NCBI GenBank assembly: GCA_029265355.1
Contig: JAJUJL010000002.1
Span: forward strand, 332,803-396,802
Reading direction: 5' to 3'
Length of the DNA: 64,000 bases
Source: Chloroflexota bacterium
Lineage (GTDB): Bacteria; Chloroflexota; Anaerolineae; Anaerolineales; UBA4823
In this document: piece after piece, positions 1-64,000 of the stretch
Position numbering within the stretch: the first letter of the stretch is position 1
Layout of the letters: every line of letters starts with the position of its first letter
Position numbers and translations under genes: made by a program
Notes under the pieces: model-generated
Told to the model about the DNA's origin: nothing
Databases searched by the model: none
What the model saw: only the letters and a program-made list of their open reading frames with translations

Positions 1-51
1 GCGCTGTCTCCAAGTCTTCCATTGACCGAATACGGCTCATATCCACCTCTC

Positions 52-339
52 TTATCTACCCATTCGCAAGGATTGAGGCCCAGCGCCCGGTGCATTTGCT
101 GTTGAGCCATCATCCTCCACCAGGATACAGGGCAAGGTTTCGACCACTCCTGGAATGGTCTGGATTTCGGACAGGATGATATGGCGAATCGCTTCCAGGT
201 TCTCAGCTTTGACGAACGCGTAGGCATCATAGCGTCCATATACCATCGATGAATCGAGCACTGCTGGCGTCTCTCGCAAGAGGCGATAGGCCTCCCTGGT
301 CGCCAGGGAAGCAAATTTGACCAGGATCAAGGCTTTCAT
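52..339 (-). CDS. Stand-alone Lrp/AsnC-type ligand-binding (RAM-like) domain protein, no HTH
   Basis: Track ORF 52..366 begins with GTG. The internal ATG at 339 gives MKALILVKFASL...YDAYAFVKAENLEAIRHIILSEIQTIPGVVETLPCILV, which looks like an AsnC_trans_reg domain. Start is uncertain and there is no clear SD. Confidence 0.5.
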   Translation of the reverse strand: MKALILVKFASLATREAYRLLRETPAVLDSSMVYGRYDAYAFVKAENLEAIRHIILSEIQTIPGVVETLPCILVEDDGSTANAPGAGPQSLRMGR

Positions 340-472
340 TGCGAAATCTTCGGCATGCAATACCACGCAGGCAGGAGCACGATGCTCCTCGAGCTGCTTA
401 ACTTTATTTACATTATTTCGAGCTTCCTGTCATTGGATTGTCGCTGATTTTTTGGCTCTATTCGGTCAAGCA

Positions 473-500
473 AAAAGACCGCCAATGTTAGCGGTCTTTT
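473..500 (-). terminator. Rho-independent terminator after the kinase/regulator operon
   Basis: Perfect 10-bp stem AAAAGACCGC (473..482) / GCGGTCTTTT (491..500) with an 8-nt loop. On the minus strand the stem is followed by T5. It lies about 55 nt downstream of the regulator stop at 556. Confidence 0.7.
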
Positions 501-555
501 AGACAATAGTCAGAGGCGATGACTGACTTAAGCGGAGAAAACCGCCGGCAAGATT

Positions 556-1233
556 CTAGCTCGAAGGTGGCTCGTCCTGCAAGCTGGCAATACCGCTGCG
601 CAGTGCATACAGCGTGGCTTGCACGCGGTTTGCCAGTTGCAGTTTGCTGAGGATATTGCTGACATGCGTGCGCACGGTGGCATCGCGCAGACTCAAGCGC
701 CTGGCGATTTCTTTGTTTTCGACACCCTGCGCCAGAAGTTGCAGGATTTCGACCTCGCGTTCGGTGAGCGGAGAGGGGGTCATCGGACCACGAGAGATTT
801 CCTGAGAGCGATTCAGCTCCTGGATCACCTTGCGGGCAATGCTGGGGTGAATGGACAATTCACCGCGGTGCACCTGGCGGATCATGCGCAGCATATCTTC
901 GGGATCTGAGTCTTTGAGCAAATAGCCCAGGGCGCCGGCTTTGATCGAGGGGAAGACTTTGTCATCGGCGGCGAAGCTGGTCATCACCAAGATGCGCGCC
1001 TCGGGATGTGCTGCGGTGATGCGCTGAATGGCTTCAACACCACCCATCTCAGGCATGACCAGATCCATCAGGATCACATCTGGATGCAGCTTTTCTACCT
1101 GTTGGAGCGCTTCAAGTCCATTGGAAGCCTCGCCCACGACTTCTATGCCATCTTCTTCAGCCAGTAAGGATTTGATTCCCCGTCGCACCACGGGGTGGTC
1201 ATCAACGACCAGGACGCGAATGGGAGGTGTCAT
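556..1233 (-). CDS. NarL/LuxR-family response regulator (REC + HTH_LuxR)
   Basis: REC motifs VLVVDDHPVVRRG and DVILMDLVMPEMGG. C-terminal LuxR HTH LTEREVEILQLLAQGVENKEIARRLSLRDATVRTHVSNILSKL. The ATG start overlaps the kinase 3' end by 32 nt. Confidence 0.9.
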   Translation of the reverse strand: MTPPIRVLVVDDHPVVRRGIKSLLAEEDGIEVVGEASNGLEALQQVEKLHPDVILMDLVMPEMGGVEAIQRITAAHPEARILVMTSFAADDKVFPSIKAGALGYLLKDSDPEDMLRMIRQVHRGELSIHPSIARKVIQELNRSQEISRGPMTPSPLTEREVEILQLLAQGVENKEIARRLSLRDATVRTHVSNILSKLQLANRVQATLYALRSGIASLQDEPPSS

Positions 1234-3145
1234 AGATCATCTCCATCTCTTGGGCGGGCACTTCGACATGGATGAGCGTGCCAACGCCAGCTTGACTACA
1301 AATTTCTAAGCGCCCACCTAACTGCCGGGCGCGTTGCTCCATGCTGTGCAAACCCATGCCGCCTGAGCTGCGGGCTTTTTCCAGATCGAAACCCACACCA
1401 TTGTCGCTGATTTCGAGAAATATCCACCCGCCTTTGCTCTGTAGGCTAACCCTTACCATGCGGGCGTGCGCGTAGCGCACCAGGTTGTTGAGCGCTTCCA
1501 TGGCAATGCGATACAGCTCTGTTTCGATGGCTCTGGGACATCGTCCCTGTATATTGGTCTGGAGCTCGGCCGCCAGCCCGGTGCGGTTTTCGATCGACTC
1601 AAGGCTGGCCTGGAGGGCAGCCACCAGCCCTTCTTTTTGAAGCAAAGGTGGATCCAGCTCAAGGATGAGCAAGCGCATTTCCTGCAGCGCCTGCAGGGCG
1701 TTCTGTTTGATCTCTGCCAGGTCCTGAGCTACCTGGGTGTAATTCTGGCTGCGCAGCGAGCGGGAGGCCGCGCTGCAGTACAGGTTAATTCCGTAGAGCA
1801 ATTGGGTAGCCGAGTCGTGCAGCTCGCGGGCGATGCGGTGGCGTTCCTGCAGCGTTGCCAGGTTTTGCGCTTTTTCGTACAGGCGAGCGTTTTCGATAGC
1901 GACTGCCAACTGATTGGTGATCGTCTGCGCCAGGCGGATGTGCTGTTCAGTGTAAAAGCCGGGCTGGGAGTGGGTCAGGCTGAGCATGCCAGTCACCCGT
2001 TGGTGATAACTGAGTGGAATGCCAATCCAGGAACGGGCATGAGCGAAGCAGGCAGTATGCAGGTCGAGGCGCGATTGCCGGTAGGCGCGCGCCAGGGGGG
2101 TTACGCCGTGGACATCCTCGATGATCATCACCTGTCCATTGTTGATCACCGCTTCAAAAGGCCCGGCTTCGGCCAGGGGCAGAGCAATCGCATGGCGTGG
2201 AGGCAACCGTCCGGGGAGTTGGCAGGCAGCCAGGCAGAGGAGTTGTTCTTCAAGTATGAAGATTGCAGCGCCGCTGTAGGGGATGATCGTTTGTACCTGA
2301 TCGAGGATCAGGTTGAGCAGCGGCTCCAGCTCCAGAGTGGAAGCGACTTTCTTCGAAACCTCCAGAACGGTGGAGAGTTCTCGGGTGCGATCGCTGACGG
2401 CCTGTTCCAACATCTGGAGGGCCTGGACAGAGTCGGTGATATCTGAGGTGACCACAAAGACTCGCTGCAGGTCTTGAGTGCGGCTGATCGCGCAATGCTC
2501 GTGGATGCAGCGCACCCCACCGTCGCCGCGCAGAATCCAGTATCGCAATTCGAATCGCACATCATCGCCGCTGGCTTCTGCTGAAGCAAGCTCAGCTTCC
2601 AGGCGCTCCACCTCATAGGGCATGGCATAATCCCGGATGCGGCGGCGCAGGTCGCCTTCCGGGCAGCCGCCAAAAATCTCGCAGGCGCGCTGGTTGACAT
2701 ACACCAGCCGATTATTCTCGATGATGGTCAGACCTTCTTGAACGTGGTCAGCCAGATTATGAAAGCGTTCTTCGCTCAGGCGCGCCTGGTCTTCAGCCTG
2801 CCTGTGCTGGGCGATTTCCAATGCCAACTCGACGTTCAAACGCGCCAGTTCGCTGGATTGTATCTGGGCGAGGGATTCAAGCTCTTGTTGCCATTGTTCT
2901 ATCGTTGGATGCTGCTGAGAGGATGAGGCGTTTTCAGGGGCGGGGGGCGCAGCCTGAGCAAAGCTGCGCCATTCCAGGAAAAGCCCAAGCGCCCCGGCAA
3001 GCAAAGCAGCCGTGATTGCTGCCATCTCACTGAGCAGTGGAAATGCGGCCGAAGATTCCAGTCTGTCCATGAGACCCGCCGCGGCAATGCCTGCCAGGAG
3101 CGCGGCGATGAAGATGAGCACTTTTCGTACCAGTGGTTCAGACAT
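1202..3145 (-). CDS. Membrane sensor histidine kinase, PAS-GAF-HisKA_3-HATPase_c
   Basis: N-terminal TM helices. PAS (FHNLADHVQEGLTIIENNRLVYVNQRACEIFG). GAF (LEPLLNLILDQVQTIIPYSGAAIFIL). H-box ERHRIARELHDSATQLLYG. ATPase ISDNGVGFD...GGMGLHSMEQRARQLGG. The track start at 3157 is TTG, so the ATG at 3145 is preferred. Confidence 0.85.
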   Translation of the reverse strand: MSEPLVRKVLIFIAALLAGIAAAGLMDRLESSAAFPLLSEMAAITAALLAGALGLFLEWRSFAQAAPPAPENASSSQQHPTIEQWQQELESLAQIQSSELARLNVELALEIAQHRQAEDQARLSEERFHNLADHVQEGLTIIENNRLVYVNQRACEIFGGCPEGDLRRRIRDYAMPYEVERLEAELASAEASGDDVRFELRYWILRGDGGVRCIHEHCAISRTQDLQRVFVVTSDITDSVQALQMLEQAVSDRTRELSTVLEVSKKVASTLELEPLLNLILDQVQTIIPYSGAAIFILEEQLLCLAACQLPGRLPPRHAIALPLAEAGPFEAVINNGQVMIIEDVHGVTPLARAYRQSRLDLHTACFAHARSWIGIPLSYHQRVTGMLSLTHSQPGFYTEQHIRLAQTITNQLAVAIENARLYEKAQNLATLQERHRIARELHDSATQLLYGINLYCSAASRSLRSQNYTQVAQDLAEIKQNALQALQEMRLLILELDPPLLQKEGLVAALQASLESIENRTGLAAELQTNIQGRCPRAIETELYRIAMEALNNLVRYAHARMVRVSLQSKGGWIFLEISDNGVGFDLEKARSSGGMGLHSMEQRARQLGGRLEICSQAGVGTLIHVEVPAQEMEMIYDTSHSRPGR

Positions 3146-3205
3146 GCTACCGACCAAGGTTCATTTTGAGGGGTTGACTCTGAAATCAGTATAGCATAGC
3201 AAGAT

Positions 3206-3221
3206 TGTGATGTAAATCACG
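3206..3221. promoter_or_regulatory. CRP/FNR-family-like box TGTGA-N6-TCAC(G)
   Basis: TGTGATGTAAATCACG lies in the 416-nt divergent region between the kinase and hyfA. It matches TGTGA-N6-TCACA at 9 of 10 half-site positions. This is a motif match only. Confidence 0.3.
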
Positions 3222-3573
3222 TATAGAGCCAACCAATGTTGAGCTGGCGCGCCAACAAATGTGGATAGACGCCCAACAAGCACCGCTTTCCTCATTAACT
3301 GAATTGCCGATAAAAATCAGCACCTATCCGATGACAGGCAGGGATTTTTATTGTAATTAATCATTGTAGGCCTTGCGCAGTTCGAGGGAAACCTCCTTTG
3401 TTGATATGTCGTTCTGAGGGCAGCAAAGAGTCTGGCAATCCAATCGAGCAGACTGCTCGGTCGCTGAGCGAAGCTGCACATCACCTGCTTCCCCAGGGCG
3501 ATCTTGTTGTACGTGGCGCACCGAAAGTGAGGAGCTTTAACCGGCTGCGTGACTTCTACGTGGGAGGTTTTGC

Positions 3574-4173
3574 ATGTATGCGTTTGTGATCGCGGATAAC
3601 CGTAAGTGCATCGGGTGCTACGCCTGCGTGGCTGCCTGTGTAGAAAGTCACCGGCTCGCAGGATTGCAAGCTTACCCCCGTCTATATATCACCCACACGC
3701 CTGCTGGCACCATGCCAATCCAATGCCGCCACTGCGAAGATGCCATGTGTGCGCTGGTTTGCCCGGTCAACGCGATCACACATTCAGACGGCGGCATCCA
3801 GATCAACGAAGGCTTGTGCATTGGCTGCAAAATGTGCGCCTTAGCTTGCCCATACGGCAATATCCTGCCGGGAGGTACACCGGTACCCGGATTGGAGCTC
3901 AGCCTGGGTTTTTACACTTTTTCCAACTCGCCCAAGGAACCTGACCCGATGTTTTTACGTGAGTTGAGTTACCAGGAGCAACTTTCGCTGTTAGGTTGGA
4001 AGATAGGGCAAAAAACGGTGGCCGTTAAATGCGACCGCTGTTACTTTCGAGAGGGTGGCCCGGCTTGCGTGGCAGCTTGCCCGCATAAAGCGCTGATCCT
4101 GGTGGACGAGTCTTACGACGGTCGCAACCAGATCTTCGAACAAATGAAAGCCGTGGCAGAGCTGGAAGCCTAG
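3574..4173 (+). CDS. hyfA: Hydrogenase-4/FHL 4Fe-4S ferredoxin-type electron-transfer subunit (HyfA/HycB-like)
   Basis: Four Cys clusters: CIGCYACVAAC, CRHCEDAMCALVCP, CIGCKMCALACP, CDRCYF..GGPACVAACP. GGGAGG SD sits 6 nt upstream. First gene of the hyf-like operon. Confidence 0.85.
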   Translation: MYAFVIADNRKCIGCYACVAACVESHRLAGLQAYPRLYITHTPAGTMPIQCRHCEDAMCALVCPVNAITHSDGGIQINEGLCIGCKMCALACPYGNILPGGTPVPGLELSLGFYTFSNSPKEPDPMFLRELSYQEQLSLLGWKIGQKTVAVKCDRCYFREGGPACVAACPHKALILVDESYDGRNQIFEQMKAVAELEA

Positions 4174-4211
4174 CGGCGACAGCCTGGGGCTTTCTGGCAC
4201 AGGAGAGTGTT

Positions 4212-6242
4212 ATGAGTGCGATCCAGCTATTTCTGCTCTCGGTTGGTTTCTTCGGCGCTGGCGCGCTGGCCGCACTGCTGTTTAGACCCGCCGCCAGCCT
4301 GGCTCGCTGGTTGGCGGGCGCGGCCTGCCTGGCAGGGTCGATCAGCGGGGTGCTGTGTGCGCTGTCGGGAGCTGGTACAGCCCTGAACGGTGTTGCTCCT
4401 CAAACGGTTGCCCTGCTCAGCATTCCTCCCTTTGGAAACCTGGCGATTGCGTTGGACGGATTGAGCCTGCTCATCGTTGCAGTCATCGCCCTGGTGGGGA
4501 TTGCAGCGAGCCTGTTCATGTTAGGCGCAGCGCCTGAGCAGGCTTCTATCGGCTTTCTGACCAACTTGTTCATGGGCGCCATGCTATTGGTTGCCGCGAC
4601 CAGCAACACCTTCTTCTTCCTGGTGTTTTGGGAGCTGATGACGCTGGCTTCCTACTTGCTCGTGATCTGGGAGCCTGAGAAAAGAGAATCAGTTCGGGCT
4701 GGATTCATCTACATGCTGGTTGCGCATGCCGGAGCAGCCCTGCTCATGTTGGCTTTCTTGATCCTGTATCAGAAGAGCGGCTCGTTCGATTTTAACGCTA
4801 TACGCCAGTCTCAACTGGCACCGGCGTTGCGCAGCCTGATCTTTATGTTGGTCTTCATCGGATTTGGTGCGAAGGCGGGTATGGTACCGCTGCATTTCTG
4901 GGCGCCGGGTGCCTACACTGCCGCGCCCAGCCATGTTTCAGCGTTGATGTCGAGCGTGATGAAGAAGACGGCCGTATATGGCCTGCTGCGAGTGAGTGTG
5001 GATTTGCTGGGCGCGCCCTTGTGGTGGTGGGGGGTGATTGTGCTGATCTTTGGCGCCATTTCGACGGTGATAGGCGCTTTCTATGCCTTGCCAGAACGCA
5101 ATCTCAAGCGGCTGCTGGCGTACTCGAGCGTGGAGAACGTGGGCATCATCTTGATGGGCGCTGGGCTGGGCATGACTGGACTGGCCCTGAACCAGCCGGT
5201 GCTCGCCAGCCTGGGGCTGGTAGCGGCGCTGTATCACCTGCTCAATCACGCTTTCTTCAAGTCGCTGCTCTATTTGTGCGCTGGTTCGGTGATCGATCAG
5301 AGCGGAACAATGGATCTGAACCGTATGGGGGGGTTAGGGCGGCGAATGCCGTGGACGGCGCTGACTTTCCTGGTCGGCGCGCTGTCTATCTCAGCCATTC
5401 CTCCTTTCAACGGTTTTGTCAGCGAGTGGTTCACGTACCAGTCTTTCCTGGCTGCTGGGCGGGTGACGAATTTCTCACTCAGGGTAATAGGCCCGCTGAG
5501 CGCGGTGTGCCTGGCGTTGGCTGGCGCGCTGGCCGCCATGGTGTATATCAAAGCCTTTGGTGGGGCATTCAATGGCCCATCGCGCAGCCCGGCGGCAGGC
5601 GCTGCGCACGAGACTGGCAAACTCGCATTGGTCAGCCAAATTTACCTGGCGCTGGGCTGCCTGGTGTCGGGACTTGGCGCGCCATGGGTGGTCCCATGGG
5701 TTGCGGCTATCGCGGCCAACTTTGGTGGAGGACCGGCGGCGGTGGTCTCTGGTGGTTGGACGGTGTTTCCGCTGTCGGCGGGGCAGGCGACGCTCTCGAC
5801 GCCCTTGATTGCCATCCTGTTAGTTGGGTTGCTGAGCGCGCCGCTGCTGATCGTCGCCCTACTGGGCGGACGGCGGGTTGCGGCGCGCAGCGATGTGGAA
5901 CCGTGGAGTTGCGGTTACGGATATCGCTCTGTGATGTCCCTCCCTGCCAGCGGGTTCGACCAACCGGTGAAAGTCACCTTCCAACCGCTGTACCAGGCGC
6001 GACGAATATTGGAAAAGCCTTTCCAGGTGGTGGGCGGCTTCTCGCGCTCTGCGGTGCAATTCATCCTGAGAGCAGAGCCGTTGGTTGAAACGGTGGTGAC
6101 GCGACCGGCGGTGCGGCTGGTAGAAACAGCCGGACAGTGGATCCAGGCGCTGCAAATGGGCGATATTCGCGTTTACTGCCTGTACATCATCATCACCCTG
6201 GCGGTGCTGCTGATCTTGAGCTTCGGAAGGAGCGGATTATGA
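4212..6242 (+). CDS. hyfB: Hydrogenase-4 membrane subunit B (NuoL/antiporter-like, HyfB/HycC-like)
   Basis: 676-aa polytopic protein with antiporter-like motifs (HFWAPGAYTAAPSHVSALMSSVMKKTAVYGLLR; LLAYSSVENVGIILMG). Size and operon position match HyfB. Confidence 0.85.
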   Translation: MSAIQLFLLSVGFFGAGALAALLFRPAASLARWLAGAACLAGSISGVLCALSGAGTALNGVAPQTVALLSIPPFGNLAIALDGLSLLIVAVIALVGIAASLFMLGAAPEQASIGFLTNLFMGAMLLVAATSNTFFFLVFWELMTLASYLLVIWEPEKRESVRAGFIYMLVAHAGAALLMLAFLILYQKSGSFDFNAIRQSQLAPALRSLIFMLVFIGFGAKAGMVPLHFWAPGAYTAAPSHVSALMSSVMKKTAVYGLLRVSVDLLGAPLWWWGVIVLIFGAISTVIGAFYALPERNLKRLLAYSSVENVGIILMGAGLGMTGLALNQPVLASLGLVAALYHLLNHAFFKSLLYLCAGSVIDQSGTMDLNRMGGLGRRMPWTALTFLVGALSISAIPPFNGFVSEWFTYQSFLAAGRVTNFSLRVIGPLSAVCLALAGALAAMVYIKAFGGAFNGPSRSPAAGAAHETGKLALVSQIYLALGCLVSGLGAPWVVPWVAAIAANFGGGPAAVVSGGWTVFPLSAGQATLSTPLIAILLVGLLSAPLLIVALLGGRRVAARSDVEPWSCGYGYRSVMSLPASGFDQPVKVTFQPLYQARRILEKPFQVVGGFSRSAVQFILRAEPLVETVVTRPAVRLVETAGQWIQALQMGDIRVYCLYIIITLAVLLILSFGRSGL

Positions 6243-7177
6243 ACCAGGCTGCATTGATCGGCATTGGCGTTTTCCAGGTGTTGTTGCTGTTGCTGATGGC
6301 GCCGCTATACTCTGGCTTTTCTCGCGTGATACGTGCCAAAATGCACTCTCGCAAAGGTCCGCCAGTGCTGCAGAATTACCTGGATCTGATCAAGCTGATG
6401 AAGCGCCAGGAAGTCGTCTCACAGCAAGCCGGCTGGATCTTCCGGTTGACGCCCCTCGTGAGCATGGCGTGTATGTTAGTGGCGGCGTTGATGATTCCGC
6501 TGTTGGCGATTCAATCGCCAGCGGGTTCAGCGGGCGATTTGATCGTGCTGATCTACTTGTTTGCCCTACCGCGCTTCTTTTTTGCACTGGCGGGGCTGGA
6601 TACCGGCAGTACCTTCGCGTCAATCGGAGTTCGGCGCGAACTGTTGATCTCGGCGCTGGTCGAGCCTGTGATGTTGTTGGTTGCCATTGTGATGGCGTTG
6701 ATCGCCGGCTCATCCAATCTGGATATCATCAGCCGAGAGGTCGCCAGCGGGCAATTCCCGTTGAGCATGGCGTTTTGGCTCGGCATGATCTCCTTTGGAT
6801 TCGCTACCTATGTGGAGATGGGGCGGCTACCTCTGGATGTGGGCGAGGCAGAGCAAGAATTGCAGGAAGGACCATTGGCTGAATACTCAGGGCCTTCCCT
6901 GGCGGTAATGAAATGGGCAATTTATTTGAAGCAACTGGTGTTGGTGGCGATTTTCTTTGCCCTGTTCTTACCCTACGGCGCCATGACCGGCCTAACGGTG
7001 CTGGGATTCCTGGCGGCAATGGTTGCATTTCTCTTGAAAGCGCTGGCATTCTATTTCATTGTCGGCGTGCTGGAAAACTCAATGGCGCGCGTACGTTTCA
7101 TGAAAGCGCCATCTGTCACCTGGCTGGCGTTAGGCGCAGCGGTGCTCTCGTTCGTCTTCTACCTGGCGAACGTATAG
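6239..7177 (+). CDS. hyfC: Hydrogenase-4 membrane subunit C (NuoH/HycD-like)
   Basis: MNQAALIGIGVFQVLLLLLMAPLYSGFSRVIRAKMHSRKGPP is a typical HycD/NuoH N-terminus. The ATG at 6239 overlaps the hyfB stop (ATGA). The track start at 6137 is an extension inside hyfB. Confidence 0.85.
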   Translation: MNQAALIGIGVFQVLLLLLMAPLYSGFSRVIRAKMHSRKGPPVLQNYLDLIKLMKRQEVVSQQAGWIFRLTPLVSMACMLVAALMIPLLAIQSPAGSAGDLIVLIYLFALPRFFFALAGLDTGSTFASIGVRRELLISALVEPVMLLVAIVMALIAGSSNLDIISREVASGQFPLSMAFWLGMISFGFATYVEMGRLPLDVGEAEQELQEGPLAEYSGPSLAVMKWAIYLKQLVLVAIFFALFLPYGAMTGLTVLGFLAAMVAFLLKALAFYFIVGVLENSMARVRFMKAPSVTWLALGAAVLSFVFYLANV

Positions 7178-7193
7178 GAGAGGAGAGTCCCAC

Positions 7194-8636
7194 ATGAGCG
7201 CATGGATTCTCGCTGGTATTCTGGTTCCATTCCTGGGAGGCCTGCTGGTGCTGGTGATACCCCGTTGGTGGGTAAAAACTGCCAGCCAGTTCGTGGCGTT
7301 GTTCTCGGCGGGCTGCAGCGTCTATGTTTTCATCGCTTTTACTGCCGCTGGCAAGCAGGTGCAGTTCTTTGATGTGATGCGGCTGGGCAACGTGACGCTG
7401 TTTGGCCTGGTGGTGGACCGGCTCAGCGTATTGATCGGTATGGCGGTGAGCGTGGTTGGCTTTCTGATCGTGGTGTACTCCACCGGTTATCTGAGCGCGC
7501 AGAATCGCGAGCATGCTGAGAAAAAAATCGAACGGCGTTATTACAGTTTTCTCCTGTTGTTCATCGGCTCGATGGCGGGAGTGGTGTATGCATCCACGAT
7601 GCTCGGGCTGCTGGTGTTTTTCGAATTGACCGGTGTGTGCTCGTGGGGGCTGATAGGTTATTACGATAATGAGAAGGCGCGGCGGGCAGCGCTCAAGGCG
7701 ATTATCACGACCCAGGTGGCCTCGCTGGGCTTGTACGCGGCAACGGCGTATTTTTTCGCCGAGAGCGGAAGCCTGCGGCTGGTGGACATGGTGGGATTGA
7801 CGGAGACTGCTAAAACGGTGATCTTCATCGGGGTGCTGATCGCTGGCTTTGGCAAGTCGGCGCAGTTGCCGTTCCATTTCTGGTTACCCGACGCCATGGT
7901 GGCGCCGACGCCGATCAGCGCCTACCTGCACGCCGCTTCGATGGTGAAAGTGGGGGTGTACATTTTTGCCCGCTGCCTGTCCTCGGCCGGATCAGTGCCG
8001 CAGGTGATCGGGGTGGTTGGCAGTGTGATGGCGCTGCTCACCATGCTGTATGGTTTTGCGATGTACTTCCCACAGAAGGATTTCAAGAAGTTATTGGCAT
8101 ATTCAACCATCACGCAGCTTGCCTACATCTTTTTGGCGCTCTCGATCTCAGTTTTCGGCTCCCAAGTGGCGTTTAATGGCGGTGTGACGCACATCTTCAA
8201 CCATGCCTTCGCCAAGAGCCTGTTCTTCCTGGTGGCGGGGGCGCTCTCTTACACCACCGGTACGCGTTTATTGCCTTCGCTGCGCGGTGTGATAGTGCGC
8301 ATGCCGGTGATTGGAACCAGCTTCGCCGTGGCAGCGCTGGCGGTAACCGGAGTTCCGCCGTTTAATTGCTTCTTCAGTAAATTTAGCATTTTCGCTGGCG
8401 GCTTCGAAGCCGCTCAAGAGCACCCCTTACTATTGGTGTTGGTGATCATTGCCATGGTGGAGTCGATCGGGAGCTTTGCATGGATCTTTTGGACCTTCAG
8501 CGCTACCGGCCTGGGGACGCCGTCGGAGGAAGTGGCGGCTGCCACACCGCTCTCTCCAGCCATGGAATATGTCTTGATAACGCTGGCAGTGCTCACGCTG
8601 CTTTCGGGTGTGTTTGCCTCAGCCTGGATTGCCTGA
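7194..8636 (+). CDS. hyfD: Hydrogenase-4 membrane subunit D (NuoM/N antiporter-like)
   Basis: 480 aa. Motifs FHFWLPDAMVAPTPISAYLHAASMVKVGVY and LLAYSTITQLAYIF. Purine-rich SD (AGGAGAGGAG) upstream. Confidence 0.8.
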   Translation: MSAWILAGILVPFLGGLLVLVIPRWWVKTASQFVALFSAGCSVYVFIAFTAAGKQVQFFDVMRLGNVTLFGLVVDRLSVLIGMAVSVVGFLIVVYSTGYLSAQNREHAEKKIERRYYSFLLLFIGSMAGVVYASTMLGLLVFFELTGVCSWGLIGYYDNEKARRAALKAIITTQVASLGLYAATAYFFAESGSLRLVDMVGLTETAKTVIFIGVLIAGFGKSAQLPFHFWLPDAMVAPTPISAYLHAASMVKVGVYIFARCLSSAGSVPQVIGVVGSVMALLTMLYGFAMYFPQKDFKKLLAYSTITQLAYIFLALSISVFGSQVAFNGGVTHIFNHAFAKSLFFLVAGALSYTTGTRLLPSLRGVIVRMPVIGTSFAVAALAVTGVPPFNCFFSKFSIFAGGFEAAQEHPLLLVLVIIAMVESIGSFAWIFWTFSATGLGTPSEEVAAATPLSPAMEYVLITLAVLTLLSGVFASAWIA

Positions 8637-8664
8637 AAGCGCCGGTTTTTGGTGGAGGCGTAGG

Positions 8665-9312
8665 ATGTTGAATGCAAATCTGATCAATAGTTTGAGCGGT
8701 TTATTGATACTCAGCTCGCTGTTGGTGATCGAAACCCGCAAATTGCGCATTTCGGCGATCTATTACAGCGTGCAATCGTTGGTGCTGGTGGTAATCTTCC
8801 TGGCGCTGGCGGTCAGCATGCATGCCGAACAGCTTTACCTGTGGGCTGCCAGCGCTTTCATCACCAAAGCCATACTGGTACCCTATATTATTTACCGCGC
8901 CCAGCAGTACACCGGCGGTGAGGATGTGCCGACCGCGATCAAGCCAACACTCTCCATTGTGTTGGCCGCAGTTTCGCTGGTGGTGTCTTTTGTGGTGATC
9001 AACCAATTGGAGCTCAAAATTGCTGCTGGTTTCAAGCCCGCGCTGGCAGTGTCGGTGGCACACTTCTTTTTCGGACAGCTCTGCATCCTCACCCAGCGCA
9101 ATCTGCTCAAGCAGGTGATGGGCTTCTGCTTGATGGAGAACGGATCGCACCTGACCCTGGCGTTGATGGCTTACGATGCGCCTGAGCTGGTGGAAATCGG
9201 TATTGCTACCGATGCGATCTTCGGCGTCCTGATCATGGCGGTGTTAGCGGTGCAGATCTACCGCAAATTGAACACGCTGGATGCCGCCAGCCTGACCACG
9301 CTGAAAGGATAG
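8665..9312 (+). CDS. hyfE: Hydrogenase-4 membrane subunit E (HyfE-like)
   Basis: MLNANLINSLSGLLILSSLLVIE... is a small polytopic protein at the HyfE position. GGAGG SD lies before the ATG at 8665. The track start at 8608 overlaps hyfD. Confidence 0.75.
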   Translation: MLNANLINSLSGLLILSSLLVIETRKLRISAIYYSVQSLVLVVIFLALAVSMHAEQLYLWAASAFITKAILVPYIIYRAQQYTGGEDVPTAIKPTLSIVLAAVSLVVSFVVINQLELKIAAGFKPALAVSVAHFFFGQLCILTQRNLLKQVMGFCLMENGSHLTLALMAYDAPELVEIGIATDAIFGVLIMAVLAVQIYRKLNTLDAASLTTLKG

Positions 9313-9320
9313 AGGCTGTT

Positions 9321-10862
9321 ATGTACGCTCAATCCCTCTCCTGGTTGTTGTTGGCGCCCTTCCTACTTTCGCTGGCGGCTTTCGCAATGCGCTGGGCAGG
9401 CAAGCGCTCCATCTGGTTGGCAGAATTGATCCATCTCGTCAGCATCACTGCCGTGCTGCTGCTATCGATGCATGTGGTGCAGGGTGTGCTCGCCCAAGGC
9501 AGCATATCGGCGTTGAACGATTGGCTGCACGTTGACGCCCTGGCGGCAGTGTTTGTGACGATCGTGGGCGTGGTGGGCTTTTTAGTTGGCGTCTATGCCC
9601 TGGGATATATCCGACACGACCTGAGCAGTGGTGTCCTTCAACCTCAACAGGTGACGCTGTTTTACGGGTTGCTCAACCTGTTTTTGTTCACCATGCTGCT
9701 GGTGGTGGTTTCCAACAATATCATCATGATGTGGGTGGCAGTGGAAGCCACAACGCTGGGTTCGGCCTTCCTGGTTGGCATCTATGGGCAGCGCGCCTCG
9801 CTGGAGGCAGCCTGGAAGTATGTCATCATCTGCACAGTAGGTGTTGCGTTTGGGCTGTACGGCACCATCCTGGTGTATTCCGATGCGGTGCACTTCATGA
9901 AAGAGCCAGGCATGGCGATCCTGTGGACCCAGATTGTGGAGAACGCGCAGGCGCTCGATCCAACGATCCTGAAACTGGCATTCGTATTTGTGATGATCGG
10001 CTTCGGCACCAAGGCGGGAATTTTCCCGATGCATGCCTGGCTGCCAGATGCCCACAGCGAAGCGCCAAGCCCGGTCAGCGCCTTGCTCTCAGGGGTATTG
10101 CTCAAGTGCGCCTTGTTCGTGGTGATCCGCTTCGCCATCATCCTGAGCCGCGGCATTGGCGCGGAGTTTCCGCACCTGATACTGTTGATCTTTGGCGCTC
10201 TCTCGGTGACGGTATCCACGTTGTTCATGTTCGTTCAACGCGATCTCAAACGCCTGTTGGCCTACTCCAGCGTTGAGAATATTGGCTTGATTGTACTGGC
10301 GTTGGGCGTGGGCGGCCCACTGGGCGTGCTGGCGGGGTTAATGCACGCCGTCAATCACAGTCTGGTGAAGTCGCTGATGTTCCTGACCTCGGGAAATATT
10401 TTGATGAAATATCACACTCGCGACCTGGGCAAGATTCACGGTATGCTGCAGGCTGCGCCGCTCACCAGTTTGCTGCTTTTGGCTGGCGGGCTGGCGCTCG
10501 CCGGCTCGCCGCCTTTCAACATCTTTATCAGCAAGTTTTCGATCTTCAGCGCTGGAATGCAGAGTGGGCATATCTGGTTGATGCTGGTTTGCCTGGCTTT
10601 CCTGGCGGTGGCTTTTGCTGCGTTGCTACGAGTGATCAGCTCATCGCTGTTTGGACAGGCGCCGGATGAAATGGCAGCCGGCGAAGTTCAACCATTGACT
10701 CTGGCACCGATAGCCGTTTTGCTGGTGCTGGCGATAACGCTCGGACTCTACCTGCCGCCGCAAATTGCTCTGCTGCTCAATCAGGCGGCGGGGATTGCCC
10801 TACCGCCCGGGAGTGTGGCGAGCGCGCCTGGCGCGCTGCTGAATTGGTTGGTTCTACCTTGA
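9321..10862 (+). CDS. hyfF: Hydrogenase-4 membrane subunit F (NuoN/M antiporter-like)
   Basis: 513 aa. Motifs MHAWLPDAHSEAPSPVSALLSGVLLKCALF and LLAYSSVENIGLIVLA. Sits at the HyfF position. Confidence 0.8.
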   Translation: MYAQSLSWLLLAPFLLSLAAFAMRWAGKRSIWLAELIHLVSITAVLLLSMHVVQGVLAQGSISALNDWLHVDALAAVFVTIVGVVGFLVGVYALGYIRHDLSSGVLQPQQVTLFYGLLNLFLFTMLLVVVSNNIIMMWVAVEATTLGSAFLVGIYGQRASLEAAWKYVIICTVGVAFGLYGTILVYSDAVHFMKEPGMAILWTQIVENAQALDPTILKLAFVFVMIGFGTKAGIFPMHAWLPDAHSEAPSPVSALLSGVLLKCALFVVIRFAIILSRGIGAEFPHLILLIFGALSVTVSTLFMFVQRDLKRLLAYSSVENIGLIVLALGVGGPLGVLAGLMHAVNHSLVKSLMFLTSGNILMKYHTRDLGKIHGMLQAAPLTSLLLLAGGLALAGSPPFNIFISKFSIFSAGMQSGHIWLMLVCLAFLAVAFAALLRVISSSLFGQAPDEMAAGEVQPLTLAPIAVLLVLAITLGLYLPPQIALLLNQAAGIALPPGSVASAPGALLNWLVLP

Positions 10863-10903
10863 GTGACCCTATTTGACCTGAGCTGAGGTAGAGGAGCGTG
10901 GCA

Positions 10904-12652
10904 ATGATGTTGAGACCTGAAGAGAAAACCCAACGTGGTCAGCGCTACGTACAGGCGCTGCGCCAGCAATTTGGGACAATAATCCAGGAAGAGACCTGGC
11001 AGGCGCCTGAGCAGGTAACCTTGACCGTGGACTTGAACAGTCTGCCGGCTGTGGTGGATGCAGCGTACCACCAACATGGCGGTTGGCTTTCGGTCGTGGC
11101 TGGCAATGATGAGCGCCCGTTGAATGGGCATTTTGCGTTGTACTATGTGTTATCGGTTGAAGGGGACGAGACGCACAACGGATCAGAACCAGAGAGCTGC
11201 TATTTGATTGTGCGCGCCCTTGTGCCGCCGAACAAACCAGAGTTCCCTGCGGTGACCCCGCGCGTACCAGCAGCCGTCTGGTACGAGCGTGAGGTGCGCG
11301 ACATGTTCGGCTTACAGCCGGTGGGTTTGCCTGACGAACGACGACTGGTGCTGCCGGATGATTGGCCCGCCGATTTGCACCCGTTGCGCAAAGACGCCAT
11401 GGATTACCGCTACCGCCCGGCGCCGGAGACCGAAGACGAAACCTACGAATTTTTTGACGTGCAGGGAGAAGGGGTGCTGCAGATACCGCTTGGCCCGCTG
11501 CATATCACCTCCGATGAACCGGGTCATTTCCGCCTGTTTGTGGATGGCGAGCACATCATCGATGCAGATTACCGCCTGTTCTATGTGCATCGCGGCATGG
11601 AAAAATTGGCCGAGACGCGCATGACCTATGATCAGGTGACCTTCCTGGCGGATCGGATTTGCGGCATCTGTGGTTACGCCCATAACGTGGCGTACTCAAA
11701 CTCGATTGAAAGGGCATTGGGTATCTCCATACCAGAGCGCGCTCACTATATCCGCACGATCTTGCTTGAGGTGGAGCGCCTGCACAGCCATCTGCTCAAC
11801 CTGGGGCTGGCCTGCCACTTTGTGGGCTTCGACACGGGCTTTATGCAGTTCTTCCGGGTGCGTGAAAAATCGATGAAGATGGCGGAACTACTGACAGGCA
11901 CGCGCAAGACGTATGGTATGAACCTGATCGGCGGTGTGCGCCGCGATATTCTCAAAGAGCAGCGCCTCCAGACACTGCAGTGGTGCAAGGAGCTGCGCCA
12001 GGAAGTCAGCGACCTGGTCGGCATGCTGTTGGAGACGCCCAACATTGTGCAGCGCACGCAGAATGTGGGACGCCTGGAGCCGCAGGTGGCGCGCGAATAC
12101 TCACCGGTCGGCCCGACGCTGCGCGGTTCAGGTTTTCCACGCGATATCCGCGTCATCCATCCCTACAGCGCCTACGACCGGGTACCCTGGAAGCTGACTT
12201 ACAAGGATGGCTGTGATGTGCTGGCGCGCACTCTGATACGCGCTGAGGAATTCTTTGAATCGCTGTCGATGGTGGAGCGCTGCCTGGACACGATGCCTGA
12301 TGGACCCATCCTGACCGAGGGTTTCAACTACACACCCCATCGCTATGCGCTGGGTTACGTGGAAGCGCCGCGCGGCGAGGATATCCATTGGAGTATGCTG
12401 GGCGATAACCAAAAGCTGTATCGCTGGCGCTGCCGCGCCTCCAGCTATAACAATTGGCCTTCGCTACGCTATATGCTTCAGAACAACACGATTTCTGATG
12501 CACCTTTGATTGTCGCCAGCATCGACCCGTGTTACTCATGCACCGAGCGAGTGACAGTGGTGGATGTGCGTAAGAAAGATGTCAAGATCGTTCCGTATAA
12601 GGAACTGGAGCGCTACTGCCGTGAGCGCAAGGATTCGCCACTGAAGGCCTAA
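10904..12652 (+). CDS. hyfG: [NiFe]-hydrogenase large subunit, NuoC-NuoD-like fusion (HyfG/HycE-like)
   Basis: Ni-binding cysteine pairs RICGICGYAH and C-terminal DPCYSCTERV. NuoC-like N-terminal third. GAGGAG SD lies 7 nt before the ATG at 10904. The track start at 10898 is GTG. Confidence 0.9.
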   Translation: MMLRPEEKTQRGQRYVQALRQQFGTIIQEETWQAPEQVTLTVDLNSLPAVVDAAYHQHGGWLSVVAGNDERPLNGHFALYYVLSVEGDETHNGSEPESCYLIVRALVPPNKPEFPAVTPRVPAAVWYEREVRDMFGLQPVGLPDERRLVLPDDWPADLHPLRKDAMDYRYRPAPETEDETYEFFDVQGEGVLQIPLGPLHITSDEPGHFRLFVDGEHIIDADYRLFYVHRGMEKLAETRMTYDQVTFLADRICGICGYAHNVAYSNSIERALGISIPERAHYIRTILLEVERLHSHLLNLGLACHFVGFDTGFMQFFRVREKSMKMAELLTGTRKTYGMNLIGGVRRDILKEQRLQTLQWCKELRQEVSDLVGMLLETPNIVQRTQNVGRLEPQVAREYSPVGPTLRGSGFPRDIRVIHPYSAYDRVPWKLTYKDGCDVLARTLIRAEEFFESLSMVERCLDTMPDGPILTEGFNYTPHRYALGYVEAPRGEDIHWSMLGDNQKLYRWRCRASSYNNWPSLRYMLQNNTISDAPLIVASIDPCYSCTERVTVVDVRKKDVKIVPYKELERYCRERKDSPLKA

Positions 12653-12679
12653 CTCCGTATCCGGGGAAGAGGATGTCGT

Positions 12680-13261
12680 ATGGTTTTGAAATTACTGCGC
12701 GAAGTTCTCAAAGTTGGCCAGGCAACTGTGCCTTATCCGTTCGTGCCGGTGGAGGTGGCGCCAGGCTTTCGCGGCAAGCCGGAATACAATCCAGAGCAAT
12801 GCATTGCCTGCGCAGCCTGCACCATCGCCTGTCCGCCCAACGCCTTGAGCATGGAGACCGATCTGGAGAACGGCGTGCGCACCTGGTCGCTCTTCTATGG
12901 GCGCTGCATTTTCTGCGCTCGCTGCGAGGAGGTCTGTCCAACCGGAGCGATTAAATTGGGAGCGGATTTCGAGCTGGCTTCATTTACCCGGCAAGACCTG
13001 ACCGTGCAGGCCGAGTTTCGCCTGGCAGAGTGCCAGCGTTGCGGCGCGTACTTTGCCTCTGCCAAGGAGCTGGAGCATGTTCTGGCGCTGCTCGACCAGG
13101 CCTGGAAGGGCCAGCAGTCGTTATCCGAAGATGACATATCTGCTCGCAAAGCGCTGCTGCGCCTGTGCCCGGAATGCCGCCGGAAGGTCGATCTGCCCCG
13201 TGTAAAGGAGTTGGTGCATACCGCCTGGCCGGCAGTGGAGGTGCTCGATGGCAGAATATGA
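12680..13261 (+). CDS. hyfH: Hydrogenase 2x[4Fe-4S] subunit (NuoI/HycF/HyfH-like)
   Basis: [12 protein letters not shown] and [12 protein letters not shown] motifs. Operon position matches HyfH. Confidence 0.85.
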
Positions 13262-14024
13262 TATTCGCACCGATAGCAAATTCGCGGTCAAGCCAGATGA
13301 AGCGGTCAACGCGCTCAAGGGGGCGCTGCTCAAAGATATCCGCCGCTCAGCCTATGTGTATCGCGTGGACTGCGGTGGCTGCAATGGCTGCGAAATCGAA
13401 ATATTCGCCGCCATCACGCCCATTTTCGATGCGGAGCGTTTCGGCATTAAGGTGGTCTCTTCGCCGCGCCACGCGGATATCCTTGTCTACACGGGAGCGA
13501 TGACGCGCGCGATGCGTGTGCCAGCGCTGCGCGCCTATCACGCTGCGCCAGACCCGAAGATTTGTGTTGCTTATGGCGCATGCGGTTGTTCCGGGGGCAT
13601 TTTTCACGATTTATATGGGGTTTGGGGTGGCGCAGACAAGATCCTGCCGATCGATCTGTATATCCCGGGCTGCCCGCCCACTCCACCCGCCACGGTGCAT
13701 GGCTTTGCTGTGGCCTTGGGCTTACTACAGCAGAAGATGAAAGCCGTGCACCATGTCCAGGGTGAAACGGAGCGCTCACAGTTGATCTCGCCGCAGGTGC
13801 CGCTGTCACTGCGCATTATGATCGAACGGGCGGCCCGGCGCATGGCGGGTTACTGGCACGGTAAACGCATCGCTGACGATTTCTTGAGCATGGTGGATGG
13901 TGGGAACCTTTCAGCGCTCTCGGAATCATTGCACGCTTATTTGCAGAAGAGAGACGATCCGCGCCTGGCGGAGATCATGACGCTGCTCAAGGAAGAGTAT
14001 GCGACTCACCTGGAGGGTGGCTGA
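13248..14024 (+). CDS. hyfI: [NiFe]-hydrogenase small subunit (NuoB/HycG/HyfI-like)
   Basis: [18 protein letters not shown] and IPGCPP cysteine motifs of NuoB-type subunits. Overlaps the hyfH 3' end by 14 nt. Confidence 0.85.
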
Positions 14025-14027
14025 TTG

Positions 14028-14420
14028 ATGACAGCGCGGGTCGTTTTTTATCAGTTGCGCACAAGGTTTGTCAACCGCAGGGAGGATATCCCGGAACAAG
14101 CGCGCCAGGTGGTGTATTACAGCCTGGCGGTTGGGCATCATGTGGGCGTGATGGACTGTTTTAGCAGGTTGGTTGAGGTGCCGTTGGAGAATTTCTTAGA
14201 ATGGTTGCAGACTCTACCCGCAGGTCCAGCGCGGAGTAAGTTGGAGGGTGTGCTAGCCTGGGGCGAGATTGAGATCAATAAAAGTCACAGCGCGATGTTG
14301 CTGCAGCTCTTTGAGCAAGCAAACAAAGACCACCCGACCTGGTTGGATGTCTTGGTGGATGGGCTGCGATGCATGCAACAAGAACCAGCTTATTATTGGA
14401 TGGTTAGAAAGCAGGTCTGA
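14028..14420 (+). CDS. hyfJ: HycH/HyfJ-family hydrogenase maturation/assembly protein
   Basis: MTARVVFYQLRTRFVNRREDIPEQARQVVYYSLAVGHHVGVMDC matches the conserved HycH N-terminus as I recall it (VVF.QL...AQQVVYYSLAIGHH.GV.DC). The ATG at 14028 follows the TTG at 14025. Confidence 0.75.
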   Translation: MTARVVFYQLRTRFVNRREDIPEQARQVVYYSLAVGHHVGVMDCFSRLVEVPLENFLEWLQTLPAGPARSKLEGVLAWGEIEINKSHSAMLLQLFEQANKDHPTWLDVLVDGLRCMQQEPAYYWMVRKQV

Positions 14421-14878
14421 TGAAACAGGTTATTCTGACGGTTGGGAATGCCCTGATGGGCGATGACGCGGCCGGGGTGTTGCTGGCTCAGATGATGAGC
14501 CAGCAACCGGTGGAAGGTTGGCAAGTGGTGAATGGGGGCTCTGCGCCGGAGAATGTGCTCCACCGGGTGCGGGAGCTGGCGCCTGAGCGGGTGCTGGTAG
14601 TGGATGCGGCTGATATGGAACTGCCTGAAGGGTCAGTGAATTGGATCGACGCGGAAAAGCTGCAAGATCCATTTCTGTTAACCACGCATACACTGCCTCT
14701 GAGCTACTTGATCGAGGCGTTGCGTGAGTTTGTTCCCCAGGTTGAGCTGCTTGGCATCCAACCCGCAGTGGTGGCGTTTGGGTATCCAATTTCGCCGGCA
14801 GTGAAAGATGCTGTGGAAAGGGTTTACACGGCGTTGCAAAATGGCGCATTGATATTTGAGCCTCTACCGGTTGGCTGA
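14420..14878 (+). CDS. hycI: Hydrogenase large-subunit C-terminal maturation endopeptidase (HycI-like)
   Basis: MKQVILTVGNALMGDDAAGVLLAQ is the signature N-terminus of HycI/HybD proteases. TGATG overlap with the hyfJ stop. Confidence 0.8.
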   Translation: MKQVILTVGNALMGDDAAGVLLAQMMSQQPVEGWQVVNGGSAPENVLHRVRELAPERVLVVDAADMELPEGSVNWIDAEKLQDPFLLTTHTLPLSYLIEALREFVPQVELLGIQPAVVAFGYPISPAVKDAVERVYTALQNGALIFEPLPVG

Positions 14879-14923
14879 TCTGGGGCAGGCGAGGCCGCTT
14901 GCCCTACGAGTAAGGAGATTGCT

Positions 14924-15367
14924 ATGATCACAGTCCGTGATGTCTTATCCAAGTCTGCTGGCTCGACAATCTGCGTGGCCCCGGGGGATACCGTGTATCG
15001 CGCGTTGCAGGTGATGGCAGAGAACAATGTTGGCGCGGTGATGGTGGCTGAAGGCGACCAGATGGTCGGTATCTTCACCGAGCGCGATTACTGCCGCAAG
15101 ATTATTCTGATGGGGCGCTCGTCGTTGAATACTCCCATCGAAGAGATCATGACCAAAAAAATGATTACCGTCCGCCCAGATCAGACGCTGGAGGAGTGCA
15201 TCGAATTGATGACCAAGTACCACATCCGCCACCTGCCGGTGGAAGAAGGCGGCAAGATCATCGGCATGGTCACAATGCGCAATGTGATGGAAATGATCAT
15301 CGCTTCCAAACAGGATCGCATCGAGCGGCTGGAAAACTATATCCTGGGCAGCGATTACGGGCATTAG
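14924..15367 (+). CDS. CBS-pair domain protein
   Basis: Two CBS repeats (GAVMVAEGDQMVGIFTERD; HIRHLPVEEGGKIIGMVTMRNV). AAGGAG SD. Possibly co-transcribed with the hyf operon. Confidence 0.85.
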   Translation: MITVRDVLSKSAGSTICVAPGDTVYRALQVMAENNVGAVMVAEGDQMVGIFTERDYCRKIILMGRSSLNTPIEEIMTKKMITVRPDQTLEECIELMTKYHIRHLPVEEGGKIIGMVTMRNVMEMIIASKQDRIERLENYILGSDYGH

Positions 15368-15471
15368 CGACAACTCGACTATTCCCCATTGTGCTATACT
15401 GATTTTGGAGGGGTATTAATCCGCGCTTTAATTCTTTAAATCTCCCGCTGGACTACTCCTCGAGGTGGATA

Positions 15472-17433
15472 ATGAAAAAATTTCACATCCTCAACGCCTT
15501 CGCCGCGATGGCCTTGCTGCTCAGTTCTTCGTGGAATGCAGGCCCGACGCTCGCCAGTGCGAAATCGCCCGCGATTGCCGACGCAGAAACTCCCGATTTG
15601 ATTAGCGAGACTGGCGGCGCAGTCTTTGCAGTGAGCTTCGAATCCTATGCCGAGGGTTTGGGCTATCTCTACCTCGGAGTGGGACGGCGCCTGTTTATCT
15701 ACCATGTCAATCTCTTACTCATGCCGGGAACTCCCACCCTCACGCCGCACGGGTTTACAGAACCACTGCCGGGTGTTATCCAGGACGTGTCCATCGTTGG
15801 TAATCGTGCGTTTGTGACGATGGGGGAGAGCGGCCTGGCGGTCGTTGATATTGCAAACAAAGATGCTCCTTTGTATCTCAATCATTATGACACGCCAGGT
15901 TTCGCCAAGGGAGTATTCATGACGGCGACGACTGCCTATGTCGCAGACGGCTTTAGCGGTTTGTTGGCGCTCGAGATCAGCGATCCATTGAATATTGGGC
16001 TTCTGGCTTCCTACAACACGGAAGGCGATGCACGTGATGTGATCATGGCGAATGATCTCACCCTTGGTGATTTGTTCTACGTCGCCGATGGTCAACGCGG
16101 CCTGGTGGTGCTGGATGAAACTGCTTCAGGATTCGTTCAGATTGGTTCACTGGATACCAGCGGGTATGCGGAATCTGTGTATGTCAAAGAAAAATACATC
16201 CACCTTGCCGATGGGTGGGCTGGTTGGAAGAAGATCAAAATCGCAAACCCGGCCAGCCCTCTTTTGGAAGATTACCTGGATACACCCGACTGGGCTTCCG
16301 ATGCATTGTTTTTTGGTGGTGAGGTGTATGTCGCTGATCAAACTTCTGGTCTGCGGATCATCGGCTCGGACGCGGTGACCGGGGATGCGGTGGAAATTGC
16401 CTCATTCGACACCCCGGGTCTGGCGGTTGGCATGGGATGGGCAGAGGGTTTTGTGTTGATGGCAGATTACAGCGGACTGACAGTCATCGATGTGAACAAC
16501 CCTGGCGCTCCAACCGCAGAGCCTGACGCCTCTATCCCCAGCCTGGCGGTTCCTGGGAAACTGACTGTCGTGGGGGATAGGGTGTATACCACCGGCGCTG
16601 AGCAAGGGTTGCACATCGTTGATGCTGGCAATCCCGTTGCACCAGCTCTTATCGGAATGCTTGACACCCCGGGCGCAGCCAATGGTGTGGCAGTTGCGGG
16701 AGACAAGGCTTTTATCGCTGATGGGGCAGAGGGTTTGCTTCAGATAGATGTGTCTGTTCCTGCGGCGCCCACCGCAACATACACGACGAGCATCACCGGA
16801 GGGGCGTTCGCAGTGGTTGTAGAAGGCGACACTGCATATGTGGCTGCTGGCGCCAACGGTTTGGCAGCGGTTCAGTTCTATAATGACCCAAACCCGCCGC
16901 AAGTGATCGGCAGTTTTGATACGGCCGGCTATGCCCTGGACGTTGCTGTGGCGGGGGAATATGCCTATATTGCAGATGGCGATAATGGGCTGGTGATCGC
17001 GGATCGCTTCCCCCTGGATGCGGCATCGCTGGTAGGCTCGCTCGATTTCCCAGGCACGGCTCTGGCTGTGGCAGTTCAGGACAATACCTGCTTCATTGCG
17101 GCTGGGAGCAGTGGACTGCGCATCATCGATATCTCGAACCCGGCTGCACCCATAGAGACTGGATACTACGACACGCCTGGATCGGTGGCGGATGTCGTTG
17201 TCGTGGGAAACCTGGCGTATCTGGCGGATGATGTCCACGGGTTGCAGGTGATCAATGTGGCGAATCCAGCGTCCCCGTTCCTTACAGCCAGCTATGATTC
17301 GATCGGATTCGCAACGGGCGTGGCAGTTACCAGCAGCAACGTGTACCTGGCAGACGGACCGGGAGGATTGCTGATTTTCAACCCGGTACCGGAGCGTTAT
17401 TACATCTCACTTCCGTTGCTGTTGCGAAATTAA
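15472..17433 (+). CDS. Secreted LVIVD-repeat beta-propeller protein
   Basis: Signal peptide MKKFHILNAFAAMALLLSSSW. About 13 repeats of the G-L-x-[IV]-[IV]-D-[IV]-x-N-P-x-x-P type (GLAVVDIANKDAP, GLTVIDVNNPGAP, GLRIIDISNPAAP, GLQVINVANPASP). Confidence 0.85.
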   Translation: MKKFHILNAFAAMALLLSSSWNAGPTLASAKSPAIADAETPDLISETGGAVFAVSFESYAEGLGYLYLGVGRRLFIYHVNLLLMPGTPTLTPHGFTEPLPGVIQDVSIVGNRAFVTMGESGLAVVDIANKDAPLYLNHYDTPGFAKGVFMTATTAYVADGFSGLLALEISDPLNIGLLASYNTEGDARDVIMANDLTLGDLFYVADGQRGLVVLDETASGFVQIGSLDTSGYAESVYVKEKYIHLADGWAGWKKIKIANPASPLLEDYLDTPDWASDALFFGGEVYVADQTSGLRIIGSDAVTGDAVEIASFDTPGLAVGMGWAEGFVLMADYSGLTVIDVNNPGAPTAEPDASIPSLAVPGKLTVVGDRVYTTGAEQGLHIVDAGNPVAPALIGMLDTPGAANGVAVAGDKAFIADGAEGLLQIDVSVPAAPTATYTTSITGGAFAVVVEGDTAYVAAGANGLAAVQFYNDPNPPQVIGSFDTAGYALDVAVAGEYAYIADGDNGLVIADRFPLDAASLVGSLDFPGTALAVAVQDNTCFIAAGSSGLRIIDISNPAAPIETGYYDTPGSVADVVVVGNLAYLADDVHGLQVINVANPASPFLTASYDSIGFATGVAVTSSNVYLADGPGGLLIFNPVPERYYISLPLLLRN

Positions 17434-17517
17434 CAAACCTCAAACGGATGCATTTTTTTTATCTTTCTGGGAACCATTTCCAGCCATTGCTCGTCTATTA
17501 GCAGTTATTACGGTATT

Positions 17518-17558
17518 GGGGGTTGATCAGGGCGGCGAAGCCGCCCTGATCAACCCCC
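17518..17558. repeat. Perfect 41-nt palindromic hairpin (19-bp stem, GAA loop)
   Basis: GGGGGTTGATCAGGGCGGC (17518..17536), GAA, GCCGCCCTGATCAACCCCC (17540..17558). There is no T-run on either side. It lies 85 nt after the LVIVD stop and 40 nt before the next start. Confidence 0.85.
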
Positions 17559-17597
17559 AAAATCAAACACTTTCAAAGCCCGAAAGGAGAAAACACC

Positions 17598-17849
17598 ATG
17601 AAAATCCAAATGTGGTTCTTGCTATTGTTCGTACTGTTGCTTGCGGCGGTGAGCGTGGCAGGCGCCCTGGCGTCGGATGGTTCTGCAATCCAAACTACGC
17701 AGCCCGCAGAGGATCAAAATGCGGTTTCTTTAGGAAAGACGGGACCCCTGGCTCAAATGTATGCGGGAGGAGTTGTGGTTGTGCTGGTGCTGTTATCGCT
17801 AGCTCCTTTGGCCCTCGGGTACGAGCCTGGAGCGGGGATCAATCTCTGA
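17598..17849 (+). CDS. Small secreted/membrane protein (83 aa), unknown function
   Basis: AAAGGAGAA SD. N-terminal signal-like helix MKIQMWFLLLFVLLLAAVSVAGALA and a C-terminal hydrophobic helix GGVVVVLVLLSLAPLAL. Followed by a terminator. Confidence 0.55.
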   Translation: MKIQMWFLLLFVLLLAAVSVAGALASDGSAIQTTQPAEDQNAVSLGKTGPLAQMYAGGVVVVLVLLSLAPLALGYEPGAGINL

Positions 17850-17882
17850 TGTGCAATATACGAACAACGGTAATTCGATAAG

Positions 17883-17914
17883 CCGGGCTGGCAAGCGCCA
17901 GCCCGGTTCGTTCT
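17883..17914 (+). terminator. Rho-independent terminator
   Basis: CCGGGCTGGC (17883..17892), AAGC loop, GCCAGCCCGG (17897..17906), then the T-rich tail TTCGTTCT. Confidence 0.6.
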
Positions 17915-18049
17915 ATAGAGAGCTTCTCGACGTCAGCTAAGTAAACCGCCGAAAGTGTTTAGAGCAAATCGGCCATCGCGACGGCGGTTTTCTCCAGGGT
18001 TTTGCTGGTGATCGTTCACATTTTTGTAGAAACACTCCCGGCGAAACAC

Positions 18050-18742
18050 CTAGTTGACTCGATTTCCGTAGAGCGGCTTGAGCGCTTCGCGGACTTCCTT
18101 GAGGCTACCATAGGCGATGGTGTAGCGGTGCCTTGTGCCATTACTGTCAATCTCTACCTGATCGCGATCGTTTGGTTCTTCGGGGTCAGAGCTTTTCAAT
18201 CGCACCTGTTGGATTTGATTGTGCAGAAAATAGAAGTTTTCGCCATGCTCTGCCAGGATCGTGGCTGGTGCCATACCCAGGTAGCGTTGTGAGAAGTGCC
18301 ATCCAGAAGTCGTCATCGCTGCCCACTGTTTGAAAAAACCTTTGCCCTGTTCGCGGGCTTGTTGCCTGGCATCTTTTGCAGCCTCTTGCAGCATCTGGCT
18401 GGTTACCAATGCAAAAATCAGGCGATGGGAGGTGAGCACTACGGCAAAAGATTGGGAGCCAAACAATCCTTTGCGGCGCTGCAAAATGGGTAGCACCTTC
18501 AGCACGACTTCAACCTTGGTGTGATTGGCATTGCCAGGGGTGGATGGAACAGCCTGTGGGGCAGTCTTTTGAGGCGGTGGGGGAGTGACAAGCGGCGCAG
18601 GGCCATGTTGTGTTTGTTGAATGGGAACATCTGCGAATCCGGCCTGTTGCATCTCTATCCGGTGACCACAGTTGCCGCAAAAACGCGCTCCCGAAGCGAG
18701 CTGGTTGCCACAGAAAGTACAGAATCCGGATGTATGCTTCAT
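18050..18742 (-). CDS. Zinc-ribbon protein with Pro-rich linker and PH/GRAM-like C-terminal domain
   Basis: CTFCGNQLASGARFCGNCGH zinc ribbon. The C-terminal part resembles bacterial PH-like domains. The ATG at 18742 has a GGAG 8 nt upstream. The track start at 18775 is GTG. Confidence 0.6.
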   Translation of the reverse strand: MKHTSGFCTFCGNQLASGARFCGNCGHRIEMQQAGFADVPIQQTQHGPAPLVTPPPPQKTAPQAVPSTPGNANHTKVEVVLKVLPILQRRKGLFGSQSFAVVLTSHRLIFALVTSQMLQEAAKDARQQAREQGKGFFKQWAAMTTSGWHFSQRYLGMAPATILAEHGENFYFLHNQIQQVRLKSSDPEEPNDRDQVEIDSNGTRHRYTIAYGSLKEVREALKPLYGNRVN

Positions 18743-18835
18743 TAGTTTACTCCAAGAATCCGATGGACCATTCACCCCCTGTTATCGGATGTCAATGGAT
18801 TAACTGAACAGGCAGTCACCTGATAAAAATGTCGA

Positions 18836-19729
18836 TCAGGTCTTCTGGAGAAAACTACTCACCCATACCGAGAACTCTACCGGCAAATTGTAGCCAGGTG
18901 TATGACCAGCATTGCGAAGGGTGACCACCTCAGCCCGGGTGTAAAGTAACTTCAGGCGCGCACGGCATTCTTCACTTGAACCAGGATCGTTGGTCGACTC
19001 GATGATCATGATTCTCCCGGGCCAGTCTCCCAAATCACTCGGGTCGTAATGATAATTGGCTGAGAAATCTGCCAGGGCACGCAGCGGTGAAAGTATTGTC
19101 GATTTATCTGCTTTCGACAGGTACTGATCGAAGATCATGAGGTTGAGCTCTTTCCAGAAGCTACGCTCGCGCCCCGCAATGCTGACCAATCTTAACAGGT
19201 GCAGTTTCTTCAGCATGTGGAGGTAGGAAGTTGATATGTGGGGACTGATCCGGGCGAAGAAGCGCGATAAATGAGGCAGTCTGCAGTCAGGGAGGAAGCT
19301 GTTTGCCAGTACCAGCCGGCGCACCCGATGCGGGTAACGGCGGACGAATTCCTGCGCGATACAACCCCCCAAGGAGGTGCCCAATAAGTCGATTTCCGGC
19401 ATCTTGAGATAATCGAGTAATTCAGCAAGTCCTTGTGTATAAGCGGCAATGGTATCCAGCGCGGGCAAGGTGATAGCCAGCACCTGCTGTTTATTTTGCA
19501 GGGCGAGCACCAGCCTGAACCAGTATTCTGCGAAACGTTCTTCGCCGGGGAGCAAAATCAGCGGGTAGCGACTATGACCAGCGATCATATATTGCCAGAG
19601 GGTCTCCTGGAGCTTGACCGATTGCATGCGATGACTGACTTGAAACTGTTGGAATTGATTGACCAACTCCACCGGAGCTTTCTTAAAATATTTCGCCACC
19701 CTGATCTCCGAATACCTAATTGATTGCAA
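18836..19729 (-). CDS. Alpha/beta-fold hydrolase
   Basis: Nucleophile elbow LLGTSLGGCIAQEF (GxSxG). PLILLPG oxyanion region. C-terminal NAGHTPGY His. The first codon is TTG, so the start is uncertain. Confidence 0.75.
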   Translation of the reverse strand: MQSIRYSEIRVAKYFKKAPVELVNQFQQFQVSHRMQSVKLQETLWQYMIAGHSRYPLILLPGEERFAEYWFRLVLALQNKQQVLAITLPALDTIAAYTQGLAELLDYLKMPEIDLLGTSLGGCIAQEFVRRYPHRVRRLVLANSFLPDCRLPHLSRFFARISPHISTSYLHMLKKLHLLRLVSIAGRERSFWKELNLMIFDQYLSKADKSTILSPLRALADFSANYHYDPSDLGDWPGRIMIIESTNDPGSSEECRARLKLLYTRAEVVTLRNAGHTPGYNLPVEFSVWVSSFLQKT

Positions 19730-19876
19730 AGCGGGTACCGTGTGTCGTTTTTTGGTTCAGAAGATTATTTACCGGCTGGTTGCGATAGCTTAAACATACT
19801 ATAATTTTAATGATGATCTAAAGGAAATGTCTATACAATCTTGTAAGGTTGAGATTGTGCTGGAAAGGAGCAGCCG

Positions 19877-20365
19877 ATGAATTTGATCAGCGTACCCATC
19901 GAAAAGCCCGAAGAGGTCAATTTTATTTTGGGCCAGTCACATTTTATTAAGACTGTAGAAGACTTGCACGAGGCGTTGGTAAGTGCAGCGCCAGGGATCA
20001 AATTCGGATTGGCATTCTGCGAAGCATCGGGAAAATGCCTGGTCCGTTGGAGCGGCAGCGATGCGGAGATGATCGCCCTGGCGCAGAAAAATGCACTGGC
20101 GATCGGCGCAGGTCACAGTTTCATCATTTTCCTGGGCAAAGGTTATTTTCCAATCAATGTGCTCAATGCAGTGAAAGGGGTGCCCGAAGTTTGCAGGGTC
20201 TACTGCGCCACTGCTAACCCTACCCTGGTGCTGGTGGCAGAGACTGAGCAGGGGCGTGGAATCCTGGGGGTGATCGATGGCAGCAGCCCGGCTGGTGTGG
20301 AGGGCGACGAGGATATCGCCTGGCGCAAGAGCTTCTTGCGCAAGATTGGCTACAAGGTCGCCTGA
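19877..20365 (+). CDS. Adenosine-specific-kinase family protein (Adenosine_kin / PAE2307-like)
   Basis: NFILGQSHFIKTVEDLHEALVSAAPGIKFGLAFCEASG...ANPTLVLVAETEQGRGILGVIDG...FLRKIGYK matches this roughly 160-aa family over its full length, from memory. Good SD. Confidence 0.7.
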   Translation: MNLISVPIEKPEEVNFILGQSHFIKTVEDLHEALVSAAPGIKFGLAFCEASGKCLVRWSGSDAEMIALAQKNALAIGAGHSFIIFLGKGYFPINVLNAVKGVPEVCRVYCATANPTLVLVAETEQGRGILGVIDGSSPAGVEGDEDIAWRKSFLRKIGYKVA

Positions 20366-20976
20366 TCGGTTTCCAACGCGGCGCTTTCACCCAGGGGCAT
20401 CGTTGCCAGCAGACGCGGTGGAGGATAATCCACCAGCAGGAGATTTTCAGCGCGACCGGTTAAGAAGGCCTGGATTTGCTGGCAAACCCGGAAGACAAGA
20501 GGAAAGGCTTCCGGGGGTTGCTCGACGGCAACGGTCACGTGCGGCACCCAATGGTCGGGCAGGTAATATGGGTGACGTGTTGCGCCAAAATGCTTCAACA
20601 ACCTCTGCACCTGGTGGTGGAAGATCTGCAACTGGCGGGTGACCACAGGGGCAAGGAAAATTACACCCTGCATGCTGCCAAATGCGCCCAAGGATTCCAG
20701 GCTGATATCTATTGGAACTGTTCGCCGCGCCAGGCTAGCGAGCTGCGCCGAGAACTCGGAGGGCAATGCTCCAGCCGACGAAACGTTTTGAATGTCTGTC
20801 TCCCCTGCTGGAAATGTGAAAGTTGCCAGGGTGATATGGGGGGATACACGCATCCCTTCTGGGAATGGCGTGTGTCCTTGCTCCTCCAGGCGGTTGATCA
20901 CTTGCTCCAGGCGCGCTTGAGTCTGGAGATCGAAGGTCAGCACCAGGCCCAGTTGGGGTTCGGCAAGATGTTGCAT
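20350..20976 (-). CDS. 2H-phosphoesterase superfamily protein (LigT/2'-5' RNA ligase-like)
   Basis: Two H-x-T-x motifs, SPHITLATF and VPHVTVAVE, at the spacing expected for 2H enzymes. The ATG at 20976 has GAGG upstream. The track start at 21000 is TTG. Confidence 0.65.
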   Translation of the reverse strand: MQHLAEPQLGLVLTFDLQTQARLEQVINRLEEQGHTPFPEGMRVSPHITLATFTFPAGETDIQNVSSAGALPSEFSAQLASLARRTVPIDISLESLGAFGSMQGVIFLAPVVTRQLQIFHHQVQRLLKHFGATRHPYYLPDHWVPHVTVAVEQPPEAFPLVFRVCQQIQAFLTGRAENLLLVDYPPPRLLATMPLGESAALETDQATL

Positions 20977-21164
20977 AGTCCTCAGCAGAAGGCGCCTCAA
21001 TCAGTTCACTGGTCGAGATACAGATCATTGTAATCTGTTTTGGGGAAGCGTCAAATTGATTTTAACGCCGACAACCGTATCGATTCCATTGCTATGGCGT
21101 CTCATTGTTTGGGACATTATCATGTTTTGTCCCATATCCTGGAGCTTAAGAAAGGCGGAGAATT

Positions 21165-22793
21165 ATGAGAAATCGCAAACTGGTCAGGTCAATCATAATA
21201 CTGGTTGTTATGCTTTTTGCATTGGCGCCAGCACTGGCAGCCTCCGGAGCTACGCCAGAAGCCACGCTGCGCGTGTGGGTGGAATTCCGCCCTGCTGCGC
21301 AGGCCGAGGTGCGATCAGCGCTGCAATCTTCTGGCGCCAGCTTCCATTACACTTTTGAGCGACTAAACGCTTTCGTGGTCAGCCTGCCAACAGCAGCGCT
21401 GCGGGGGCTGGAACGCAACCCAAACGTGGTTGCGATCGAGATCGATCCAGTGCGTGAACTGGTCAAGAATATGCCCTCGAAAACCAGGCTCGACACCTCT
21501 GTGTTACCCGAGCAGGTGGTGCCTTATGGGGTCGACATGGTGCAAGCTCGCGATCTGTGGGATAAGAACCGCGATGGCAAGATCGACCGCCGCGCAGTCA
21601 CTGGAGCCGGGGTGAAGGTGTGCATCATTGATACGGGTTTGTTCACCGGGCACGAAGATTTTCAAGGGGTGGATATTTACGGCGGCTATTCACAGACCAA
21701 TCCAGACCCGGCGCTGTGGACCTATGACGGTCACGGGCATGGCACCCATGTCGCAGGTACAGTCACCGCGATGCACAACGATTACGGGGTGGTTGGCGTT
21801 TCACCAGGGGCAGTTTCATTATTCATGGTGAAGATATTTGGCGATGATGGGCTGTGGGTGAGCAAGGCGCATGCCTCGGACCTGGTAGAAGCAGCTAACA
21901 TTTGCGCCGACAACGGCGCCCGGGTAATCAGCATGAGCCTGTCCGGGACGCACTCCAGTCGCTACGAGGAACGGGCGTTTGACGACCTTTATGCTGCTGG
22001 GATTCTGTCAGTGGCGGCAGCCAGCAACGACGGTATCGATGAGTACCATTACCCCGCTTCCTACAATTCAGTCATTTCAGTGGCAGCGCTTGACCAGAAT
22101 TATGTCATAGCAGATTTCTCCCAGTATAACGACCAGGTTGAGCTGGCTGCGCCGGGCGTGGGCGTGCTCAGCACCGTGCCTTTCGTGGCGATTGCGGAAG
22201 TGAGCGTCGATGGGGAAACCTTCAGCGCCAATCACATTGAATACGCCGCCTACGGAAGCGCCAGCGGAACGCTGGTGGATGGCGGTCGCTGCCTCGCCAC
22301 CGGCGATTGGGTTGGCGCAGTCGTTTTGTGTGAAAGGGGAGATATCACTTTTTACGAGAAGGTGATGAATGTGCAGAACTCGGGCGGAGTGGCAGCGGTG
22401 ATCTACAACAACGCTCCTGGTAATTTCTTGGGAACATTGGGCGAGGGGAATAGCTCCACGATCGTGGCTGTTTCCTTGAGCCAGGAAGACGGCCAGTATC
22501 TGGTCGCTAACAAGCTAGGCAAGGTGGCGACAGTAAGCAGCTCGATCACCTGGCAAGCCAGCGGCTACGAAGCCTGGGATGGCACTTCGATGGCAACGCC
22601 GCATGTCTCGGCGGTGGCAGCTCTGCTGTGGAGCTGGAACCCGGACCTGACCAATGTGCAAATCCGGGAAGCGATGCAGGCAACGGCGCTGGACCTGGGC
22701 GATCCTGGGCGCGATGTGCACTATGGTTTTGGCCTGGTACAAGCTTATGACGCCTGGGTGTACCTGGGCGGTGGGAAGCCACCCAGGAAGTAG
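21165..22793 (+). CDS. Secreted subtilisin-family (S8) serine protease with I9 propeptide and PA-domain insert
   Basis: Catalytic triad motifs VCIIDTGL, HGHGTHVAGTV and GTSMATPHVS. Signal peptide present. PA-like insert GAVVLCERGDITFYEKVMNVQNSGGVAAVIYNN. Confidence 0.9.
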   Translation: MRNRKLVRSIIILVVMLFALAPALAASGATPEATLRVWVEFRPAAQAEVRSALQSSGASFHYTFERLNAFVVSLPTAALRGLERNPNVVAIEIDPVRELVKNMPSKTRLDTSVLPEQVVPYGVDMVQARDLWDKNRDGKIDRRAVTGAGVKVCIIDTGLFTGHEDFQGVDIYGGYSQTNPDPALWTYDGHGHGTHVAGTVTAMHNDYGVVGVSPGAVSLFMVKIFGDDGLWVSKAHASDLVEAANICADNGARVISMSLSGTHSSRYEERAFDDLYAAGILSVAAASNDGIDEYHYPASYNSVISVAALDQNYVIADFSQYNDQVELAAPGVGVLSTVPFVAIAEVSVDGETFSANHIEYAAYGSASGTLVDGGRCLATGDWVGAVVLCERGDITFYEKVMNVQNSGGVAAVIYNNAPGNFLGTLGEGNSSTIVAVSLSQEDGQYLVANKLGKVATVSSSITWQASGYEAWDGTSMATPHVSAVAALLWSWNPDLTNVQIREAMQATALDLGDPGRDVHYGFGLVQAYDAWVYLGGGKPPRK

Positions 22794-22807
22794 GATTTTG
22801 TTTTGAA

Positions 22808-22843
22808 GGGGTGTTTGAGGGAAATGAGCCTCTCAAACACCCC
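22808..22843. terminator. Bidirectional hairpin terminator between convergent genes
   Basis: 12-bp stem GGGGTGTTTGAG (22808..22819) / CTCAAACACCCC (22832..22843). T-rich on both flanks (TTTTGTTTTGAA upstream, TCGATGTTTT downstream). Confidence 0.6.
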
Positions 22844-22851
22844 TCGATGTT

Positions 22852-23373
22852 TTAAGGATAAAACTGTAGCGCCTCTGCCAACGCCTGCTCAGCCAGGCTG
22901 GCATTGGCTGCCAGCCACACCAACTGCCTGCCGGAGCGGAAGTAGAAATGCTGCTGCCCAAGGCCTTCCAACGCCAGCACTGTACGACCGCCTGCTTGCC
23001 TGGTTTCCAGCGGTTTGAACGGCGAACGCCCCTCGGCAATGCGGTGCTCCATCTTCTTTTGCATGCGGGCAGCCATGAAACCCAGCGGCGACCCTGAAAC
23101 CCATAGAACAGCCTGCTCCTGGCCATAAATCCCCACCGCGCCGCTGGTGATCGCGAAGCTCAACCCATGCAGATGGTTGATTTCCTGCACAGCGGCGCGC
23201 CCGGTGAGCGCCTGAGTGAGCGGCAACCCGGCGACAGACTCTGGCAGCGGCTCGGCGCCAGGATTGGAGACCAGCGAGTGGACGTAAAGCCAGCTGGCAG
23301 CGCTAACCGCAAAAACCAGCCCAGCGATGATAAGGATAAACGCCAGGTAGCGAAGCAGAGCGGCTTTCATCAT
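22852..23373 (-). CDS. Membrane-anchored hypothetical protein
   Basis: N-terminal TM anchor AALLRYLAFILIIAGLVFAVSAASW. ATGA overlap with the stop of the upstream gene. I recognise no family. Confidence 0.55.
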   Translation of the reverse strand: MMKAALLRYLAFILIIAGLVFAVSAASWLYVHSLVSNPGAEPLPESVAGLPLTQALTGRAAVQEINHLHGLSFAITSGAVGIYGQEQAVLWVSGSPLGFMAARMQKKMEHRIAEGRSPFKPLETRQAGGRTVLALEGLGQQHFYFRSGRQLVWLAANASLAEQALAEALQFYP

Positions 23374-24731
23374 CGGGAATTGCCACCTGCTGGAACTGGC
23401 GCTGTGTTCGGGACGACTTCTACTTCCGGGTCGAACATCAACTTCGTCTGGAGACGCAGGTTCCTGAAATAATTGAGAATGGCTGAAAGTTGATAGAAAC
23501 CTGCAAACACCAGTGAAACAAGCAGCAACTCAGAATTTTCCCACAGGGCTTGCCATGCCCAGGGCAGCATCTCAGCTTCAAAGTGGAATTCGGATTGTTG
23601 CAGCACAGTGAACAGAGCTCTAAGGTAGACACCGAATACCACGCTGAGCATGGTTAGAAGCGAGGTTGCCAGCACACTCCTGGTACCGGGCTTTGTTCCA
23701 ACTTTGTCCATGACTTTCATGATCGCGGAAAAGATACCCCAGGAAACCAACACAGCTACAGCATCCTGGAAATAGGCAACTACCGCCCAAACCAGGCTGC
23801 ACACCAGCGCCACGGCGATTCCAGCCAGGATGCCGCGCCCCAGGTTGTGCGGCGCATTCTGGAATTTCTTGCGGTCGGCCTGGGCTTGCGCTTTTAAATT
23901 CTCCCGGCACGCCGAGTAAATCATGAAGGGCATGCCGTTAACCAAGGAGAGCTGTGGAAGCAACAGCCCATGAGAGGCGCACTGCGGGTTTTCGCAGCGT
24001 CCTTCTGGTAGGGGAGAGGTATACCGCGTCACCGCGCAAACAAATTGCCGCAGCCGCTCGAGGGTTTCTTTCGGCGAGCGGCGCGTATCCAGGGGCAGGA
24101 TGATATTGGTATAGGTAGGCGTTATTTCCAGGCCAGCATTCGTGCTGGAACGTTTTCCCAGCAGCGCCCGGATATCCGGATCAGTTTCCAACTGCCGGAG
24201 TACATGCGCCTCATCCACGGGCGGCTGGTGCTTGACAAACACCAGAGCCTGTATTGCCTTGATCGGCAAATGGCCCAGGGTGGCAGATTGGGCTTTTGGA
24301 AAACTGAAGATGCCTGCAAGGCGCCCTTCGATCCAACCTACTGCACGGTGGCGCAAGTGCCAGGGCATACCAGCGCCCGGCAGATAGGTCATACCGCTTT
24401 CCTGGATATACTCCTGCCACCAGACACGATCATTAATGCGTCGCGGCAACGGCTGCGCAGGTTGGCCGCGCTCCGCCTCCTTTCGCTCCGGCTGCAGGAC
24501 GCCATCTACCAGCAGGTGAAAGCTGAAAGCAATCCCGTTGGTGTAGATATTAACTTCGATCAGGTGGCTTTGCAGCCAGAATTCGTGAAACGATCCCCCG
24601 TCATTAAAGAGATAACTGCGATGGACCCGCTCGCCATCCAGCCAGATTTCACGCCACCCAATCCAGGTGTGGCGGAGTTGCAACCGGTGCTGAATTCCAT
24701 CGATCTTAAACACCCACTCCCGTTGCGACAT
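23370..24731 (-). CDS. Hypothetical protein, soluble N-terminal region plus C-terminal 4-TM module
   Basis: 453 aa with an ATG start. TM helices GILAGIAVALVCSLVWAVVAYF, VLVSWGIFSAIMKVM, LATSLLTMLSVVFGVYL and LLLVSLVFAGFYQLSAIL. I recognise no family. Confidence 0.6.
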   Translation of the reverse strand: MSQREWVFKIDGIQHRLQLRHTWIGWREIWLDGERVHRSYLFNDGGSFHEFWLQSHLIEVNIYTNGIAFSFHLLVDGVLQPERKEAERGQPAQPLPRRINDRVWWQEYIQESGMTYLPGAGMPWHLRHRAVGWIEGRLAGIFSFPKAQSATLGHLPIKAIQALVFVKHQPPVDEAHVLRQLETDPDIRALLGKRSSTNAGLEITPTYTNIILPLDTRRSPKETLERLRQFVCAVTRYTSPLPEGRCENPQCASHGLLLPQLSLVNGMPFMIYSACRENLKAQAQADRKKFQNAPHNLGRGILAGIAVALVCSLVWAVVAYFQDAVAVLVSWGIFSAIMKVMDKVGTKPGTRSVLATSLLTMLSVVFGVYLRALFTVLQQSEFHFEAEMLPWAWQALWENSELLLVSLVFAGFYQLSAILNYFRNLRLQTKLMFDPEVEVVPNTAPVPAGGNSR

Positions 24732-24762
24732 AACAGCTCAGTGTCACCAGATCTCTTGTGTA

Positions 24763-24780
24763 CCTTACATTAATGTAAGG
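24763..24780. promoter_or_regulatory. Perfect 18-bp palindrome, candidate operator
   Basis: CCTTACAT-TA-ATGTAAGG lies in the 160-nt divergent region between the 453-aa membrane protein gene and the Flp pilin gene. Confidence 0.3.
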
Positions 24781-24891
24781 ATGATTCTCGATCAAGCAGT
24801 TGAATCGCAGTGCGAATATGGCTATATTATATGCATGATTCGGTTCGCCAGAAATGTCTACCAGGGGTAGGATTTCGTCTGGGAGGCGGCA

Positions 24892-25071
24892 ATGATACCT
24901 ATTTTAACTTTCGGTCAGGACGAACGCGCACAGAGCCTGCTGGAATATGCCATCATCCTGGTGCTGGTGGCGGTAGCGGTGGTGGTGGTGCTGGGACTGT
25001 TCGGTGCTGACTTGGGGCAGGTTTACCAGAACCTGGTGGAAGCGCTACAAGAAGCGCTCGATCCAGGTTGA
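24892..25071 (+). CDS. flp: Flp/Fap-family type IVb (Tad) pilin, 59 aa, absent from the ORF track
   Basis: My own translation is MIPILTFGQDERAQSLLEYAIILVLVAVAVVVVLGLFGADLGQVYQNLVEALQEALDPG. It has the Flp signature (acidic leader, xQxLxEYAxIL, hydrophobic helix). GGGAGG SD sits 5 nt upstream. The gene is below the 60-aa track cutoff. Confidence 0.7.
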   Translation: MIPILTFGQDERAQSLLEYAIILVLVAVAVVVVLGLFGADLGQVYQNLVEALQEALDPG

Positions 25072-25093
25072 CGTCTGCCTGTTGGCAGAGCAC

Positions 25094-26596
25094 TCAAGCA
25101 ATGCGGTCTGGCTGCGACGCCACGTGTTTGCCTGCCAACCGCCCGCTGGTGATGGCCCAGGCGATGTGCAGTCCGTGGCCCCATAAGACCATCCCGCTCA
25201 AACCATTCTGCCCGACGGCATACAGACCAGCTATCGGCTCCCCATTGCGATCCAATGCCTGAAAATTTCGATCGATCACCACACCGCCCTCGGTGGTGGT
25301 GAAGTAGGCCTTGGCAGGGCCAAGCAGCAGCCAGGGACCAGGACCAAGCTGGGGCAGGCTGCCAGTCTTCCGCTCTGTGTTGGCGTGCTCGATGCTCTTC
25401 TGCAGCGCCTGCGCAGGCAAGCCACGCTGGGCTGCGACAGCTTCCAAGGTGCTGGCTTGAAATGCCACGTCTGGGCGCAATCGCAAGTAATCGGCAGCGT
25501 AGGCGTAGGCGATTTTGGGCGCGGTGGAAATGAAGTGCGGCCATGCGGAGTAGCGCTGCACCAGGCGGGCATCCAATAAAATATAGGCAATCTTCCCAGG
25601 TTGGTTGGCGATGGCAATCTCGCGCTCCAGGGGAGTGGTCTCATGGCAAAAGCGCTCGCCGCGGCGATTGACGAGTATGGCGCCATCGTCGAACAAGGCA
25701 TTTTCCGGGTGCTGCCAGGTGACCAGCAGGCGGCGGATCATTGCGCTCAGCATAAAGCCAGGCAGCCGCGGCGCGACGACGCCCATGAGTTTCGCTAGTG
25801 GTCCGTGCGCTGGCAGAAGCTGTTGGAAGGTTCGTCCTGGCGGAGCGACAAAGCGAATCTCCGGTCCGTAGGTGATATCCATGTTGGTCAACTGCGCTCC
25901 AGCGGACTCCGCCAGCAAGTGACCTGCGCCGGTAGAGTGGGGGTTGATCCCTTCGATCTCGCGGAAGCGCTCCCCTTTGAAGCGAGCAATGATTTCGGGC
26001 GAATTCGTATAGTCGCCGGCGGCCAGGATGACACCCTTGCGCGCCCGAAACACCTGTTTATTCCCATTTAGGCGCGCTGCCACGCCTGAGACTCGTCCCC
26101 CTTCCGCCAACAATTCGACCACTTCAGCGTTGGTAAGCACCTGCCCGCCGAGGCGCGCCAGCCGCGCCTGCAGGGCTGCAATGTAAGCCTTGGCGCCCGG
26201 CACCACGTTGTGCATGCGCGGTTTGCGGTTGGGAGGTTCAGGGTTGGGTCCCTGAAAGGACAACCCCATGCCTGCCAACCAATCCAGCGTATCGGCGCCG
26301 AGTGAGAGAAACCAGCGGCGCATCTCTGCGTTATTGCGCGCTTCGATTTCCGGGGGAGCGAATTTCCCCGCATCCTCAGCATGTTCGTCGAGTGAATCTT
26401 GCACACCGGCTCTGCGCTGCCAGGCGGTGCGGTTGGCAGTATAGGAACCAACGGCGATGCCAGTGGTGCCGCCCAAATCGGGCAGCTTCTCCAGCACCAG
26501 CACGCTAGCGCCGTGCTCGGCGGCGCTCACGCCGGCTGCCAGCCCGCTGCCACCCCCACCGACGACGAGTACATCGAAATCGTTATTCATGGTCAT
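25094..26596 (-). CDS. FAD-dependent oxidoreductase (fumarate reductase/KstD-like flavoprotein family)
   Basis: Dinucleotide fold DVLVVGGGGSGLAAGVSAAEHGASVLVLEK. C-terminal GLYAVGQN flavin motif. Starts 2 nt after the upstream lipoprotein gene. Confidence 0.85.
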   Translation of the reverse strand: MTMNNDFDVLVVGGGGSGLAAGVSAAEHGASVLVLEKLPDLGGTTGIAVGSYTANRTAWQRRAGVQDSLDEHAEDAGKFAPPEIEARNNAEMRRWFLSLGADTLDWLAGMGLSFQGPNPEPPNRKPRMHNVVPGAKAYIAALQARLARLGGQVLTNAEVVELLAEGGRVSGVAARLNGNKQVFRARKGVILAAGDYTNSPEIIARFKGERFREIEGINPHSTGAGHLLAESAGAQLTNMDITYGPEIRFVAPPGRTFQQLLPAHGPLAKLMGVVAPRLPGFMLSAMIRRLLVTWQHPENALFDDGAILVNRRGERFCHETTPLEREIAIANQPGKIAYILLDARLVQRYSAWPHFISTAPKIAYAYAADYLRLRPDVAFQASTLEAVAAQRGLPAQALQKSIEHANTERKTGSLPQLGPGPWLLLGPAKAYFTTTEGGVVIDRNFQALDRNGEPIAGLYAVGQNGLSGMVLWGHGLHIAWAITSGRLAGKHVASQPDRIA

Positions 26597-26598
26597 GG

Positions 26599-27294
26599 TC
26601 AGGGTTTAGGCTCAGCATCCAGGCCGCCGAACCAATCCAGTTGGATATCTCCATTGATGGCATTGAGGCGCACGGAACGCTGAGCCTCGCCGCTGCCACA
26701 GCTCACCAGCCATTCGATGCCACCTTGCAGGTTGACATCCAGGCTGTAATAGAACGTGCCGTCATCGGCTGTGCTGCAGAAAGGCTGGACCAGTGCAGCC
26801 GCCTGGGTGCTGTCCATCCAGTCTTGCGCATAGAGGGGTTTCCCAGGGCCAGAGCTGTCGCGTGGCATGGCGAACGCAATCTGCCCATCCCTGATCTGGA
26901 GCGCCAGGTATTCCAGGCGGCGGCTGGGAGAGTGGAAATTCATCTGCCAGGTTGGCGCCGTACCGTCGCGATTACCGCCTTCCAGCGTCTCCAGGTGAGT
27001 CAACTGAGCATCGGACTTCCATTCTTTTTGGGCGTACTGCAGGGCGATGCGGTAGGCCGCCTCGGCGCTGAAAGGGCCGGTGGGAGGAGCCATTTCTGTG
27101 GTGGGGGGTGGGTAATTCGCCTGGGTGGGCGTGACTGCCGATGGGTCAGCCTCGTTGATGGCTACCGGCGCTTGTTCGACCCCGGCAGGCGGGTAGGGGT
27201 CGACCAGCGGCGGTGCGCAGGCGCTCAGAAACAAGAGTATAGTGATGATGATGCAGTTAGCAGAGAGCCATCTTGTTTTCAATTCGACTTCCAT
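26599..27294 (-). CDS. Putative lipoprotein, unknown function
   Basis: Signal and lipobox IIITILLFLSAC. ATG start. First gene downstream of repeat copy A. Confidence 0.65.
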   Translation of the reverse strand: MEVELKTRWLSANCIIITILLFLSACAPPLVDPYPPAGVEQAPVAINEADPSAVTPTQANYPPPTTEMAPPTGPFSAEAAYRIALQYAQKEWKSDAQLTHLETLEGGNRDGTAPTWQMNFHSPSRRLEYLALQIRDGQIAFAMPRDSSGPGKPLYAQDWMDSTQAAALVQPFCSTADDGTFYYSLDVNLQGGIEWLVSCGSGEAQRSVRLNAINGDIQLDWFGGLDAEPKP

Positions 27295-27318
27295 AGCCCA
27301 AAAACCTGTCTGGTGATA

Positions 27319-27480
27319 CTTTTTTGATCTTAGCTTTCATTGCGATATGTTTCCATGACGCTGGAAGCGTCATCTGGTCTGGGAATGACAGATATGTCAT
27401 GAGTAGACCGGCGTACTGTGCTGGTCGTGGCAATCTCTTATCAGATCATTTTGCGTGGCCCACATCGTGCGAGCAGCTTA
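27319..27480 (-). repeat. Structured repeat element, copy A (candidate 5'-leader/cis-regulatory RNA; sense strand is minus)
   Basis: About 89% identical (17 substitutions over a 153-nt gap-free core aligned by eye) to the reverse complement of 46911..47075. Contains the 8-bp hairpin ATGACGCT/AGCGTCAT (27355..27373). Its sense-strand 3' end lies 24 nt upstream of the ATG at 27294. Confidence 0.8.
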
Positions 27481-28218
27481 TCATACTTTGGTCCCGCATT
27501 CCTGGCAGAACTTCGCCCCAGCTTCCAATTTGGCACCACACCCGCTGCAGTGCGCTTCCTTTTGAATTTTTGCGCCGCACTCCGGGCAGAATTTGACCTT
27601 TTTTGCCAGCGGCGCGCCGCAGCCTGGGCAGGTAGCGCGTGCCCCTTCTCGCCAGCTCTCATCCTTGAGCATTTCGCGGTCTTCTTCAGCCATCTTCGAA
27701 TGCGCCCAGATCTCTTCAACGGTGCGGCTGGATTGGGCGGCGGCCATCTCGACGCCTAGATCAGGGGCACATTCCTTGCACAAGCCGCGCCGCTCGTTCC
27801 AGCACGATTTCTGACACACCCAGCTAGAGCAGCGCGGGCATTGCGCAAATTGTGGTCGTAGCTCCTGCGAGGCGGCCAGGAAGGCTTCATCGTGAGCTTT
27901 CTCCCAGGCGGCGCTGTGCACCTGGCTGCTCAGCTCGGCAGCTTTGCCAAACAAGCCACCAAACAGGCTACTTGCGGCTTCGATGCCCTTGTTGACTGTG
28001 CCGGTCAGGGATGGTCTGAATCGGCTGCGAAACCCATTTCCGCATCGGTCGCAGAAGAATTCGTACTGAAAGCCCTGATCAGTGCTCAGGTCGTGGTAGT
28101 TTTTGGTGAACTCTATTGGCTCAACCATGGTCTTCTCATCGGCCTCCGTCCCTCCAGGGGATGGAAATGTTATGTTGAAATCAGTATAGAACCATCCCAA
28201 GCTGGAGTCAACTAACAT
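27481..28218 (-). CDS. Multi-zinc-ribbon protein
   Basis: Several CxxC pairs: CDRCGNGF, CPRCSSWVC...CKEC, CPGCGAPLAKKVKFCPECG, CSGCGAKLEAGAKFCQECG. The alternative start at 28128 (MVEPIEF) is possible. Confidence 0.7.
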   Translation of the reverse strand: MLVDSSLGWFYTDFNITFPSPGGTEADEKTMVEPIEFTKNYHDLSTDQGFQYEFFCDRCGNGFRSRFRPSLTGTVNKGIEAASSLFGGLFGKAAELSSQVHSAAWEKAHDEAFLAASQELRPQFAQCPRCSSWVCQKSCWNERRGLCKECAPDLGVEMAAAQSSRTVEEIWAHSKMAEEDREMLKDESWREGARATCPGCGAPLAKKVKFCPECGAKIQKEAHCSGCGAKLEAGAKFCQECGTKV

Positions 28219-28355
28219 TTATTGCAACCCCGACGAAATTGAGCCGAATCCAGATGAACTGCGGAAAAAATTTCGCCTGGCCTGCAGGTGATAACCCAGA
28301 GGGATCCAGAATGAACGGAGCATCGTATTGCATCAATAGCGGTTCTCCACAGAGC

Positions 28356-28375
28356 TTATCCCAATCTTGGGATAA
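28356..28375. promoter_or_regulatory. Perfect 20-bp palindrome, candidate operator
   Basis: TTATCCCAA-TC-TTGGGATAA lies in the 346-nt divergent intergenic region. Confidence 0.3.
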
Positions 28376-28418
28376 CGTGGGTCTGGTAGATATTCTGTTG
28401 TGAAACGCTTGATAGGAC

Positions 28419-28434
28419 TGTGATAATTTTCACC
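28419..28434. promoter_or_regulatory. Second CRP/FNR-family-like box TGTGA-N6-TCAC(C)
   Basis: TGTGATAATTTTCACC lies about 130 nt upstream of the ATG at 28565. It has the same half-sites as the box at 3206. Confidence 0.3.
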
Positions 28435-28564
28435 TGAACATGAAATGGTGATTCGGGGGGATTAATGCTATATTGCTGGACATGCAGCGGATTAAAGGAT
28501 GAAATCCAAATCGCCAGGAAGCCGCCCGCAAGGACGCACAGCGGCCAATTACCAAGGAGAGAGA

Positions 28565-29098
28565 ATGATCAAAAGAGCCTTGCACTTCCTGTTAATTATT
28601 GTTGTACTATCGTTGGCTATACCGGCATTTGGGGCGAGCCAGGAGCCGGTTGTCATTTACCCCTGGCAAATTCCGCTGAACCAGAACGGGGAACGAGTGG
28701 TCACCGTAAATCCTGGTCAGCCAGTGGTGCTCGGCGCCAACTGGGGGGCCTGCACGCGTGGCCTGGTCACCGCATTTGCGGTTACTTCGGATATATCCTA
28801 TGTGATCGATGGGCGCCCGGTGCTACGCAATCCAAGATTAGATACCCTGTACTGGGATTTTCCACCCCAAGCGGTAACTTTCCCCGGGGCGAGCGCCTGC
28901 GTGAATAAAACCACCCAGGTCTGGACGTTGACCTGGTCTTACGATCTAAAACCGTTGCCTGTTGGGGATCACCCGGCGCACTTCACCTATCAGAACGATT
29001 ATGTGCACATAGACGGCTTCGACAATGACGGCGATGGCAAACCAGATCGCTTCGATTTCGAGCTGGAAGTGGATTTCATCATACGGGTGGTGGAGTAG
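28565..29098 (+). CDS. Secreted hypothetical protein
   Basis: The ATG at 28565 follows AAGGAGAGAGA. Signal peptide MIKRALHFLLIIVVLSLAIPAFGA. The track start at 28499 is an upstream extension. Confidence 0.6.
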   Translation: MIKRALHFLLIIVVLSLAIPAFGASQEPVVIYPWQIPLNQNGERVVTVNPGQPVVLGANWGACTRGLVTAFAVTSDISYVIDGRPVLRNPRLDTLYWDFPPQAVTFPGASACVNKTTQVWTLTWSYDLKPLPVGDHPAHFTYQNDYVHIDGFDNDGDGKPDRFDFELEVDFIIRVVE

Positions 29099-29160
29099 CG
29101 AATAAATCTGGGGTGCTCGCAGCCGGTCAATGGCCCGGTGAATAGCTCTCGAATTCCGAG

Positions 29161-30237
29161 TCACTCTATGCGGTACACCGTAAATTCCTCCCGGCAAGGC
29201 CTGCCGTTCGCCAGGTGGAGTTCTTTGCGCTGCGGCAGGTAGATGGTACAAGCAATGGTGGCTATGTTTGGTTCCAAGTCCAGGTGGCGGCACAGTGTGT
29301 CCAACGGGCCGTTGTGGCTGCGCATCAGGGATTTCGCCCACTCGAGGTCCACCTGACCGCTAGCCTGCAGAAGCGCCTGCTGCACGCGTTGGTAGCGCGC
29401 TTCTGAGTTACCAGCCAAGTGCTCGCTCTGGTTGCTCGGAAGCCAGCTATCTTCCAGGTGCTTTGTGGTGTAGTGGTTGGTGCTGACGGAAAAGCCGCCG
29501 GATGCCATAATCACCGGGCTGCTGCTGTAACCGCATTCCACCACCGCAGATCCGCCGCGAGCGTCCTGCAGGATCAGCGTTCCGTTGCCCATAAACCGAA
29601 CCGTGCGCAGGTAATCTAGCGCTGAAGCCACGCTGTCATGCTGTTCCAGGATTGCCATCATCAGGTAGTAGCGGGGCACGCCCGGTCCAATATCCATTGA
29701 GACTACGTGGGTATCAGCTACCGCCAGACCTGCAGCGTTCATGCCTGAGCTAAATACGCCCGGACTGCCAGCGCTGGTCAGATTCAAGTAGGGATAGCCT
29801 GTCTCCGGAAAGGTGGATGACAGGCACTGCAGATGCTGATGATCCTGCCAGTAGTCGCGGTTTTTCACCAGCAGCGGCTCACCATCCTTCGTAATCGGCG
29901 CACCAGCCGCCCAGGTGGTGCAGCCCTGGGCTTCATGGTGCTGATTTTTAGCCTGATCCATCAGGAAGGTGGATATAGTATAGCGAAAGAAGCGCTCCCA
30001 CTCGAGGGACAGCGAATCGCCCAGCCCTCGCAGCATATCCAGAATGGATGGAGCCTGCACCTGCCAGACCTCCAGCAGCTCCTGCTCGTGCTCGTGCACG
30101 TCCAGACCGGTGGCTTCCAGCCTTGCCAGTCGGTCTGCGATAGCGATATGGATGTGATGGTGCAGATCAGCAACCTGCTCGCCGTGCTGCTTGCCGATAG
30201 TGTACGCGTTTCCAAAAAGGCGCAGTTGTCGGATCAT
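29161..30237 (-). CDS. Peptidase C45-family Ntn-hydrolase/acyltransferase-like protein
   Basis: [21 protein letters not shown] is a typical C45 N-terminus. The self-processing site region AQGCTTWAAGAPITKDGEPLLVKNRDY has the nucleophile Cys. ATGA overlap with the upstream ATPase stop. Confidence 0.75.
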   Translation of the reverse strand: MIRQLRLFGNAYTIGKQHGEQVADLHHHIHIAIADRLARLEATGLDVHEHEQELLEVWQVQAPSILDMLRGLGDSLSLEWERFFRYTISTFLMDQAKNQHHEAQGCTTWAAGAPITKDGEPLLVKNRDYWQDHQHLQCLSSTFPETGYPYLNLTSAGSPGVFSSGMNAAGLAVADTHVVSMDIGPGVPRYYLMMAILEQHDSVASALDYLRTVRFMGNGTLILQDARGGSAVVECGYSSSPVIMASGGFSVSTNHYTTKHLEDSWLPSNQSEHLAGNSEARYQRVQQALLQASGQVDLEWAKSLMRSHNGPLDTLCRHLDLEPNIATIACTIYLPQRKELHLANGRPCREEFTVYRIE

Positions 30238-31304
30238 GGATTGCTTTCTTTGCTTGGCATTGTACCCTCGGTAGCTGGCTGGTCTTTGTAGATCCAGCAG
30301 GCTACCTCCTGCCCCCCAATCCGGAAAAACGGCGGGTATTCCTGCTCGCAGATCGAGCCGATTTTGGCGTAGCAGCGCGGATGAAAGGGGCATCCAGAGG
30401 GGGGGGTGATTGGGCTGGGTACGCCACCCTGTAGCAGAATGCGCTGTTTACGGTAAGCCTTGCTCACCCTGGGGATGGCCGCCAGCAGGGCGCGGGTATA
30501 AGGGTGGAGTGGCTCACCGAACAGGGCGTCGGTTATTCCCAATTCGACGATATGACCCAGATACATCACGGCCACGCGGTCGCTGATGTAGTACATCACG
30601 CTCAGATCGTGAGCGATAAACAGGTAAGTCAGATGAAATTCTGCCTGCAGCTCCTCCAGCAGGTTGATCACCTGCGCCTGGATCGATACATCCAGCGATG
30701 AGACCGGCTCATCGGCGACAATAAATTTTGGCTTCATCGCCAGGGCACGGGCAATGCCGATGCGCTGGCGCTGACCGCCAGAGAACTGGTGTGGGAAGCG
30801 GTCGATGTGGCGCTGGTTCAACCCCACGCGCTGTAGGAGCTGGCGGGTTTCAGCCTCGCGCTGGATGGGGTCGCTCACGCCGCGCCGCTCCAGAGGAGTG
30901 CCAATGATCTCGCGCACCGTTTTTCGCGGATTGAGCGACGAGTAAGGATTCTGGAAGATGATCTGGGCCACGCGGTGATAGCTGACCGACTGTTCCTTGC
31001 CATTGTTTTCGAGGAGCTGGTTGCCCTGCACCGGTCGCCCTTGGTAAAAGATCTGCCCGCGTGTAGGCAAGTGCAAGCGAGTCATTACCCGCCCCAGGGT
31101 GGTCTTGCCGCAGCCAGATTCTCCCACCAGACCCAGGGTCTCGCCGGGGAAGATGTCCAGGTCCACACCGTCAACTGCGCGCACCACTTTCTCCCGCGCC
31201 TTGCCCAGTGCGCGCGCCAGCAGGCTAGGGCGTATGTAGAAATGTTTGTAAATCCCCTGCGCGCTGAACAGCGGGATTGTCTGTGGACTTATGGATTGGC
31301 TCAT
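30234..31304 (-). CDS. Oligopeptide/dipeptide-type ABC transporter ATPase (OppF/DppF-like)
   Basis: Walker [10 protein letters not shown]. Signature FSGGQRQR. Walker B FIVADEP. C-terminal oligopeptide-ATPase extension ([15 protein letters not shown]). ATGA overlap at 31301..31304. Confidence 0.9.
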
Positions 31305-32383
31305 ACCGTACGCTCCACGCGATCGCTCCATTGCCAGTTTTCCTGCCGCTGAAAGCCGGTGTGTACCAGGCAGCGGTTGATGTGTCCATCCGGCTCGGTC
31401 ACCATGGGCACCGGACCGATCCGGCACACGTCCTGAACATGCTCGCAGCGCGGTGCAAAGGCGCACCCGAATGGAAGCTCTGCCAGGTCGGGCACGTTAC
31501 CGCGGATCGGCTGCACGCGCAGTTCGCGCATTGAAATGCGCGGTCGACAGTTGAGCAGCCCTTGAGTATAGGGGTGCCTGGGATGCATTACCACTTGCTC
31601 CACGTTGCCTTGTTCGACGATGCGCCCAGCGTACATGACTGCGATGCGCTGGCAGAATTCCGCTGCCAGGCCCAGGTCATGGGTCACCAGGATGATGGCG
31701 GTACCACGTTCTTTGTTGATTCGCAGCATAAGCTCCACGATCTGGGCTTGGATCGTCACATCCAGGGCGGTGGTGGGCTCATCTGCCAGCAGCAGCGTTG
31801 GACCGCAGACCAGGGCTGCTGCGATCAGTGCCCGCTGTTGCATGCCGCCCGAAAACTGGTGTGGGTAGGCCACATAACGATCTATCGGCGATGGGATGCC
31901 CACCTCCCGCATCACTTCGAGCACACGCTGTTTCTCATGGCGGCGCAGCGCGGCATCAAAAGGCCAGGGCATTTTTCGCCCTGGGATGATATGGTGCAGG
32001 CGCAGCGCCTCGCGGATTTGCTCGCCGACCAGGAAGGCCGGATTGAGCGTGGTCTGCGGGTCCTGGAAGATCATTGAAATCTCTTTGCCTCGCACCTGGC
32101 GCATGGCGGAACTGTTCAACTGGCGTAGATCCACACCGCGAAAGCGGATCTCGCCGTCGCTAATATAACCTGGATGACGGATCAGACGCAGGATGGAGAG
32201 CAGCACTGTGCTCTTGCCGCAGCCGGATTCGCCAACGATGCCCAGGATCTCGCCAGCGCGCATGTTGAGGTCCAGGCTGTCCACGGCGCGCACATCGCCG
32301 CGTCGCCCCGGAAAGATCGTCGTCAGGTTACGAATTTCGAGCAGATTGCCATTATGCATAGAACTAACTCCACGCACTGCCAT
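31301..32383 (-). CDS. Oligopeptide/dipeptide-type ABC transporter ATPase (OppD/DppD-like)
   Basis: Walker A GESGCGKST. Signature FSGGMQQR. Walker B LLLADEPTTALD. HPYTQGLL and CAFAPRC tail. The ATG at 32383 shares one base with the permease TAA (TAATG). Confidence 0.9.
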   Translation of the reverse strand: MAVRGVSSMHNGNLLEIRNLTTIFPGRRGDVRAVDSLDLNMRAGEILGIVGESGCGKSTVLLSILRLIRHPGYISDGEIRFRGVDLRQLNSSAMRQVRGKEISMIFQDPQTTLNPAFLVGEQIREALRLHHIIPGRKMPWPFDAALRRHEKQRVLEVMREVGIPSPIDRYVAYPHQFSGGMQQRALIAAALVCGPTLLLADEPTTALDVTIQAQIVELMLRINKERGTAIILVTHDLGLAAEFCQRIAVMYAGRIVEQGNVEQVVMHPRHPYTQGLLNCRPRISMRELRVQPIRGNVPDLAELPFGCAFAPRCEHVQDVCRIGPVPMVTEPDGHINRCLVHTGFQRQENWQWSDRVERTV

Positions 32384-33321
32384 TAAACATCCACCTTCAA
32401 CCGGGGGTCGAGGATATCGCGCAGCCCTTCGCCAAACAGGTTGATCGCCAGTACCAGCACCAGGATGGCGATACCGGGCAGCGACGCCACCCACCAGGCG
32501 ACCAGCATGTAATCGCGTCCGGCGGCCACCATTGAGCCCCAGGCAGGGATGCTGGGCGGGATACCCAATCCCAGGAAGCTCAGGCTGGCTTCCATGATGA
32601 TCATGTGACCCATACGCAGCGTCCCCAGTACAAATACCGATTGGATGATATTGGGCAAGATTTCTTTCAATATGATCGCAGGATGGCTTAATCCGGCGAC
32701 TCGCGCTGCCTCCACATATTCTTGGGTTTTTTCAGAAAGCATCTCACCACGCACCAGGCGGTAAAACTCCACCCAGCCCTTAAAGGTCAGTGCAAGGATC
32801 AGGTTGGTGAAGCCCGGTCCAAGGAAGGCCATCATGCCAATGGCAAAGATCAGAAATGGAAATGCGAGCAGCAGGTCGGCGAAGCGCGAAACCAGGGTGT
32901 CAAACCATCCGCGGTAGTATCCAGCCAGCGCGCCGAGGAACACTCCAACCAACACCGAAGCGCCGACTGAGAGCACTCCGACCAGCAGCGAGATGCGCGA
33001 CCCATAGATGATGCGCGTCAGCAGATCGCGCCCTTGGGCGTCGGTGCCCATTGGATATTCCCAACTACCTCCTTCGATCCAGCTAGGCGGATCCAGCCGC
33101 ACGCGCAGGTTGCCGCGCACTGGATCGTGTGGGGCGATTTGCTCTGCAAAGAGGGCCATGATAAAGAACAGGATGATCACCAACCCACCCAGGAGCGCCA
33201 TGGGGTGATTGCGGAGCTCACCCAAAAACTCGGTGAAGTTATGCCGCCAGACGCGCAGGCGGATCCGCCACAAGTATGCGCTGCGCTGCCAGAAGGTTTC
33301 CAGTTCGGGAGTTGCTTCCAT
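32383..33321 (-). CDS. ABC transporter permease (OppC/DppC-like)
   Basis: Six TM segments. N-terminal OppC-type segment. Conserved loop YVEAARVAGLSHPAIILKEILPN. Confidence 0.9.
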   Translation of the reverse strand: MEATPELETFWQRSAYLWRIRLRVWRHNFTEFLGELRNHPMALLGGLVIILFFIMALFAEQIAPHDPVRGNLRVRLDPPSWIEGGSWEYPMGTDAQGRDLLTRIIYGSRISLLVGVLSVGASVLVGVFLGALAGYYRGWFDTLVSRFADLLLAFPFLIFAIGMMAFLGPGFTNLILALTFKGWVEFYRLVRGEMLSEKTQEYVEAARVAGLSHPAIILKEILPNIIQSVFVLGTLRMGHMIIMEASLSFLGLGIPPSIPAWGSMVAAGRDYMLVAWWVASLPGIAILVLVLAINLFGEGLRDILDPRLKVDV

Positions 33322-33335
33322 ATGGTGTTCCCTGC

Positions 33336-34346
33336 TCAGAGCTCGATCTTAGGGTTCAGGTAGGTGTACATCACATCTACGATAAGGTTTGCCATCACAA
33401 ACGTGAAGGCGTAGATCATGACGGTTCCCTGGATGAGCGGGAAATCGCGATCGAAGATGGCGCTCACCACCATACGACCCAATCCGGGCCAGCCAAACAC
33501 TTCTTCGACAATCATGTTGCCACCCAACAGAATGCCCACCTGCAAGCCAACCACCGTCACAGTGGGGATGAGGGCGTTGCGCAGGGCATGTTTGAGCACC
33601 ACAATCCATTCTGAGGCGCCCTTACTGCGCGCCAGGGTCACATAATCGCTGCGCAGCGTTTCTAGCATGCTGGATCGCAGTACCCGCGCCACCACTGCCG
33701 CTACCGGCGCGCCTAGTGTCAGTGAGGGCAGGATCAGGTGCCTGAGGCTGCTCCAAAAGGCGATGCGGTTGCCGCTCAGCAGGCTGTCCAGCACGAAATA
33801 GCCGGTGATGTTTTGAAGCTGGGCATCGAACCCGATGCGTCCCTGTACCGGCAGCCACTTCAGTTGCACGGAAAACAGTAAAATGAGAATAATTCCCAGC
33901 CAGAAGCTTGGCATTGAGATGCCCAGGAAGGCGCCTGCCATGCTTAGCCGGTCAACCGCTGAATTTTGGCGCACCGCGGAGATGATGCCGATCGGGAAAG
34001 CGATGAGCAAGCTGATGACGAGCGAACCTAAAGCCAGCTCGATAGTGGCGGGGAGACGCTCAGAAATGAGCTGCGTCACCGGTCGTTTGAGCACATAAGA
34101 ATAGCCCAGGTCGCCGCGCACAGCATCCTTGAGAAACAGCCAGAGTTGAACTGGCAGTGGCTCGTCCAGGTGGAATTCTTTGCGCAACTGTTCCATCTCC
34201 CCCTCAGAGACTGCTCCGCCCTGACCCATCATGATATCCACCGGGTCGCCCGGCGTCAGACGGATAAACAAGAAGACCAGGATCGCCACACCCAGCACGA
34301 TAGGGATCGTCACCAGGACGCGTTCCAGGATTTTAACGGCTCTCAT
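33336..34346 (-). CDS. ABC transporter permease (OppB/DppB-like)
   Basis: MRAVKILERVLVTIPIVLGVAILVFLFIRLTPGDP is a typical OppB N-terminus. Conserved loop YVTLARSKGASEWIVVLKHALRNA. Confidence 0.9.
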   Translation of the reverse strand: MRAVKILERVLVTIPIVLGVAILVFLFIRLTPGDPVDIMMGQGGAVSEGEMEQLRKEFHLDEPLPVQLWLFLKDAVRGDLGYSYVLKRPVTQLISERLPATIELALGSLVISLLIAFPIGIISAVRQNSAVDRLSMAGAFLGISMPSFWLGIILILLFSVQLKWLPVQGRIGFDAQLQNITGYFVLDSLLSGNRIAFWSSLRHLILPSLTLGAPVAAVVARVLRSSMLETLRSDYVTLARSKGASEWIVVLKHALRNALIPTVTVVGLQVGILLGGNMIVEEVFGWPGLGRMVVSAIFDRDFPLIQGTVMIYAFTFVMANLIVDVMYTYLNPKIEL

Positions 34347-34428
34347 GCTCCGCCTCCTGCACGATCTTCAAATCCAAATCTTCACAGCGGGGCGATGAGC
34401 ATCATCGCCCCGCTGTCTGTATAATAAT

Positions 34429-36144
34429 TTACGGCCCCAGGCACACGTCATGCAGGTTGATGCGCCCATCTGCGGCAGGCTCCCAGTTCTGCACTCTCGT
34501 AGAAGCAGCTTCTGCTTCTTCTGGAAGGATCAGGAAAACCGCTGGCGCCTCGTCGTACACAAGTTGCTGCGCCTCGTCGTAAATCTTCTGTCGTTCAGTT
34601 GGATCGTTGGTGGTTTCACCTAGCACGATCAGCTCATTGACGCGGGGGTTATTATAGGTCGAGAAGTTGCCGCGTCCATAGGGCGTCCCAGTTTGAAATC
34701 CATGCCACTTAGCCTCGAAGTGTCCCACGGGGTCGAAGGCTGAGTCGCCCCAGTCGTCCAAGTATGCCAGGCGCTCACCAGCCAGCAACTGCTCGCGCAC
34801 CACGCTGTACTCCCAGAAACGCACACTGGCGTCAATTCCGATGGCCCGGAACATGTCGGCAACCGCTTCAGCCAGCGAACGGAATTCTTCCAGCGTGTCC
34901 AGGGTGAATGAGAAAGTTTGCCCATCCTTATCCAGAAGACCATCGCCGTTGCTGTCGGTCCAGCCGGCTTCCGCAAGCAGCTCCAGCGCCTTATCAGGAT
35001 CATATGCGTAGGGCTGCAGGCTCTTGTTGACGTAGTTGTTGTAGGGTGAAAGCGGTCCAGGCAGCGCTACTGCGCGCCCGCCGTAGATCTCCTCAATGAT
35101 CAGGTCTTTGTCCACGGCGTAGTTCATTGCCTGACGTACGCGTACGTCATCGAAGGGCGGCTTGTTGACGTTCATTTCCATCCACTTGGGGTTGGTGCCG
35201 ATTGCTGTCTTGACCTGGATACCGGGTGTCTGCGAGAGCGTGTCGATTAGCTCTGCTGGCACCGCCTGGATGATATCCACCTCGCCTGCCAGCAGGGCAG
35301 CCACGCGGGTAGAGGCCTCTGGGATCACGCGGAAGATAGCACCCTGGACGCAGGCAGGCTGGACCGGCGCAAGGTCTGGCGCGCCGCCGTAGTAGCCATC
35401 GAACCTTTCCAGAACCACTTCTTCCAAACCGGGCTGAGCAGAAACGAACTTAAACGGACCAGTGCCGATGGGGTTTTCGATGAAACCCTGGGTGCCCACT
35501 TCTTCCAGATAGCCCATGGGAACGATCTGCTGGTGAACCATGAGCTGCATGGCGGGAGGCCACGGGCCGTTGAAGTTCATCCTGACCGTGTAGTCATCCA
35601 CCTTATCGACTGACATCAGCGGCGCGATCAAGCCTTTGCGCGGCGAGGTGTGCGGATCGGGATACTCAATCATGTTCTCCTGGATGATGCGGTTGAAGGT
35701 ATACACCACATCATCGGCGGTCATTTCAACACCGTTGTGAAAGGTAACACCCTGGCGCAGCTTGACTTCTAGCGTCTGCTCATCCAGCCAATTCATCTCT
35801 TCTGCGATCTCCAAATGCACGCCGTTGCTCGTATCGCGCGTCACCAGCCCGTCGAACATGTTGCGGATCACAGTTTCGGACTGGCGGCTACGATGATCGG
35901 CAGGATCGAGCGAGGTGGGCGCCTGGGAAAGGGCGACGATGATCGTCTGACGACCGGGCGCAGCGGTAGGAGTGACCAACTTCTCTACCTCGACCAGCCT
36001 CTCTTCCGTTACAACGACTGTTCGCACCACCTCAACAGTCTTTTCAACCACTTGGGGCTGCGCGGGTTCAGTTGGTGCGCAGGCTGCCAGCAAGAGTGCA
36101 GCGGGCAGAACCACGCGAAATAGAGTATTAAAGAAACGCTTCAT
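34429..36144 (-). CDS. Family-5 (peptide/opine/nickel) solute-binding lipoprotein
   Basis: The ATG at 36144 follows GGAGGAGG. Lipobox LLLAAC. SBP_bac_5-like body (LEVKLRQGVTFHNG, GTGPFKF). The track start at 36297 is an upstream extension. Confidence 0.85.
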   Translation of the reverse strand: MKRFFNTLFRVVLPAALLLAACAPTEPAQPQVVEKTVEVVRTVVVTEERLVEVEKLVTPTAAPGRQTIIVALSQAPTSLDPADHRSRQSETVIRNMFDGLVTRDTSNGVHLEIAEEMNWLDEQTLEVKLRQGVTFHNGVEMTADDVVYTFNRIIQENMIEYPDPHTSPRKGLIAPLMSVDKVDDYTVRMNFNGPWPPAMQLMVHQQIVPMGYLEEVGTQGFIENPIGTGPFKFVSAQPGLEEVVLERFDGYYGGAPDLAPVQPACVQGAIFRVIPEASTRVAALLAGEVDIIQAVPAELIDTLSQTPGIQVKTAIGTNPKWMEMNVNKPPFDDVRVRQAMNYAVDKDLIIEEIYGGRAVALPGPLSPYNNYVNKSLQPYAYDPDKALELLAEAGWTDSNGDGLLDKDGQTFSFTLDTLEEFRSLAEAVADMFRAIGIDASVRFWEYSVVREQLLAGERLAYLDDWGDSAFDPVGHFEAKWHGFQTGTPYGRGNFSTYNNPRVNELIVLGETTNDPTERQKIYDEAQQLVYDEAPAVFLILPEEAEAASTRVQNWEPAADGRINLHDVCLGP

Positions 36145-36405
36145 TGTCCTCCTCCATTTGGTAATTGAATGATTGGATGCCGTACCCCTATGACGAAGAT
36201 GGATTGGGATAACCACTTTATTCTTTTCCCTCGACCTCCTTGCTATAGAATAGATTTGGACGGGTGTGCCGGATAAAAGCCTTTTTGGATAGGCCAATCT
36301 GAAGGCACCTGTGCAGACCTGAACTGCAGGCTGGCGCTCCGGTTCAATTCAACAGCCCATGAATTGCGAAATGTGAATGGCTCTTGTGCATAGGGTGTAT
36401 TTGGT

Positions 36406-39400
36406 TCAACTGGCCACAGGAGATGGCACACCGTGCATCAGGGATTTCAACGGAAGCAGCTCTCGCTTCATCACCCGCAGCGCCTGCTCAGGGTTGACGC
36501 GTCCATATAGCCCGCCCAAAATGCTAACCAGATATTGGGCATCTAGTAGCACTTCACCGTTTGGGCGCAAAATATACTCTTCCTCGGGTGAAAAAAGCGC
36601 TCCTTCTGCGATAGCTGCCAGGTCTTGCTGGTAGCCAGGCTCGCGGTATCGGCACTTATGGTAGATCGTGCCTCCGATCAACAGCACGGTGACAGGCTGG
36701 TTGAAGTAATTGACACCATACTGAAGGAAGTAGGTTTCGGTCTCATCCACACGCCCGGTGTGTTTACCGGTGGTGACTGCCATGATCTCGCGCGCCAGGT
36801 ATGATGTGGCGGCATTCTCCAAGGCTGTGTTTGGCGAGGCATGCGGATTCTGGCTGATCCAGCTCAAGTATCCGTCCAGATCTACCGAATTGCGCCCATT
36901 GCTGCGCGTGACAAAGCGACGGAACTGGTCATTGCCAGGCGTCATTTCTTGTGGGTAGCGCAGTTCCAGGTAGCTGGCGAGCTCGTCCGCCAGCTTGCCG
37001 TTCTTGAAGCGCGGCAGTTCCTTGATATTCTCTGCATTGTAGCTCAGGCCGAACTTACCTTCGACGCGGCGAAAAACGAGCGGCACGTTGGGCGTTTTCA
37101 GGATAGTGCGCTTGACTTTCCGTCGAGGATCCTGTCCTGGGAAAGCGTACAATGGATTGTCATGAACGTTGGAGTAAAAATCGGTGGTGGCGCCGCCAAT
37201 ATCCAATGCCATGATATTGCCCAAACCCGGTTCACTGCCATAGCCGTTGGCTAACAGGTTTATGCCGCGAAAGGCTGCGCGCGGGGTAGGTATGAAGGGC
37301 GCGTCCATGTACTCCTCAACCACATCGAAGCCTTTGCCGCGGATGATCACGGTTTGGAACAACTCGCGAATTGCTTCGTTGACCACCTCAATGCGAAAGT
37401 TGTTGATCTCGGGCATCACATTGGGCATGATGCGAATATCGATATTGCGGTAGCAGAAAATATTGGCAATTCGATCTCGAATATCCTGGTTGCCAGCGTA
37501 GATGACTGGCACGCCGTAGTCGGCATAGGTGGCGTAGCGGGCGTTGCGGGCCAGCAAGCGGGCGTTGTGAAGCTGGGTAAAGGTGTCGCCGCCGTCATCC
37601 GTACCGCCTGCCAGGAGGATAATTTCTGGTTGATCCACCTCGTAAATGCGCCGCGCCTGTTCGGGTGTGAGTTGCCCTTCATAAGAGTTCACCAGCTTAG
37701 CTCCCGCGGTCAGCGCAGCCAGCTCAGCCGCGAAGCCCGATTCTTCTTTAACCAGCGCTACGGTCACCATCTTCAAACCGCCTTTGGCGCTGGAACAGGG
37801 AAGGCGGACGGCGAACTCGCGCATCTTGGCAGCCAGGGGTTTCCAGTCGCCACTTTCTCGGCAAGCATCCAACACTCCCAGTCCATCCGCTAGGCCGATG
37901 CGAATGTCTTCGACGGTGGTGGGCTTGTAGCGCAGTTCAAAGGTTTCTCGCCGGGTATCAAAGATGCCCACCTTGGTATAGGTGCTGCCGAAGTCCACCA
38001 CCAGGATTTTTTCGTCTGCCAATCCCGTGAGGCCAATTTCCTTGCGGAAGCTGGTGACCATCTCTTCATCGACGCGCTCGACTTCGGCGTCTTCAGAGAT
38101 GAAGCTGGCTTCATTGGCGTGGATGATGTCTTTGTAAAAGTACCACGGATAGGTCTTGCGAACCAAATCGACGCGTTCCATTTCACTATAGACCTTGATG
38201 CCATTCCACTCATCACAGCGGCACATGCCATTGATCACTTTCGTGCGGCAAGCGCCAGCCATCTCGTAACGCCGGTCCACCACTGTGATATGCGGCCCTT
38301 GAAACAGCCCAATCTGCAGCGCCAGGTCGAGCGTGTCACCAGCAATCAAGCCGCAGATACCGATCGGGTAGTTGGTTTCGTCAACCAGACTGAGCAGCAT
38401 GGTTTCGTAGTTCTTCTCGCGGTTTTCCTTTGGCTCATTGGCCCACTCATCGAAGTTTTCGGGGCGTATCTCACCCTCGTATCCACCCAGGATGGCGCAG
38501 TGCAGCAGGTTGTACATGGCGCTCTGCTTGAGCTCTTTGATGCGCCCGACCACTATCGGATCCGACCAGATATCGGGTACATTGCCTTTGGCGAAATCCC
38601 AGCAGACCTGCTTGACGATCTCGCAGGATTCGATGATGTCATCGGCGCTGGCTTCATGGTGTGCTTCGGAATGGGTGACGACATGCAGAATGTCGGGCTG
38701 CATGTAGAGCTGGGTGTAGATGCCAAATGCCAGGTGACCCTTGGCCTGGTTCAGATTAGGAGGGAAGGAAGGTAGGCCGGAGCGCGTCTGACGCAGGATG
38801 CGAAATTCGAAGTGGCGGGTAAGCGGCTCCGCCAGTTCATAGGCGGCTTTCATCTTTGCCAGGTCGTCCATGGCAGAGATTTCCGGCGGCAGCTCGAACA
38901 TCATCTGCATCACGTAATTCTTGATGCCCTTTTTTAGGGCAATCACGGCGCACAACACGTGGTCGGTCACCTGCATGTCGTCGGAAGCGTAGCGCAGCCC
39001 CCATTGATGGGGATCGTTGATCTCCAGCGGTTTGCCGATCGAAGCCCAATACTCGATGGTGCGAAAGTGCTCGTCGAAGCTATCACGTATACTGATCGGG
39101 CCACGTCCATCCAGCTCGTTGTAAAAAAAGATTGGTACAGCGGGAAAAGCGATGTTGAGATGTTCTTCCCAAAGATGCGCCAGTGTGACCAGCTCATCGG
39201 TGCCGGTATAGATGCGCGTCAAGGGGAAATTGCCGCGCTGAGAAGCAGCTTTGAGGCGCTTCAGGTCCTCGATGGAGCGGATCGGTGCTCCACCTTGACC
39301 AGCCAGGTACTTGCTGGGGTCTTCTTCGCCGCGGATGAACTTGGCCAGCAGCTCTTGAGAGGTCTGGTCAGGAGCGAGTGAGACAATCTCGAAAGCTTCA

Positions 39401-40113
39401 GCTTCTGCCAGCTTCTCAATCGCCGCCACAGTGGGTTCGATGGTCTCTGCCGCGATGCCGATGTGGGCTCGGATGATTGGGCGGTTTTCTCGCTCGCGCA
39501 CCTGCCGGATACGCTCGACAAGATAGTCAGACCAGGGATTTTCTTGACGCACATGGGTGGTAGAGCGGCGCTGGGCGAATGCCTCCAGCTCCTCCATGGT
39601 AACAAAGTCATCCACCACCAGCTCAAAGAACCCCTGGAAGTGCTCCTTCTGGCGGTATTCATTGGCTATTTTTTCAAGATCAAAGTGGCGTTCTTCATCC
39701 CGGATGAAGCGGTCTTCCTCCAGTGGTAAGCCGGTCATGGCGCGTACCAGATTGGCTGCCGGTCGCAAACCGCCGAAGCTGTAGCGGATGCCCGAATCGC
39801 GCGGGTGCAGCCCATATTTGGTGGCTTCTTCGATGAATTCACTGATCAGCTTATCCACATGCAGGTCGCCCAGGCGCATGGAGACGCCCACCACTTCCGG
39901 GCGCGCCTCGCGCACCTTGTTGATCACTTCACGGATCGGGACTGCTGGACCGAGCTTGACCGAAACATAACCCAGGCCCATATCCTGCATCCAATCAGCA
40001 AAGTTCTCAACACCCAGGTTGTGCACACACTTGCCAATCGCCCCGACCATAACACGTCGTTTTTGAGCGCTGGTGTGGATCTTCCTACTTGGATGGTTAT
40101 TTTTTTTGGCCAT
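36406..40113 (-). CDS. Fusion protein: cobalamin-binding domain + glutamate-mutase-E-like TIM barrel + GlmL/MutL-like ASKHA ATPase
   Basis: B12-type Rossmann N-terminus at 39715..40113. GlmE-like landmarks in the centre. The C-terminal 533 aa (36409..38007) carry ILVVDFGSTYTK, CSSAKGGLKM, IILLAGGTDDGG and ALDIGGATTDFYS, as in GlmL. The ATG at 40113 has GAGGAG 10 nt upstream. The track start at 40215 lies inside the upstream gene. Confidence 0.8.
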   Translation of the reverse strand: MAKKNNHPSRKIHTSAQKRRVMVGAIGKCVHNLGVENFADWMQDMGLGYVSVKLGPAVPIREVINKVREARPEVVGVSMRLGDLHVDKLISEFIEEATKYGLHPRDSGIRYSFGGLRPAANLVRAMTGLPLEEDRFIRDEERHFDLEKIANEYRQKEHFQGFFELVVDDFVTMEELEAFAQRRSTTHVRQENPWSDYLVERIRQVRERENRPIIRAHIGIAAETIEPTVAAIEKLAEAEAFEIVSLAPDQTSQELLAKFIRGEEDPSKYLAGQGGAPIRSIEDLKRLKAASQRGNFPLTRIYTGTDELVTLAHLWEEHLNIAFPAVPIFFYNELDGRGPISIRDSFDEHFRTIEYWASIGKPLEINDPHQWGLRYASDDMQVTDHVLCAVIALKKGIKNYVMQMMFELPPEISAMDDLAKMKAAYELAEPLTRHFEFRILRQTRSGLPSFPPNLNQAKGHLAFGIYTQLYMQPDILHVVTHSEAHHEASADDIIESCEIVKQVCWDFAKGNVPDIWSDPIVVGRIKELKQSAMYNLLHCAILGGYEGEIRPENFDEWANEPKENREKNYETMLLSLVDETNYPIGICGLIAGDTLDLALQIGLFQGPHITVVDRRYEMAGACRTKVINGMCRCDEWNGIKVYSEMERVDLVRKTYPWYFYKDIIHANEASFISEDAEVERVDEEMVTSFRKEIGLTGLADEKILVVDFGSTYTKVGIFDTRRETFELRYKPTTVEDIRIGLADGLGVLDACRESGDWKPLAAKMREFAVRLPCSSAKGGLKMVTVALVKEESGFAAELAALTAGAKLVNSYEGQLTPEQARRIYEVDQPEIILLAGGTDDGGDTFTQLHNARLLARNARYATYADYGVPVIYAGNQDIRDRIANIFCYRNIDIRIMPNVMPEINNFRIEVVNEAIRELFQTVIIRGKGFDVVEEYMDAPFIPTPRAAFRGINLLANGYGSEPGLGNIMALDIGGATTDFYSNVHDNPLYAFPGQDPRRKVKRTILKTPNVPLVFRRVEGKFGLSYNAENIKELPRFKNGKLADELASYLELRYPQEMTPGNDQFRRFVTRSNGRNSVDLDGYLSWISQNPHASPNTALENAATSYLAREIMAVTTGKHTGRVDETETYFLQYGVNYFNQPVTVLLIGGTIYHKCRYREPGYQQDLAAIAEGALFSPEEEYILRPNGEVLLDAQYLVSILGGLYGRVNPEQALRVMKRELLPLKSLMHGVPSPVAS

Positions 40114-41296
40114 GCGACTCTGTCTCCTCAGAATGGATAAGTTGATCGAGCGTGGTGATACCATAGCGCTGCGGGGCGCGGCTGGCGGCAATATCTTTGC
40201 CTTGCAGTTTTCCATCGATGAGATATTCGTGACCCAGGCGCTGCTGAGCCCAGGTTAGCACCCGGTCAATCTGGGGTGTTGGCACGCCAGCCAACTCAGC
40301 GATGCCGCGGGTGGCGATCAACGCATAGGGCACATCCTCTGACAGATAGCGTGCCTGAAAATCGGGCTCTAAGCCGCCCTCAGATTGTCTCACCGGAGCT
40401 CTCAAACCCTGGTAGCTCCGATTTGTGTTGAACGCGGCCTGGAGGCTACTGGTATCGTGCAGGTCTCTTCCATAAGATAGATGCAGCCATTGATCTAAAG
40501 GACGGACGGCTGAAAGGTCAAGCATTGGGAAGCTCTCTTGCAGGGCCGCCCGAACGGCCTGCACTTCGTCGCTCATGGTTTGCAGCACATTGGCTGTGAA
40601 AGCATCCACGCCCTGATAAAAGAGAGGAGCTTCCTCGAGCGGTTCGCCAGACCAGGTGTGAAATAATCCATACATGATGCCAGGGTGAATGAGTTGCCCG
40701 GTGCCTGCCAGGGTAAGGCTAAGAAAATTAGCGATGGGTGTGACTTGCAGGTCGAGGAGGTGGGTCAGGGTGTGAGAGATGGCTGCAGCTTGATGTGTTG
40801 GGTGGGCGGCAAGATCGACCTGGGATTTTGCGCCCAGGACAAGCACACTCTGTCCAAAGACTTCGATACGGCAAGCCCATGGCAGGGTTTGCAGCCCGAA
40901 GATTACACAGCGCTCGGCAAGCTTGCCCAGTGCCTCACGCGCGCACAGGTCGAAAGCGCCGCGAGCTGGTAGAGCGCCGATCCAGGTGCCTGGTTCTAGA
41001 TGGGAAGCAAGCTGGCACAACACAGCTTCGTGGGCGTAAGCGGGCAACGCCAGCAGCACCATTTGTGCATGAGCGGCGGCATCCTGGGGATTCGAACTGA
41101 TTAGGCTGGGATAGCCAAGCAGCTCGCTCTCTCGGTTGCGCACGCACATACCGCCGCCCAAAGCTAAGCCCTGTTTCCAACGCTCTGCTTCTTCCGGGAA
41201 GGATAGAAAGACATTAATATGATTATCAGGCCGTGATGCCAGTATCCCAGCTAGGGTGTGGGCAGCATTACCGCCACCGCAGATCAGGATGTGCAC
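40097..41296 (-). CDS. NAD(P)-dependent opine (octopine/nopaline) dehydrogenase-family protein
   Basis: Rossmann start MHILICGGGNAAHTLAG. C-terminal helical-domain motif ARYLSEDVPYALIATRGIAELAGVPTP is typical of Octopine_DH. Overlaps the fusion gene start by 17 nt. Confidence 0.8.
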   Translation of the reverse strand: MHILICGGGNAAHTLAGILASRPDNHINVFLSFPEEAERWKQGLALGGGMCVRNRESELLGYPSLISSNPQDAAAHAQMVLLALPAYAHEAVLCQLASHLEPGTWIGALPARGAFDLCAREALGKLAERCVIFGLQTLPWACRIEVFGQSVLVLGAKSQVDLAAHPTHQAAAISHTLTHLLDLQVTPIANFLSLTLAGTGQLIHPGIMYGLFHTWSGEPLEEAPLFYQGVDAFTANVLQTMSDEVQAVRAALQESFPMLDLSAVRPLDQWLHLSYGRDLHDTSSLQAAFNTNRSYQGLRAPVRQSEGGLEPDFQARYLSEDVPYALIATRGIAELAGVPTPQIDRVLTWAQQRLGHEYLIDGKLQGKDIAASRAPQRYGITTLDQLIHSEETESHGQKK

Positions 41297-41298
41297 GC

Positions 41299-42171
41299 TT
41301 ACTCCAAATATAAGAGATCGTTTTCGCGATATGCGTTATCTATACGTTGCAGTGAGGCCAGTGTTTGTTCGGGGAGCCGGAAAGATAAGGCTGCGATGAA
41401 AACATTCAGCAAAGACATCAGCGCAGCCGCGGAAAGACTGTGAGCCACGCCTTCGGTGACCACTTCAAAAGCGAAATCGGCGTTTTCTGCCAGCGGAGAG
41501 ACAATGGAGTCTGTAATTGCGATCACCTTAGCGCCAGCACTGCGTGCTTTGCGAACCGCGCTCACGGTTGATCGTACGTAACGCCACAGGTCGATTGCAA
41601 CAAGCAGGTCGCCCTGACGCAATCCCGTCAAGTCAGAAGCCAGAGAAAGGCCTTCGTTGATATTCAAGCGGGCATCCAAACCAATGATCTTCAGCGAATG
41701 GCTCAAAAATACTGCCGCGGAAGAAGATATACCGGTGCCGACGACCAGGATGCGCTGCGCTTCGGCCAAGGCCTGGACTGCCTCGTTGAGTTTCTCGTTG
41801 TCCAGATTGCTCGCTGTGCGCTGGATATTGCTGATATCCGTTTTGAATATGGTTCCAGGCATCCCGCTCGACTCTTCTGGAGATTCAATACGCGATTTCA
41901 AGCGATCCATAGCTCGCAGATAACTGGGCAGTTCGGCACGGATGGCGCGCTGCATCTCGGGATAACCCTCATACCCCAATGTTTGGGCAAAGCGGACCAC
42001 GGTAGCGGCGCTGGTGCCAGTCCGTTCACCTGCCTGGTGAGCTGATGCGAAGGACATAAAGTATTGGTTATTCAGGATGAAGCGCGCCAGGCGTTTGTGT
42101 TTTGGGCTGAGCTGTGGGTGAAGCTCGGAGATGCGTTGAACAATCTTTTGACCGTAAGGCGGTACTTCCAT
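41299..42171 (-). CDS. MurR/RpiR-family transcriptional regulator (HTH_6 + SIS)
   Basis: HTH region LSPKHKRLARFILNN...SAHQAGERTGTSAATVVRFAQTLGYEGY. SIS domain RILVVGTGISSSAAVFLSHSL. The ATG at 42171 is preferred because the TTG at 42186 lies inside the predicted -10 box. Confidence 0.8.
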   Translation of the reverse strand: MEVPPYGQKIVQRISELHPQLSPKHKRLARFILNNQYFMSFASAHQAGERTGTSAATVVRFAQTLGYEGYPEMQRAIRAELPSYLRAMDRLKSRIESPEESSGMPGTIFKTDISNIQRTASNLDNEKLNEAVQALAEAQRILVVGTGISSSAAVFLSHSLKIIGLDARLNINEGLSLASDLTGLRQGDLLVAIDLWRYVRSTVSAVRKARSAGAKVIAITDSIVSPLAENADFAFEVVTEGVAHSLSAAALMSLLNVFIAALSFRLPEQTLASLQRIDNAYRENDLLYLE

Positions 42172-42177
42172 TACTCT

Positions 42178-42218
42178 ATAATACAATAATATTGCAATAA
42201 ATGAAATATCTATTTCAT
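42178..42218 (-). promoter_or_regulatory. Candidate promoter with overlapping palindromic operators for the rpiR-led operon
   Basis: Minus-strand reading is TTTCAT (42201..42206), 17 nt, TATTAT (42178..42183), 6 nt, ATG (42171). The palindrome TATTGCAATA (42190..42199) lies in the spacer. The inverted repeat ATGAAAT-N4-ATTTCAT (42201..42218) overlaps the -35. Confidence 0.4.
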
Positions 42219-42493
42219 GTTAATTAAGTCTGTATAAATTGTTACAGTCATTGCGGCAATGGCGGATTAAATTGGGCTTACCCAGGTAACGATCGAAACC
42301 GATTGATCCTCAGAGCAATTCTAAGATGCCCCAGGATAAATCTTTAGCGATGCACGGGTGGCGAGGGGACTCGGATCCCGACTTCACGGCTCCGAATGAA
42401 GAAACCTGGACAGAATACTCAATGCTCGCCTCAGGTTCTACATCGCCAGCAGCGGGGGTGCGTCTGTTCGATATGGCCTGGCAGATCTGTGTG

Positions 42494-42536
42494 AAAAAAA
42501 CCAGGGTGAGTGTGCAGTCTACGCACTCACCCTGGT
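42494..42536 (-). terminator. Rho-independent terminator after the thiolase/DUF35 pair
   Basis: 13-bp stem ACCAGGGTGAGTG (42500..42512) / CACTCACCCTGGT (42524..42536). On the minus strand it is followed by T7 (the A-run at 42494..42500). Begins 5 nt after the stop at 42541. Confidence 0.8.
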
Positions 42537-42540
42537 AAAG

Positions 42541-43104
42541 TTAATCCTCTTCGACCTGATCTTTCGGAACGAAATAGACATCGGTGGGCTTGATCTTGCT
42601 ATTGCGCAGGAAGCGAGGTTGCACCGGCATGCCAATCCAGCTCAAGTCAGCGGCTTGCGGGTCGACGCCCATTAGCCGGGTGAGAAGCAGGGTGTTGACG
42701 CCCTCGAACTCGATCAACGCCAGGACGAACGGCGTTTCGGGCAGGAATTCTTCCGAGCCGAAGTGGCAGACCGTGAAGGCATGCACACGCGCTGGGCGGT
42801 CTGTGATATCCAACCAGACCGTTTCGTTGCCGGAGTACATATCATGGCCGCGTGGGGTGGCGTAAGTGTAGCCGCTGACCGTGTCTTTGTTCGCCAGCAG
42901 GCGCTTATTGCTCAATGCTGCAAACCAGGGGCTATCCTGTCCATAGGAGTGCAGGTAGGTGATCTGGTAAGGATGCTCCACCAGGATAGGCTGCTGCTGT
43001 TTGAGTTGCGCCAGGGAGGCTTCATCCAACACCTTGGGGAAGGGCAAGTTGTGGACAATGGCGCCTCCCATGCTTTCTGGACGGCGTTTGGGTAGCTTGG
43101 TCAT
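42541..43104 (-). CDS. DUF35 OB-fold/zinc-ribbon acyl-CoA-associated protein
   Basis: OB-fold segment HAFTVCHFGSEEFLPETPFVLALIEFEGVNTLLLTRLMGVDP. AGGAGG SD. Paired with the upstream thiolase-like gene. Confidence 0.75.
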   Translation of the reverse strand: MTKLPKRRPESMGGAIVHNLPFPKVLDEASLAQLKQQQPILVEHPYQITYLHSYGQDSPWFAALSNKRLLANKDTVSGYTYATPRGHDMYSGNETVWLDITDRPARVHAFTVCHFGSEEFLPETPFVLALIEFEGVNTLLLTRLMGVDPQAADLSWIGMPVQPRFLRNSKIKPTDVYFVPKDQVEED

Positions 43105-43113
43105 GATGTCCTC

Positions 43114-44478
43114 CTAATCCTGGCGTTCCAAAACACTGACCGTTACGTATGTACCGGTACCGGCATGAGAATGGATCGCACCGCGTTTAGCGCCTTTCAG
43201 TTGCAATGTGCTATCGCGAAAATGATCAGCGATGCTATCCTGAAGTTGCCATAAAGCAAACACAGCCTGCATCAAACCGGTAGCTCCGACTGGATGCCCG
43301 CAGGCGATCAAGCCGCCCGAGGGGTTGACCGGGCACACTGGCTCATGGGGTAGCTTGAGCCCGTAATCGATGCCCGGCATAAAGGCTTTGCCCGAGACGG
43401 CAAATTCACCCCCTTCTCCGTAGCGGCATAAGCCCAGGTCTTCGTAGGTTTGAATCTCGCTGGAGGTGTAGGCGTCGTGCAGCTCGATGAAATCCAATTC
43501 ATGCAAGGGGTCGGTGATGCCCGCCATCTTCCATGCCATGTTGCCGGCAGTGCGCCCAGCCCGGAAAGAATGCACCCCGGGGTAGCGGGTGCCGTGGTCC
43601 CACAATCGGCGGTAGTAAGCGCGCGTCTCTTCTGAGTCGCGTTCCTGAACTGTGGCGTAGTCGCGCATGAACTGGTCATAATCTACGTGCGGGCGGTCTG
43701 CCATGCGCATCGCATCGGTACCGCGCCCAATACCCGTGATTTTGACCAAGGGACGGCGGATGCTGGCGCCAGCTTCTTCCAGGCGCTGCAAACCTTCTTC
43801 GGAGACCAATATGGTGGCTGCTGCTCCATCAGACATGACGCAAATATCCAGGCGGGTGAGCGGCCAGGCGACCATGGGGGCATTGCGCACATCCTCGATC
43901 GTGTAGCGATTGCGTTTCTGAGCGTATGGGTTGTGATAGGCATTCAGGTGATTCTTGACGCTAACGGCTGCCATCTGCTCAACGGTGGTGCCAAACTCCT
44001 TCATGTGGCGGGTGACCATCATGGCGTAGTAGCCAGAATAGAAACCTCCAACGGGGTAGTCGAAGGACACATCCGAAGCCAGGGCGATGAATTCGTTGCC
44101 TTTCCAGGTTTCGACGTGGCTCATGGTTTCGAAGCCATACGCCACGCACACATCCATGTGCCCACTGGCGACCGATTTCCAGGCTTCCTGGAAACACAGC
44201 CCTCCGGTTGCGCCGCCGCCTTCGACCCGATGGCTGGGTTTGGGACACAAGCCCAGGTAGTCCTGCACCATGATGCCGGCCATGAGTTGGCGGGTAAAGT
44301 GGTCAGAGAAATAAGATGCCACAGAACCATCCACCAACCGGGTGAAGGTGGCAAAGTCCAGGCCGATGTCCTTGACGGCATAGTCGTAGGCTTCCTTGAC
44401 AATCGCCTGGAAGGTTTTATCAGGGCGCGTCTTGCTAAATTTGGACACTCCTCCAGAAACAATGTAGACAGGTCTCAT
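43114..44478 (-). CDS. Thiolase-like (SCP-x/nonspecific lipid-transfer type) protein
   Basis: MRPVYIVSGGVSKFSK. Active-site Cys region EGGGATGGLCF. C-terminal NPSGGLIACGHPVGATG. The ATG at 44478 follows GGAGGAA. The track start at 44580 is an extension. Confidence 0.85.
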   Translation of the reverse strand: MRPVYIVSGGVSKFSKTRPDKTFQAIVKEAYDYAVKDIGLDFATFTRLVDGSVASYFSDHFTRQLMAGIMVQDYLGLCPKPSHRVEGGGATGGLCFQEAWKSVASGHMDVCVAYGFETMSHVETWKGNEFIALASDVSFDYPVGGFYSGYYAMMVTRHMKEFGTTVEQMAAVSVKNHLNAYHNPYAQKRNRYTIEDVRNAPMVAWPLTRLDICVMSDGAAATILVSEEGLQRLEEAGASIRRPLVKITGIGRGTDAMRMADRPHVDYDQFMRDYATVQERDSEETRAYYRRLWDHGTRYPGVHSFRAGRTAGNMAWKMAGITDPLHELDFIELHDAYTSSEIQTYEDLGLCRYGEGGEFAVSGKAFMPGIDYGLKLPHEPVCPVNPSGGLIACGHPVGATGLMQAVFALWQLQDSIADHFRDSTLQLKGAKRGAIHSHAGTGTYVTVSVLERQD

Positions 44479-44626
44479 GCAGTTTCCTCCGGTGAAGTCT
44501 GAACAGGCGCACGGTTTTGAAGACTGGCGGACAGGATGGTGGGTAAAACTTCGCCAGCGTAGTGAATACCATTGTAGCAAAAAAACGAGCCGGTGGCATG
44601 CGGTAAAGGCTGAGAGGAGGGTTTTA

Positions 44627-45085
44627 TTAGCCTGGCAATGAGTTTTTCTTCGTTTTTAATTCAGGCAACAGGCCGATCACTTGCTGTGCGATGTATTCCA
44701 GAGCCTGGTCAGGAGGCATTTTATCCAGATCGGGAGCGTGCCAATATTCTACGCGTTGCTCCCAAGGGGGAAATCGCTGTTCAACCAATGGGCGGTGTTC
44801 CGGCTCGTGTAGAGCGATGATGCGGGTGGAGCTTTCCAAGTCTGATTCCTGGAGCTGTTGGGGCATACGCAGCTTGTCGGGTATCTGAACGCCGCGCTGG
44901 CGCAGCCCTTCTATGGCGTGGGGTGAGATCGGGCCAACATTGTAGATGCCGCGTTCCAGCGCCAGGGCGCGGGAGATAGCGCGCCATTCCAGCCCCTTTC
45001 TCTCAGCCAGATGGTTAAAGAGCAGCTCTGCAAACCGGCTGCGGTAGTAATTGCCTGTACATAGAAAAAGAATTTGTTCCATCAT
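44627..45085 (-). CDS. Low-molecular-weight phosphotyrosine phosphatase / ArsC-type family protein
   Basis: P-loop ILFLCTGNYYRSRFAE (CX5R-S). The start is taken at the Met pair just before the P-loop. The track start at 45130 is possible. Confidence 0.8.
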   Translation of the reverse strand: MMEQILFLCTGNYYRSRFAELLFNHLAERKGLEWRAISRALALERGIYNVGPISPHAIEGLRQRGVQIPDKLRMPQQLQESDLESSTRIIALHEPEHRPLVEQRFPPWEQRVEYWHAPDLDKMPPDQALEYIAQQVIGLLPELKTKKNSLPG

Positions 45086-45177
45086 GCCTGATTTTGCCAC
45101 AGAAATACGAGTTGTAAAAGTTATTTTCATCTTGCCGATAATAACAATATCATGGCAATAGTTACATATTTGATGCT

Positions 45178-46743
45178 ATGACCTGGCTTTTTTCTCTATT
45201 TCTCGTGCTGGACTTGCTCGCGCTGTTGGCGTGCTCGCGTCTGCTGGTGACTGCATTGCAACAGCGCAAGGCATCACATCGTCCTGGATTTATTCTGTTG
45301 GTGATAGCGGTAGGATTTTGGGCGCTTTTCACGACCCTGGCAATGATCAGCCAGGAAGAGAGCTGGTATATTTTCTGGCGCGACCTGGTTTTTGCGCCGC
45401 TATCACTTGTTCCTCCCCTGCTCTTGATGTTCATGCTCGATTATACCGGTCACACCACCTGGTTACCGGGTCGCCAACGTTTATGGCTCTTCTTACTGCC
45501 TGCTTTGACACAACTCGTGCTGTTGCTTAACCCTGTGCTCGGCTGGCTGTACAAAGACACTCAATCTGCACAGGTGGGAATATTCCGCTACACAGTGCAT
45601 TGGGGGTTTGGCCTGTGGTATTACGTGCACGCCATCTACAGTTATTCGCTGATCCTTGCCAGCCTGGGGTTGACCGTGGGTTTGCTGCTTCGCTTGAAGA
45701 GTTACCAACGGTATTCTGCCTTACTGTTATTCTTTGCCATACTGATTCCGTTTCTGATCAGTATTCCCTATACTTTTCAATGGCTGCCCCCAGATATTCC
45801 CGATCCAAATCCTCTGGCGTTGGCGATTGCCAGTGTGTTCATCTCCCAGGCGATCCGCCGTCACCGCTTGTTAGATCTATTGCCCATCGATCGCAGCACG
45901 CTTTTCGATCTGATGGCAGATGCGCTGATCGCCCTGGATTGGGATGAGCAGGTTGTCGACTTGAATCCTGCCGCGGAACGAGTGTTGGGTCTTTCGATGG
46001 AAGACGCCCAGGGAAAACAAGCCAGCCACCTTTTGCCTGCCTGGGGCGTCTTGAGACTCTCGAACCAGGACGACAGGGGCTTTGAGAATGAAATTGAGCT
46101 GGAAGTGGCTGGAGAGAAATTCATCTTTCGCCTGCGAGCAACACCACTCCGGTCTCACGCGGGTGAATTAGGCGGTTGGCTCCTGGCGCTCAATGACATC
46201 ACGCAGCTCAAGCATGCGCAAGCCGAATTGTTGCACCTGGCAACCACCGATCCTCTGACAGGCCTGGCAAATCGCAGGCACTTTTTCCACCATGCTGCCT
46301 TCGAGATGAGCCGAGCAGATCGTTACGGGCATGCCATATCGGTGTTGATGATTGACCTGGATGACTTCAAGCTGGTGAATGACCGCCTGGGCCACGCAGC
46401 CGGTGACCGTGTGTTGGCTGAAGTTACTCAGCGCATGCGTCGGAGCCTGCGCCAGGCGGATCTTCTAGCCCGTTATGGTGGTGAAGAGTTTGTTGCTCTG
46501 TTGCCGGAGAGTAACCAATCCCAAAGCTGGGCAGCGGCGTTGCGATTGCATAGCGAGTTGACAAGTTCGATGATATTAATCGAGGGACAAGAAGTGTTGG
46601 TCACTGCCAGTATTGGCGTTGCGACACGCTTGCCCGGCAGCGGCGACACGCTGGATGAGCTGCTGCATCGCGCCGACCGGGCGCTGTACCAGGCCAAACA
46701 AGCCGGAAAAAACTGCGTGCGTATGGGCAATGGTTCCTCGTAG
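45178..46743 (+). CDS. Membrane diguanylate cyclase: N-terminal 7TM sensor module, PAS, GGDEF
   Basis: Seven hydrophobic helices in aa 1-215. PAS (LFDLMADALIALDWDEQVVDLNPAAERVLG). Active site RYGGEEFVALL with an upstream RxxD-like motif. Confidence 0.85.
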   Translation: MTWLFSLFLVLDLLALLACSRLLVTALQQRKASHRPGFILLVIAVGFWALFTTLAMISQEESWYIFWRDLVFAPLSLVPPLLLMFMLDYTGHTTWLPGRQRLWLFLLPALTQLVLLLNPVLGWLYKDTQSAQVGIFRYTVHWGFGLWYYVHAIYSYSLILASLGLTVGLLLRLKSYQRYSALLLFFAILIPFLISIPYTFQWLPPDIPDPNPLALAIASVFISQAIRRHRLLDLLPIDRSTLFDLMADALIALDWDEQVVDLNPAAERVLGLSMEDAQGKQASHLLPAWGVLRLSNQDDRGFENEIELEVAGEKFIFRLRATPLRSHAGELGGWLLALNDITQLKHAQAELLHLATTDPLTGLANRRHFFHHAAFEMSRADRYGHAISVLMIDLDDFKLVNDRLGHAAGDRVLAEVTQRMRRSLRQADLLARYGGEEFVALLPESNQSQSWAAALRLHSELTSSMILIEGQEVLVTASIGVATRLPGSGDTLDELLHRADRALYQAKQAGKNCVRMGNGSS

Positions 46744-46910
46744 TTTCCAATAGGTAGTATGATTAAGCCAACTGGTCACCCTGGCCGCAAAATGACGACC
46801 AGGATCATTAAAGCTGGTCTTACTGCGCAGACCACGCTAAATGGTATCATCCTGAGTGAAGCGGAACACCTACGTGACGCGGTCACTGCGCACTCTCAGA
46901 GAGACACCTC

Positions 46911-47075
46911 ATAAATGCTGTTTGCACGACATGGGCGATGTAAAATGACCTGCTAAGAGATTGCCACAACCAGCACAGAACGCTGGTCTACTCACGACAT
47001 ATCTGTCATTCCCAGAACGGATGACGCTTCCAGCGTCATGGAAACATCTCGCAATGACAGCTAAGATCAAAAAAG
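46911..47075 (+). repeat. Structured repeat element, copy B (candidate 5'-leader/cis-regulatory RNA; sense strand is plus)
   Basis: Reverse-complement homolog of 27319..27480. Hairpin ATGACGCT/AGCGTCAT at 47021..47039. Helix ACCAGC/GCTGGT at 46969..46987. Long-range CTGTCATT (47003..47010) / AATGACAG (47053..47060). Ends 10 nt before the ATG at 47086. Confidence 0.8.
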
Positions 47076-47085
47076 GATTTCGGGC

Positions 47086-47673
47086 ATGGATACGACCAAG
47101 ATGACACCTGGACAACTGGAAAATTTACGCCAGGCTTTCAAAATGTTGAACCCTATTATGGTGCTCATGTGGCGGCTTGGCTTGGGAGCGATACTGAATA
47201 TGTGGCCCGCGGTGGGGGGGCGTTACCTGATCCTGCGCCATTACGGGCGCAAATCGGGTAAGGCTTATTTGACGCCAGTGAATTACGCAGAGATCGAGGG
47301 CGATCTCTATATTACAGCCGGTTTTGGCGAGCACGCGGATTGGTACCAGAATATTCTGGCGAACCCGGAGGTGGAAGTCTGGCTGCCGGATGGGTGGTGG
47401 AGCGGAGTGGCGCATGATGCCAGCAATGTTCCCAATCGCGAGGCGAAGTTGCGCCAGGTAATCGTTGCCAGTGGCTTTGCAGGGCCACTCTTTGGCCTCG
47501 ATCAAGGCCAATTGGATGATGAGCAATTTGCCGCTGCCACTCGCGAGTACCGTCTGGTGCGCATCCGCCGCACGGCAGCGCGTACAGGGCCTGGAGGACC
47601 TGGTGATCTCAATTGGGTGTGGCAGGTCGCCACGGTGGGTTTGCTCCTGCGGAGTCTGCGCCGGCGCAAGTGA
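47086..47673 (+). CDS. DUF385 / deazaflavin-dependent nitroreductase-family oxidoreductase
   Basis: LILRHYGRKSGKAYLTPVNYAEIEGDLYITAGFGEHADWYQNILANPEVEVWLPDG matches the family core (GRKSG...DWYxNlxANPxVxV). Confidence 0.75.
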   Translation: MDTTKMTPGQLENLRQAFKMLNPIMVLMWRLGLGAILNMWPAVGGRYLILRHYGRKSGKAYLTPVNYAEIEGDLYITAGFGEHADWYQNILANPEVEVWLPDGWWSGVAHDASNVPNREAKLRQVIVASGFAGPLFGLDQGQLDDEQFAAATREYRLVRIRRTAARTGPGGPGDLNWVWQVATVGLLLRSLRRRK

Positions 47674-47704
47674 TCGGCTATGTGTCAGTCATGGGAGTTT
47701 GATC

Positions 47705-48427
47705 ATGCAACGAGGATTATTGTTGTGGATGGCCTTGAGCGTTCTTTTCATGGGTGGCTGCCAGTTCCCGGCAGGTACCACCCCCGCACCGATGCTAGAA
47801 CCGACGAATACCCTGGCAATTCCCACCTCCACCATTCACCCGGCACTCGCCAGCGAGACGCCCGAGCCAACCGAAACCATTGCACCCGTCCCTGCGCCCA
47901 GCGAGACCAGTCAACCGGCTGGGGCGTGTGAGATTTCTGTTCCGGCGGGTGTAAATATCTACACCCGCCCCAGCATAGAAGCGGATCTATTCTATACCAC
48001 GGGCGAAGGCGAGCTGATGCCGCCAGCGCTGGCGCGCACAAACGATGGCTGGATCGGTTTCGACCCAGGAATTGCGCAGGCTGCAAATGTTGGCCCTTTC
48101 CGATTGCGGTGGTTGCAAGAGAGCCAGGTGACGTTGACGGGCGGTTGCAGCGGGTTGCCTGTCATCCAGGGTCCACCGCCTGGTGTTTGCTTCAACATGT
48201 TTATGGTACCTTCCGAAGTCCATTCTGGCCCAGACTACTCTACCAGTGTGGTGATCACGCTGGATTATGGAGATTACGCCGAGCTTCTGGGGACAACACC
48301 AGATCAATCCTGGGCAAAGATCAGCATGCTGCGTGGCAGTCCTTCTATGGATCTGCAGGGGTGGATAGATATCGCTTCCTTGAATGTCAATGGCCCGTGT
48401 ACACCTTTACCAACGGTGCAGCCATGA
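47705..48427 (+). CDS. Putative lipoprotein with Pro/Thr-rich linker and SH3b-like repeats
   Basis: The ATG at 47705 gives MQRGLLLWMALSVLFMGGC (lipobox). The track start at 47465 overlaps the preceding gene. Confidence 0.6.
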   Translation: MQRGLLLWMALSVLFMGGCQFPAGTTPAPMLEPTNTLAIPTSTIHPALASETPEPTETIAPVPAPSETSQPAGACEISVPAGVNIYTRPSIEADLFYTTGEGELMPPALARTNDGWIGFDPGIAQAANVGPFRLRWLQESQVTLTGGCSGLPVIQGPPPGVCFNMFMVPSEVHSGPDYSTSVVITLDYGDYAELLGTTPDQSWAKISMLRGSPSMDLQGWIDIASLNVNGPCTPLPTVQP

Positions 48428-49965
48428 CGAATGCCGGGCAACAGCGTGTGGTTCTGGTTACCGGTGCTACTGGCTACATTGGTGGACGCCTGGTGCCGCG
48501 CCTGATCGAGAAGGGATACCAGGTGCGCTGCATGGTGCGCGATGCGGCTCGACTGCAGGGTCGCTCCTGGCATGGTCTGGTCGAGGTGGTGCAGGGAGAC
48601 GTGTTGGATGCGCAAAGCCTCTCGGGAGCGCTTCAGGGAGTCTGGTCAGCTTATTACCTGGTGCACTCGATGATGAGCGGCAGCGACTTCCACCAACGCG
48701 ACCGTCTTGCCGCACAGAACTTTGCCCAGGCCGCAAAAGCGGCTGGTGTAGAGAGAATCATCTACCTGGGCGGTTTGGGGGATTCTGCCAGCGCACTATC
48801 CGAACACCTGCGTTCGCGCCAGGAAACTGGCGAAGCGCTGCGCAGCGCGGGTGTGCCGGTCACCGAATTTCGCGCAGCAGTTATCGTTGGCTCGGGTAGT
48901 CTGTCTTTCGAAATGATCCGTTATCTGACGGAGCGGGTGCCTGTGATGATCACGCCGCGCTGGGTCTACACCCGCACACAGCCGATCTCCGTTCGCAACG
49001 TGCTGGATTATTTGATTTCAGCGCTGGAGGTGCCTGCTTCGCAAGACCAGATCATCGAGATTGGCGGTGCTGATGTCGTGACCTATGGTGAGATGATGAC
49101 CATCTACGCCGAGGTGCGCGGTCTGAAGCGTTGGATGGTTCCAGTGCCAGTTTTGACACCTCGGCTGTCCTCTTATTGGGTTCATTTGGTTACACCAATC
49201 CCTGCGGTGATCGCCCAACCGCTCATTCTGGGGCTGCGCAATGAGAACATTGTCCACTCCGATCTGGCCAGGCGGTTATTCCCCCATATCCAGCCAGTTT
49301 CTTACCGCGAGGCGGTGGAATTGGCCCTGGCGCGCCTGGATGCTGGTCGGGTTGAAACTGCCTGGTATGATGCCCTGGCAACCAGTCAAGGCGATCGCCC
49401 CCCGGTGGTGATGACTACCCTGGAAGGAATGATTATTGAGCATCGCCAACTGACAACAGGATGCAGTCCGGCCCAGGTATACGGCTCTTTCTCACGCCTG
49501 GGAGGCGAGCAGGGTTGGCTTTACATGAACTGGGCCTGGCAAGTGCGTGGCTTTATCGATCGCCTGGTAGGAGGGGTGGGGCTGCGCCGCGGTCGTCGTG
49601 ACCCAAACGAACTGCGCGTTGGAGATGCGCTTGATTTCTGGCGCGTCGAGGCGGTTGAACCAGACCGCTTGATACGATTGAGAGCTGAAATGAAATTGCC
49701 AGGTCAAGCCTGGCTGCAATTTCAAGCGCGCCCCTCGCCCGAGGGGGGCACCGTGCTCAGCCAAACGGCGTTTTTTGCGCCAAAAGGCTTGTTTGGGCTG
49801 CTCTATTGGTATTTGCTCTACCCGATTCATGGACTAATTTTCAGTGGATTGATTCGCAAGGTGGCAGAGCAAGCGTCGAGTTTTATAGATCAGCCAGCGC
49901 ACGCGCCACCTGGATCACAGGCTCCCAACCGCGACCGTGATCCTCAAAATCCCACCAGGCGCTGA
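48424..49965 (+). CDS. NAD(P)-binding SDR/NmrA-like domain fused to DUF2867
   Basis: VLVTGATGYIGGRLVPRLIEKGYQVRCMVRD. C-terminal DUF2867-like part (DALDFWRVEAVEPDRLIRLRAEMKLPGQAWLQF). The ATG at 48424 overlaps the previous stop (ATGA). Confidence 0.8.
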   Translation: MTNAGQQRVVLVTGATGYIGGRLVPRLIEKGYQVRCMVRDAARLQGRSWHGLVEVVQGDVLDAQSLSGALQGVWSAYYLVHSMMSGSDFHQRDRLAAQNFAQAAKAAGVERIIYLGGLGDSASALSEHLRSRQETGEALRSAGVPVTEFRAAVIVGSGSLSFEMIRYLTERVPVMITPRWVYTRTQPISVRNVLDYLISALEVPASQDQIIEIGGADVVTYGEMMTIYAEVRGLKRWMVPVPVLTPRLSSYWVHLVTPIPAVIAQPLILGLRNENIVHSDLARRLFPHIQPVSYREAVELALARLDAGRVETAWYDALATSQGDRPPVVMTTLEGMIIEHRQLTTGCSPAQVYGSFSRLGGEQGWLYMNWAWQVRGFIDRLVGGVGLRRGRRDPNELRVGDALDFWRVEAVEPDRLIRLRAEMKLPGQAWLQFQARPSPEGGTVLSQTAFFAPKGLFGLLYWYLLYPIHGLIFSGLIRKVAEQASSFIDQPAHAPPGSQAPNRDRDPQNPTRR

Positions 49966-50785
49966 GCACGCATTTGAAGATTCCCCAGCGCCGCAAGCCT
50001 TCGAGCGGCATCTCCAGCTCGGTTGACAGCACTTCCAATCGCGCCCGCAGCAAATCGCGCAGGTCTGTGCGCTCGGGCGTCTTTGGAAGCGGATTGAACA
50101 GCAGCGAACCAACCTCGTAGCCTGGATCACCCAGGATGCCAGCGGGGTCGATCGCCAGCCACCCGCGCCGTTGGTCGTAGAGAATGTTATCGTGGTGCAG
50201 GTCGCCGTGCAACAATCGAGTGGCTGAAGAGGGCGCCTGAGTCAGCTGCGCTTCTGCCAGCGCCACCAGGTCAGCGGGGAAAGGCCCACAACCGCCATCG
50301 AAGCGCTGGCGCAGCCGCCGCAGTCCTTCGCCCAGGTGAGCGAGACTGCGCAATCCGGGCTGCTCTGGTACAACCCGCCACAAGCGGCGCATCACACTGG
50401 CGGCGAGGCGCGTGGCCTGCTCATCGTCGGCAACCAGGCTGAGCGGCGTGCCAGGCTGCAAGCGCTCGATCAGCAGCACACCTCCTGCCGGGTCGCCGTG
50501 GATTACCCGCACCGCGCCATCGCCTTCAAAACAGCGCAACGCTAGGATCTCGCCGATCAACTCCGGGTTTGGCACACCCAACTTGAGCACCCAGGCCTCG
50601 CCGTTTGGTCCGATGGCCGGTGCTACGTAGTTGTAGGAGAGCGGGTAGGACGGCAGCACCTGGAGTTTCCAGCGCCGCTCCAGCGTACGGATTAGCTGGG
50701 GCAGCGCCTCCAGCCAGCGGGCGCCAGGCTCGCCGTGCACATCGATAATCCTGCGCTGAAAATCGTCCGGGAGCGCCGCGCTCAT
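49883..50785 (-). CDS. Aminoglycoside/streptomycin 6-phosphotransferase-like kinase (APH(6)/StrB family)
   Basis: LLHGDLHHDNILYDQRRGWLAIDPAGILGDPGYEVGSLLFNP (catalytic HGDLHxxN and IDP motifs). ATGA overlap with the thioesterase stop. Confidence 0.75.
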   Translation of the reverse strand: MSAALPDDFQRRIIDVHGEPGARWLEALPQLIRTLERRWKLQVLPSYPLSYNYVAPAIGPNGEAWVLKLGVPNPELIGEILALRCFEGDGAVRVIHGDPAGGVLLIERLQPGTPLSLVADDEQATRLAASVMRRLWRVVPEQPGLRSLAHLGEGLRRLRQRFDGGCGPFPADLVALAEAQLTQAPSSATRLLHGDLHHDNILYDQRRGWLAIDPAGILGDPGYEVGSLLFNPLPKTPERTDLRDLLRARLEVLSTELEMPLEGLRRWGIFKCVLSAWWDFEDHGRGWEPVIQVARALADL

Positions 50786-51234
50786 GGGGCGCGCCAGTTG
50801 TTCAGTTTCGGAGTGCGGTCCAGCACCATCAGGGTTAGGCGTGAGATGGCAACCAGGCGTTCCTGTTCATCGCTGATGCGTATCTCCCATACCTGTGTGG
50901 CTGCGCCAATATGGAGCGGTCGCGCAACGCCGTACACCCAGCCAGCGCGAACCGAGTGAATGTGGTTGACGTTGATCTCAAGTCCAACGCACAATTTCTG
51001 TGTGGGATCCACGCACAGGTTGGCGCCAATGCTGCCCAAGGTCTCCGCCAGCGATGCCGAGGCTCCGCCGTGCAGCAGACCGGCGGGTTGGATGGTTCGA
51101 GCGTCGACCGGCATGCGGGCGCGCAAGAAATCATCGCCAATTTCGAGGATTTGCATGCCCAGGTGTGCGACCAGGGTATTCTGCGAACCACGGTTGAGAA
51201 ACTCGGGGGTGGTCTGCGTGAACCAGATGGACAT
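50782..51234 (-). CDS. PaaI/YbdB-type hotdog-fold thioesterase
   Basis: LGMQILEIGDDFLRARMPVDARTIQPAGLLHGGASASLAETLGS is the PaaI-family core. The ATG at 51234 is preferred. The track start at 51387 is an extension. Confidence 0.8.
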   Translation of the reverse strand: MSIWFTQTTPEFLNRGSQNTLVAHLGMQILEIGDDFLRARMPVDARTIQPAGLLHGGASASLAETLGSIGANLCVDPTQKLCVGLEINVNHIHSVRAGWVYGVARPLHIGAATQVWEIRISDEQERLVAISRLTLMVLDRTPKLNNWRAP

Positions 51235-51346
51235 AAGGTCTGCTCCTGACTTGAGCGATGATACCATCCAATTTGCGCTTCGCAGAGGGTAAAATATCCT
51301 GCAAGGATTTGAGGGCAAGGGAATTTGCTCGACTGCGAAGCCTGTC

Positions 51347-52639
51347 ATGACCGAACACAGCGACGGTGAAGGAACCAGCTTTATCATCTGCCCTGAGTGT
51401 GGAGCTCAAATGCCGCTGCTGCGCGGCTACGTCACATGGTGCAGCACGTGCAATTGGAATCTGCGTCCAGAGCATCCAAACTCCAAAGATAACATCTTCG
51501 AGTCAATCAGCGCCAAGTATGGGGAGCGCCTGGGAAGATCCCTGTTGATGGACATTCTAAGAAATGGGGCAAGTAAGCCGGCGATGCGCCCAGCGCATTG
51601 GCTTTCGTATTTCCTGGCGGCCTGGGTGCAAATTCCGGGCATTGCTCTGGGTGTGGTTGGGGTGTGGTTGCTGTGGCAGAGCCGGTTAGACTGGTGGTTG
51701 ATTCTGCCGGGAGGTGTGTGTCTCTGGTTGGCCTGGGCGACCCGGCCGCGTTTCGACCGCGCGAGCCAGGATCACCTGACTGCGCAGCAATATCCCGATC
51801 TCTACGCATTGGTGAATAAGGTGGCAGCAGGCCTGGGCGCCAAACCAGTAGAGCGCATTTACCCGCGCCCGTGGTTCAACGCCAGCGCCAGCCGAGAGGG
51901 GCGGCGTGGCAGCCCATCTCTTTACTTGGGATTGCCTTTATGGGCAGTGCTGGACGGCGGCGAAAAGTTGGCGCTCTTGGCCCATGAACTGGCTCATTTG
52001 GTCAATGGCGACCCAAGCCGAGGCGCACTGGTCGGCGCAGCGCTTGAGGTTTTGGGCAGATGGTACGCCATGCTGCGACCTGCAGTTCCATCCAGCGAGC
52101 AGGCGGGTTTTCCCAGGCTGGCGATGATACCTGTCAATTTTGTGCTCTCGGTTCTAGCCCTGGTGGTGTGGCTGCATGCTCTGGCTTTGGCAGCGCTGCT
52201 CTGGCGAGATCAACAGTGCGCTGAATATTACGCAGATGCGCTGGCTGCAAAGCTGTGTGGTTCTCAAGCGATGCTCTCGCTGCTGGAAAAGTTGCATCAC
52301 ACTCGCATCTTTCAATCAGCTTTAGGCGCCTGGTTCCTGAACAGCGAGCTGCAACAGAGGAGCTTCTACGCGTATCTGCGCAGCAGGATTGCTCAAATTC
52401 CGCAGCGTGAGCTGGAGCGCATTCGCCAGGTGGAACTTCTGGAGAGTTCTCGATTGGATACCCGCCACCCGCCGACCGTCTACCGTATCCATGCATTGCA
52501 AGCTATAGCGAACAGCGATAAGCCGTCCTTATCGATCAGCGATTCTGAATGGGAGGCTGTTGAGAAAGAGCTGACGCCGATTTACCAGATGGTTCAATCA
52601 CAATTGTCCAGGAATTATCATCTGGGACTATTCTCTTGA
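51347..52639 (+). CDS. M48-family zinc metallopeptidase with N-terminal zinc ribbon and TM helices
   Basis: CPECGAQM...CSTCNW ribbon. HELAHLVNGD (HExxH). Two or more TM helices precede the catalytic domain. Confidence 0.8.
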   Translation: MTEHSDGEGTSFIICPECGAQMPLLRGYVTWCSTCNWNLRPEHPNSKDNIFESISAKYGERLGRSLLMDILRNGASKPAMRPAHWLSYFLAAWVQIPGIALGVVGVWLLWQSRLDWWLILPGGVCLWLAWATRPRFDRASQDHLTAQQYPDLYALVNKVAAGLGAKPVERIYPRPWFNASASREGRRGSPSLYLGLPLWAVLDGGEKLALLAHELAHLVNGDPSRGALVGAALEVLGRWYAMLRPAVPSSEQAGFPRLAMIPVNFVLSVLALVVWLHALALAALLWRDQQCAEYYADALAAKLCGSQAMLSLLEKLHHTRIFQSALGAWFLNSELQQRSFYAYLRSRIAQIPQRELERIRQVELLESSRLDTRHPPTVYRIHALQAIANSDKPSLSISDSEWEAVEKELTPIYQMVQSQLSRNYHLGLFS

Positions 52640-52730
52640 CCGGTTTATCTGGTATAACTTCAACGCTACTGATAGCGCCTGGATAAAGCAGAGGTGCTCT
52701 TCGCATCTGTTGGGCGATGTACAAGGAGAT

Positions 52731-53186
52731 ATGATGATGAATTCTCGAAAGCTCTTATTGACTTTGTTGGACCGTCTGGAACATAGTTTTGAAGAGGTGC
52801 TAGACGGGCTTGATGACCAGCAGATGGGTTACACGGCTGAAGCCTTTGATGGAGAAACCATCGCGCAGGTGGCTGTGCATGCCTACCAGACCTTGCTGAG
52901 CTTCGCCATGGTGGCCGCGGGCCTGGCGTGGCCCGGAGAAAGACCCAGCAATGCTAACCGTGCACAGGCGATGGCGCAGCTCGATCTCCTGCAAGAGCAG
53001 GTGCGAAGCCTTGTGATCGGCCTGGCTGAAGAGAGGCTGACTAACCAGGTGAGTTTTCCGTGGGGTGAGACGATGAGCGCCGCTGAAGCGGTGATCGCTG
53101 GAGCTGCCCAGGCTTTGTTTCAGGCAGGAAAAATCAGCGTCATGCGCCAGGTGGGTGGCTTTCCAGTTATGAAGGAAGAATTGTAA
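52731..53186 (+). CDS. DinB-superfamily-like four-helix protein
   Basis: AAGGAG SD lies before the ATG triplet at 52731..52739. LLDRLEHSFEEVLDGLDDQQM...VAVHAYQTLL resembles DinB_2. The call is tentative. Confidence 0.45.
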   Translation: MMMNSRKLLLTLLDRLEHSFEEVLDGLDDQQMGYTAEAFDGETIAQVAVHAYQTLLSFAMVAAGLAWPGERPSNANRAQAMAQLDLLQEQVRSLVIGLAEERLTNQVSFPWGETMSAAEAVIAGAAQALFQAGKISVMRQVGGFPVMKEEL

Positions 53187-53842
53187 TGTTTTTCAACGAT
53201 CCGCAAGTGCAAGAGCTATTGAGCAGGTTGAGGAAACCGGCAGAGATCCAGGAATATTTGGACAGTATCCCCTACCCGAGCGGCGAGCGCAATCGCTCGC
53301 CGCTCAATGTGGTGCGCGAGGCAACAGCTCACTGCCTGGATGGTGGGTTGTTCGCTGCTGCTGCCTTGCGCTACCTTGGTTATTCGGCGAGGGTCGTCGA
53401 TCTTCAACCCGATGCAGGCATGGATGATGATCATGTGTTGGCAATTTACCAGATCGAGGATGGGATTGGCTGTCTGGCAAAATCCAACTACCCAGGGCTA
53501 CGCGCCCGCCAGCCGGTGTACCGCAGCCTGCGCGAGCTGGCAATGAGTTATTTTGAGGCTTTTTTCAATGTGAACAACCAGCGCACGCTGCGCTACTACA
53601 CCACCGTATTGGATTTGGAGCGTCGCTACGGGCTCGATTGGACCTGGGATGATGCAAAGGTGGACGAGATCGAGAAAGACATCAAGAAGCTGCGCCGCTT
53701 CCCGCTGCTAAAACCGGGCATGGCGCAGCGATTGGATATGGTGGATCCGTTCACGGTGAAGGCTTTCACCGTCGGGGTGAATTGGGAGGGGGTATTCAGA
53801 CCAGTACAAACAGATTTTGCCCCAGATGTACACCGAACTTGA
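53186..53842 (+). CDS. Transglutaminase-like cysteine-peptidase-fold protein
   Basis: Cys motif EATAHCLDGGLFAAAALRYLGY and His motif DDDHVLAIY at the spacing of transglutaminase cores. TAATG overlap with the previous gene. Confidence 0.55.
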   Translation: MFFNDPQVQELLSRLRKPAEIQEYLDSIPYPSGERNRSPLNVVREATAHCLDGGLFAAAALRYLGYSARVVDLQPDAGMDDDHVLAIYQIEDGIGCLAKSNYPGLRARQPVYRSLRELAMSYFEAFFNVNNQRTLRYYTTVLDLERRYGLDWTWDDAKVDEIEKDIKKLRRFPLLKPGMAQRLDMVDPFTVKAFTVGVNWEGVFRPVQTDFAPDVHRT

Positions 53843-53935
53843 TCAAGCATTGGTCTCCCTCCAGTTGAGAGCTGCCGTGCACCTTGACCAGGTCGCCAAA
53901 GCGGAACCGTTCGCCATTCGCGAAGGAGGGTTCTT

Positions 53936-56900
53936 TTACTTTCTCATCTGCAGCGGCAGGTACACATACGCAATGTGCGGTGTTTTCACTTCCAAAGGCG
54001 CGGATAGCGTGCTGTAGTTGCCCGAATTATCATACGCCAACACGGCCAGGTAAACTTGCTCGGTCCAGGCAGGCACAGGCAGCGTGGCGCAGTTGACGTT
54101 GCCCACCTCGAAGATGCCCAAATCGTAAACGCCGGATTGGCTGCCCAGGTAAACCGTATAACCGGTCACATCCACCTCGCTGTTCAAGGTCCAACAGGCT
54201 TGCAACGAGCCATCGTACTCAGCTTGTAAGCCCACTGGCGGTGATGGGGGAGTATCATTGATGACAGACACGGTTTGGGCAAAGTACGCCGTGACCGGGA
54301 GATTCTTCAAGTCATCGATCTCTGCATAAATATAATATTTGCCGCTCTGAACACCCACCGGCTGCCACAGGTGGCTGCCCTGTGCCGGGTCGATACCGCT
54401 GGCGATGAGCGTACCATCAGCACCTTGCCCATCCGTATCATAGTACAGAGAGAGCGTGGTGTCCTTGTCGCTGTCCAGGGCATTCCATTCGATCAGATAG
54501 CCGGTTGGCGCTTGCATACCCTCGGCGGACAAGGCTGATAGAGCGGATGGCGCAATTTCGGGCGGAAGATTTCGCCCATAAGACTCAAAACGATAGTTCT
54601 CACCACCCTTGAGGTTATCGATGATCGCTTCCCACACGCCGGGCAGCGGTTTTTGAATGAAGAATGTGCTGGTGGTTTTGGTTTCGGTGTATGCCAGGCC
54701 AGGATACAACGGCGAAGGCTCGACCAAGGTGCCTTCGGGGTCGCGCAGCAGAAGCAGCGGCTCGCCGTTTTCCCAGCTCATGCCCGCCAGGAGCAGGTCG
54801 GTGTGATCCACTGTGAAGGTGATCACGTGCCCGGCCTCGGGTGGATGTCCAATGGCGTCATAGTAAGCCTGGATGAGCGGCTGATCTGCCAGCCGGTATC
54901 GGTCAAGGCTGCTGCCGTAGTCCAGGTTGCCGTTCACATCCAGGAAGAAGGCGTAGGATGCCAGGGTGATCTTTTTGAAGAGGGCATTGATGGTGATATC
55001 CACGGCGCCCTTGAATCCATACACTGGGCTGGTGCAGTAGCGGTCGGTGCAGAATTCGCCCACTTGAGCGCTGACGGAGCCAAAAGTGAAGTCCGCTGGC
55101 GGCAAGTCGATGCCGGCAAAGCTGCCCAGCGCGCCTTTCTTGAAGCCCAGCGTCACCTGCGCCGAGCCGGTGAAATGGAACTCGCCGCCCGAGCGCCAGA
55201 CATGCAGGCTGGCCGTCCCGCTCATGGCATACGGCAAGTAGTTCACGTTCACACTGCCCACCAAACCGTTGGACTGGCTGAGCACCAGTGAGGCTTCGGC
55301 CGCGTCGAAGATCAGCACCTGCACCTCGCCGCTGACCCCCACCTCGTAAGGCTGGTTGAGCTTGACCCAGACCGAGGGGGAACCGGAGACGACCGGCCCC
55401 AGGGGCGGAACTTCGAGCTGCGACTCGATCGTGCCGGTGATCTGCACCCGCACTTCCGGGCGCAACGTGACCCGTCCTTCCATACCTGTCAGCGCCATGC
55501 CGCTCTGCCCGATGGGGATGCCAGGTTCGATGGTTCCACCCATCAATATGTAGTGCAATCCATCCTGGCTCAGCTCGAACTCGGCGTACAGCGCGCCGGT
55601 GTAGGTGGTACCAGGCGTCTTCTTGCTCTGAATGTTTGGCAAGCTGAAATCAGCCCGCCCGCTCAGTGTGTAATTCCCGTCCGGCTCCAACGCCAATGTC
55701 ACCGAGGCGCCGGCAACGCTAAATTTTCCGGCAGTGCCCGGCACAGCCATCTCAGGCAAGCTGACCTTGATCTCGCCGCCTCCCACTTTTTCCAGGCCGT
55801 TACGCGAGAGCACGATGTCGCTCACCGAGCCTTCTGCGCCCAGGTCCAGGCTGGCAGGCAGGGCGATGCTGGCTTTGGAGATGGTGATCTTGCCGCCTGT
55901 GGTGGGTGCATAGCTGAAGACGGCTTCTTCGACTTGGAAGGTGACGCCAGCTATCTCAAATTCCAGGTCACCCACACCTAGGCCACCCTCGATGACGCCG
56001 CTGTGGTGGAGTTTGAAGTCGATCATGGCGCTGTTGAGCACACCTTCCAGCGGGTACGCCAGGGCGCGCACGCGTCCCTTGGCCCAGCCTGCGATAGCAT
56101 TGAACTGGAAATCCTGCACCGGCGTGGCCTCATCCACATTCAAATCGCCCAAGGTGGCAAGCGTCGAGAGTGCGTTGGCTGGCATATCCGCCAGCCCGGA
56201 GGATGGATCCAGGTTGAACGGTCCGGCAAAGAGCGGCGCTGAGCGCCCGCCATCGATCAGCAGGTACACAATGCTGTCGGATGAACCTTCGATGATCGAG
56301 CTGGCATAATCCAGCAGAGCTGAACCCTGCAGCAGAGCGATATACATGCTGCCGGATGGCCCAAAGCGCACATTGCCGGAGGCTTCCCAAAGGTCGGTCG
56401 AGATCTGGGTGAATGTGTTGGCGTACACGACCAGGTTGCCGATGGTACGGCTGTTGGCAGGCGGCGGCGCGGCGGTCGGCAACAAGCCCGGCGGTGTGGG
56501 GGTGGGGCCCTGCCCGGGTGCAAAGGTGGGTTGAAGCGTAGCCGTAGGCGTGATGGTGGGCGTAGCAGTCGGCGCGCCGGGCGGTGTGCTGGTGGGCTGC
56601 AGGGTGTCGATAATAAATGACTGGCTGATGCTCTCTGCCAGGGTGGTACCTGAATAGGTGCGCGCTCGCACGCGCCAGTAGTATGTACCCGGAGCGTAGG
56701 TATCGCGGTATTCCCGGTAAGGGGTGTAGGTGGTGTAATCTGTGGTCACCGTGTCATAGGATGTGGAAAAGGTTGGGCTGGTGCTGACATACAGTGTGTA
56801 GTGATCAGCCCCCGGAAACTGCGACCAATGGAAGGTGGGCGCGCTTCCCATCGAAGCGCCGTCTGCTGGCAGGAGCAGATGCAGAGGTTGTTGCTTGGTA

Positions 56901-58966
56901 AAAGGCTGCGTAGCGCTGACGGCGATCTGTGTGCCAACGTTGTCGCGGCCGGCTACTTTCCACCAGTAGAACGTACCGTTGGGATAGCTATCGACCGAGG
57001 AGACTTCTGGGGTGTATTGGTTGTATTCGGTGGTGACCGTGTCGTAGCTGGTAGAAAAATCCGGCGATTTGCTGACCCACAGCGTGTAATGGTCAACGCC
57101 GATCAAGGGATCCCAACGGAAGGTTGGATCCAGGGTGAGGTAAGCGCCTGAGCCGGGAGCGAGCAAGGTTTCGCTGATGGCTTTGGTAAAGGTGCGCAGC
57201 TCGCTTTCTGCCAGGGTGGTGCCGACGGCGTTGCGGGCGCGCACCCGCCAGTGATACGTACCCGCGCGATAGGTATCCACCTCACTTAAATTGGTTGTGA
57301 AGGCGGTGGCGTCGGTGGTGATCGTCGAGTAGGCGCTCATATCGCTCTTGAGCAAGTCGATGGTGTAGTGATCGGCACCGGGGTGGGGCATCCACGAAAA
57401 TTGAGGGTCCTGGAACAGTGTTGCGCCTTCATGGGGAGTGTTAAGTAGCACGGATGCTTGCTTGGTCAGCGAAAAAACATTGCTGGTGGAAAGCAGTGTT
57501 CCCACAGAATTGCGAGCTTCCACTTTCCAGTAGTAGGTGCCGGTAGGGTAGCTGTCGATGCCTGCCACGGCGGGAGTGTAGCTGGTGTAGGAGGTGGTTT
57601 CCGAGGCATAGGTACTGGCGAAGTCGGGCGTTTTACTGACGCGCACCGTGTAACGCGCGGCGCCGACCACCGGCGTCCAGCGGAAGGTAGGATCGTTGGA
57701 AACAACCTCGCCGTTGCCCGGAGTCAATAACTCTGGAACGGTATCAAAAGCCGCCGGCGGCGCGAGCACGACCACGCTGCGCGCCGGAGAAGGTTGCCCG
57801 GGGTGCTGTCGCCCATCCATGCTGCGCACGCGCCAGTAATAAGTGCCCGGGGAAAGCAGTGTAAAAGGTGTGTAGACCGTATTGTAGGTATCGAAGGTTT
57901 GCAGGTTGGTGGTGAAAGCCGGGTCCTTCGCCAACTCCAACCGGTAGTAAGAGGCGCCTGAAGCTGAGTTCCAAATAAATGTTGGCGTGCTGCGGCTGGC
58001 GCCTTCCGGCGGGTTTGCCAGGGTGGGCGCCGGCAGCTTACGGATGAAGGTGCGCGCTGGGCTGGGTGTGCCTGGATTATTATCAGCGTCCATGGGCACG
58101 ACACGCCAGTAATAGGTGGCTTCGGCGAGGGAAACGGCGGGAATATAGGAGAGGTTACCCGTGGCCTGGGAATGGACCAGTGGGTCGAAATCAGGTTCCA
58201 GGCTGATCTCTACATGGTAGTAAACCGCGCCTGGGCTGCGTTGCCAGGCGAAGCGCGGCTCGGTCACCGTTTCGCCATTCAGAGGCGTAGAGAGGAGTGG
58301 GGCAGGGAGGTGCTTGGTGAAAGTGAACACTTCGCTGGGATTGCCAGGGTGATCGCCAGAGTCGTAAGGCACCACCCGCCAGGCATACACGTTGTTGGGG
58401 AAGCTGTCGGTGGGTGTAATCGCCAGGTTATAGGTTTTGTGCGTATAGTCTATGTTCGTGAAAGTGGGATCTGTGGAGATCTGTAATAGATAATAGGTTG
58501 CGCCTTCGCTCTGACTCCATTCAAAAGATGGGTTGGTGATGGCGGCGTAGCGCGGCGGGGAGATCAGCGTTGGCGCGGGGATGTACTTGGTGAAGTATAC
58601 TCGTGAGCTCCAATCGCCGGGTGTGTCAGTGGCATCATAAGCGCGCACGCGCCAGTAGAGCGGTGCGTTGGGCAAGGAGGTGGCGCTGTCGGGCGTGACC
58701 GTCAGGTAATCGCTTTTCCCGCTCCAGTAAACGGTCGTTGGACTGGATTGAGGACCGACCTCGATCTCGTAATACGCTGCGCCAGGTGAGGGCATCCAGG
58801 AGAAAGTCGGGGTGATGATCGCATCATCGTTCTTGGGCAGCAGCGGGGTGGGCGCTGCCAGCAAAGCCCAGCCGATAGCAAAAAAGCCGGCCAACAAGGC
58901 TGCGGCGATCACAAATGGAATCAGCAGCAGCATGACGCGCCAACGGGGAAGATCAATGCGTATCAT
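53936..58966 (-). CDS. Giant (1676 aa) membrane-anchored/secreted protein: 8 tandem Ig/FN3-like modules, Pro/Thr linker, large beta-rich C-terminal region
   Basis: GGGAGGG SD. N-terminal TM anchor. Repeats span aa 42-787. PT-rich linker (56450..56605). PPC-like and FN3-like segments lie near the C-terminus. The protein ends YVYLPLQMRK. Confidence 0.85.
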   Translation of the reverse strand: MIRIDLPRWRVMLLLIPFVIAAALLAGFFAIGWALLAAPTPLLPKNDDAIITPTFSWMPSPGAAYYEIEVGPQSSPTTVYWSGKSDYLTVTPDSATSLPNAPLYWRVRAYDATDTPGDWSSRVYFTKYIPAPTLISPPRYAAITNPSFEWSQSEGATYYLLQISTDPTFTNIDYTHKTYNLAITPTDSFPNNVYAWRVVPYDSGDHPGNPSEVFTFTKHLPAPLLSTPLNGETVTEPRFAWQRSPGAVYYHVEISLEPDFDPLVHSQATGNLSYIPAVSLAEATYYWRVVPMDADNNPGTPSPARTFIRKLPAPTLANPPEGASRSTPTFIWNSASGASYYRLELAKDPAFTTNLQTFDTYNTVYTPFTLLSPGTYYWRVRSMDGRQHPGQPSPARSVVVLAPPAAFDTVPELLTPGNGEVVSNDPTFRWTPVVGAARYTVRVSKTPDFASTYASETTSYTSYTPAVAGIDSYPTGTYYWKVEARNSVGTLLSTSNVFSLTKQASVLLNTPHEGATLFQDPQFSWMPHPGADHYTIDLLKSDMSAYSTITTDATAFTTNLSEVDTYRAGTYHWRVRARNAVGTTLAESELRTFTKAISETLLAPGSGAYLTLDPTFRWDPLIGVDHYTLWVSKSPDFSTSYDTVTTEYNQYTPEVSSVDSYPNGTFYWWKVAGRDNVGTQIAVSATQPFTKQQPLHLLLPADGASMGSAPTFHWSQFPGADHYTLYVSTSPTFSTSYDTVTTDYTTYTPYREYRDTYAPGTYYWRVRARTYSGTTLAESISQSFIIDTLQPTSTPPGAPTATPTITPTATLQPTFAPGQGPTPTPPGLLPTAAPPPANSRTIGNLVVYANTFTQISTDLWEASGNVRFGPSGSMYIALLQGSALLDYASSIIEGSSDSIVYLLIDGGRSAPLFAGPFNLDPSSGLADMPANALSTLATLGDLNVDEATPVQDFQFNAIAGWAKGRVRALAYPLEGVLNSAMIDFKLHHSGVIEGGLGVGDLEFEIAGVTFQVEEAVFSYAPTTGGKITISKASIALPASLDLGAEGSVSDIVLSRNGLEKVGGGEIKVSLPEMAVPGTAGKFSVAGASVTLALEPDGNYTLSGRADFSLPNIQSKKTPGTTYTGALYAEFELSQDGLHYILMGGTIEPGIPIGQSGMALTGMEGRVTLRPEVRVQITGTIESQLEVPPLGPVVSGSPSVWVKLNQPYEVGVSGEVQVLIFDAAEASLVLSQSNGLVGSVNVNYLPYAMSGTASLHVWRSGGEFHFTGSAQVTLGFKKGALGSFAGIDLPPADFTFGSVSAQVGEFCTDRYCTSPVYGFKGAVDITINALFKKITLASYAFFLDVNGNLDYGSSLDRYRLADQPLIQAYYDAIGHPPEAGHVITFTVDHTDLLLAGMSWENGEPLLLLRDPEGTLVEPSPLYPGLAYTETKTTSTFFIQKPLPGVWEAIIDNLKGGENYRFESYGRNLPPEIAPSALSALSAEGMQAPTGYLIEWNALDSDKDTTLSLYYDTDGQGADGTLIASGIDPAQGSHLWQPVGVQSGKYYIYAEIDDLKNLPVTAYFAQTVSVINDTPPSPPVGLQAEYDGSLQACWTLNSEVDVTGYTVYLGSQSGVYDLGIFEVGNVNCATLPVPAWTEQVYLAVLAYDNSGNYSTLSAPLEVKTPHIAYVYLPLQMRK
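56606..58843 (-). repeat. Intragenic tandem repeat: eight diverged modules of about 91-97 codons
   Basis: Each module has the pattern L-x-P-x-x-G...P-x-F-x-W...G-A-x-x-Y...Y-T-P...G-T-Y-Y-W-R-V...F-T-K. Module boundaries counted at aa 42, 134, 225, 316, 413, 508, 602, 698 and 787. Confidence 0.8.
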
Positions 58967-59234
58967 AGGCCCTCCCGAAGATTTTCAATTGTTTTCTGTG
59001 CGCTGGTTACCGGAAGACCTGTGCAGGTGGGTGACTCCCTGCATAGGCACAATGTTGGCGTTGAATTGCGTAATGCTCGGAATTTGCGCGATCTTTCACG
59101 ATGAGTATAGCAAAAATCGAATAACGATGCAATATGTTTTGGTCACGAATTGGAAATGAAAATGCCGCCCTGGCGCAATCTCCAGGCCAAAACACGCTAA
59201 GACTAGATCTTCCGACTCGCTCGCCGCCTATCAA

Positions 59235-59243
59235 TGATACAAT
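59235..59243 (+). promoter_or_regulatory. Extended -10 element TGATACAAT placed for a leaderless pabBC transcript
   Basis: TGaTACAAT ends 6 nt before the ATG at 59250. No SD is present in CACGCC. Confidence 0.35.
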
Positions 59244-59249
59244 CACGCC

Positions 59250-61049
59250 ATGCAGTTTCCGCCCCCGCTCCACAGCGCCTTGCTGCGCGACGGTCCCGGC
59301 GGTGAGTGGCTCTACTTCCGCTCGCCGGAGGAGATCATCGAAGCCAGTCGGCTGGATCAAGTGCTCCCTGGCCTGGCGTTGGTTGAGGCGCGTGTGCAAG
59401 AAGGGCTGCACGCGGCTGGCTTCGTCAGCTACGAGGCGTCGCCTGCCTTCGACCCTAAGCTGGAAACCCTCCCACCTGACGATTTCCCGCTGTTATGGTT
59501 CGGGTTGTACGCCGAGCCGCAGCGCCTGGCGCGCCTGCCGAAGCCGCCCATCAACGAGCCCTTGCCCCAGCTAGACTGGCAGCCGAACGCCGAGCGCCCG
59601 CAATACGACGCCGCCATCGCCCAGATCAAGGAGCATATCGCCCGCGGCGACACTTACCAGGTGAACTACACCCTGCGCCTGCACACGCCCTTCGACGACG
59701 ATCCATGGGCGCTCTTCCTGCGACTGGCGGCGGCGCAGTCCGCCGGCTATGCCGCCTACCTCGACACCGGGCGCTTTGTGCTGTGCTCGGCCTCGCCGGA
59801 GCTGTTCTTCGAGCTGCAGAGCGAGAATATCCACTCAAAGCCAATGAAGGGCACTGTCGGGCGTGGGCGCACACTGGCAGAAGACCTCCAACAAGCGGAG
59901 TGGCTGGCTAGATCAGAGAAAGACCGCGCCGAGAATGTGATGATTGTGGACATGCTGCGCAACGACCTGGGTCGCGTGGCGCAAGTGGGCAGCGTGCACG
60001 TGCCAGCCTTGTTTGAATTGGAGCGTTACCCGACGCTGTGGCAGATGACCTCCACTGTGGCAGCTCGCACCGAAGCCTCGCTGGTGGATATTTTCAAGGC
60101 CATCTTCCCGTGCGCCTCGATCACCGGCGCGCCGAAGCGCCGCACGATGCAGATCATCGCCGCTCTGGAAACCGCCCCGCGCCGCGCTTACTGCGGCGCC
60201 ATCGGGCAGCTCTCGCCTGGGCGTCAGGCGCGCTTCAATGTCGCCATTCGTACCGTGATTGCCGACCGGCAAGAAAAACAGGCAGAGTATGGCGTGGGCG
60301 GCGGCATCGTGTGGGACTCGACCAGCCAGGGCGAATACGATGAGTGCCTGGTGAAAGCGCGCGTGCTCACCGATCAGCGCCCGGATTTTCGCTTGCTGGA
60401 GAGCCTGCTCTGGTCACCCGAGACCGGCTTTTACTTGATGGAGGCGCATCTGCAGCGGTTGAAGGATTCGGCGGAATATTTCGATTTCAGCCTGGACCTC
60501 GGTCGCGTGCAGGCAGAGCTCACGGCCTTTGCTGCGGAGTTGCCGCCCTCTGCCCATAAATTGCGGTTGCTGCTATCCAAAGATGGAACGCTCGAACTGC
60601 AAGCGCAGGCGCTCGAAGGCGGCTGGCCGCGGCGCATACCCGCTCACGACCCGCGGGCAAGCGCGTTGTTGCTGGGCATTGCCGCCCAACCGGTGAATAA
60701 CCATGATCCCTTTCTTTTCCACAAGACCACTAACCGCCAGGTTTACGAGCGGGCCCTGGCCTCCTGCCCGGAATGCGATGACGTGATCCTGTGGAATCAG
60801 CGCGACGAACTGACAGAAACTTGCTTTGGGAACCTGGTGCTGACACTCGATGGCAGGAGATTGACGCCGACTCTGGATTGCGGGTTGCTGCCTGGGGTGT
60901 TTCGCCAAATGCTGCTGGAGACCGGGCAGGTGCAGGAAACCATGCTGCGGCTGGAAGACCTGGCGCGCTGCACGGAAATTTTCGTCGTTAACTCGGTGCG
61001 CGGTTGGCGGCGGGCTCAGGTGCTGCATGGCGAAAACGCTTACGCTTAG
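59250..61049 (+). CDS. pabBC: Fused aminodeoxychorismate synthase component I (PabB) and aminodeoxychorismate lyase (PabC, class IV aminotransferase fold)
   Basis: Chorismate-binding motifs GDTYQVNYTLRL, SPELFF, KPMKGT, ENVMIVDMLRNDLGRV, TGAPKRRTMQII and YCGAIG. The C-terminal roughly 230 aa resemble class IV PLP enzymes (NLVLTLDGRRLTP..GLLPGVFR). Confidence 0.85.
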   Translation: MQFPPPLHSALLRDGPGGEWLYFRSPEEIIEASRLDQVLPGLALVEARVQEGLHAAGFVSYEASPAFDPKLETLPPDDFPLLWFGLYAEPQRLARLPKPPINEPLPQLDWQPNAERPQYDAAIAQIKEHIARGDTYQVNYTLRLHTPFDDDPWALFLRLAAAQSAGYAAYLDTGRFVLCSASPELFFELQSENIHSKPMKGTVGRGRTLAEDLQQAEWLARSEKDRAENVMIVDMLRNDLGRVAQVGSVHVPALFELERYPTLWQMTSTVAARTEASLVDIFKAIFPCASITGAPKRRTMQIIAALETAPRRAYCGAIGQLSPGRQARFNVAIRTVIADRQEKQAEYGVGGGIVWDSTSQGEYDECLVKARVLTDQRPDFRLLESLLWSPETGFYLMEAHLQRLKDSAEYFDFSLDLGRVQAELTAFAAELPPSAHKLRLLLSKDGTLELQAQALEGGWPRRIPAHDPRASALLLGIAAQPVNNHDPFLFHKTTNRQVYERALASCPECDDVILWNQRDELTETCFGNLVLTLDGRRLTPTLDCGLLPGVFRQMLLETGQVQETMLRLEDLARCTEIFVVNSVRGWRRAQVLHGENAYA

Positions 61050-61560
61050 ATTCACGCCCACCCCCGAAGATTACGCCCGCACGGTGACGCTGATGACGCT
61101 GAGGCGCTGGCCGGTGCGCATCTTCACTGCAGTCATGGCTGCTGCGCCGCTTGGAGGTCTTTACCTGATGCTGACTGGCGGCGAGACGCAGTCGTACGTG
61201 GCGCTGTACTTCCTGCTCATGCCGCTGGTGTATTTCGCCTTCATCTTCTGGCTCAACCCAACCAGCACCAAACGCAAGATTGCCGCCAGCGAGCGCCTGC
61301 GCAGTCCGTCCACCTGGGTGGTGGGAACGCGCACGCTGATGATCAAGAACGCTTATAAGGAGCACAAGCTCAATTGGAGCGATTTCAGCGCCCTGGTCGA
61401 GCACCGCCAGTACTTCTTGCTGCCGTACCGCGACAAGCCGCGCGCCTATCACTTCCTACCGCGCCGCGTCTTCGAAAGTCCCGAGCAGGAGCAGGCCTTC
61501 CGCGAGCTGGCAAACCAGGGGATCGCTCAACCCGGTAAGACAAAAGGAACGCGCCCATGA
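61027..61560 (+). CDS. YcxB-like membrane protein
   Basis: Two central TM helices followed by the YcxB-type C-terminus (YFLLPYRDKPRAYHFLPRRVF.SPEQEQAF). Overlaps pabBC by 23 nt. Confidence 0.55.
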   Translation: MAKTLTLRFTPTPEDYARTVTLMTLRRWPVRIFTAVMAAAPLGGLYLMLTGGETQSYVALYFLLMPLVYFAFIFWLNPTSTKRKIAASERLRSPSTWVVGTRTLMIKNAYKEHKLNWSDFSALVEHRQYFLLPYRDKPRAYHFLPRRVFESPEQEQAFRELANQGIAQPGKTKGTRP

Positions 61561-62345
61561 AGCTGACCCTGCTGCGCCACGCCACCTTGCTGCTGGAGTA
61601 CGCCGGACTGCGCTTGCTGATAGATCCCATGCTCAGCCCTGCTGGAGCGCTCGACCCGGTTGCCAATGCCGGCAACGACCGGCGCATCCCACTGGTTGAG
61701 CTGCCGCTCAACCTCGCCGAGCTAGATGCGCTGCTGGCCAGCCTGGACGGCGTGCTGGTCACCCACACGCACCGCGACCATTGGGATGCTGCAGCCCAGC
61801 GGCTGCTGCGCAAAGACATGGCGGTGCTTTGCCAACCGGAAGACGAGGCGAAGCTGCGCGATACCGGCTTTCGCGAGGCGCTGCCTGTGCCACAGAATGT
61901 GCAGTGGCGCGGCATTCGCCTGCAGCGCACTGGCGGCGAGCACGGCACCGGCGAGCTCGGTAAGCGCATGGGGACGGTGTCCGGTTTCGTGCTGCAGGCT
62001 GAAGGTGAGCCGGTGGTGTATATCGCCGGGGATACGGTCTGGTGCCCGGCAGTGGCGCAGGCGGTGATCGAATTCTCACCTGCGGTGGTGGTGGTCAACG
62101 CCGGCGAGGCCCGTTTCCTGGAGGGTGACCCGATTACCATGTCTGCCGCCGATGTAGCGCAGGTGTGCCGCGCTGCTCCCCAGGCGCGGGTGATCGCCGT
62201 GCACTTTGAGGCAGTCAATCATTGCCGTTTGAGCCGCGCCGCGTTGCGTCGGTCATTGGCGGAGGTGGGCCTGGAGGCGCAAGTGGATATACCCTTGGAT
62301 GGGGAGACGTTGGAGTTCCCGACCAAAGTGGAACCTGGCGGCTGA
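61557..62345 (+). CDS. MBL-fold metallo-hydrolase
   Basis: HxHxDH motif VTHTHRDHWD. ATGA overlap with the previous gene. Confidence 0.8.
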   Translation: MKLTLLRHATLLLEYAGLRLLIDPMLSPAGALDPVANAGNDRRIPLVELPLNLAELDALLASLDGVLVTHTHRDHWDAAAQRLLRKDMAVLCQPEDEAKLRDTGFREALPVPQNVQWRGIRLQRTGGEHGTGELGKRMGTVSGFVLQAEGEPVVYIAGDTVWCPAVAQAVIEFSPAVVVVNAGEARFLEGDPITMSAADVAQVCRAAPQARVIAVHFEAVNHCRLSRAALRRSLAEVGLEAQVDIPLDGETLEFPTKVEPGG

Positions 62346-62466
62346 GAGCGCCGTCCACGCTTCCAGAGAGTTGCACGATCGTCTTCGGGTGGAGCGGATG
62401 CGTGATATGATCCGTGGATGGTTGGTTCCCTGAAATACAGCCATTGCCTGGCTAGAGGCGAACTTT

Positions 62467-63039
62467 ATGTATAAAAAGATTCTTGCCTTGTTGATTTTCC
62501 TTCAAGCCATTGTCTTGCTCTCCGCGTGCCAATCTACCACCGGAAAGACGGCACCGGCTACCGGTCACAGCGGCGATGAAGCGGCTCACGCCGCAGCCGC
62601 AACGCCGCTGCCTGGTTGGAGCACCTACCACAATGAAAAGTATGCCTTTCTTCTGGATGCGCCTCCCGGCTGGCAGGTGATGGAAACGCCGAATGCGGAT
62701 TACCCCACGGCAAGTGAGCAGGTGTGGTTGAGCGCAGAGAGCTTTGCGCCTTTCAGCGAGAACGTTCTTCCGGATATCCTGGTTACCATATCTCACGAAA
62801 GCCCGGCTTCGGCATGGGAACCGCAGTACTTTGACGACTACCGCGTTGAACTGATGGCAGGTGAAATGCCGGTGGAGGCGACTTACATCACCGGTGTGAG
62901 CAAAGCAACGGGAGCTCGCCAGGAGGTCGTTATCGCTCGCCTGCCGGGGGGCGTTTTCCTGGAGCTGCAGCGCAGCGGGGTTGATGAGATGAGCGAGATA
63001 TTCAACCAGTTGGTGCGCACACTGAGGCCGGCGGAGTAA
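62467..63039 (+). CDS. Putative lipoprotein
   Basis: MYKKILALLIFLQAIVLLSAC signal and lipobox. No family recognised. Confidence 0.6.
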   Translation: MYKKILALLIFLQAIVLLSACQSTTGKTAPATGHSGDEAAHAAAATPLPGWSTYHNEKYAFLLDAPPGWQVMETPNADYPTASEQVWLSAESFAPFSENVLPDILVTISHESPASAWEPQYFDDYRVELMAGEMPVEATYITGVSKATGARQEVVIARLPGGVFLELQRSGVDEMSEIFNQLVRTLRPAE

Positions 63040-63083
63040 GTGCAAGGCAGGAATAGCGTGGTTTTACGCAGGGATTGCCCGAG

Positions 63084-64000
63084 ATGATGAAAAAATTCTT
63101 GCGCGTCACCGTAATGATCTTGACTGCCTTGCTGGGTCTTGTTGTGATCGTTCCTCTGATCATCCCCTTACCGCCAGAGGGCGAGCGCTTCCCGGCGGAG
63201 GCGCTGGCAGACGAAGACAGTCAATTCGTCACTTTGGATGGCATCCAGGTGCATTACAAGGCTGCTGGCAGCGGCGAGCCAGTATATTTGCTGCTGCATG
63301 GCTTTCTTGCCAACACGTACACCTGGCACCGCGTGTTCGATGATTTGTCTAAAAGCGGACGCGTGATCGCCTTCGACCGCCCGGCTTTCGGGCTGTCGGG
63401 GCGCCCGCTGGAGTGGGAGGGGCAAAACCCGTACAGCATGGCCTCCCAGGTGGATCTGGCGCTGGCGCTGCTCGATCACCTGGGGGTGGAAAAAGCCGTA
63501 CTGGTGGGCAACTCCGCCGGCGGCACGGTGGCGGCTGAGATCGCCCTGGCGCACCCCGAACGCGTCCAGGCGCTGGTGCTGGTGGATGCCGCCATCTACA
63601 CCGGCGGCGGCGCGCCGGACTGGGTCAAGCCGCTGCTGGCGACCCCCCAGGCGCGCCGCATCGGATTGTTCGTGGTGCGCCGCATCACCAGCGGTGGCAG
63701 CGTGAGCAGACTGATCGACCTGGCATGGCATGACCCCACCCAGGTGAGCATGGAGACCCTCGAAGGCTACCGTACCACCTTCCAGGTAGAGAACTGGGAT
63801 AAAGCGCTGTGGGAGTTCACCCTGGCGAGCCGTGAGAGCGGCCTGGCGGAACGCATCCAACAGGTGCAGGCGCCTGTGCTGGTGCTCACCGGCGACGATG
63901 ACCGCATCGTGCCCACCGAAGACAGCATCCGCCTGGCAGGCGAGATTCCCGGGGCGGAGTTGGTGATTTTTCCCAATTGCGGTCACGTGCCGCAGGAGGA
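63084..64000 (+). CDS. Alpha/beta-fold hydrolase, 3'-truncated by the window end (not in the ORF track)
   Basis: My own translation from the ATG at 63084 is MMKKFLRVTVMILTALLGLVV...VYLLLHGFLANTYTWHRV...LVGNSAGG (GxSxG)...LTGDDDRIVP...NCGHVPQE. The frame is open to base 64000. Confidence 0.8.
   Translation, partial: MMKKFLRVTVMILTALLGLVVIVPLIIPLPPEGERFPAEALADEDSQFVTLDGIQVHYKAAGSGEPVYLLLHGFLANTYTWHRVFDDLSKSGRVIAFDRPAFGLSGRPLEWEGQNPYSMASQVDLALALLDHLGVEKAVLVGNSAGGTVAAEIALAHPERVQALVLVDAAIYTGGGAPDWVKPLLATPQARRIGLFVVRRITSGGSVSRLIDLAWHDPTQVSMETLEGYRTTFQVENWDKALWEFTLASRESGLAERIQQVQAPVLVLTGDDDRIVPTEDSIRLAGEIPGAELVIFPNCGHVPQE

Follow-up and report, generated by a model that had tools for sequence, protein, structure and literature searches.

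A probable dispersed intergenic repeat with long and short forms ahead of unrelated genes in an Anaerolineae-like Chloroflexota lineage

Putative mobile promoters (PMPs), described by Matus-Garcia, Nijveen and van Passel in 2012, are noncoding sequences found ahead of nonhomologous genes within one genome that share 80% identity or more across a minimum of 50 nt; they are mostly pairs of about 92% identity, mostly without an Rfam match, and their mobilization mechanism is unknown (PMC3575422). Correia elements, or NEMIS, of Neisseria are noncoding sequences of about 100 to 160 bp that often lie near gene starts, are cotranscribed with their neighbors, carry promoter-like sites, and occur in 155-bp and 105-bp forms set apart by an internal 50-bp segment (PMC2229807). 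The ERIC/IRU and YPAL/RU-2 elements of enterobacteria and Yersinia are intergenic, measure about 127 to 168 bp, contain imperfect hairpins, and are transcribed with the flanking genes, with orientation-dependent effects on mRNA stability. YPAL has internal inverted repeats, no TA ends and no A+T richness, and was recognized through its filled and empty sites (PMC2229807). REPs are units of 20 to 40 bp with an unpaired GTAG or CGTC tag; they reach high copy numbers and for the most part follow genes (PMC3733652).

Here, we describe a repeat in the 64,000-nt stretch of DNA, part of a 420-kb contig, that was analyzed, hereafter the window. Its two copies, A and B (Table 1), form a gapless alignment of 162 nt in which 144 positions (89%) are identical; within-window blastn gives 88.9% (E = 1.8e-57), and 11 of the 18 substitutions are transitions. 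Searches of the 64 kb with blastn, with nhmmer, and with mismatch-tolerant patterns turned up no third copy. The original prediction had recognized a slightly shorter version of this alignment (153 nt, 17 substitutions) and had both copies facing the downstream gene, as we also find. The gaps of 24 nt and 10 nt that it gave to the ATGs at 27294 and 47086 are right for its end points and become 21 nt for copy A and 7 nt for copy B in the extended alignment. At these distances from the start codons, the identity of the pair lies above the PMP threshold, and the two downstream coding sequences are nonparalogous, with different Pfam content; the two regions resemble each other no further than the element extends. 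PMP is, however, a descriptive category that carries no mechanism, and the candidate promoter of our element is a weak consensus match; the long and short forms and the filled and empty sites reported below go beyond the PMP description.

Table 1. Positions of the repeat and its parts in the window
Feature	Position	Strand	Basis or remark
Copy A, long form, 162 nt	27316..27477	-	Repeat search and within-window blastn
Copy B, long form, 162 nt	46917..47078	+	Repeat search and within-window blastn
Spacer from copy A to ATG 27294	27295..27315	-	Specific to locus A, outside the shared repeat
Spacer from GGDEF gene to copy B, 173 nt	46744..46916	+	Comparison with relatives
Locus C empty site, upstream of Adenosine_kin gene 19877-20365	19840..19876	+	No element in the window
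Optional 60-nt segment of copy B, ACTCACGACATATCTGTCATTCCCAGAACGGATGACGCTTCCAGCGTCATGGAAACATCT	46990..47049	+	Holds H2 and H3
60-nt segment of copy A	27345..27404	-	4 of its 60 nt differ from copy B
Hairpin H3, copy B, ATGACGCT-tcc-AGCGTCAT, perfect palindrome	47021..47039	+	Copy A equivalent, 27355-27373
Hairpin H2, copy B, GACA-tatc-TGTC	46996..47007	+	Copy A equivalent, 27387-27398
Hairpin H1, copy B, ACCAGC-acagaac-GCTGGT	46969..46987	+	Copy A equivalent, 27407-27425
Conserved 3' tail AGCTAAGATCAAAAAAG, copy B	47059..47075	+	Copy A equivalent, 27319-27335

The element is built from a 102-nt core, to which the 60-nt segment is added in the 162-nt long form. The core opens with a variable 5' tail (about 29 nt), continues with an imperfect palindrome that has H1 at its center, and closes with an A-rich 3' tail, the last bases of which are AAGATCAAAAAAG. 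The feet of H2 and H3 share ATGAC...GTCAT. The predicted fold of the whole comprises several hairpins enclosed by UGAUCU/AGAUCA and AUUGC/GCAAU, and the internal inverted blocks TGATCT..ATTGC and GCAAT..AGATCA are found in both copies. H3 has an 8-bp stem and a 3-nt loop; H2 of copy A extends to ATGACA/TGTCAT (27385-27400), and H1 of copy A contains one A.C mismatch. In copy B, the 60-nt segment is flanked by TCT at either side. The hairpin core had been singled out as invariant between the copies, yet it is statistically unremarkable: the longest identical run is 28 nt, and when 18 substitutions are placed at random, a run of this length arises with P = 0.45. A more recent origin of the 60-nt segment relative to the core was also considered and rejected, since the segment has 4 substitutions and the 102-nt core has 14, which is not significant (Fisher P = 0.20).

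The two copies lie in different settings. Copy A begins 3 nt past the stop codon of a zinc-ribbon gene (27481-28218) and precedes the lipoprotein gene that starts at ATG 27294; the orthologous start codon at this locus may be a TTG 12 nt further downstream. The description of both copies as sitting at an operon start needs qualification for copy A, which by sequence comparison is probably not at one: the lipoprotein gene of relatives follows the zinc-ribbon gene after only 6 to 12 nt. The last bases of copy B overlap a Shine-Dalgarno-like AAGGA, and the gene at ATG 47086 belongs to the F420H2_quin_red family. The 173-nt spacer 5' of copy B opens with a conserved motif, AGGTAGTATGATTAA (46752-46766); if this is a promoter, copy B is transcribed within a leader of about 320 nt. 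As a candidate degenerate second copy of the element, the same spacer was rejected, its local alignment score being matched by 14 of 300 shuffles. Because the copies face their genes from just 5' of the ribosome-binding sites, they would be transcribed in the 5' leader at locus B and in an intercistronic spacer at locus A.

The Pfam content of the downstream genes agrees with what had been claimed for them, namely, an FAD_binding_2 oxidoreductase after copy A and F420H2_quin_red and NAD_binding_10 plus DUF2867 proteins after copy B. The proposed functional link between oxidoreductases and lipoproteins is weak, as the two lipoproteins show no homology and are not paralogues, and the gene downstream of a third locus, described next, is adenosine-kinase-like (Adenosine_kin) and unrelated to those of loci A and B.

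The element is present at some orthologous sites in relatives and missing from others. The closest distinct relative, represented by L005 and L009 (Logan sample ERR14790932), has flanking genes about 76 to 83% identical to the window at the nucleotide level. At locus B in L005 the element is absent, with a spacer of 108 nt compared to 342 nt in the window and no alignable counterpart of the 173-nt spacer; at locus A in L009 it is also absent, with a gap of 6 nt between the zinc-ribbon and lipoprotein genes compared to 186 nt in the window. It is absent as well in L006 to L008 at locus B and in L011 to L013 at locus A. At locus C, L009 contains a short-form copy directly before the ribosome-binding site of the Adenosine_kin gene, while the orthologous site in the window is empty. 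This copy matches the 3' 25-mer at 22 of 25 positions, has a collinear exact ACGCTGGTCT, and carries GCAAAGATTAAAAAAG as its 3' tail; in a control with 100 shuffles of the 64-kb window, none gave a match at up to three mismatches.

A second short form is seen in L134, whose flanking genes are 95% identical to the window, with 10% difference at third codon positions. Here, the element is present at locus B without the 60-nt segment that holds H2 and H3, and it has diverged at 5 of 102 positions in the core, with 10 of 173 in the neighboring spacer. The short forms of L134 (locus B) and L009 (locus C) share the same junction, GCTGGTCT/TGC; the base beside it is T in short forms and C in long forms, and the host sequence is the same in L134 and L009. 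From these two copies we conclude that the element exists in a 102-nt short form, which keeps H1, and a 162-nt long form. Two further sequences match the window at more than 97% identity; L136 has the long form at locus B, and L135 displays just the final 30 nt of the element.

Each of the three loci is thus filled in one lineage and empty in another. The orientation is identical at all three, and the A-rich 3' end reaches the ribosome-binding site or stops no more than about 35 nt away from it; at loci B and C the 3' tail adjoins this site. With only three loci known, a shared orientation has a chance of 0.25, so that neither the common orientation nor the proximity to ribosome-binding sites is statistically secure.

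It is the comparison with relatives, in the filled and empty sites as well as in the short form of L134, that decides the case for a dispersed repeat over a riboswitch or attenuator. Judged from sequence comparison, the element is probably a young noncoding dispersed intergenic repeat of a narrow Chloroflexota (Anaerolineae-like) lineage, either a nonautonomous mobile unit or a unit distributed through recombination, of the same kind as MITEs, Correia elements, or PMPs. Copies would have inserted, or survived, immediately 5' of ribosome-binding sites, each facing its gene, and an enzyme from another part of the genome may mobilize them in trans. Whatever the element does to the downstream genes, by altering translation or the stability of the mRNA, by promoting transcription outward, or by offering its ATGAC palindromes to a binding protein, would be a by-product, and this model assumes no conserved ligand-sensing function. 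Loss in the relatives instead of gain here is formally conceivable and would require precise deletions at several loci.

The ends of the element give few clues to how it might move. Neither terminal inverted repeats nor target-site duplications of a convincing kind were found. An imperfect end pairing of 10 to 12 nt, GCTGTTTGCA with TGCAACGACAGC (GCTGT..TTGCA and TGCAA..ACAGC), occurs in the locus B lineage only and not in copy A, and a TAA flanks a possible unit in copy A, with no equivalent in copy B. The 3' junction is ambiguous, as (A/T)GAT also occurs in the empty sites, about equally far from the ribosome-binding site. No transposase domain was detected in the 18- to 52-kb part of the window, and the window has no TnpA or RAYT gene. 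A lineage-specific 453-aa ORF (23370-24731) was considered as a transposase and rejected, with no match in Pfam, NCBIfam, or PDB.

The original prediction proposed a structured leader RNA of the riboswitch or attenuator kind, or a promoter-carrying miniature repeat. On the first of these readings, an RNA acting in cis from the sense strand, be it a riboswitch, an attenuator, or an RNA thermometer, controls the downstream redox genes. The element does share the 5' leader position, the sense orientation, and a multi-hairpin fold with the riboswitches and attenuator leaders among the Rfam cis-regulatory families, and two of the units that it precedes contain genes for flavin- or deazaflavin-type oxidoreductases. 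Folded alone, the sense strand scores somewhat better than shuffles (z = -2.5 and -2.0 for the two copies), and it may therefore have a structural role as RNA or as single-stranded DNA (ssDNA); with flanks included, however, the z-scores fall to only -0.7 and -0.5.

What sets the element apart from riboswitches and attenuators is the lack of a model match, of orthologous conservation, of covariation, and of an expression platform. A scan of the whole window against Rfam 15 at gathering thresholds returned no match, and relaxing the search of both copies to E values of up to 10 yielded chance eukaryotic matches only; ARAGORN found no tRNA or tmRNA. Neither locus has a terminator-like site in or beside the element according to a terminator scan, and reading of the sequence revealed no anti-Shine-Dalgarno helix or other pairing partner for the ribosome-binding site. 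There are no compensatory base changes between the copies, a comparison of low power given the very few sequences available. Of 41 predicted pairs, copy A keeps 40 and copy B keeps 36 on either strand (5 broken), the stem-breaking changes of copy B sitting in H1 and in the H2 extension; substitutions fall on 9 of 82 paired and 9 of 80 unpaired positions. Moreover, the element is missing before the orthologous genes in L005, L009, L006, L008, L011, and L013, the leader in L134 has no hairpin core, and the third locus belongs to an unrelated kinase-like gene. Together, these results lend the leader RNA no support, and we strongly disfavor it as highly improbable.

We find almost no room for the idea that the element encodes a small protein, either from sense ORFs of 58 and 47 aa with TTG starts or from antisense ORFs. 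Look-alike ORFs do exist on both strands, and a six-frame analysis shows that one frame, which is antisense, is open through the entire element in both copies, the other frames having stop codons. Yet, within this open frame the copies differ by 1 synonymous and 13 nonsynonymous codon changes, so that the earlier argument against coding holds. The antisense peptide has no homologue among 5.8 billion protein clusters, and the sense-frame peptide, searched against 1.84 billion representatives, retrieved only spurious translated eukaryotic tandem repeats. In addition, the 60-nt deletion in L134 takes out the middle of both ORFs. On the present evidence of codon differences, missing homologues, and this deletion, the small-protein reading is rejected, and the element shows no mark of selection on its structure or on a reading frame.

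The second suggestion, a promoter-carrying miniature repeat, fares better in part: the presence/absence pattern and the constant orientation agree with a mobile repeat, but no convincing promoter was found within it. A consensus promoter scan gave no site in the element. By eye, the best site is TGGAAA-17-TAAGAT (TAAGAT at 47062-47067 in copy B), which has 8 of 12 matches, lies under the scan threshold, and occurs in the long form only, its -35 part being located in the optional 60-nt segment. A related and, in our view, unlikely explanation is that of a selected regulatory cassette, in which the ATGAC...GTCAT palindromes of H2 and H3, together with H1, are putative operators, or the 3' end provides an outward promoter, and whose spread brings unrelated operons under shared regulation, making it an adaptive mobile promoter or operator. 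Mobile promoters as a concept are documented (PMC3575422). In copy B, ATGAC/GTCAT is observed 5 times compared to an expected 0.27 per 162 nt of the window, and ATGAC-N-GTCAT palindromes are, within the window, confined to the element. The position near start codons in one orientation at three loci and the weak promoter-like site at the 3' end would also fit such a cassette. Against it, both the L134 element, which occupies the corresponding promoter region, and the L009 copy lack the palindrome-bearing segment, so that this segment is dispensable; the promoter-like site is subject to the reservations given above, copy B has gathered stem-breaking changes in H1 and the H2 extension, and no regulator gene is adjacent.

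Rather than the sense strand, the opposite one could be functional, as a small antisense RNA or as single-strand hairpins that are the substrate of a tyrosine transposase of the IS200/IS605 or RAYT type. RNAalifold gives a consensus of -40.6 kcal/mol for the antisense strand compared to -27.1 kcal/mol for the sense strand, and all five one-sided stem changes stay G.U pairs there. This preference vanishes under a strand-symmetric helix set, where the strands tie (40 versus 39 pairs in copy A, 36 versus 36 in copy B), and was discarded. The antisense z-scores are weak (-1.6 and -0.9), neither locus has an antisense promoter or terminator that we could find, and the sample is far too small. The 60-nt segment folds strongly as ssDNA (z = -3.8) and has a hairpin near each end, the hairpin feet lying 4 to 6 nt inside its left boundary and 10 nt inside its right boundary; these feet are similar, and the segment has no terminal inverted repeats of its own. 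The absence of TnpA and RAYT genes from the window speaks against transposition of this type, and we regard a functional antisense strand as very unlikely.

These traits of the segment, short perfect palindromes with similar feet and no terminal inverted repeats, are reminiscent of REPs, REPINs, and IS200/IS605 elements, and its presence or absence with an identical junction in two contexts (L134 and L009) is a further likeness, albeit one in which the host sequence does not differ between the two and the base beside the junction changes with the form. Unlike in those systems, no GTAG or CGTC tag, high copy number, or Y1 transposase was seen. Membership in the REP/REPIN class was rejected, as H3 is devoid of an unpaired tag and the window contains two copies in 64 kb, both upstream of genes. 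A more elaborate and unlikely version of the repeat model would see the 102-nt core as a mobile leader that integrates in fixed orientation 5' of ribosome-binding sites, and the 60-nt segment as a discrete, nested mobile unit that enters a single specific position of the core, GGTCT^TGCAA. The segment would then rank, on the same doubtful footing, among the smallest mobile units known, perhaps handled as ssDNA by a tyrosine transposase. Such nested miniature elements, if real, would amount to a two-level system rewiring 5' leaders in Anaerolineae-like bacteria. Outside the core, neither the window nor 73 kb of sequence from relatives yielded a copy of the segment, and patterns based on H3 recovered none from GTDB representatives or metagenome contigs.

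Searches for the dispersed repeat beyond the close relatives likewise returned no true copy among the matches listed. Among GTDB representative genomes, the 20-mer GACGCTTCCAGCGTCATGGA had four matches, all in unrelated phyla, which were dismissed as chance because they extend no further than about 20 to 27 nt. In metagenome DNA (JGI/ENA contigs), TGAMAGCWAAGATYAAAAAAG gave at least 120 A-rich chance matches, with none longer than 26 nt among the matches listed, a scan that true short-form copies may have escaped. Searching viral and metagenome contigs with the open-frame pseudo-protein retrieved nothing, and blastn against plasmids and phages found no match. Proteins of the window itself that were looked up had no exact record. 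Given these results, the term dispersed rests on few genomes.

In its overall design, the repeat comes close to the Correia elements, the 162-nt and 102-nt forms differing by an internal 60-nt segment. The two show no sequence similarity, and the 26-bp terminal inverted repeats, the TA target duplication, and the hundreds of copies of Correia elements were not found here. The internal segment of Correia elements contains an IHF site, and none was found in our element. Compared to ERIC and YPAL, it differs in phylum and in sequence and is apparently low in copy number.

Our analysis removes a false riboswitch candidate, and it illustrates that a structured sequence of about 160 nt common to two leaders of one genome is no evidence of ligand sensing unless it is conserved at orthologous loci. 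Repeats of this sort are able to break metagenome assemblies precisely at gene starts. The long and short forms before one gene also offer natural pairs, with and without hairpins, for measuring the effects of leaders on expression. If confirmed on whole genomes, this would be the first Correia- or ERIC-like family of small repeats described in uncultured Chloroflexota.

Both copies of the element were returned by a repeat search as arms 162 nt long and 89% complementary, and the two regions were also read and aligned. By blastn inside the window, copy A and copy B are 88.9% identical over 162 nt (E = 1.8e-57) and differ by 18 substitutions, 11 of them transitions, and 0 indels; blastn, nhmmer and a mismatch-tolerant pattern search found no third copy in the 64 kb. 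Each copy faces its downstream gene, and the two-copy arrangement with a common orientation relative to the gene was thus correctly observed in the original prediction. Copy A is followed by a lipoprotein gene (ATG 27294) and then an FAD_binding_2 oxidoreductase, and copy B by an F420H2_quin_red-family gene (ATG 47086), a lipoprotein-like ORF and then a NAD_binding_10/DUF2867 protein. The lipoprotein-like proteins of the two loci are unrelated to each other, so the similarity between the copies is limited to non-coding DNA. The proposal that both copies stand at an operon start gives way for copy A, which is probably intercistronic, since it separates zinc-ribbon and lipoprotein genes that are closely packed in relatives.

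Coordinates of the element copies, predicted hairpins and associated features
Feature	Position	Strand	Remarks
Copy A	27316-27477	-	Starts 3 nt past zinc-ribbon gene stop codon; ends 21 nt before ATG 27294
Zinc-ribbon gene 5' of copy A	27481-28218	-	
Copy B	46917-47078	+	173 nt past GGDEF gene; ends 7 nt before ATG 47086
Hairpin H1			ACCAGC/GCUGGU, predicted sense fold
Hairpin H2			GACA/UGUC, predicted sense fold
Hairpin H3			AUGACGCU/AGCGUCAU, predicted sense fold
Motif AGGTAGTAT(C/G)ATTAA	window 46752-46766; L005 ~3908-3922; L006 ~5963-5977; L008 ~5107-5121		Also in L134

The relatives, with their filled and empty sites, decide between the readings of this element. Homologues of the downstream proteins assign the window to Chloroflexota, near Anaerolineae-type MAGs. 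Among distinct relatives, Logan sample ERR14790932 is nearest, with flanking genes at ~76-83% nucleotide identity and synteny at both loci A and B. At locus B, its spacer between the GGDEF and F420H2_quin_red genes measures 108 nt against 342 nt in the window and holds no trace of the element, with similarity picking up again at AAGGATTTCGGG, just 5' of the start codon. At locus A, the gap between zinc-ribbon and lipoprotein genes is 6 nt against 186 nt in the window. Spacers of the other relatives (L013, L011/L012, L006-L008) are 12 nt or unrelated. ERR14790932 does hold element-like sequence, ACGCTGGTCT joined to TGCGATGACAGCAAAGATTAAAAAAG, at the end of contig L009, directly 5' of the ribosome-binding site of an Adenosine_kin gene. 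This sequence agrees with the element's 3' 25-mer in 22 positions; when the 64-kb window was shuffled 100 times, not one shuffle had any match at ≤3 mismatches. The orthologous window site (upstream of 19877) is without the element. At each of three loci, then, one lineage has the element and another lacks it, and relative to the gene its orientation is the same at all three. These observations bear out the suggestion of a miniature repeat, and on balance we favor a lineage-restricted, non-coding dispersed repeat that would be small, non-autonomous, mobile or recombining, and co-transcribed with the genes it precedes.

Gene content around the copies also varies. The FAD_binding_2 oxidoreductase of locus A (window 25094-26596) is reduced to short remnants in L009 (2391-2852) and intact in L011, L012 and L135, so a "lipoprotein plus oxidoreductase" unit is not conserved. 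A ~1.5-kb stretch (23370-24879), which includes a 453-amino-acid ORF (23370-24731, - strand) without a match in Pfam, NCBIfam or PDB, is absent at the syntenic position in L009 and L011 and thus constitutes a lineage-specific insertion. The 245-amino-acid zinc-ribbon-domain protein next to copy A has a possible paralogue of 241 amino acids (18050-18775) 9 kb away on the same strand. Gene order at locus B is variable, since a Rieske/cytochrome b/EB_dh cluster lies directly upstream of F420H2_quin_red in two more distant relatives (L006 3083-5792; L008 2148-4843), in L006 between the GGDEF and F420H2_quin_red genes. Elsewhere in the window, a 75-nt unit occurs as three diverged direct repeats (56630-57556; 60-73% identity) within a 1,676-amino-acid ORF (53936-58966), presumably as internal protein repeats.

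Very close relatives were found as members of the same 90% protein clusters. At locus B, sample SRR12451724 (contigs L136 and L135; >97% identical) has the long form; its contig L135 opens within the element at locus A and shows exactly the final 30 nt. In L134 (sample SRR27730030), where flanking genes are 95% identical and third codon positions differ by 10%, the element is present at locus B minus exactly 60 nt (window 46990-47049), the segment containing H2 and H3. Its junction, GCTGGTCT followed by TGCAAC, recurs in the third-locus copy of L009, so the family has a core of 102 nt and, as an option, a 60-nt segment with two hairpins, bounded by TCT...TCT. The base adjacent to the segment is T in both short forms and C in all long forms. 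Two Logan contigs break within the element (L135 1-30; L009 6504-6556, the latter stopping 52 nt into its copy); these ends look like repeat-induced assembly-graph breaks and hint at further copies in those genomes.

As single-stranded DNA the 60-nt segment folds strongly (z = -3.8), and both its hairpins share ATGAC...GTCAT feet; ATGAC/GTCAT occurs 5 times in copy B against 0.27 expected, and no such palindromes were found elsewhere in the window. It is quite unlikely that the element is a leader targeting ribosome-binding sites and hosting this segment as a nested mobile hairpin unit. Between copies A and B the segment differs at 4 of 60 positions, which is not significantly lower than the 14 of 102 for the core (P = 0.20). 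Compared with L134, the window shows 5 differences in the 102-nt core and 10 in the 173 nt of adjoining spacer; the element thus evolves like the surrounding ordinary intergenic DNA.

That the element encodes a small protein is scarcely credible. Only one frame, antisense, is open in both copies, every other frame having stop codons, and its codon differences between copies are 1 synonymous and 13 non-synonymous; the earlier argument against coding of these look-alike peptides stands. The antisense peptide has 0 homologues among 5.8 billion protein clusters. Sense TTG ORFs of 58 and 47 amino acids are present, and the sense peptide has no homologue, translated tandem repeats alone matching among 1.84 billion representatives.

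A shared cis-regulatory leader RNA, of riboswitch or attenuator type, had also been proposed. We find this unsupported and a sense leader RNA very unlikely. Rfam 15 gave 0 matches at gathering thresholds and chance eukaryotic matches alone at E up to 10, no tRNA or tmRNA was found, and the element lacks the tested defining features of riboswitches and leader RNAs. Taken alone, its sense strand folds moderately better than shuffles (z = -2.5 and -2.0) and its antisense strand less so (z = -1.6 and -0.9); folded with flanks, the signal is gone (z = -0.7 and -0.5). The predicted sense fold comprises a 5' hairpin, two closing helices (UGAUCU/AGAUCA and AUUGC/GCAAU) and H1 to H3, and RNAalifold detects no compensatory change between copies A and B on either strand. 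An antisense RNA or single-stranded DNA substrate is likewise highly improbable. The antisense consensus seemed better because five one-sided changes remain G.U on that strand; once one strand-symmetric helix set is scored, the strands tie, copy A keeping 40 of 41 pairs sense and 39 of 41 antisense, and copy B 36 of 41 on both. Substitutions fall equally in paired (9 in 82) and unpaired (9 in 80) positions. The supposedly invariant hairpin core is unremarkable, since 18 substitutions placed at random leave a 28-nt identical run in 45% of cases. Copy A resembles a palindromic element that is still nearly intact and copy B one in decay, the pattern expected for a repeat whose structure is not under constraint.

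A selected operator or promoter cassette is unlikely. Scans for promoter and terminator consensus sequences were negative within the element, and the most promoter-like outward site seen by eye (TGGAAA-17-TAAGAT, 8/12 matches) lies half within the optional segment. Five genomes whose spacers are otherwise unalignable keep the motif AGGTAGTAT(C/G)ATTAA 5' of the F420H2_quin_red-family gene. This motif is a candidate -10-type promoter element or operator and, if it is the promoter, copy B would be transcribed within a long leader. The sole scan-found promoter-like site near copy A, CTGCCA-17-TATGAT (27480-27508, - strand), runs across the end of the zinc-ribbon gene, from its final codons through the stop codon, so transcription from this site would begin at the element's first bases; the TATGAT is absent in L009. 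The 173-nt spacer 5' of copy B (46744-46916) is common to the window and L134, lacks an equivalent in L005 with its 108-nt spacer and shows no significant similarity to the element; it contains a perfect palindrome, GTGACgcgGTCAC (46874-46886), and a 51-amino-acid ATG ORF (46759-46914).

No copies were found in GTDB representative genomes (searched with one 20-mer), viral contigs, plasmids or phages, nor in metagenome contigs, where the DNA scan gave none among the matches listed; no transposase or integrase domains occur between 18 and 52 kb of the window. The element lacks the tested defining features of tagged REPs (PMC3733652) and falls under the published operational definition of a putative mobile promoter (PMC3575422). 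In behaviour it comes nearest to the Correia, ERIC and YPAL elements; Correia elements, too, come in two size classes differing by an internal segment (PMC2229807). The element would be mobilised in trans and co-transcribed with the genes 3' of it, on which it may exert a regulatory effect.

Follow-up and report, generated by a model that had tools for sequence, protein, structure and literature searches.

In invertebrate muscle, opine formation serves as an NAD(P)H sink. Among the opine dehydrogenases (ODHs) already characterised, the mODHs accept L-Glu but favour the C4 diacid L-Asp; their kinetics are modest (Km for L-Asp 0.5-25 mM, kcat about 0.1-1.6 per s), and 3-methylaspartate was not among the substrates tested (PMC10787698). 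In ArODH and mODH-582, mutagenesis showed that two positions decide whether hydrophobic or acidic amino acids are preferred, an Arg/Gly pair conferring the acidic preference (PMC10787698). The locus described here places an ODH beside a putative mutase fusion protein, an Opp/Dpp-type importer and a C45-family hydrolase, a combination with no earlier description in the searchable literature. The preliminary description of this DNA had likewise recognised no known pathway in it, and the cluster indicates an undescribed one.

Pfam and NCBIfam profiles, together with direct sequence reading, placed nine co-directional minus-strand open reading frames at 29161-42171 of the window, the whole 64,000-nucleotide stretch of DNA analysed (Table 1). 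All nine genes and their junctions lie where the preliminary description had put them. The rpiR and ODH genes are separated by 2 nt (TAA-GC-GTG), and the ODH and fusion genes overlap by 17 nt (40097-40113; ATGGCCAAAAAAAATAA), with GAGGAGA located 9 nt 5' of the fusion-gene ATG. The fusion start at 40113 is backed by homologues, also of 1235 aa, whose alignment begins at residue 1. Among the transporter genes, the permease 2 stop and the ATPase 1 start overlap in a TAATG at 32383, while ATGA overlaps link ATPase 1 to ATPase 2 (31301-31304) and ATPase 2 to the C45 gene (30234-30237). The tight packing is read here simply as an arrangement compatible with co-translation.

Table 1. Genes, domains and candidate control elements of the nine-gene cluster and its borders (window positions).
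Feature	Position	Strand	Basis or remark
Intrinsic terminator, upstream unit boundary	42494..42536	-	13-bp stem then U7
Perfect palindrome ATGAAATA-GA-TATTTCAT	42201..42218	-	AT-rich leader, ~30 nt 5' of rpiR start
RpiR/MurR-family regulator, 290 aa	41299..42171	-	HTH_6 + SIS (Pfam, NCBIfam)
Opine dehydrogenase (ODH), 399 aa	40097..41296	-	Octopine_DH PF02317, 7.6e-35
Fusion protein, 1235 aa	36406..40113	-	Predicted B12-binding + TIM barrel + GlmL-like domain
B12-binding (Rossmann-like) domain, residues ~17-130	39724..40065	-	Family profile vs PDB
TIM-barrel mutase catalytic domain, residues ~195-660	38134..39531	-	AF2, Foldseek, hhalign
GlmL/MutL-type (ASKHA) putative reactivase domain, residues 703-1235	36406..38007 incl. 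stop	-	PF13941, 2e-85
Fusion/SBP spacer, 261 nt	36145..36405	-	Possible internal promoter or attenuator
Family-5 solute-binding lipoprotein (SBP), 571 aa	34429..36144	-	SBP_bac_5 PF00496, 1.2e-83; lipobox LLAAC
15-bp GC-rich hairpin in SBP/permease spacer	34385..34415	-	RNA folding
ABC permease 1 (DppB/OppB type)	33336..34346	-	BPD_transp_1 + BPD_transp_1_N
ABC permease 2 (DppC/OppC type)	32383..33321	-	OppC_N + BPD_transp_1
ABC ATPase 1 (DppD/OppD type)	31301..32383	-	ABC_tran + oligo_HPY
ABC ATPase 2 (DppF/OppF type)	30234..31304	-	ABC_tran + oligo_HPY
Cytoplasmic C45-family Ntn hydrolase/acyltransferase proenzyme, 358 aa	29161..30237	-	NF040521, PF03417
Convergent small secreted protein gene, downstream boundary	28499..29098	+	No Pfam match

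The dehydrogenase, previously called an opine dehydrogenase, is a genuine homologue of this family. It belongs to the invertebrate octopine-DH-like clade, shares 40% identity with the OcDH of the scallop Pecten (3c7a; E = 1.8e-90), and retains the catalytic His, Arg and Asp (H204, R316 and D321) by residue mapping. Its specificity pair, at the positions mutagenised in ArODH and mODH-582, is R112/G200. Three ODH clades occupy the slot beside the mutase and all carry the Arg + Gly pair, which is absent from the controls ArODH (A/N) and scallop OcDH (Q/Y); the odh2 clade shares 41-51% identity with the PMC10787698 mODHs. These residues point to acidic amino acids, rather than opines at large, as the probable specificity.

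The fusion protein is predicted, from profiles and structural models, to join a B12-binding domain, a glutamate-mutase-E-like TIM barrel and a GlmL reactivase-like domain. The first has a high-confidence predicted structure, and in the PDB its family profile matches corrinoid proteins and B12 mutases (E = 3.6e-7 and 1.9e-6); in the motif census it carries C29-V-H31-N-L-G34 (C-x-H-x-x-G) instead of D-x-H-x-x-G, a point against the model preferred below. The AF2 model of the barrel (pLDDT 88) has glutamate mutase E as its best PDB match (Foldseek 6h9e_B and 1cb7_B; E ~1e-12, target TM 0.65), but the two share only 12% identity. In hhalign, the mutase family matched the GlmE family with 83% probability (E = 9e-6), and the ribose-binding 'KTPHEA' segment of GlmE aligned to the family's invariant 'H..(S/T)xSEA'. 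PF06368 was touched by two relatives, while the window protein itself had no match to it in Pfam. The reactivase-like domain is 27% identical to E. coli O157 GlmL (E = 8e-37) and falls under the NCBIfam equivalog cut-off (283 vs 475). Profile, Foldseek and hhalign evidence agree that the catalytic part is mutase-like, as the preliminary description had proposed in assigning a B12 mutase to the fusion.

The N-terminal barrel half that holds the arginine claw of GlmE did not align to the window family, which has invariant residues of its own (R215, H217, S245, Y302, D335, R337, E364, R374, D378, R444 and H477), so that the enzyme may act on something other than free glutamate or methylaspartate. 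It is possible, if somewhat unlikely, that the mutase-like domain performs other radical chemistry, acting on the opine (e.g., N-(1-carboxyethyl)glutamate) or on an amide-linked residue before hydrolysis, or working as an aminomutase or eliminase; the ODH and the mutase would still be consecutive, and the assignment to glutamate and 3-methylaspartate would be wrong. Besides the unrecognisable claw, this would accord with the five family arginines (R201, R215, R337, R374 and R444) that would suit a tricarboxylate, the acceptance of L-Glu by mODHs, and the altered C-x-H motif, which signals a divergent enzyme. Ornithine and lysine aminomutases are also close second structural matches and fit the barrel at lower rmsd. 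However, over the full length the best structural match is glutamate mutase E, which alone is also backed by the profile comparison and by the PF06368 matches of relatives.

Linkage was surveyed in a census of 51 loci encoding the fusion protein. The ODH gene directly adjoins the fusion gene in 39 of them and does not in two (L026/L027), and the remaining 10 are too short for a call. Standalone relatives of the mutase part (23-41% identity) also adjoin an ODH gene in L019, L020, L059 and L060, with an ODH nearby in L022 and L018. Since even these distant mutases keep the association, ODH and mutase form the conserved core. The pair occurs with neither importer nor C45 in L005, L006, L025 and L060. 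In L020, L022 and L059 it lies inside biosynthetic-looking glycan clusters with glycosyltransferases and with ATP-grasp ligases in place of the hydrolase and importer. These settings suggest that the ancestral role of the module may be biosynthetic.

The C45 prototype cuts a delta-(aminoadipoyl) amide. The window C45 protein scored 166.8 bits with NF040521 (cut-off 85) and aligned to 3gvz with the Cys of its predicted self-cleavage site (Gly105|Cys106) matched. C45 is present in 15 of the 51 fusion loci, and none was found within 1.1 kb after the ATPase genes of L012, L045 and L052. Its slot is taken by a signal-peptide-less, cytoplasmic GGT in two loci (L018, L050) and by a Peptidase_C26 in one (L015); L020, with its standalone mutase relative, has a Peptidase_C26 too. 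As C45 can be swapped with GGT or Peptidase_C26, both gamma-glutamyl-amide hydrolases by family annotation, the likely bond is narrowed to a gamma-glutamyl-type (omega) amide instead of any peptide. The nearest solved structures to the SBP are AppA, HbpA, GsiB, DppA, AccA and NikA, none of them close. RpiR lies upstream in 31 of the 51 loci, with GntR/UTRA in its place in L015.

The best model, put forward tentatively, is a substrate-responsive operon built around a reversible two-enzyme module that would link glutamate, 3-methylaspartate and an N-(1-carboxyethyl) opine and run catabolically here. The fusion, as an AdoCbl-type mutase, would interconvert glutamate-type and branched 3-methylaspartate-type acidic amino-acid skeletons, and the NAD(P)-dependent ODH would join the branched acidic amino acid to pyruvate or split both apart, the opine being N-(1-carboxyethyl)-3-methylaspartate or a close analogue. 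An amide-linked conjugate of an acidic opine or amino acid, most likely with a gamma-glutamyl-type (omega) bond, would be taken up by the importer, and the cytoplasmic C45 hydrolase would release the acidic opine or amino acid. Oxidation by the ODH would then yield pyruvate and the branched amino acid, which the mutase would turn into glutamate, the thermodynamically favoured side, so that methylaspartase would not be needed. Expression would be under RpiR control. The operon looks catabolic because it brings an importer and a hydrolase together with a small-molecule regulator (RpiR, replaced by GntR/UTRA in L015), and the lack of an exporter, methylaspartase or mesaconase also favours this direction. 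tblastn with the E. coli O157 enzymes found neither methylaspartase nor mesaconase in the whole window or in loci L001-L024, bearing out an absence noted earlier. The previous reading, import of an opine-like or N-substituted amino-acid/peptide compound that would be deconjugated and then rearranged, is thus kept as a proposal, with the bond narrowed to a probable omega amide and the ODH to a probable preference for acidic amino acids. Phosphosugars are the usual ligands of RpiR proteins, and the presence of RpiR is left unexplained by this model, which counts against it.

In the opposite direction, which we consider unlikely for the window operon, glutamate would come from gamma-glutamyl compounds or peptides through the importer and hydrolase, the mutase would form 3-methylaspartate, and its condensation with pyruvate by the ODH would pull the unfavourable equilibrium, giving a tricarboxylate opine as an NAD(P)H sink, solute or building block. 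In favour are the release of glutamate by GGT and C26, the 40% identity between the window ODH and a fermentative animal OcDH, and a seemingly fermentative host with a group-4 membrane hydrogenase. Moreover, the pair stands alone among housekeeping genes in L005, L006, L025 and L060, and biosynthesis is the natural reading of the ATP-grasp/glycosyltransferase clusters of L020, L022 and L059, where the pair would run this way under the catabolic model as well. However, the window operon has no exporter or ligase, an inducible importer and hydrolase are typically a catabolic layout, and turning an imported amino acid into an opine gains no carbon or energy.

Loss of synteny in other genomes had been named as evidence that would speak against one unit, and the check over other genomes clearly shows no such loss. 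The Opp/Dpp importer occurs in 29 of the 51 fusion loci, which come from Anaerolineales, from Caldilinea and from one MAG each of Candidatus Aquidulcis and Bacillota. Caldilinea sp. (L028) has all nine genes in the same order, L015 and L026/27 have shuffled the genes and kept the partners, and a second importer/GGT variant (L018, L050) occurs with both ODH clades. The nine-gene cluster is common to many Anaerolineae-type bacteria and is not a chance neighbourhood. The proposal of one functional unit holds in that linkage is kept, but the conserved core is just the ODH and mutase pair, which the importer, C45 and RpiR surround as a lineage-specific shell. That the 261-nt spacer divides two unrelated neighbours, rpiR-ODH-fusion on one side and a generic importer of peptides plus a C45 peptidase on the other, is very unlikely. 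This spacer, with no strong terminator and no Rfam family match, could hold a promoter, and the pair lacks the importer in L005, L006 and L025, but importer and fusion are found together in 29 loci over several lineages, including the rearranged loci and the GGT variant. Even less probable is a metallophore system of the opine type, as in staphylopine Cnt, where an aminopolycarboxylate chelator would be produced by the ODH (with the mutase) and its metal complex recovered by a NikA/CntA-like importer. Cnt is marked by an ODH together with an Opp/Nik-type importer, metals would be chelated by an N-(1-carboxyethyl) diacid, and the SBP matches NikA and CntA models below threshold and NikA structures as well, but it reaches 104 bits with the CntA model, whose cut-off is 800, the regulators are of RpiR or GntR types, no CntL-like nicotianamine-synthase gene, exporter or metal regulator is present, and the conserved amide hydrolase would have no role.

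The strong terminator reported upstream of the unit lies exactly where it had been placed (-27.4 kcal/mol, z = -6.5) and ends the upstream OB-fold/thiolase genes. The spacer 5' of rpiR has 45% G+C overall and is very AT-rich in its last ~80 nt; the palindrome there is a candidate operator, and no related motif was found in the fusion/SBP spacer. The SBP/permease spacer (about 82 nt) folds at -34.3 kcal/mol (z = -4.8), and its hairpin is likely an mRNA-stabilising or attenuating element. Neither this hairpin nor the 14-nt gap between the two permease genes had been mentioned in the preliminary description. At the downstream border, the convergent small secreted protein gene has a counterpart at the same place in L001, with 75% identity.

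Homologues of the 1235-aa fusion protein number in the hundreds, are full length with 73–91% identity, and come nearly all from Anaerolineales/Chloroflexota metagenome bins; their database names go no further than 'glutamate mutase L' or 'TIGR01319 family'. Gene neighborhoods were compared among 51 fusion-encoding loci, taken from 18 species-representative genomes, 29 metagenomes, and four exact look-ups and including some copies of the same contig, in which the partners were located by tblastn with the nine proteins of the window. The opine dehydrogenase (ODH) gene directly adjoins the fusion gene in 39 of the 51 loci and is not adjacent to it in two (L026 and L027), where the importer and the C45 hydrolase gene precede the fusion gene; ten loci are too short to tell. 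The RpiR regulator is present in 31 loci, the Opp/Dpp importer in 29, and the C45 gene lies downstream of the second ATPase gene in 15. The importer is missing from three loci with ample flank (L005, L006, and L025), and the full nine-gene order recurs in Caldilinea sp. (L028). In the locus of a Bacillota bin (L015), the importer is located upstream of the ODH and fusion genes, the regulator is of the GntR/UTRA type, and the hydrolase is a Peptidase_C26. Loss of synteny in other genomes, which the preliminary description had named as evidence against its reading, was looked for and not found, because the partners recur around the fusion gene across the 51 loci.

The operon layout given earlier from the bare sequence, with nine co-directional genes on the minus strand, agrees with the ORF calls, and Pfam and NCBIfam return the same assignments. 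Reading of the junction sequences likewise reproduced the gap of 2 nt that separates rpiR from the ODH gene, the 17-nt overlap of the ODH and fusion genes, the 261-nt gap downstream of the fusion gene, and the TAATG and ATGA junctions proposed farther downstream. The strong terminator placed upstream of the unit is also present, and the unrelated OB-fold/thiolase genes upstream end at this hairpin, while a conserved convergent gene forms the downstream boundary. A consensus promoter and terminator scan gave counts no better than shuffles and missed this real terminator because its loop is 11 nt long. Neither a strong terminator nor an Rfam element was found in the 261-nt spacer between the fusion and solute-binding protein (SBP) genes, and a single transcript spanning the spacer is a candidate only. 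No riboswitch or other RNA family was detected by the Rfam scan of the whole window. The AT-rich leader contains a perfect 8+2+8 palindrome, a candidate operator for RpiR, about 30 nt before rpiR starts; a search for an operator shared by this leader and the fusion/SBP spacer found none, the latter having a different palindrome. The 82-nt spacer between the SBP and first permease genes contains a 15-bp GC-rich hairpin without a clear U-tract and folds at -34.3 kcal/mol (z = -4.8). This hairpin is probably a device that raises SBP expression relative to the membrane components.

Positions and assignments of the features discussed in the text (positions refer to the window unless a locus is named)
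Feature	Position	Assignment or content
Operon	29161-42171	Nine genes, minus strand
RpiR regulator		HTH_6 + SIS (Pfam/NCBIfam)
ODH	40097-41296	Octopine_DH family (Pfam/NCBIfam)
Fusion	36406-40113	N-terminus, weak B12-binding match; C-terminus, full-length GlmL/MutL match (Pfam/NCBIfam)
Importer		Family-5 SBP, two permeases, two ATPases with oligopeptide-type C-terminal domain (Pfam/NCBIfam)
Hydrolase		C45 proenzyme (Pfam/NCBIfam)
ODH/fusion overlap	40097-40113	
Cobalamin motif of the fusion	40018-40035	C29-V-H31-N-L-G34
TAATG junction	32383	
ATGA junction	31301-31304	
ATGA junction	30234-30237	
Upstream terminator	42494-42536	Hairpin, -27.4 kcal/mol, z = -6.5, then seven U
Candidate RpiR operator	42201-42218	ATGAAATA-GA-TATTTCAT
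Palindrome in fusion/SBP spacer	36345-36366	
Hairpin in SBP/permease spacer	34385-34415	
Convergent gene, downstream boundary	28499-29098	
NiFe hydrogenase or Mrp-type gene set	4212-14024	
1676-aa ORF	53936-58966	
PabB-PabC-like ORF	59250-61049	
Standalone paralogue in L018	L018, 5753-7420	
P0130	L020, 1174-3765	Mutase-like part fused to GSH-S/RimK-type ATP-grasp domain
P0136	L021, 163-2361	Mutase-like part fused to weak Peptidase_M15-like region
RtcB/archease neighborhood in L025	L025, 2072-5047	

The family to which the mutase part of the fusion belongs is small. An exhaustive search with residues 1–700 against 1.8 billion representative proteins returned 399 relatives, of which a few clusters are GlmL fusions and some 60 are standalone proteins of 540–630 aa with 23–41% identity. 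The first ~110 residues of the family profile matched corrinoid proteins and B12 mutases of the PDB (E = 3.6e-7 and 1.9e-6); among PDB sequences this B12 domain was the only region matched, with no match to the barrel. Phmmer searches of the PDB with the fusion and with the family member P0130 gave only B12-domain or ATP-grasp matches and no GlmE alignment. The cobalamin motif reads Cys-x-His-x-x-Gly rather than Asp-x-His-x-x-Gly, so the canonical base-off/His-on motif of glutamate mutase is missing from the fusion although a B12-binding domain is present. All of the 120 closest fusion homologues have the string GKCVHNLG, and most of the closer relatives listed among the standalone proteins have C-[VI]-H, the canonical Asp being kept only by distant members of ~620 aa. 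To our knowledge, no B12 enzyme with the Cys-x-His-x-x-Gly variant has been described.

From the family alignment, a confident AlphaFold model with a mean pLDDT of 88 was obtained, and the best Foldseek matches of its barrel in the PDB were glutamate mutase E chains (6h9e_B and 1cb7_B; E ~1e-12, target TM 0.65, 12% identity), followed by ornithine and lysine aminomutases and then acyl-CoA mutases. With the E. coli O157:H7 glutamate mutase cluster (L024) as the reference and a GlmE family alignment built for the comparison, hhalign aligned only the C-terminal half of the barrel (83% probability, E = 9e-6). There, KTPHEA of GlmE, whose Glu binds the adenosyl ribose in glutamate mutase, aligns to the invariant H-V-V-(S/T)-x-S-E-A of the fusion family. 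For the N-terminal half, where GlmE has its arginine claw, no alignment was obtained with either a single GlmE or the GlmE family alignment. The claw residues and the accompanying Glu are presumably R66, R100, R149, and E171 (C. cochlearium numbering); the corresponding segments in the GlmE family alignment are QPRAG, TRLN, VRHG, and YEGGG, and only the strand-1 arginine R215 of the fusion looks equivalent by eye. PF06368 does not match the window fusion, and a paralogue in L018 and P0130 score 24.6 and 27.5 bits against its cut-off of 26.6. From the domain homology, the conserved His31 and Gly34, the alignment of the conserved Glu483 to the ribose-binding Glu of GlmE, and the fused reactivase-like domain, we infer that the fusion binds AdoCbl and forms the 5'-deoxyadenosyl radical.

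The C-terminal domain matched PF13941 over model positions 1–450 of 450 (287.7 bits, cut-off 27) and shares 27% identity with E. coli GlmL (E = 8e-37). It scored below the equivalog cut-offs of NF040745 (283 vs. 475) and TIGR01319 (194.8 vs. 204), and by these scores it is a member of the GlmL/MutL family, not an equivalog. A B12-binding domain, a TIM barrel, and a GlmL-type ASKHA protein are common to the fusion and to GlmS/GlmE with GlmL in the mes clusters of Clostridium and E. coli O157:H7, whereas the window has all three parts in one chain in the order S-E-L. The fusion thus combines relatives of GlmS, GlmE, and GlmL in one protein and is, on sequence criteria, not a glutamate mutase. 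It is 12% identical to GlmE, lacks a PF06368 match and a traceable claw, and carries the Cys-x-His variant. IcmF (isobutyryl-CoA mutase with a G-protein chaperone, PDB 4xc6), which is among the weaker structural matches of the model, follows a like concept, a B12 mutase fused to its own repair or chaperone protein. In the window, however, the chaperone is an ASKHA-type GlmL domain instead of a MeaB-type GTPase, and the barrel is of the glutamate-mutase type rather than the acyl-CoA-mutase type.

Other arrangements of the mutase part were also observed. In L018, a standalone 555-aa paralogue with 35% identity is encoded directly upstream of the rpiR-ODH-fusion genes of the same genome; it has a B12-binding domain above the cut-off, a PF06368 score just below it, and no GlmL domain. 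The gene of P0136 is followed by the large and small subunits of an aconitase-family enzyme.

The mes cluster also differs from the window in its gene content. The preliminary description had noted that neither methylaspartase nor mesaconase is encoded, and this is borne out by tblastn of the window and L001–L023, which gave no match to the MAL, FumA-type mesaconase, GlmS, GlmE, or PduO-type adenosyltransferase of E. coli O157. The window thus has no methylaspartase, mesaconase, or adenosyltransferase nearby, and in most loci it is an ODH that adjoins the fusion instead. The canonical methylaspartate pathway was rejected, as methylaspartase, mesaconase, and GlmS/E are missing.

The window ODH scored 120.6 bits against PF02317 (cut-off 30), contains GGGNAAH as the GxGxxA/G motif of the N-terminal dinucleotide fold, and matched octopine dehydrogenase (OcDH) of the scallop Pecten maximus (3c7a) over its full length (E = 1.8e-90, 40% identity), a likeness that extends to invertebrate ODHs. 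Its H204, D321, and R316 align with the catalytic dyad H212 and D329 and the pyruvate-binding R324 of OcDH, which are all kept. In contrast to OcDH, it stands in a bacterial operon, has Arg/Gly at Gln118/Tyr208, and has Gln at Glu142, and L-arginine is an unlikely substrate because of these replacements. The clade of the window ODH is far closer to invertebrate OcDH than to the Arthrobacter enzyme ArODH (E = 1e-14); the existence of such an OcDH-like clade in bacteria prompts the question of how animal opine dehydrogenases arose in evolution. The specificity pair, R112/G200 in the window enzyme, is present as Arg/Gly in all 18 other ODHs examined beside mutase-like genes, which include the window, mODH, and glycan-cluster types and that of L060, and is missing from ArODH (A/N) and scallop OcDH (Q/Y). 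Hot-spring mODHs (mODH-45, -47, -48, and others) were reported to have an unexpected preference for L-Asp, L-Glu, and sulfonate analogues with pyruvate, the L-Asp kinetics being modest (Km 0.5–25 mM, kcat about 0.1–1.6 per s), and their preference was switched by exchanging two residues, Arg110/Gly198 in the mODHs and Ala111/Asn198 in ArODH (Telek et al., 2024; PMC10787698). That study gave no gene context or physiological role for the mODHs, and 3-methylaspartate was outside its substrate panel (PMC10787698). Although it belongs to another clade (22–23% identity to the mODHs), the window ODH shares their Arg/Gly pair and may be assigned to the class preferring acidic amino acids. A substituted C4 diacid, such as the product of a glutamate-mutase-type reaction, would fit as the natural ODH substrate, because L-Asp was the best among the substrates tried, yet mediocre.

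In variant operons (L010–L012, L016, L041, L044, L045, L049, L050, and L052), an mODH-like ODH, of a clade 27% identical to the window ODH, is encoded downstream of the fusion gene with the remaining operon kept, while the OcDH-like type of the window sits upstream. This exchange is a non-orthologous displacement. Members of the mODH-like clade (L010–L012, L016, and L019) share 41–51% identity with the hot-spring mODHs. In UniProt, mODH-45 is most closely related to E8MYZ6 (93%), probably an Anaerolinea thermophila entry.

The conserved core is the ODH and the mutase, since the contexts of the standalone relatives show the same pairing. An ODH gene is followed by a mutase-like gene in L019, by the gene of P0130 and then a Peptidase_C26 gene in L020, and, after a 1-nt gap within a glycan-biosynthesis cluster, by a mutase-like gene in L059; in L060, the ODH-mutase pair stands alone between unrelated genes. 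The glycan cluster of L022 contains a mutase-like gene and two ATP-grasp ligase genes, with the ODH gene 2.6 kb downstream. In L025, which encodes the most divergent GlmL fusion (49% identity), the ODH is the sole kept neighbor. The pairing is not absolute, because the gene upstream of the standalone relative in L058 is no ODH, and the context of L021 is uninformative. The polysaccharide clusters of L022 and L059 encode glycosyltransferases, a DegT aminotransferase, and a Polysacc_synt flippase, and that of L022 also an FdtA-like protein. These contexts suggest an opine-type acyl decoration on an amino sugar.

The importer has the Opp/Dpp layout, both ATPases carrying oligo_HPY, and among the NCBIfam equivalogs the SBP and importer reached the cut-off of no known ligand class. 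The hydrolase scored 166.8 against NF040521 (cut-off 85), and its G105-C106 aligns with the Cys of 3gvz; this is the predicted self-processing site that would supply the N-terminal nucleophile. A second importer variant, ending in a GGT without a signal peptide, is present in L018 with the window-type ODH and in L050 with the mODH type, and a Peptidase_C26 occupies the C45 slot in L015 and, beside a standalone relative, in L020. By family annotation, GGT and C26 enzymes are gamma-glutamyl-amide hydrolases. For the enzyme that founded the C45 family, the bond cleaved is the delta-(L-alpha-aminoadipoyl) amide of isopenicillin N. What the three have in common may be the omega-amide of an acidic amino acid, which would narrow the candidate cargo.

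The best reading of the ODH/mutase pair is a module of two reversible steps that would connect a branched tricarboxylate opine to glutamate, pyruvate, and NAD(P)H. In one step, the mutase would interconvert glutamate and 3-methylaspartate; in the other, the ODH would join 3-methylaspartate to pyruvate, giving the N-(1-carboxyethyl) product, or split that product again. Where ATP-grasp ligases and glycosyltransferases accompany it, the module would serve to assemble an amide-linked decoration. The window operon, with its importer, cytoplasmic amide hydrolase, and small-molecule regulator, would break such a conjugate down, yielding pyruvate and glutamate, which would explain why no methylaspartase or mesaconase accompanies it. 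Import and cleavage of an N-(carboxyalkyl) amino acid is also the logic of the Agrobacterium occ/noc systems, which employ FAD opine oxidases (OoxAB/NoxAB) and polar-amino-acid-type binding proteins and are not known to include a B12 enzyme.

A rival reading runs the module in the opposite direction, with the opine as a redox sink or product. Another assumes other radical chemistry, on the opine itself or on an amide-bound residue; the fusion family has invariant polar residues of its own, differing from those of GlmE, and its invariant positions include R215, H217, S245, Y302, D335, R337, E364, R374, R444, H477, and E483. The staphylopine/pseudopaline systems (CntKLM and CntABCDF) resemble the window in placing an ODH beside an Opp/Nik-type five-component ABC importer, but a Cnt-like metallophore system is poorly supported and was largely rejected, as none of the nine genes is CntL-like or encodes an exporter, the SBP is far below the CntA cut-off (104 vs. 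800 bits), and a B12 mutase and an amide hydrolase are found instead. That two units are merely adjacent is also poorly supported.

For the reversible opine module, the wider joint reading is that the ODH/mutase pair represents an unrecognised branch of bacterial opine metabolism. A new cobalamin mutase family with the Cys-x-His motif, and in Chloroflexota with a built-in GlmL reactivase, would make or consume a branched acidic amino acid such as 3-methylaspartate, which acid-specific ODHs would couple to pyruvate. The tricarboxylate opine would be put on glycans or other amines by ATP-grasp ligases in some bacteria, and Anaerolineae would scavenge it via the importer and then a C45, GGT, or C26 amidase. 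This whole chain is tentative, and we consider it possible rather than probable. If it is true, the hot-spring mODHs would gain their missing physiological role (PMC10787698).

The combination had not been recognised as a known pathway in the preliminary description, and the searchable literature likewise contains no description of it. Searches linking opine dehydrogenase, glutamate mutase/GlmL, C45, cobalamin, and methylaspartate found nothing relevant, an octopine dehydrogenase mentioned in Thermoanaerobacter being irrelevant here (PMC3751872). All of the component families are already known; what is new is the ODH-mutase pairing, the fused reactivase with the Cys-x-His motif, and the link to enzymes lacking an assigned physiological role. 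Anaerolineae and their relatives are abundant, hard-to-grow fermenters of digesters, sediments, and hot springs, and the fusion, annotated only as a 'glutamate mutase L', is among their most conserved large enzymes, with 73–91% identity over 1235 residues. If the model holds, it would bring in a new family of cobalamin-dependent mutases, unusual in its Cys-x-His motif and fused to a repair domain, as well as a new ODH role beyond crown galls, metallophores, and invertebrate muscle. It would also account for the odd preference for acidic substrates among ODHs of biocatalytic interest.

The remainder of the window is that of a fermentative Chloroflexota-type genome, and no cobalamin, methylaspartate-pathway, or opine genes were found in this remainder. 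One set of genes there encodes an energy-converting NiFe hydrogenase of the membrane-bound, group 4-like kind or an Mrp-type complex, with three Proton_antipo_M subunits, NADHdh, a fused 30-kDa/49-kDa/NiFeSe subunit, and a 20-kDa subunit. A 1676-aa ORF resembles a Rha78A-like Ig domain and DUF4962 only faintly and is otherwise unassigned, and another single ORF joins a chorismate-binding domain to a class-IV aminotransferase domain. Outside the window, the neighborhood of the divergent fusion in L025 includes an RtcB ligase gene interrupted by an intein, beside an archease gene.

Follow-up and report, generated by a model that had tools for sequence, protein, structure and literature searches.

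A conserved fusion of a B12-binding domain, a GlmE-like barrel and a GlmL-type ATPase, coupled to an opine dehydrogenase gene in Chloroflexota: a candidate carbon-skeleton mutase

Within the window (the whole 64,000-nucleotide stretch of Chloroflexota DNA analysed here), a minus-strand gene (36406..40113) was identified from the ORF list and its translation as encoding a single protein of 1235 aa (plus stop). The maximal ORF around this gene spans 36406..40215 (1269 aa, minus strand). The ATG at 40113, which yields the 1235-aa product, has a GAGGAG Shine-Dalgarno sequence 10 nt upstream and lies at the start position shared by homologues. The protein consists of an N-terminal cobalamin-binding domain (S), a central barrel (E) and a C-terminal ATPase module (L). 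The original prediction had placed these modules in this order in one reading frame of 1235 aa, and the ORF, the Shine-Dalgarno sequence and the domain matches bear this out.

The S module (aa ~18-133; 39715..40062, minus strand) was assigned as a cobalamin-binding Rossmann domain using PF02310, a family profile and an AlphaFold2 (AF2) model, in which beta/alpha alternation is seen. PF02310 (B12-binding) scores the window protein at 21.7 bits (aa 20-82), below its gathering score of 32.1, but is matched by 27 of 44 relatives. The S-module family profile matches the solved B12-binding domains of 4jgi (9e-8), 2yxb (3e-6) and GlmS (0.007), and this range (9e-8 to 7e-3) upholds the earlier assignment of the N-terminus to a Rossmann-type B12 domain. 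Binding of cobalamin as cofactor is predicted from these similarities. The DxHxxG cobalt-ligand motif takes the form CxHxxG here (C29-V-H31-N-L-G34; 40012..40029, minus strand), and this variant is invariant in 30 S-E-L homologues, with Cys29 aligning with the Asp of the motif in corrinoid proteins. Across the broad family (n=44), 22 sequences have Cys in this column and 17 have the canonical Asp, which is carried by more distant relatives. The His31 column is His in 39/44, the remainder being gaps and one Tyr. S78-x-x-L81 and G114-G115 are also conserved. We know of no characterised precedent for an invariant Cys replacing the Asp of DxHxxG, and with this exchange normal His-on chemistry could be changed or lost.

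The E module (aa ~198-660; 38134..39522, minus strand) gave no direct match to Pfam, NCBIfam or PDB sequences, and was identified with Foldseek and hhalign as a GlmE-like (beta/alpha)8 barrel with a C-terminal helical region. Among PDB structures, glutamate mutase E best matches its AF2 model of pLDDT 79.5 (1cb7_B/6h9e_B, E=1e-12; TM 0.66 over the target, 12% identity to GlmE), and every one of the top fold matches is an AdoCbl isomerase: GlmE, then ornithine/lysine aminomutases, then acyl-CoA mutases. Alignment of the E module with the GlmE profile (hhalign, E=1.9e-4) covers 370 columns, window residues 198-645 to GlmE 48-441, with a probability of only 47.5%, for which reason the active-site mapping is provisional. 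Met_asp_mut_E (PF06368) is matched by 8/44 relatives, one of them above the gathering score, and does not match the window protein. Fold match and transitive HMM evidence thus agree with the strongly diverged GlmE-like barrel originally proposed; the motif pairs then matched by eye fall within the correct regions, although the profile-profile alignment shifts them by 1-2 residues. At the positions provisionally aligned to the GlmE arginine claw, R66 corresponds to His217, R100 to Gln253 and R149 to Tyr302, so that none of the three glutamate-binding arginines is found there. The loop carrying GlmE Y181 is deleted, and the counterpart of E171 varies. R215, Y302, D335, R337, E364 and D378 are invariant barrel residues specific to the family, and near-invariant Glu483 aligns with GlmE Glu330, which we take to be an adenosyl ribose contact.

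A flexible linker (aa ~661-702; 38008..38133, minus strand), modelled by AF2 at pLDDT 36-60 and poorly conserved in alignment A1, leads to the L module (aa 703-1219; 36457..38007, minus strand), a MutL/GlmL-family ASKHA ATPase. Pfam MutL (PF13941) covers aa 703-1219 at E=1.9e-85 over profile positions 1-450 of 450, and GlmL is the best NCBIfam match, the Or-4 model matching too. Membership of the GlmL family as originally claimed therefore stands, but its closeness was overstated, with NF040745 (GlmL) scoring 283 bits against an equivalog cut-off of 475; the TIGR01319 cut-off was narrowly missed. The L-module model (pLDDT 87) has an ASKHA fold according to Foldseek, matching hydantoinase/acetone-carboxylase ATPases, sugar kinases and RACo, and the phosphate-binding motifs DFGSTxTK and DIGGATTD are invariant.

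Fusions of this kind, with a conserved length of about 1220 aa, occur in 173 species-representative genomes, all of them MAGs and mostly Chloroflexota, and homologues of this length with at least 60% identity are spread across phyla. Among 75 loci from other genomes, 74 have the L module joined to S-E without a break, and the fusion is thus not an assembly or frameshift artefact. Split forms also exist, in which a stand-alone MutL gene lies directly upstream of the S-E gene (loci L102 and L138) or two genes upstream of it (L129). Shorter S-E relatives without a GlmL module occur in other contexts, which fits an accessory rather than a catalytic role for L. S-E-L proteins are publicly annotated only as 'glutamate mutase L', 'TIGR01319 family' or 'hypothetical', and no published description of the architecture was found in the literature searched. 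The fusion is in that sense undescribed, as had been suggested, but it is not a one-off: S-E-L fusions form a widespread, uncharacterised enzyme family.

Immediately upstream lies an opine dehydrogenase gene (40097..41296, minus strand; PF02317, E=8e-35), whose stop codon (40099-40097) falls inside the first codons of the S-E-L gene, giving a 17-nt overlap. Its product matches Pecten octopine dehydrogenase (3c7a) over the full length (E=1.8e-90), with H204/R316/D321 aligned to H212/R324/D329, presumably the catalytic residues of that enzyme; judged by sequence, the partner is a bona fide opine dehydrogenase homologue with the catalytic triad. An opine dehydrogenase gene directly adjoins the fusion in at least 66 of 75 S-E-L loci, and the S-E gene in 57/60 loci of relatives lacking GlmL. 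This almost constant neighbour points to an unknown B12-dependent pathway. The near-obligatory partnership is the most informative feature of the locus; it was absent from the original prediction and is a new observation of the present analysis.

The surrounding genes, all on the minus strand, were compared with those of 33 fully flanked S-E-L loci. A MurR/RpiR-family regulator (HTH_6 and SIS, from Pfam and NCBIfam; 41299..42186) is found in 20/33 loci, and an RpiR or GntR regulator in 23/33. On the other side of the fusion lies an Opp/Dpp/Nik-type substrate-binding protein (maximal ORF 34429..36297; SBP_bac_5, E=1e-83), shared by 27/33 loci, which in the window falls below every NCBIfam equivalog cut-off. 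ORF translations place two permeases (maximal ORFs 33336-34346 and 32383-33321) and two ATPases (31301-32494 and 30234-31466) of the same ABC importer at 30234..34346; in other loci, BPD_transp_1/OppC_N and ABC_tran/oligo_HPY are found in their homologues, and an importer permease is present in 28/33. A C45-family autoproteolytic acyltransferase/hydrolase (Ntn amidase; 29161..30393; PF03417, E=5e-18; NF040521 at 167 bits, cut-off 85) follows. This amidase occurs in 22/33 loci and is replaced by Peptidase_C26 in two others, an amidase of either kind being present in 24/33. The Opp-type importer and amidase are additions of the window's clade to the pair of mutase and opine dehydrogenase. Neither a cobalamin riboswitch nor a gene for handling B12 turned up within the window.

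The reading we favour, at a probability of roughly 0.6, is that the S-E-L protein is a carbon-skeleton mutase of the glutamate-mutase lineage that depends on adenosylcobalamin, carries its own GlmL-type repair module on the same chain, and acts on a non-glutamate, opine-linked substrate within a catabolic operon. The N-terminal Rossmann domain would hold the cofactor base-off/His-on via His31 and cap the C-terminal face of the GlmE-like barrel, the putative substrate site, with Co-C homolysis leading to a 1,2-rearrangement. At the C-terminus, the ASKHA ATPase of GlmL type would serve, on its flexible linker, as chaperone/reactivase in cis, spending ATP to free damaged cobalamin and so letting fresh coenzyme bind. 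The one paper found on this point calls even canonical GlmL a reactivase purely on the analogy of the diol-dehydratase factor, and by the same analogy the S-E-L protein may be self-reactivating. The substrate would be an amino-acid or opine-type carboxylate other than free glutamate, shared with the translationally coupled opine dehydrogenase. In the window's clade this pair would belong to a catabolic operon in which the Opp-type importer takes in an amide-linked conjugate, the C45 (or C26) amidase frees an opine or amino acid, and opine dehydrogenase and mutase probably convert it to central metabolites.

It is unlikely that the L module is instead a catalytic ATPase of the hydantoinase/oxoprolinase/acetone-carboxylase type that activates the substrate, for example by carboxylate, amide or lactam phosphorylation, before or after the B12 step. 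Its best fold matches are indeed the ATPase subunits of acetophenone carboxylase, N-methylhydantoinase and acetone carboxylase, yet Foldseek TM-scores against the carboxylases are only about 0.3. A weak Hydant_A_N match was seen in homologue P0122, against a sequence assignment of the module to MutL/GlmL at E=2e-85. The limitation of the fusion to the catabolic clade could reflect an extra chemical step; no partner resembling HyuB or a beta subunit is present, however, and only a minority of S-E genes have a stand-alone MutL gene with them, a pattern typical of an accessory factor. The NCBIfam-curated MutL relatives are likewise accessories of AdoCbl enzymes (GlmL with methylaspartate mutase, Or-4 with ornithine degradation), whose chemistry, to our knowledge, needs no ATP.

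It is quite unlikely that the protein is simply a true glutamate (methylaspartate) mutase, though fused and diverged, with the amidase freeing glutamate or 3-methylaspartate from imported gamma-glutamyl or peptide compounds and the mutase interconverting them. In favour of this stand the best structural match (GlmE), the Met_asp_mut_E matches of relatives and the best NCBIfam match of the L module (GlmL), and glutamyl-related partners recur across the superfamily: Peptidase_C26 (gamma-glutamyl hydrolase type), GSH-S/RimK ATP-grasp fusions and PGA_cap. The window protein itself, however, has no PF06368 match, its GlmL score is far under the equivalog cut-off, and R66, R100, R149 and Y181 are all missing at the aligned positions, with a variable counterpart of E171. 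Methylaspartate-pathway genes, including those for methylaspartate ammonia-lyase and mesaconase, were not found within the window, and the known pathway of glutamate mutase makes no use of an opine dehydrogenase, the constant partner here. Active site and genomic context thus argue, as did the original prediction, for a substrate other than free glutamate.

Cnt systems pair an opine dehydrogenase with an SBP_bac_5 Opp/Nik-type importer, as does this locus, and the operon might make and re-import an opine-type metallophore in the style of staphylopine or pseudopaline, the mutase supplying an unusual amino-acid building block and the transporter importing the metal complex. This is improbable: the sub-threshold NikA and CntA matches of the substrate-binding protein are equalled by oligopeptide and glutathione binder models, no nicotianamine-synthase-like gene, exporter or metal-responsive regulator was seen in the loci listed, and the amidase and the sugar/amino-sugar-type regulators (RpiR, GntR-UTRA) point to catabolism. 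A corrinoid methyl-transfer component (methyl-carrying N-terminus, methyltransferase-type TIM barrel and RACE/RamA-like ATP-dependent reductive activator) is highly improbable, since, despite the N-terminal domain coming closest, in single-sequence comparison, to the methyltransferase corrinoid proteins MttC 7xcn and 4jgi and the MtbC/MtgC models, RACo being among the L-module fold matches, and a non-Pyl MttB-family gene lying within the transporter operon in 6/33 fully flanked loci, most loci have no MttB gene, the barrel's top folds are AdoCbl isomerases and not MtaB, MeTr or MttB, relatives match Met_asp_mut_E, no B12-binding_2 cap domain was detected, and Pfam and NCBIfam find in the window protein no domain of the Fe-S or ferredoxin kind that RACE activators use for electron transfer.

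Among known systems, Clostridium glutamate mutase with its accessory protein (GlmS/GlmE and GlmL, or MutS/MutE/MutL) is built from the same three kinds of module as the favoured mutase, which also keeps the residue matched to GlmE Glu330 in the alignment. The Clostridium system is made of three proteins and not of one polypeptide; the S-E-L barrel has 12% identity to GlmE without its arginine claw, CxHxxG stands in place of DxHxxG, the GlmL equivalog cut-off is missed, and as partner an opine dehydrogenase takes the place of methylaspartase. IcmF (isobutyryl-CoA mutase fused), structures of which are among the S-E-L fold matches, likewise joins the B12 domain and barrel of an AdoCbl mutase to a nucleotide-dependent chaperone. 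In IcmF the chaperone is a G3E GTPase of the MeaB type, placed as an insert between the domains, whereas in S-E-L it would be a C-terminal ASKHA ATPase, and IcmF acts on acyl-CoA substrates while the S-E-L barrel is GlmE-like. The diol/glycerol dehydratase reactivases DdrAB/GdrAB and EutA, ATP-dependent ASKHA-type factors that free damaged cobalamin from AdoCbl enzymes, provide the mechanistic model assumed for GlmL, but are separate proteins serving eliminases; they gave no sequence match and were absent from the top 50 L-module fold matches. D-ornithine 4,5-aminomutase (OraS/OraE) is the second-best barrel fold match, and the GlmL-related Or-4 model matches the L module, in both cases below the scores of GlmE and GlmL. 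OraS/OraE is PLP-dependent, and on reading the window sequence no lysine was seen about 11 residues past His31, presumably the PLP-binding position of lysine 5,6-aminomutase. Octopine dehydrogenase (OcDH) of Pecten maximus resembles the partner over its full length, including the aligned His, Arg and Asp, but its M206 and Y208, which we take to line the arginine pocket, are both Gly in the window partner, for which a different amino-acid substrate is therefore expected. Unlike this marine-invertebrate enzyme, the window partner comes from a bacterium, and a B12 enzyme is translationally coupled to it.

An uninterrupted ORF was identified on the minus strand of the window from 40215 to 36406 in the window ORF list, within which translation from an ATG at 40113 yields a protein of 1235 residues (36406-40113). 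This start is credible because a Shine-Dalgarno motif (GAGGAG) lies 10 nt upstream of it, homologues from other genomes align with the protein from residue 1-18 onward and the last position of the upstream gene is 40097, giving an overlap of 17 nt between the two genes that suggests translational coupling. Domain matches along the ORF follow the order of a cobalamin-binding module (S, approximately residues 18-133), a barrel like that of glutamate mutase subunit E (GlmE; E, approximately residues 198-660) and an ATPase of the MutL/GlmL type (L, residues 703-1219), with L contiguous with S-E in 74 of 75 homologous fusion loci. The original prediction of an S-E-L order in one reading frame, starting at this ATG, was thus borne out.

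The architecture of approximately 1220 residues was found to be kept in homologues at 60% identity or more, which are labelled only as ‘glutamate mutase L’, ‘TIGR01319 family’ or ‘hypothetical’; the first of these labels is misleading for the annotation of proteins of 1220 residues. The survey of domain architectures showed the fusion to be conserved, with 173 carriers when each species was represented by a single genome. The 80 loci kept all derive from metagenome-assembled genomes (MAGs), mostly of Anaerolineae and Caldilineales, with scattered occurrences in Armatimonadota, Acidobacteriota, Saprospiraceae, Ignavibacteriales, Firmicutes, SAR324 and Acetothermia, and the closest relative among them belongs to an Anaerolineales MAG (91% identity). 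An exhaustive search of 1.8 billion representatives with the barrel as the sole query returned 308 relatives, most of which are S-E proteins of 540-636 residues without an L module. Their database names are ‘hypothetical’, ‘cobalamin-binding protein’ or, erroneously, ‘methionine synthase’. A GSH-S/RimK ATP-grasp domain or an M15-peptidase-like tail is attached to some of these S-E relatives, and more than 519 metagenomic loci of the family were found. Stand-alone MutL genes lie upstream of S-E genes at loci L102, L138 and L129 (directly upstream at the first two), indicating that split and fused forms both exist. Furthermore, on the metagenomic contig L154 (480-9580) a stand-alone MutL gene (480-1844) and an S-E gene (4176-5804) are followed directly by an S-E-L fusion (5897-9580), so paralogous split and fused versions can coexist.

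Residues 703-1219 were found to match PF13941 (MutL) over positions 1-450 of the 450-position profile (287.8 bits, E=1.9e-85). The L module of the window protein scored 283 bits against a cut-off of 475 for NF040745 (the GlmL equivalog), 195 against 204 for TIGR01319 and 173 against 600 for Or-4, so that the assignment to the GlmL family holds at the level of a full-length MutL match but falls short of the GlmL equivalog. On the AF2 model of residues 691-1235 (pLDDT 87, pTM 0.86) the module is an ASKHA fold with intact nucleotide-binding motifs, of which DFGSTxTK, GGxDxGG and DIGGATTD are invariant. Its best Foldseek matches were the ATPase subunits of acetophenone carboxylase, N-methylhydantoinase and acetone carboxylase, followed by sugar kinases, with RACo being one of many ASKHA fold matches (TM about 0.23). 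These carboxylase and hydantoinase matches make it possible that L is a catalytic ATPase of the HyuA type, but such a role fits the genomic behaviour of the family less well. An accessory role directed at the cofactor, with L captured in cis, is supported by the pattern of fusion and splitting, by the lack of L in most relatives and by the naming of MutL-family relatives in NCBIfam as accessory proteins of adenosylcobalamin enzymes. In the literature found, a reactivase role for GlmL is given by analogy with work on the diol-dehydratase reactivase, and a review-type statement lists glutamate mutase among the users of reactivases. A reactivase function of the L module is accordingly putative, being suggested by analogy.

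With respect to the N-terminus, a family profile of 44 sequences searched against the PDB matched solved B12-binding domains (4jgi, 9e-8; 2yxb, 3e-6), as well as MttC, MetH, the HCM small subunit and GlmS. PF02310 was matched by 27 of the 44 relatives (best E=1e-10), while the window protein alone reached 21.7-23 bits, below the gathering score of 32.1 bits. The proposed B12-type Rossmann domain is hence upheld through the relatives, and not through a direct Pfam match of the window protein. His31, Gly34, Ser78/Leu81 and Gly114-Gly115 are conserved at the positions of the DxHxxG...SxL...GG fingerprint, with the Asp replaced by an invariant Cys; the corresponding column holds 22 Cys and 17 Asp among the 44 family sequences, with Asp occurring in the more distant relatives. 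By homology, the S module is a predicted cobalamin-binding Rossmann domain, and the Cys-for-Asp exchange beside the putative cobalt-ligating histidine would offer a natural variant for the study of lower-ligand tuning.

No direct match was obtained for the E module of the window protein with Pfam (PF06368 included), NCBIfam or phmmer against the PDB, and the family alignment profile searched against PDB sequences returned B12 domains only and no GlmE. Homology to GlmE emerged only once the structure was predicted, intermediate relatives were brought in and profiles were aligned with each other. The AF2 model of residues 1-700 (pLDDT 79.5) contains eight beta/alpha units at residues 213-480. 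The top Foldseek matches of this model were glutamate mutase E (1cb7_B and 6h9e_B; E=1e-12), with an identity of 12% and a TM of 0.66 over the target, followed by ornithine 4,5-aminomutase, lysine 5,6-aminomutase and acyl-CoA mutases. Met_asp_mut_E (PF06368) was matched at E<=0.01 by eight of the 44 relatives, these being 30-42% identical to the barrel of the window protein; among ten relatives scanned individually, the protein P0129 was the only one above the gathering score. Alignment with hhalign was collinear over 370 columns with a 16-sequence GlmE profile (E=1.9e-4, probability 47.5%), which is shallow because the homologues recovered were all at least 79% identical, and gave a probability of 16% with a single GlmE sequence. 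The diverged GlmE-like barrel originally predicted is consequently supported by fold, by intermediate relatives and by collinearity, with the Pfam match being found in relatives and not in the window protein itself.

Using the sequence of 6h9e_B as reference, the active-site residues of GlmE, which we take from the structure literature to be R66, R100, R149, E171 and Y181 (binding glutamate), K326 and E330, were mapped with hhalign. The three arginines correspond to H217, Q253 and Y302, E171 to a variable E333, K326 to V479 and E330 to E483, while the loop bearing Y181 is deleted in the window protein. None of the glutamate-binding arginines is therefore kept at its aligned position, although R215 and R300 each precede one of these positions by two residues and the modest alignment confidence (47.5%) makes the mapping provisional. 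Across the broad family, R215, H217, Q253, Y302, D335, R337, E364, N366, R374, D378, Q403, R444, H477 and E483 are invariant or nearly so, indicating a pocket in which cationic and polar residues still abound and which would fit a carboxylate substrate, but which differs, on this provisional mapping, from the glutamate site of GlmE. Cysteines 587, 622 and 631 of the C-terminal helical part of E (and also 497) were observed to be invariant or almost invariant in the S-E-L clade and not in the broader family, with no obvious metal-cluster motif among them.

The gene upstream of the fusion (40097-41296, minus strand) encodes an opine dehydrogenase whose alignment with scallop octopine dehydrogenase 3c7a spans the full length (E=1.8e-90 over residues 3-392) and which matches PF02317 (E=8e-35). 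Its residues H204, R316 and D321 align with H212, R324 and D329 of 3c7a, the catalytic residues of that enzyme. For a bacterial protein it is unusually similar to the animal enzyme (307 bits), to which it is far closer than to the bacterial CENDH 1bg6 (57 bits); this likeness may be relevant to how invertebrate opine dehydrogenases arose. Among 75 S-E-L loci that could be assessed, at least 66 have a gene of the Octopine_DH family as direct neighbour, as do all five distant S-E relatives sampled (Promethearchaeota, Rikenellaceae, Clostridiales and others). In a metagenomic scan with a 13-sequence subset as query, 57 of the 60 S-E loci that could be assessed carry such a gene no more than 400 bp away. 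Literature searches on GlmL fusions, on glutamate mutase with opine dehydrogenase, on opine dehydrogenase with ATP-grasp and cobalamin, and on glutamate mutase in Chloroflexi returned nothing relevant; within the literature that could be searched, this tight coupling is undescribed. At two loci with Asgard-like S-E genes, 2-hydroxyacyl-CoA dehydratase genes adjoin the pair on the opposite strand (L084:10885-14214 and L089:8908-10266), with L084 containing two HGD-D genes and a BcrAD/BadFG activator; clustering placed this dehydratase family in three loci.

The identity of the partner, the loss of the arginine claw, the unmet HMM thresholds and the missing methylaspartase together disfavour a genuine glutamate mutase, the enzyme suggested by the closest fold match; neither a methylaspartate ammonia-lyase nor a mesaconase was found among the window genes or in the S-E-L loci examined. 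The earlier proposal of a substrate other than free glutamate is in keeping with this evidence.

Among the 33 fully flanked loci of the window's clade, an Opp/Dpp-type ABC importer was found in 27-28, a C45 amidase (a protein with no sequence relative in the PDB) in 22, a C26 amidase in two, an RpiR regulator in 20 and a GntR-UTRA regulator in three. No cobalamin riboswitch or other Rfam family was detected in the window. The recurrent neighbours of the relatives without L are instead ATP-grasp ligases of the Ddl-like kind and AsnB-like amidotransferases, in many cases within glycan loci. A metallophore operon is a poor description of the gene content of the window's clade, as no synthase, exporter or metal regulator was seen in the loci examined. 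A non-pyrrolysine gene of the MttB family, resembling trimethylamine methyltransferase, separates the permease genes of the Opp-type transporter from its ATPase genes at eight S-E-L loci (L003:1750-3234, L039, L056, L067, L070, L073, L076 and L078), six of them among the 33 fully flanked; it scores 381 bits against the 525-bit cut-off for the TMA enzyme, and no separate corrinoid protein is among the L003 genes listed. These six occurrences and the corrinoid-protein-like N-terminus would favour a corrinoid methyltransferase system with a RACE-type activator, a candidate rejected since the fold relatives of the barrel contradict it, as does the finding by Pfam and NCBIfam of no ferredoxin-type Fe-S domain joined to the ASKHA ATPase in the window protein. 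A PLP-dependent aminomutase was rejected on GlmE being the better fold match and, from a reading of the sequence, on there being no lysine at the position that we take, from lysine 5,6-aminomutase, to be that of the PLP-binding lysine.

Elsewhere in the window, a thiolase-like protein (488 aa), followed by a ChsH2-type OB-fold (DUF35-like) protein, is encoded just upstream of the RpiR gene (42541-44580, minus strand). Such a pairing is known from acetoacetyl-CoA thiolase/HMG-CoA synthase complexes of the archaeal type or from steroid side-chain aldolases. Mrp-antiporter/complex-I-like subunits form a cluster (4212-14878, plus strand) that includes a fused 30-kDa/49-kDa subunit with a NiFeSe_Hases match and has the appearance of a membrane-bound [NiFe] hydrogenase of group 4 or of a related complex for energy conversion. 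A single ORF fusing a chorismate-binding enzyme domain and a class IV aminotransferase domain (59250-61049, plus strand) resembles a PabB-PabC (aminodeoxychorismate synthase-lyase) fusion, and an ORF of 1676 residues (53936-58966, minus strand) has only weak matches, to an Rha78A-like Ig domain and DUF4962 at its N-terminus, and is unassigned over most of its length.

The fusion protein is probably a B12 isomerase plus an accessory ATPase, from a sizeable uncharacterised family; what was first observed is confirmed, and its interpretation is supported with the qualifications described. An adenosylcobalamin-dependent carbon-skeleton mutase is supported by the architecture, by the cofactor fingerprint, by fold matches that are all to isomerases and by the conservation of E483, which corresponds to Glu330 of GlmE. 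To our knowledge, only a handful of reaction types have been described for such mutases. The family is large, unnamed, remodelled in its active site and locked to an opine dehydrogenase, which makes it probable that its reaction is an as yet undescribed B12-dependent rearrangement. We infer a pathway in mirror arrangement, with a substrate predicted to be of the opine or amino-acid type. In biosynthetic loci, the mutase and opine dehydrogenase would make an unusual amino acid or opine that would then undergo amide ligation, while in the window operon a conjugate would be imported, its amide cleaved and the pair run catabolically. The family may represent an ancient, unrecognised module of mutase and opine dehydrogenase, spanning Bacteria and Asgard archaea, that makes or breaks an unusual opine-type or branched amino acid; ATP-grasp or AsnB-type ligases would attach the product to glycans or peptides in the biosynthetic versions, an importer and amidase would feed the window version, in which the GlmL chaperone would have been captured in cis, and CxHxxG would be a new form of lower-histidine tuning. 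This whole reading is tentative, with a probability of roughly 40%.

If this reading is true, the protein would be the first natural example of an adenosylcobalamin mutase fused to an ASKHA-type reactivase. The fusion provides a natural 1:1 complex of mutase and GlmL, and its single chain would be convenient for biochemical and cryo-EM tests of the role of GlmL; IcmF is reportedly such an object for G-protein chaperones. The B12 domain of 2-methyleneglutarate mutase is C-terminal, whereas that of the fusion protein is N-terminal. No G3E (MeaB-like) GTPase domain was found in the fusion protein. Its fusion logic is analogous to that of IcmF, but the nucleotide-binding module joined to the mutase is an ASKHA ATPase and not a G-protein.
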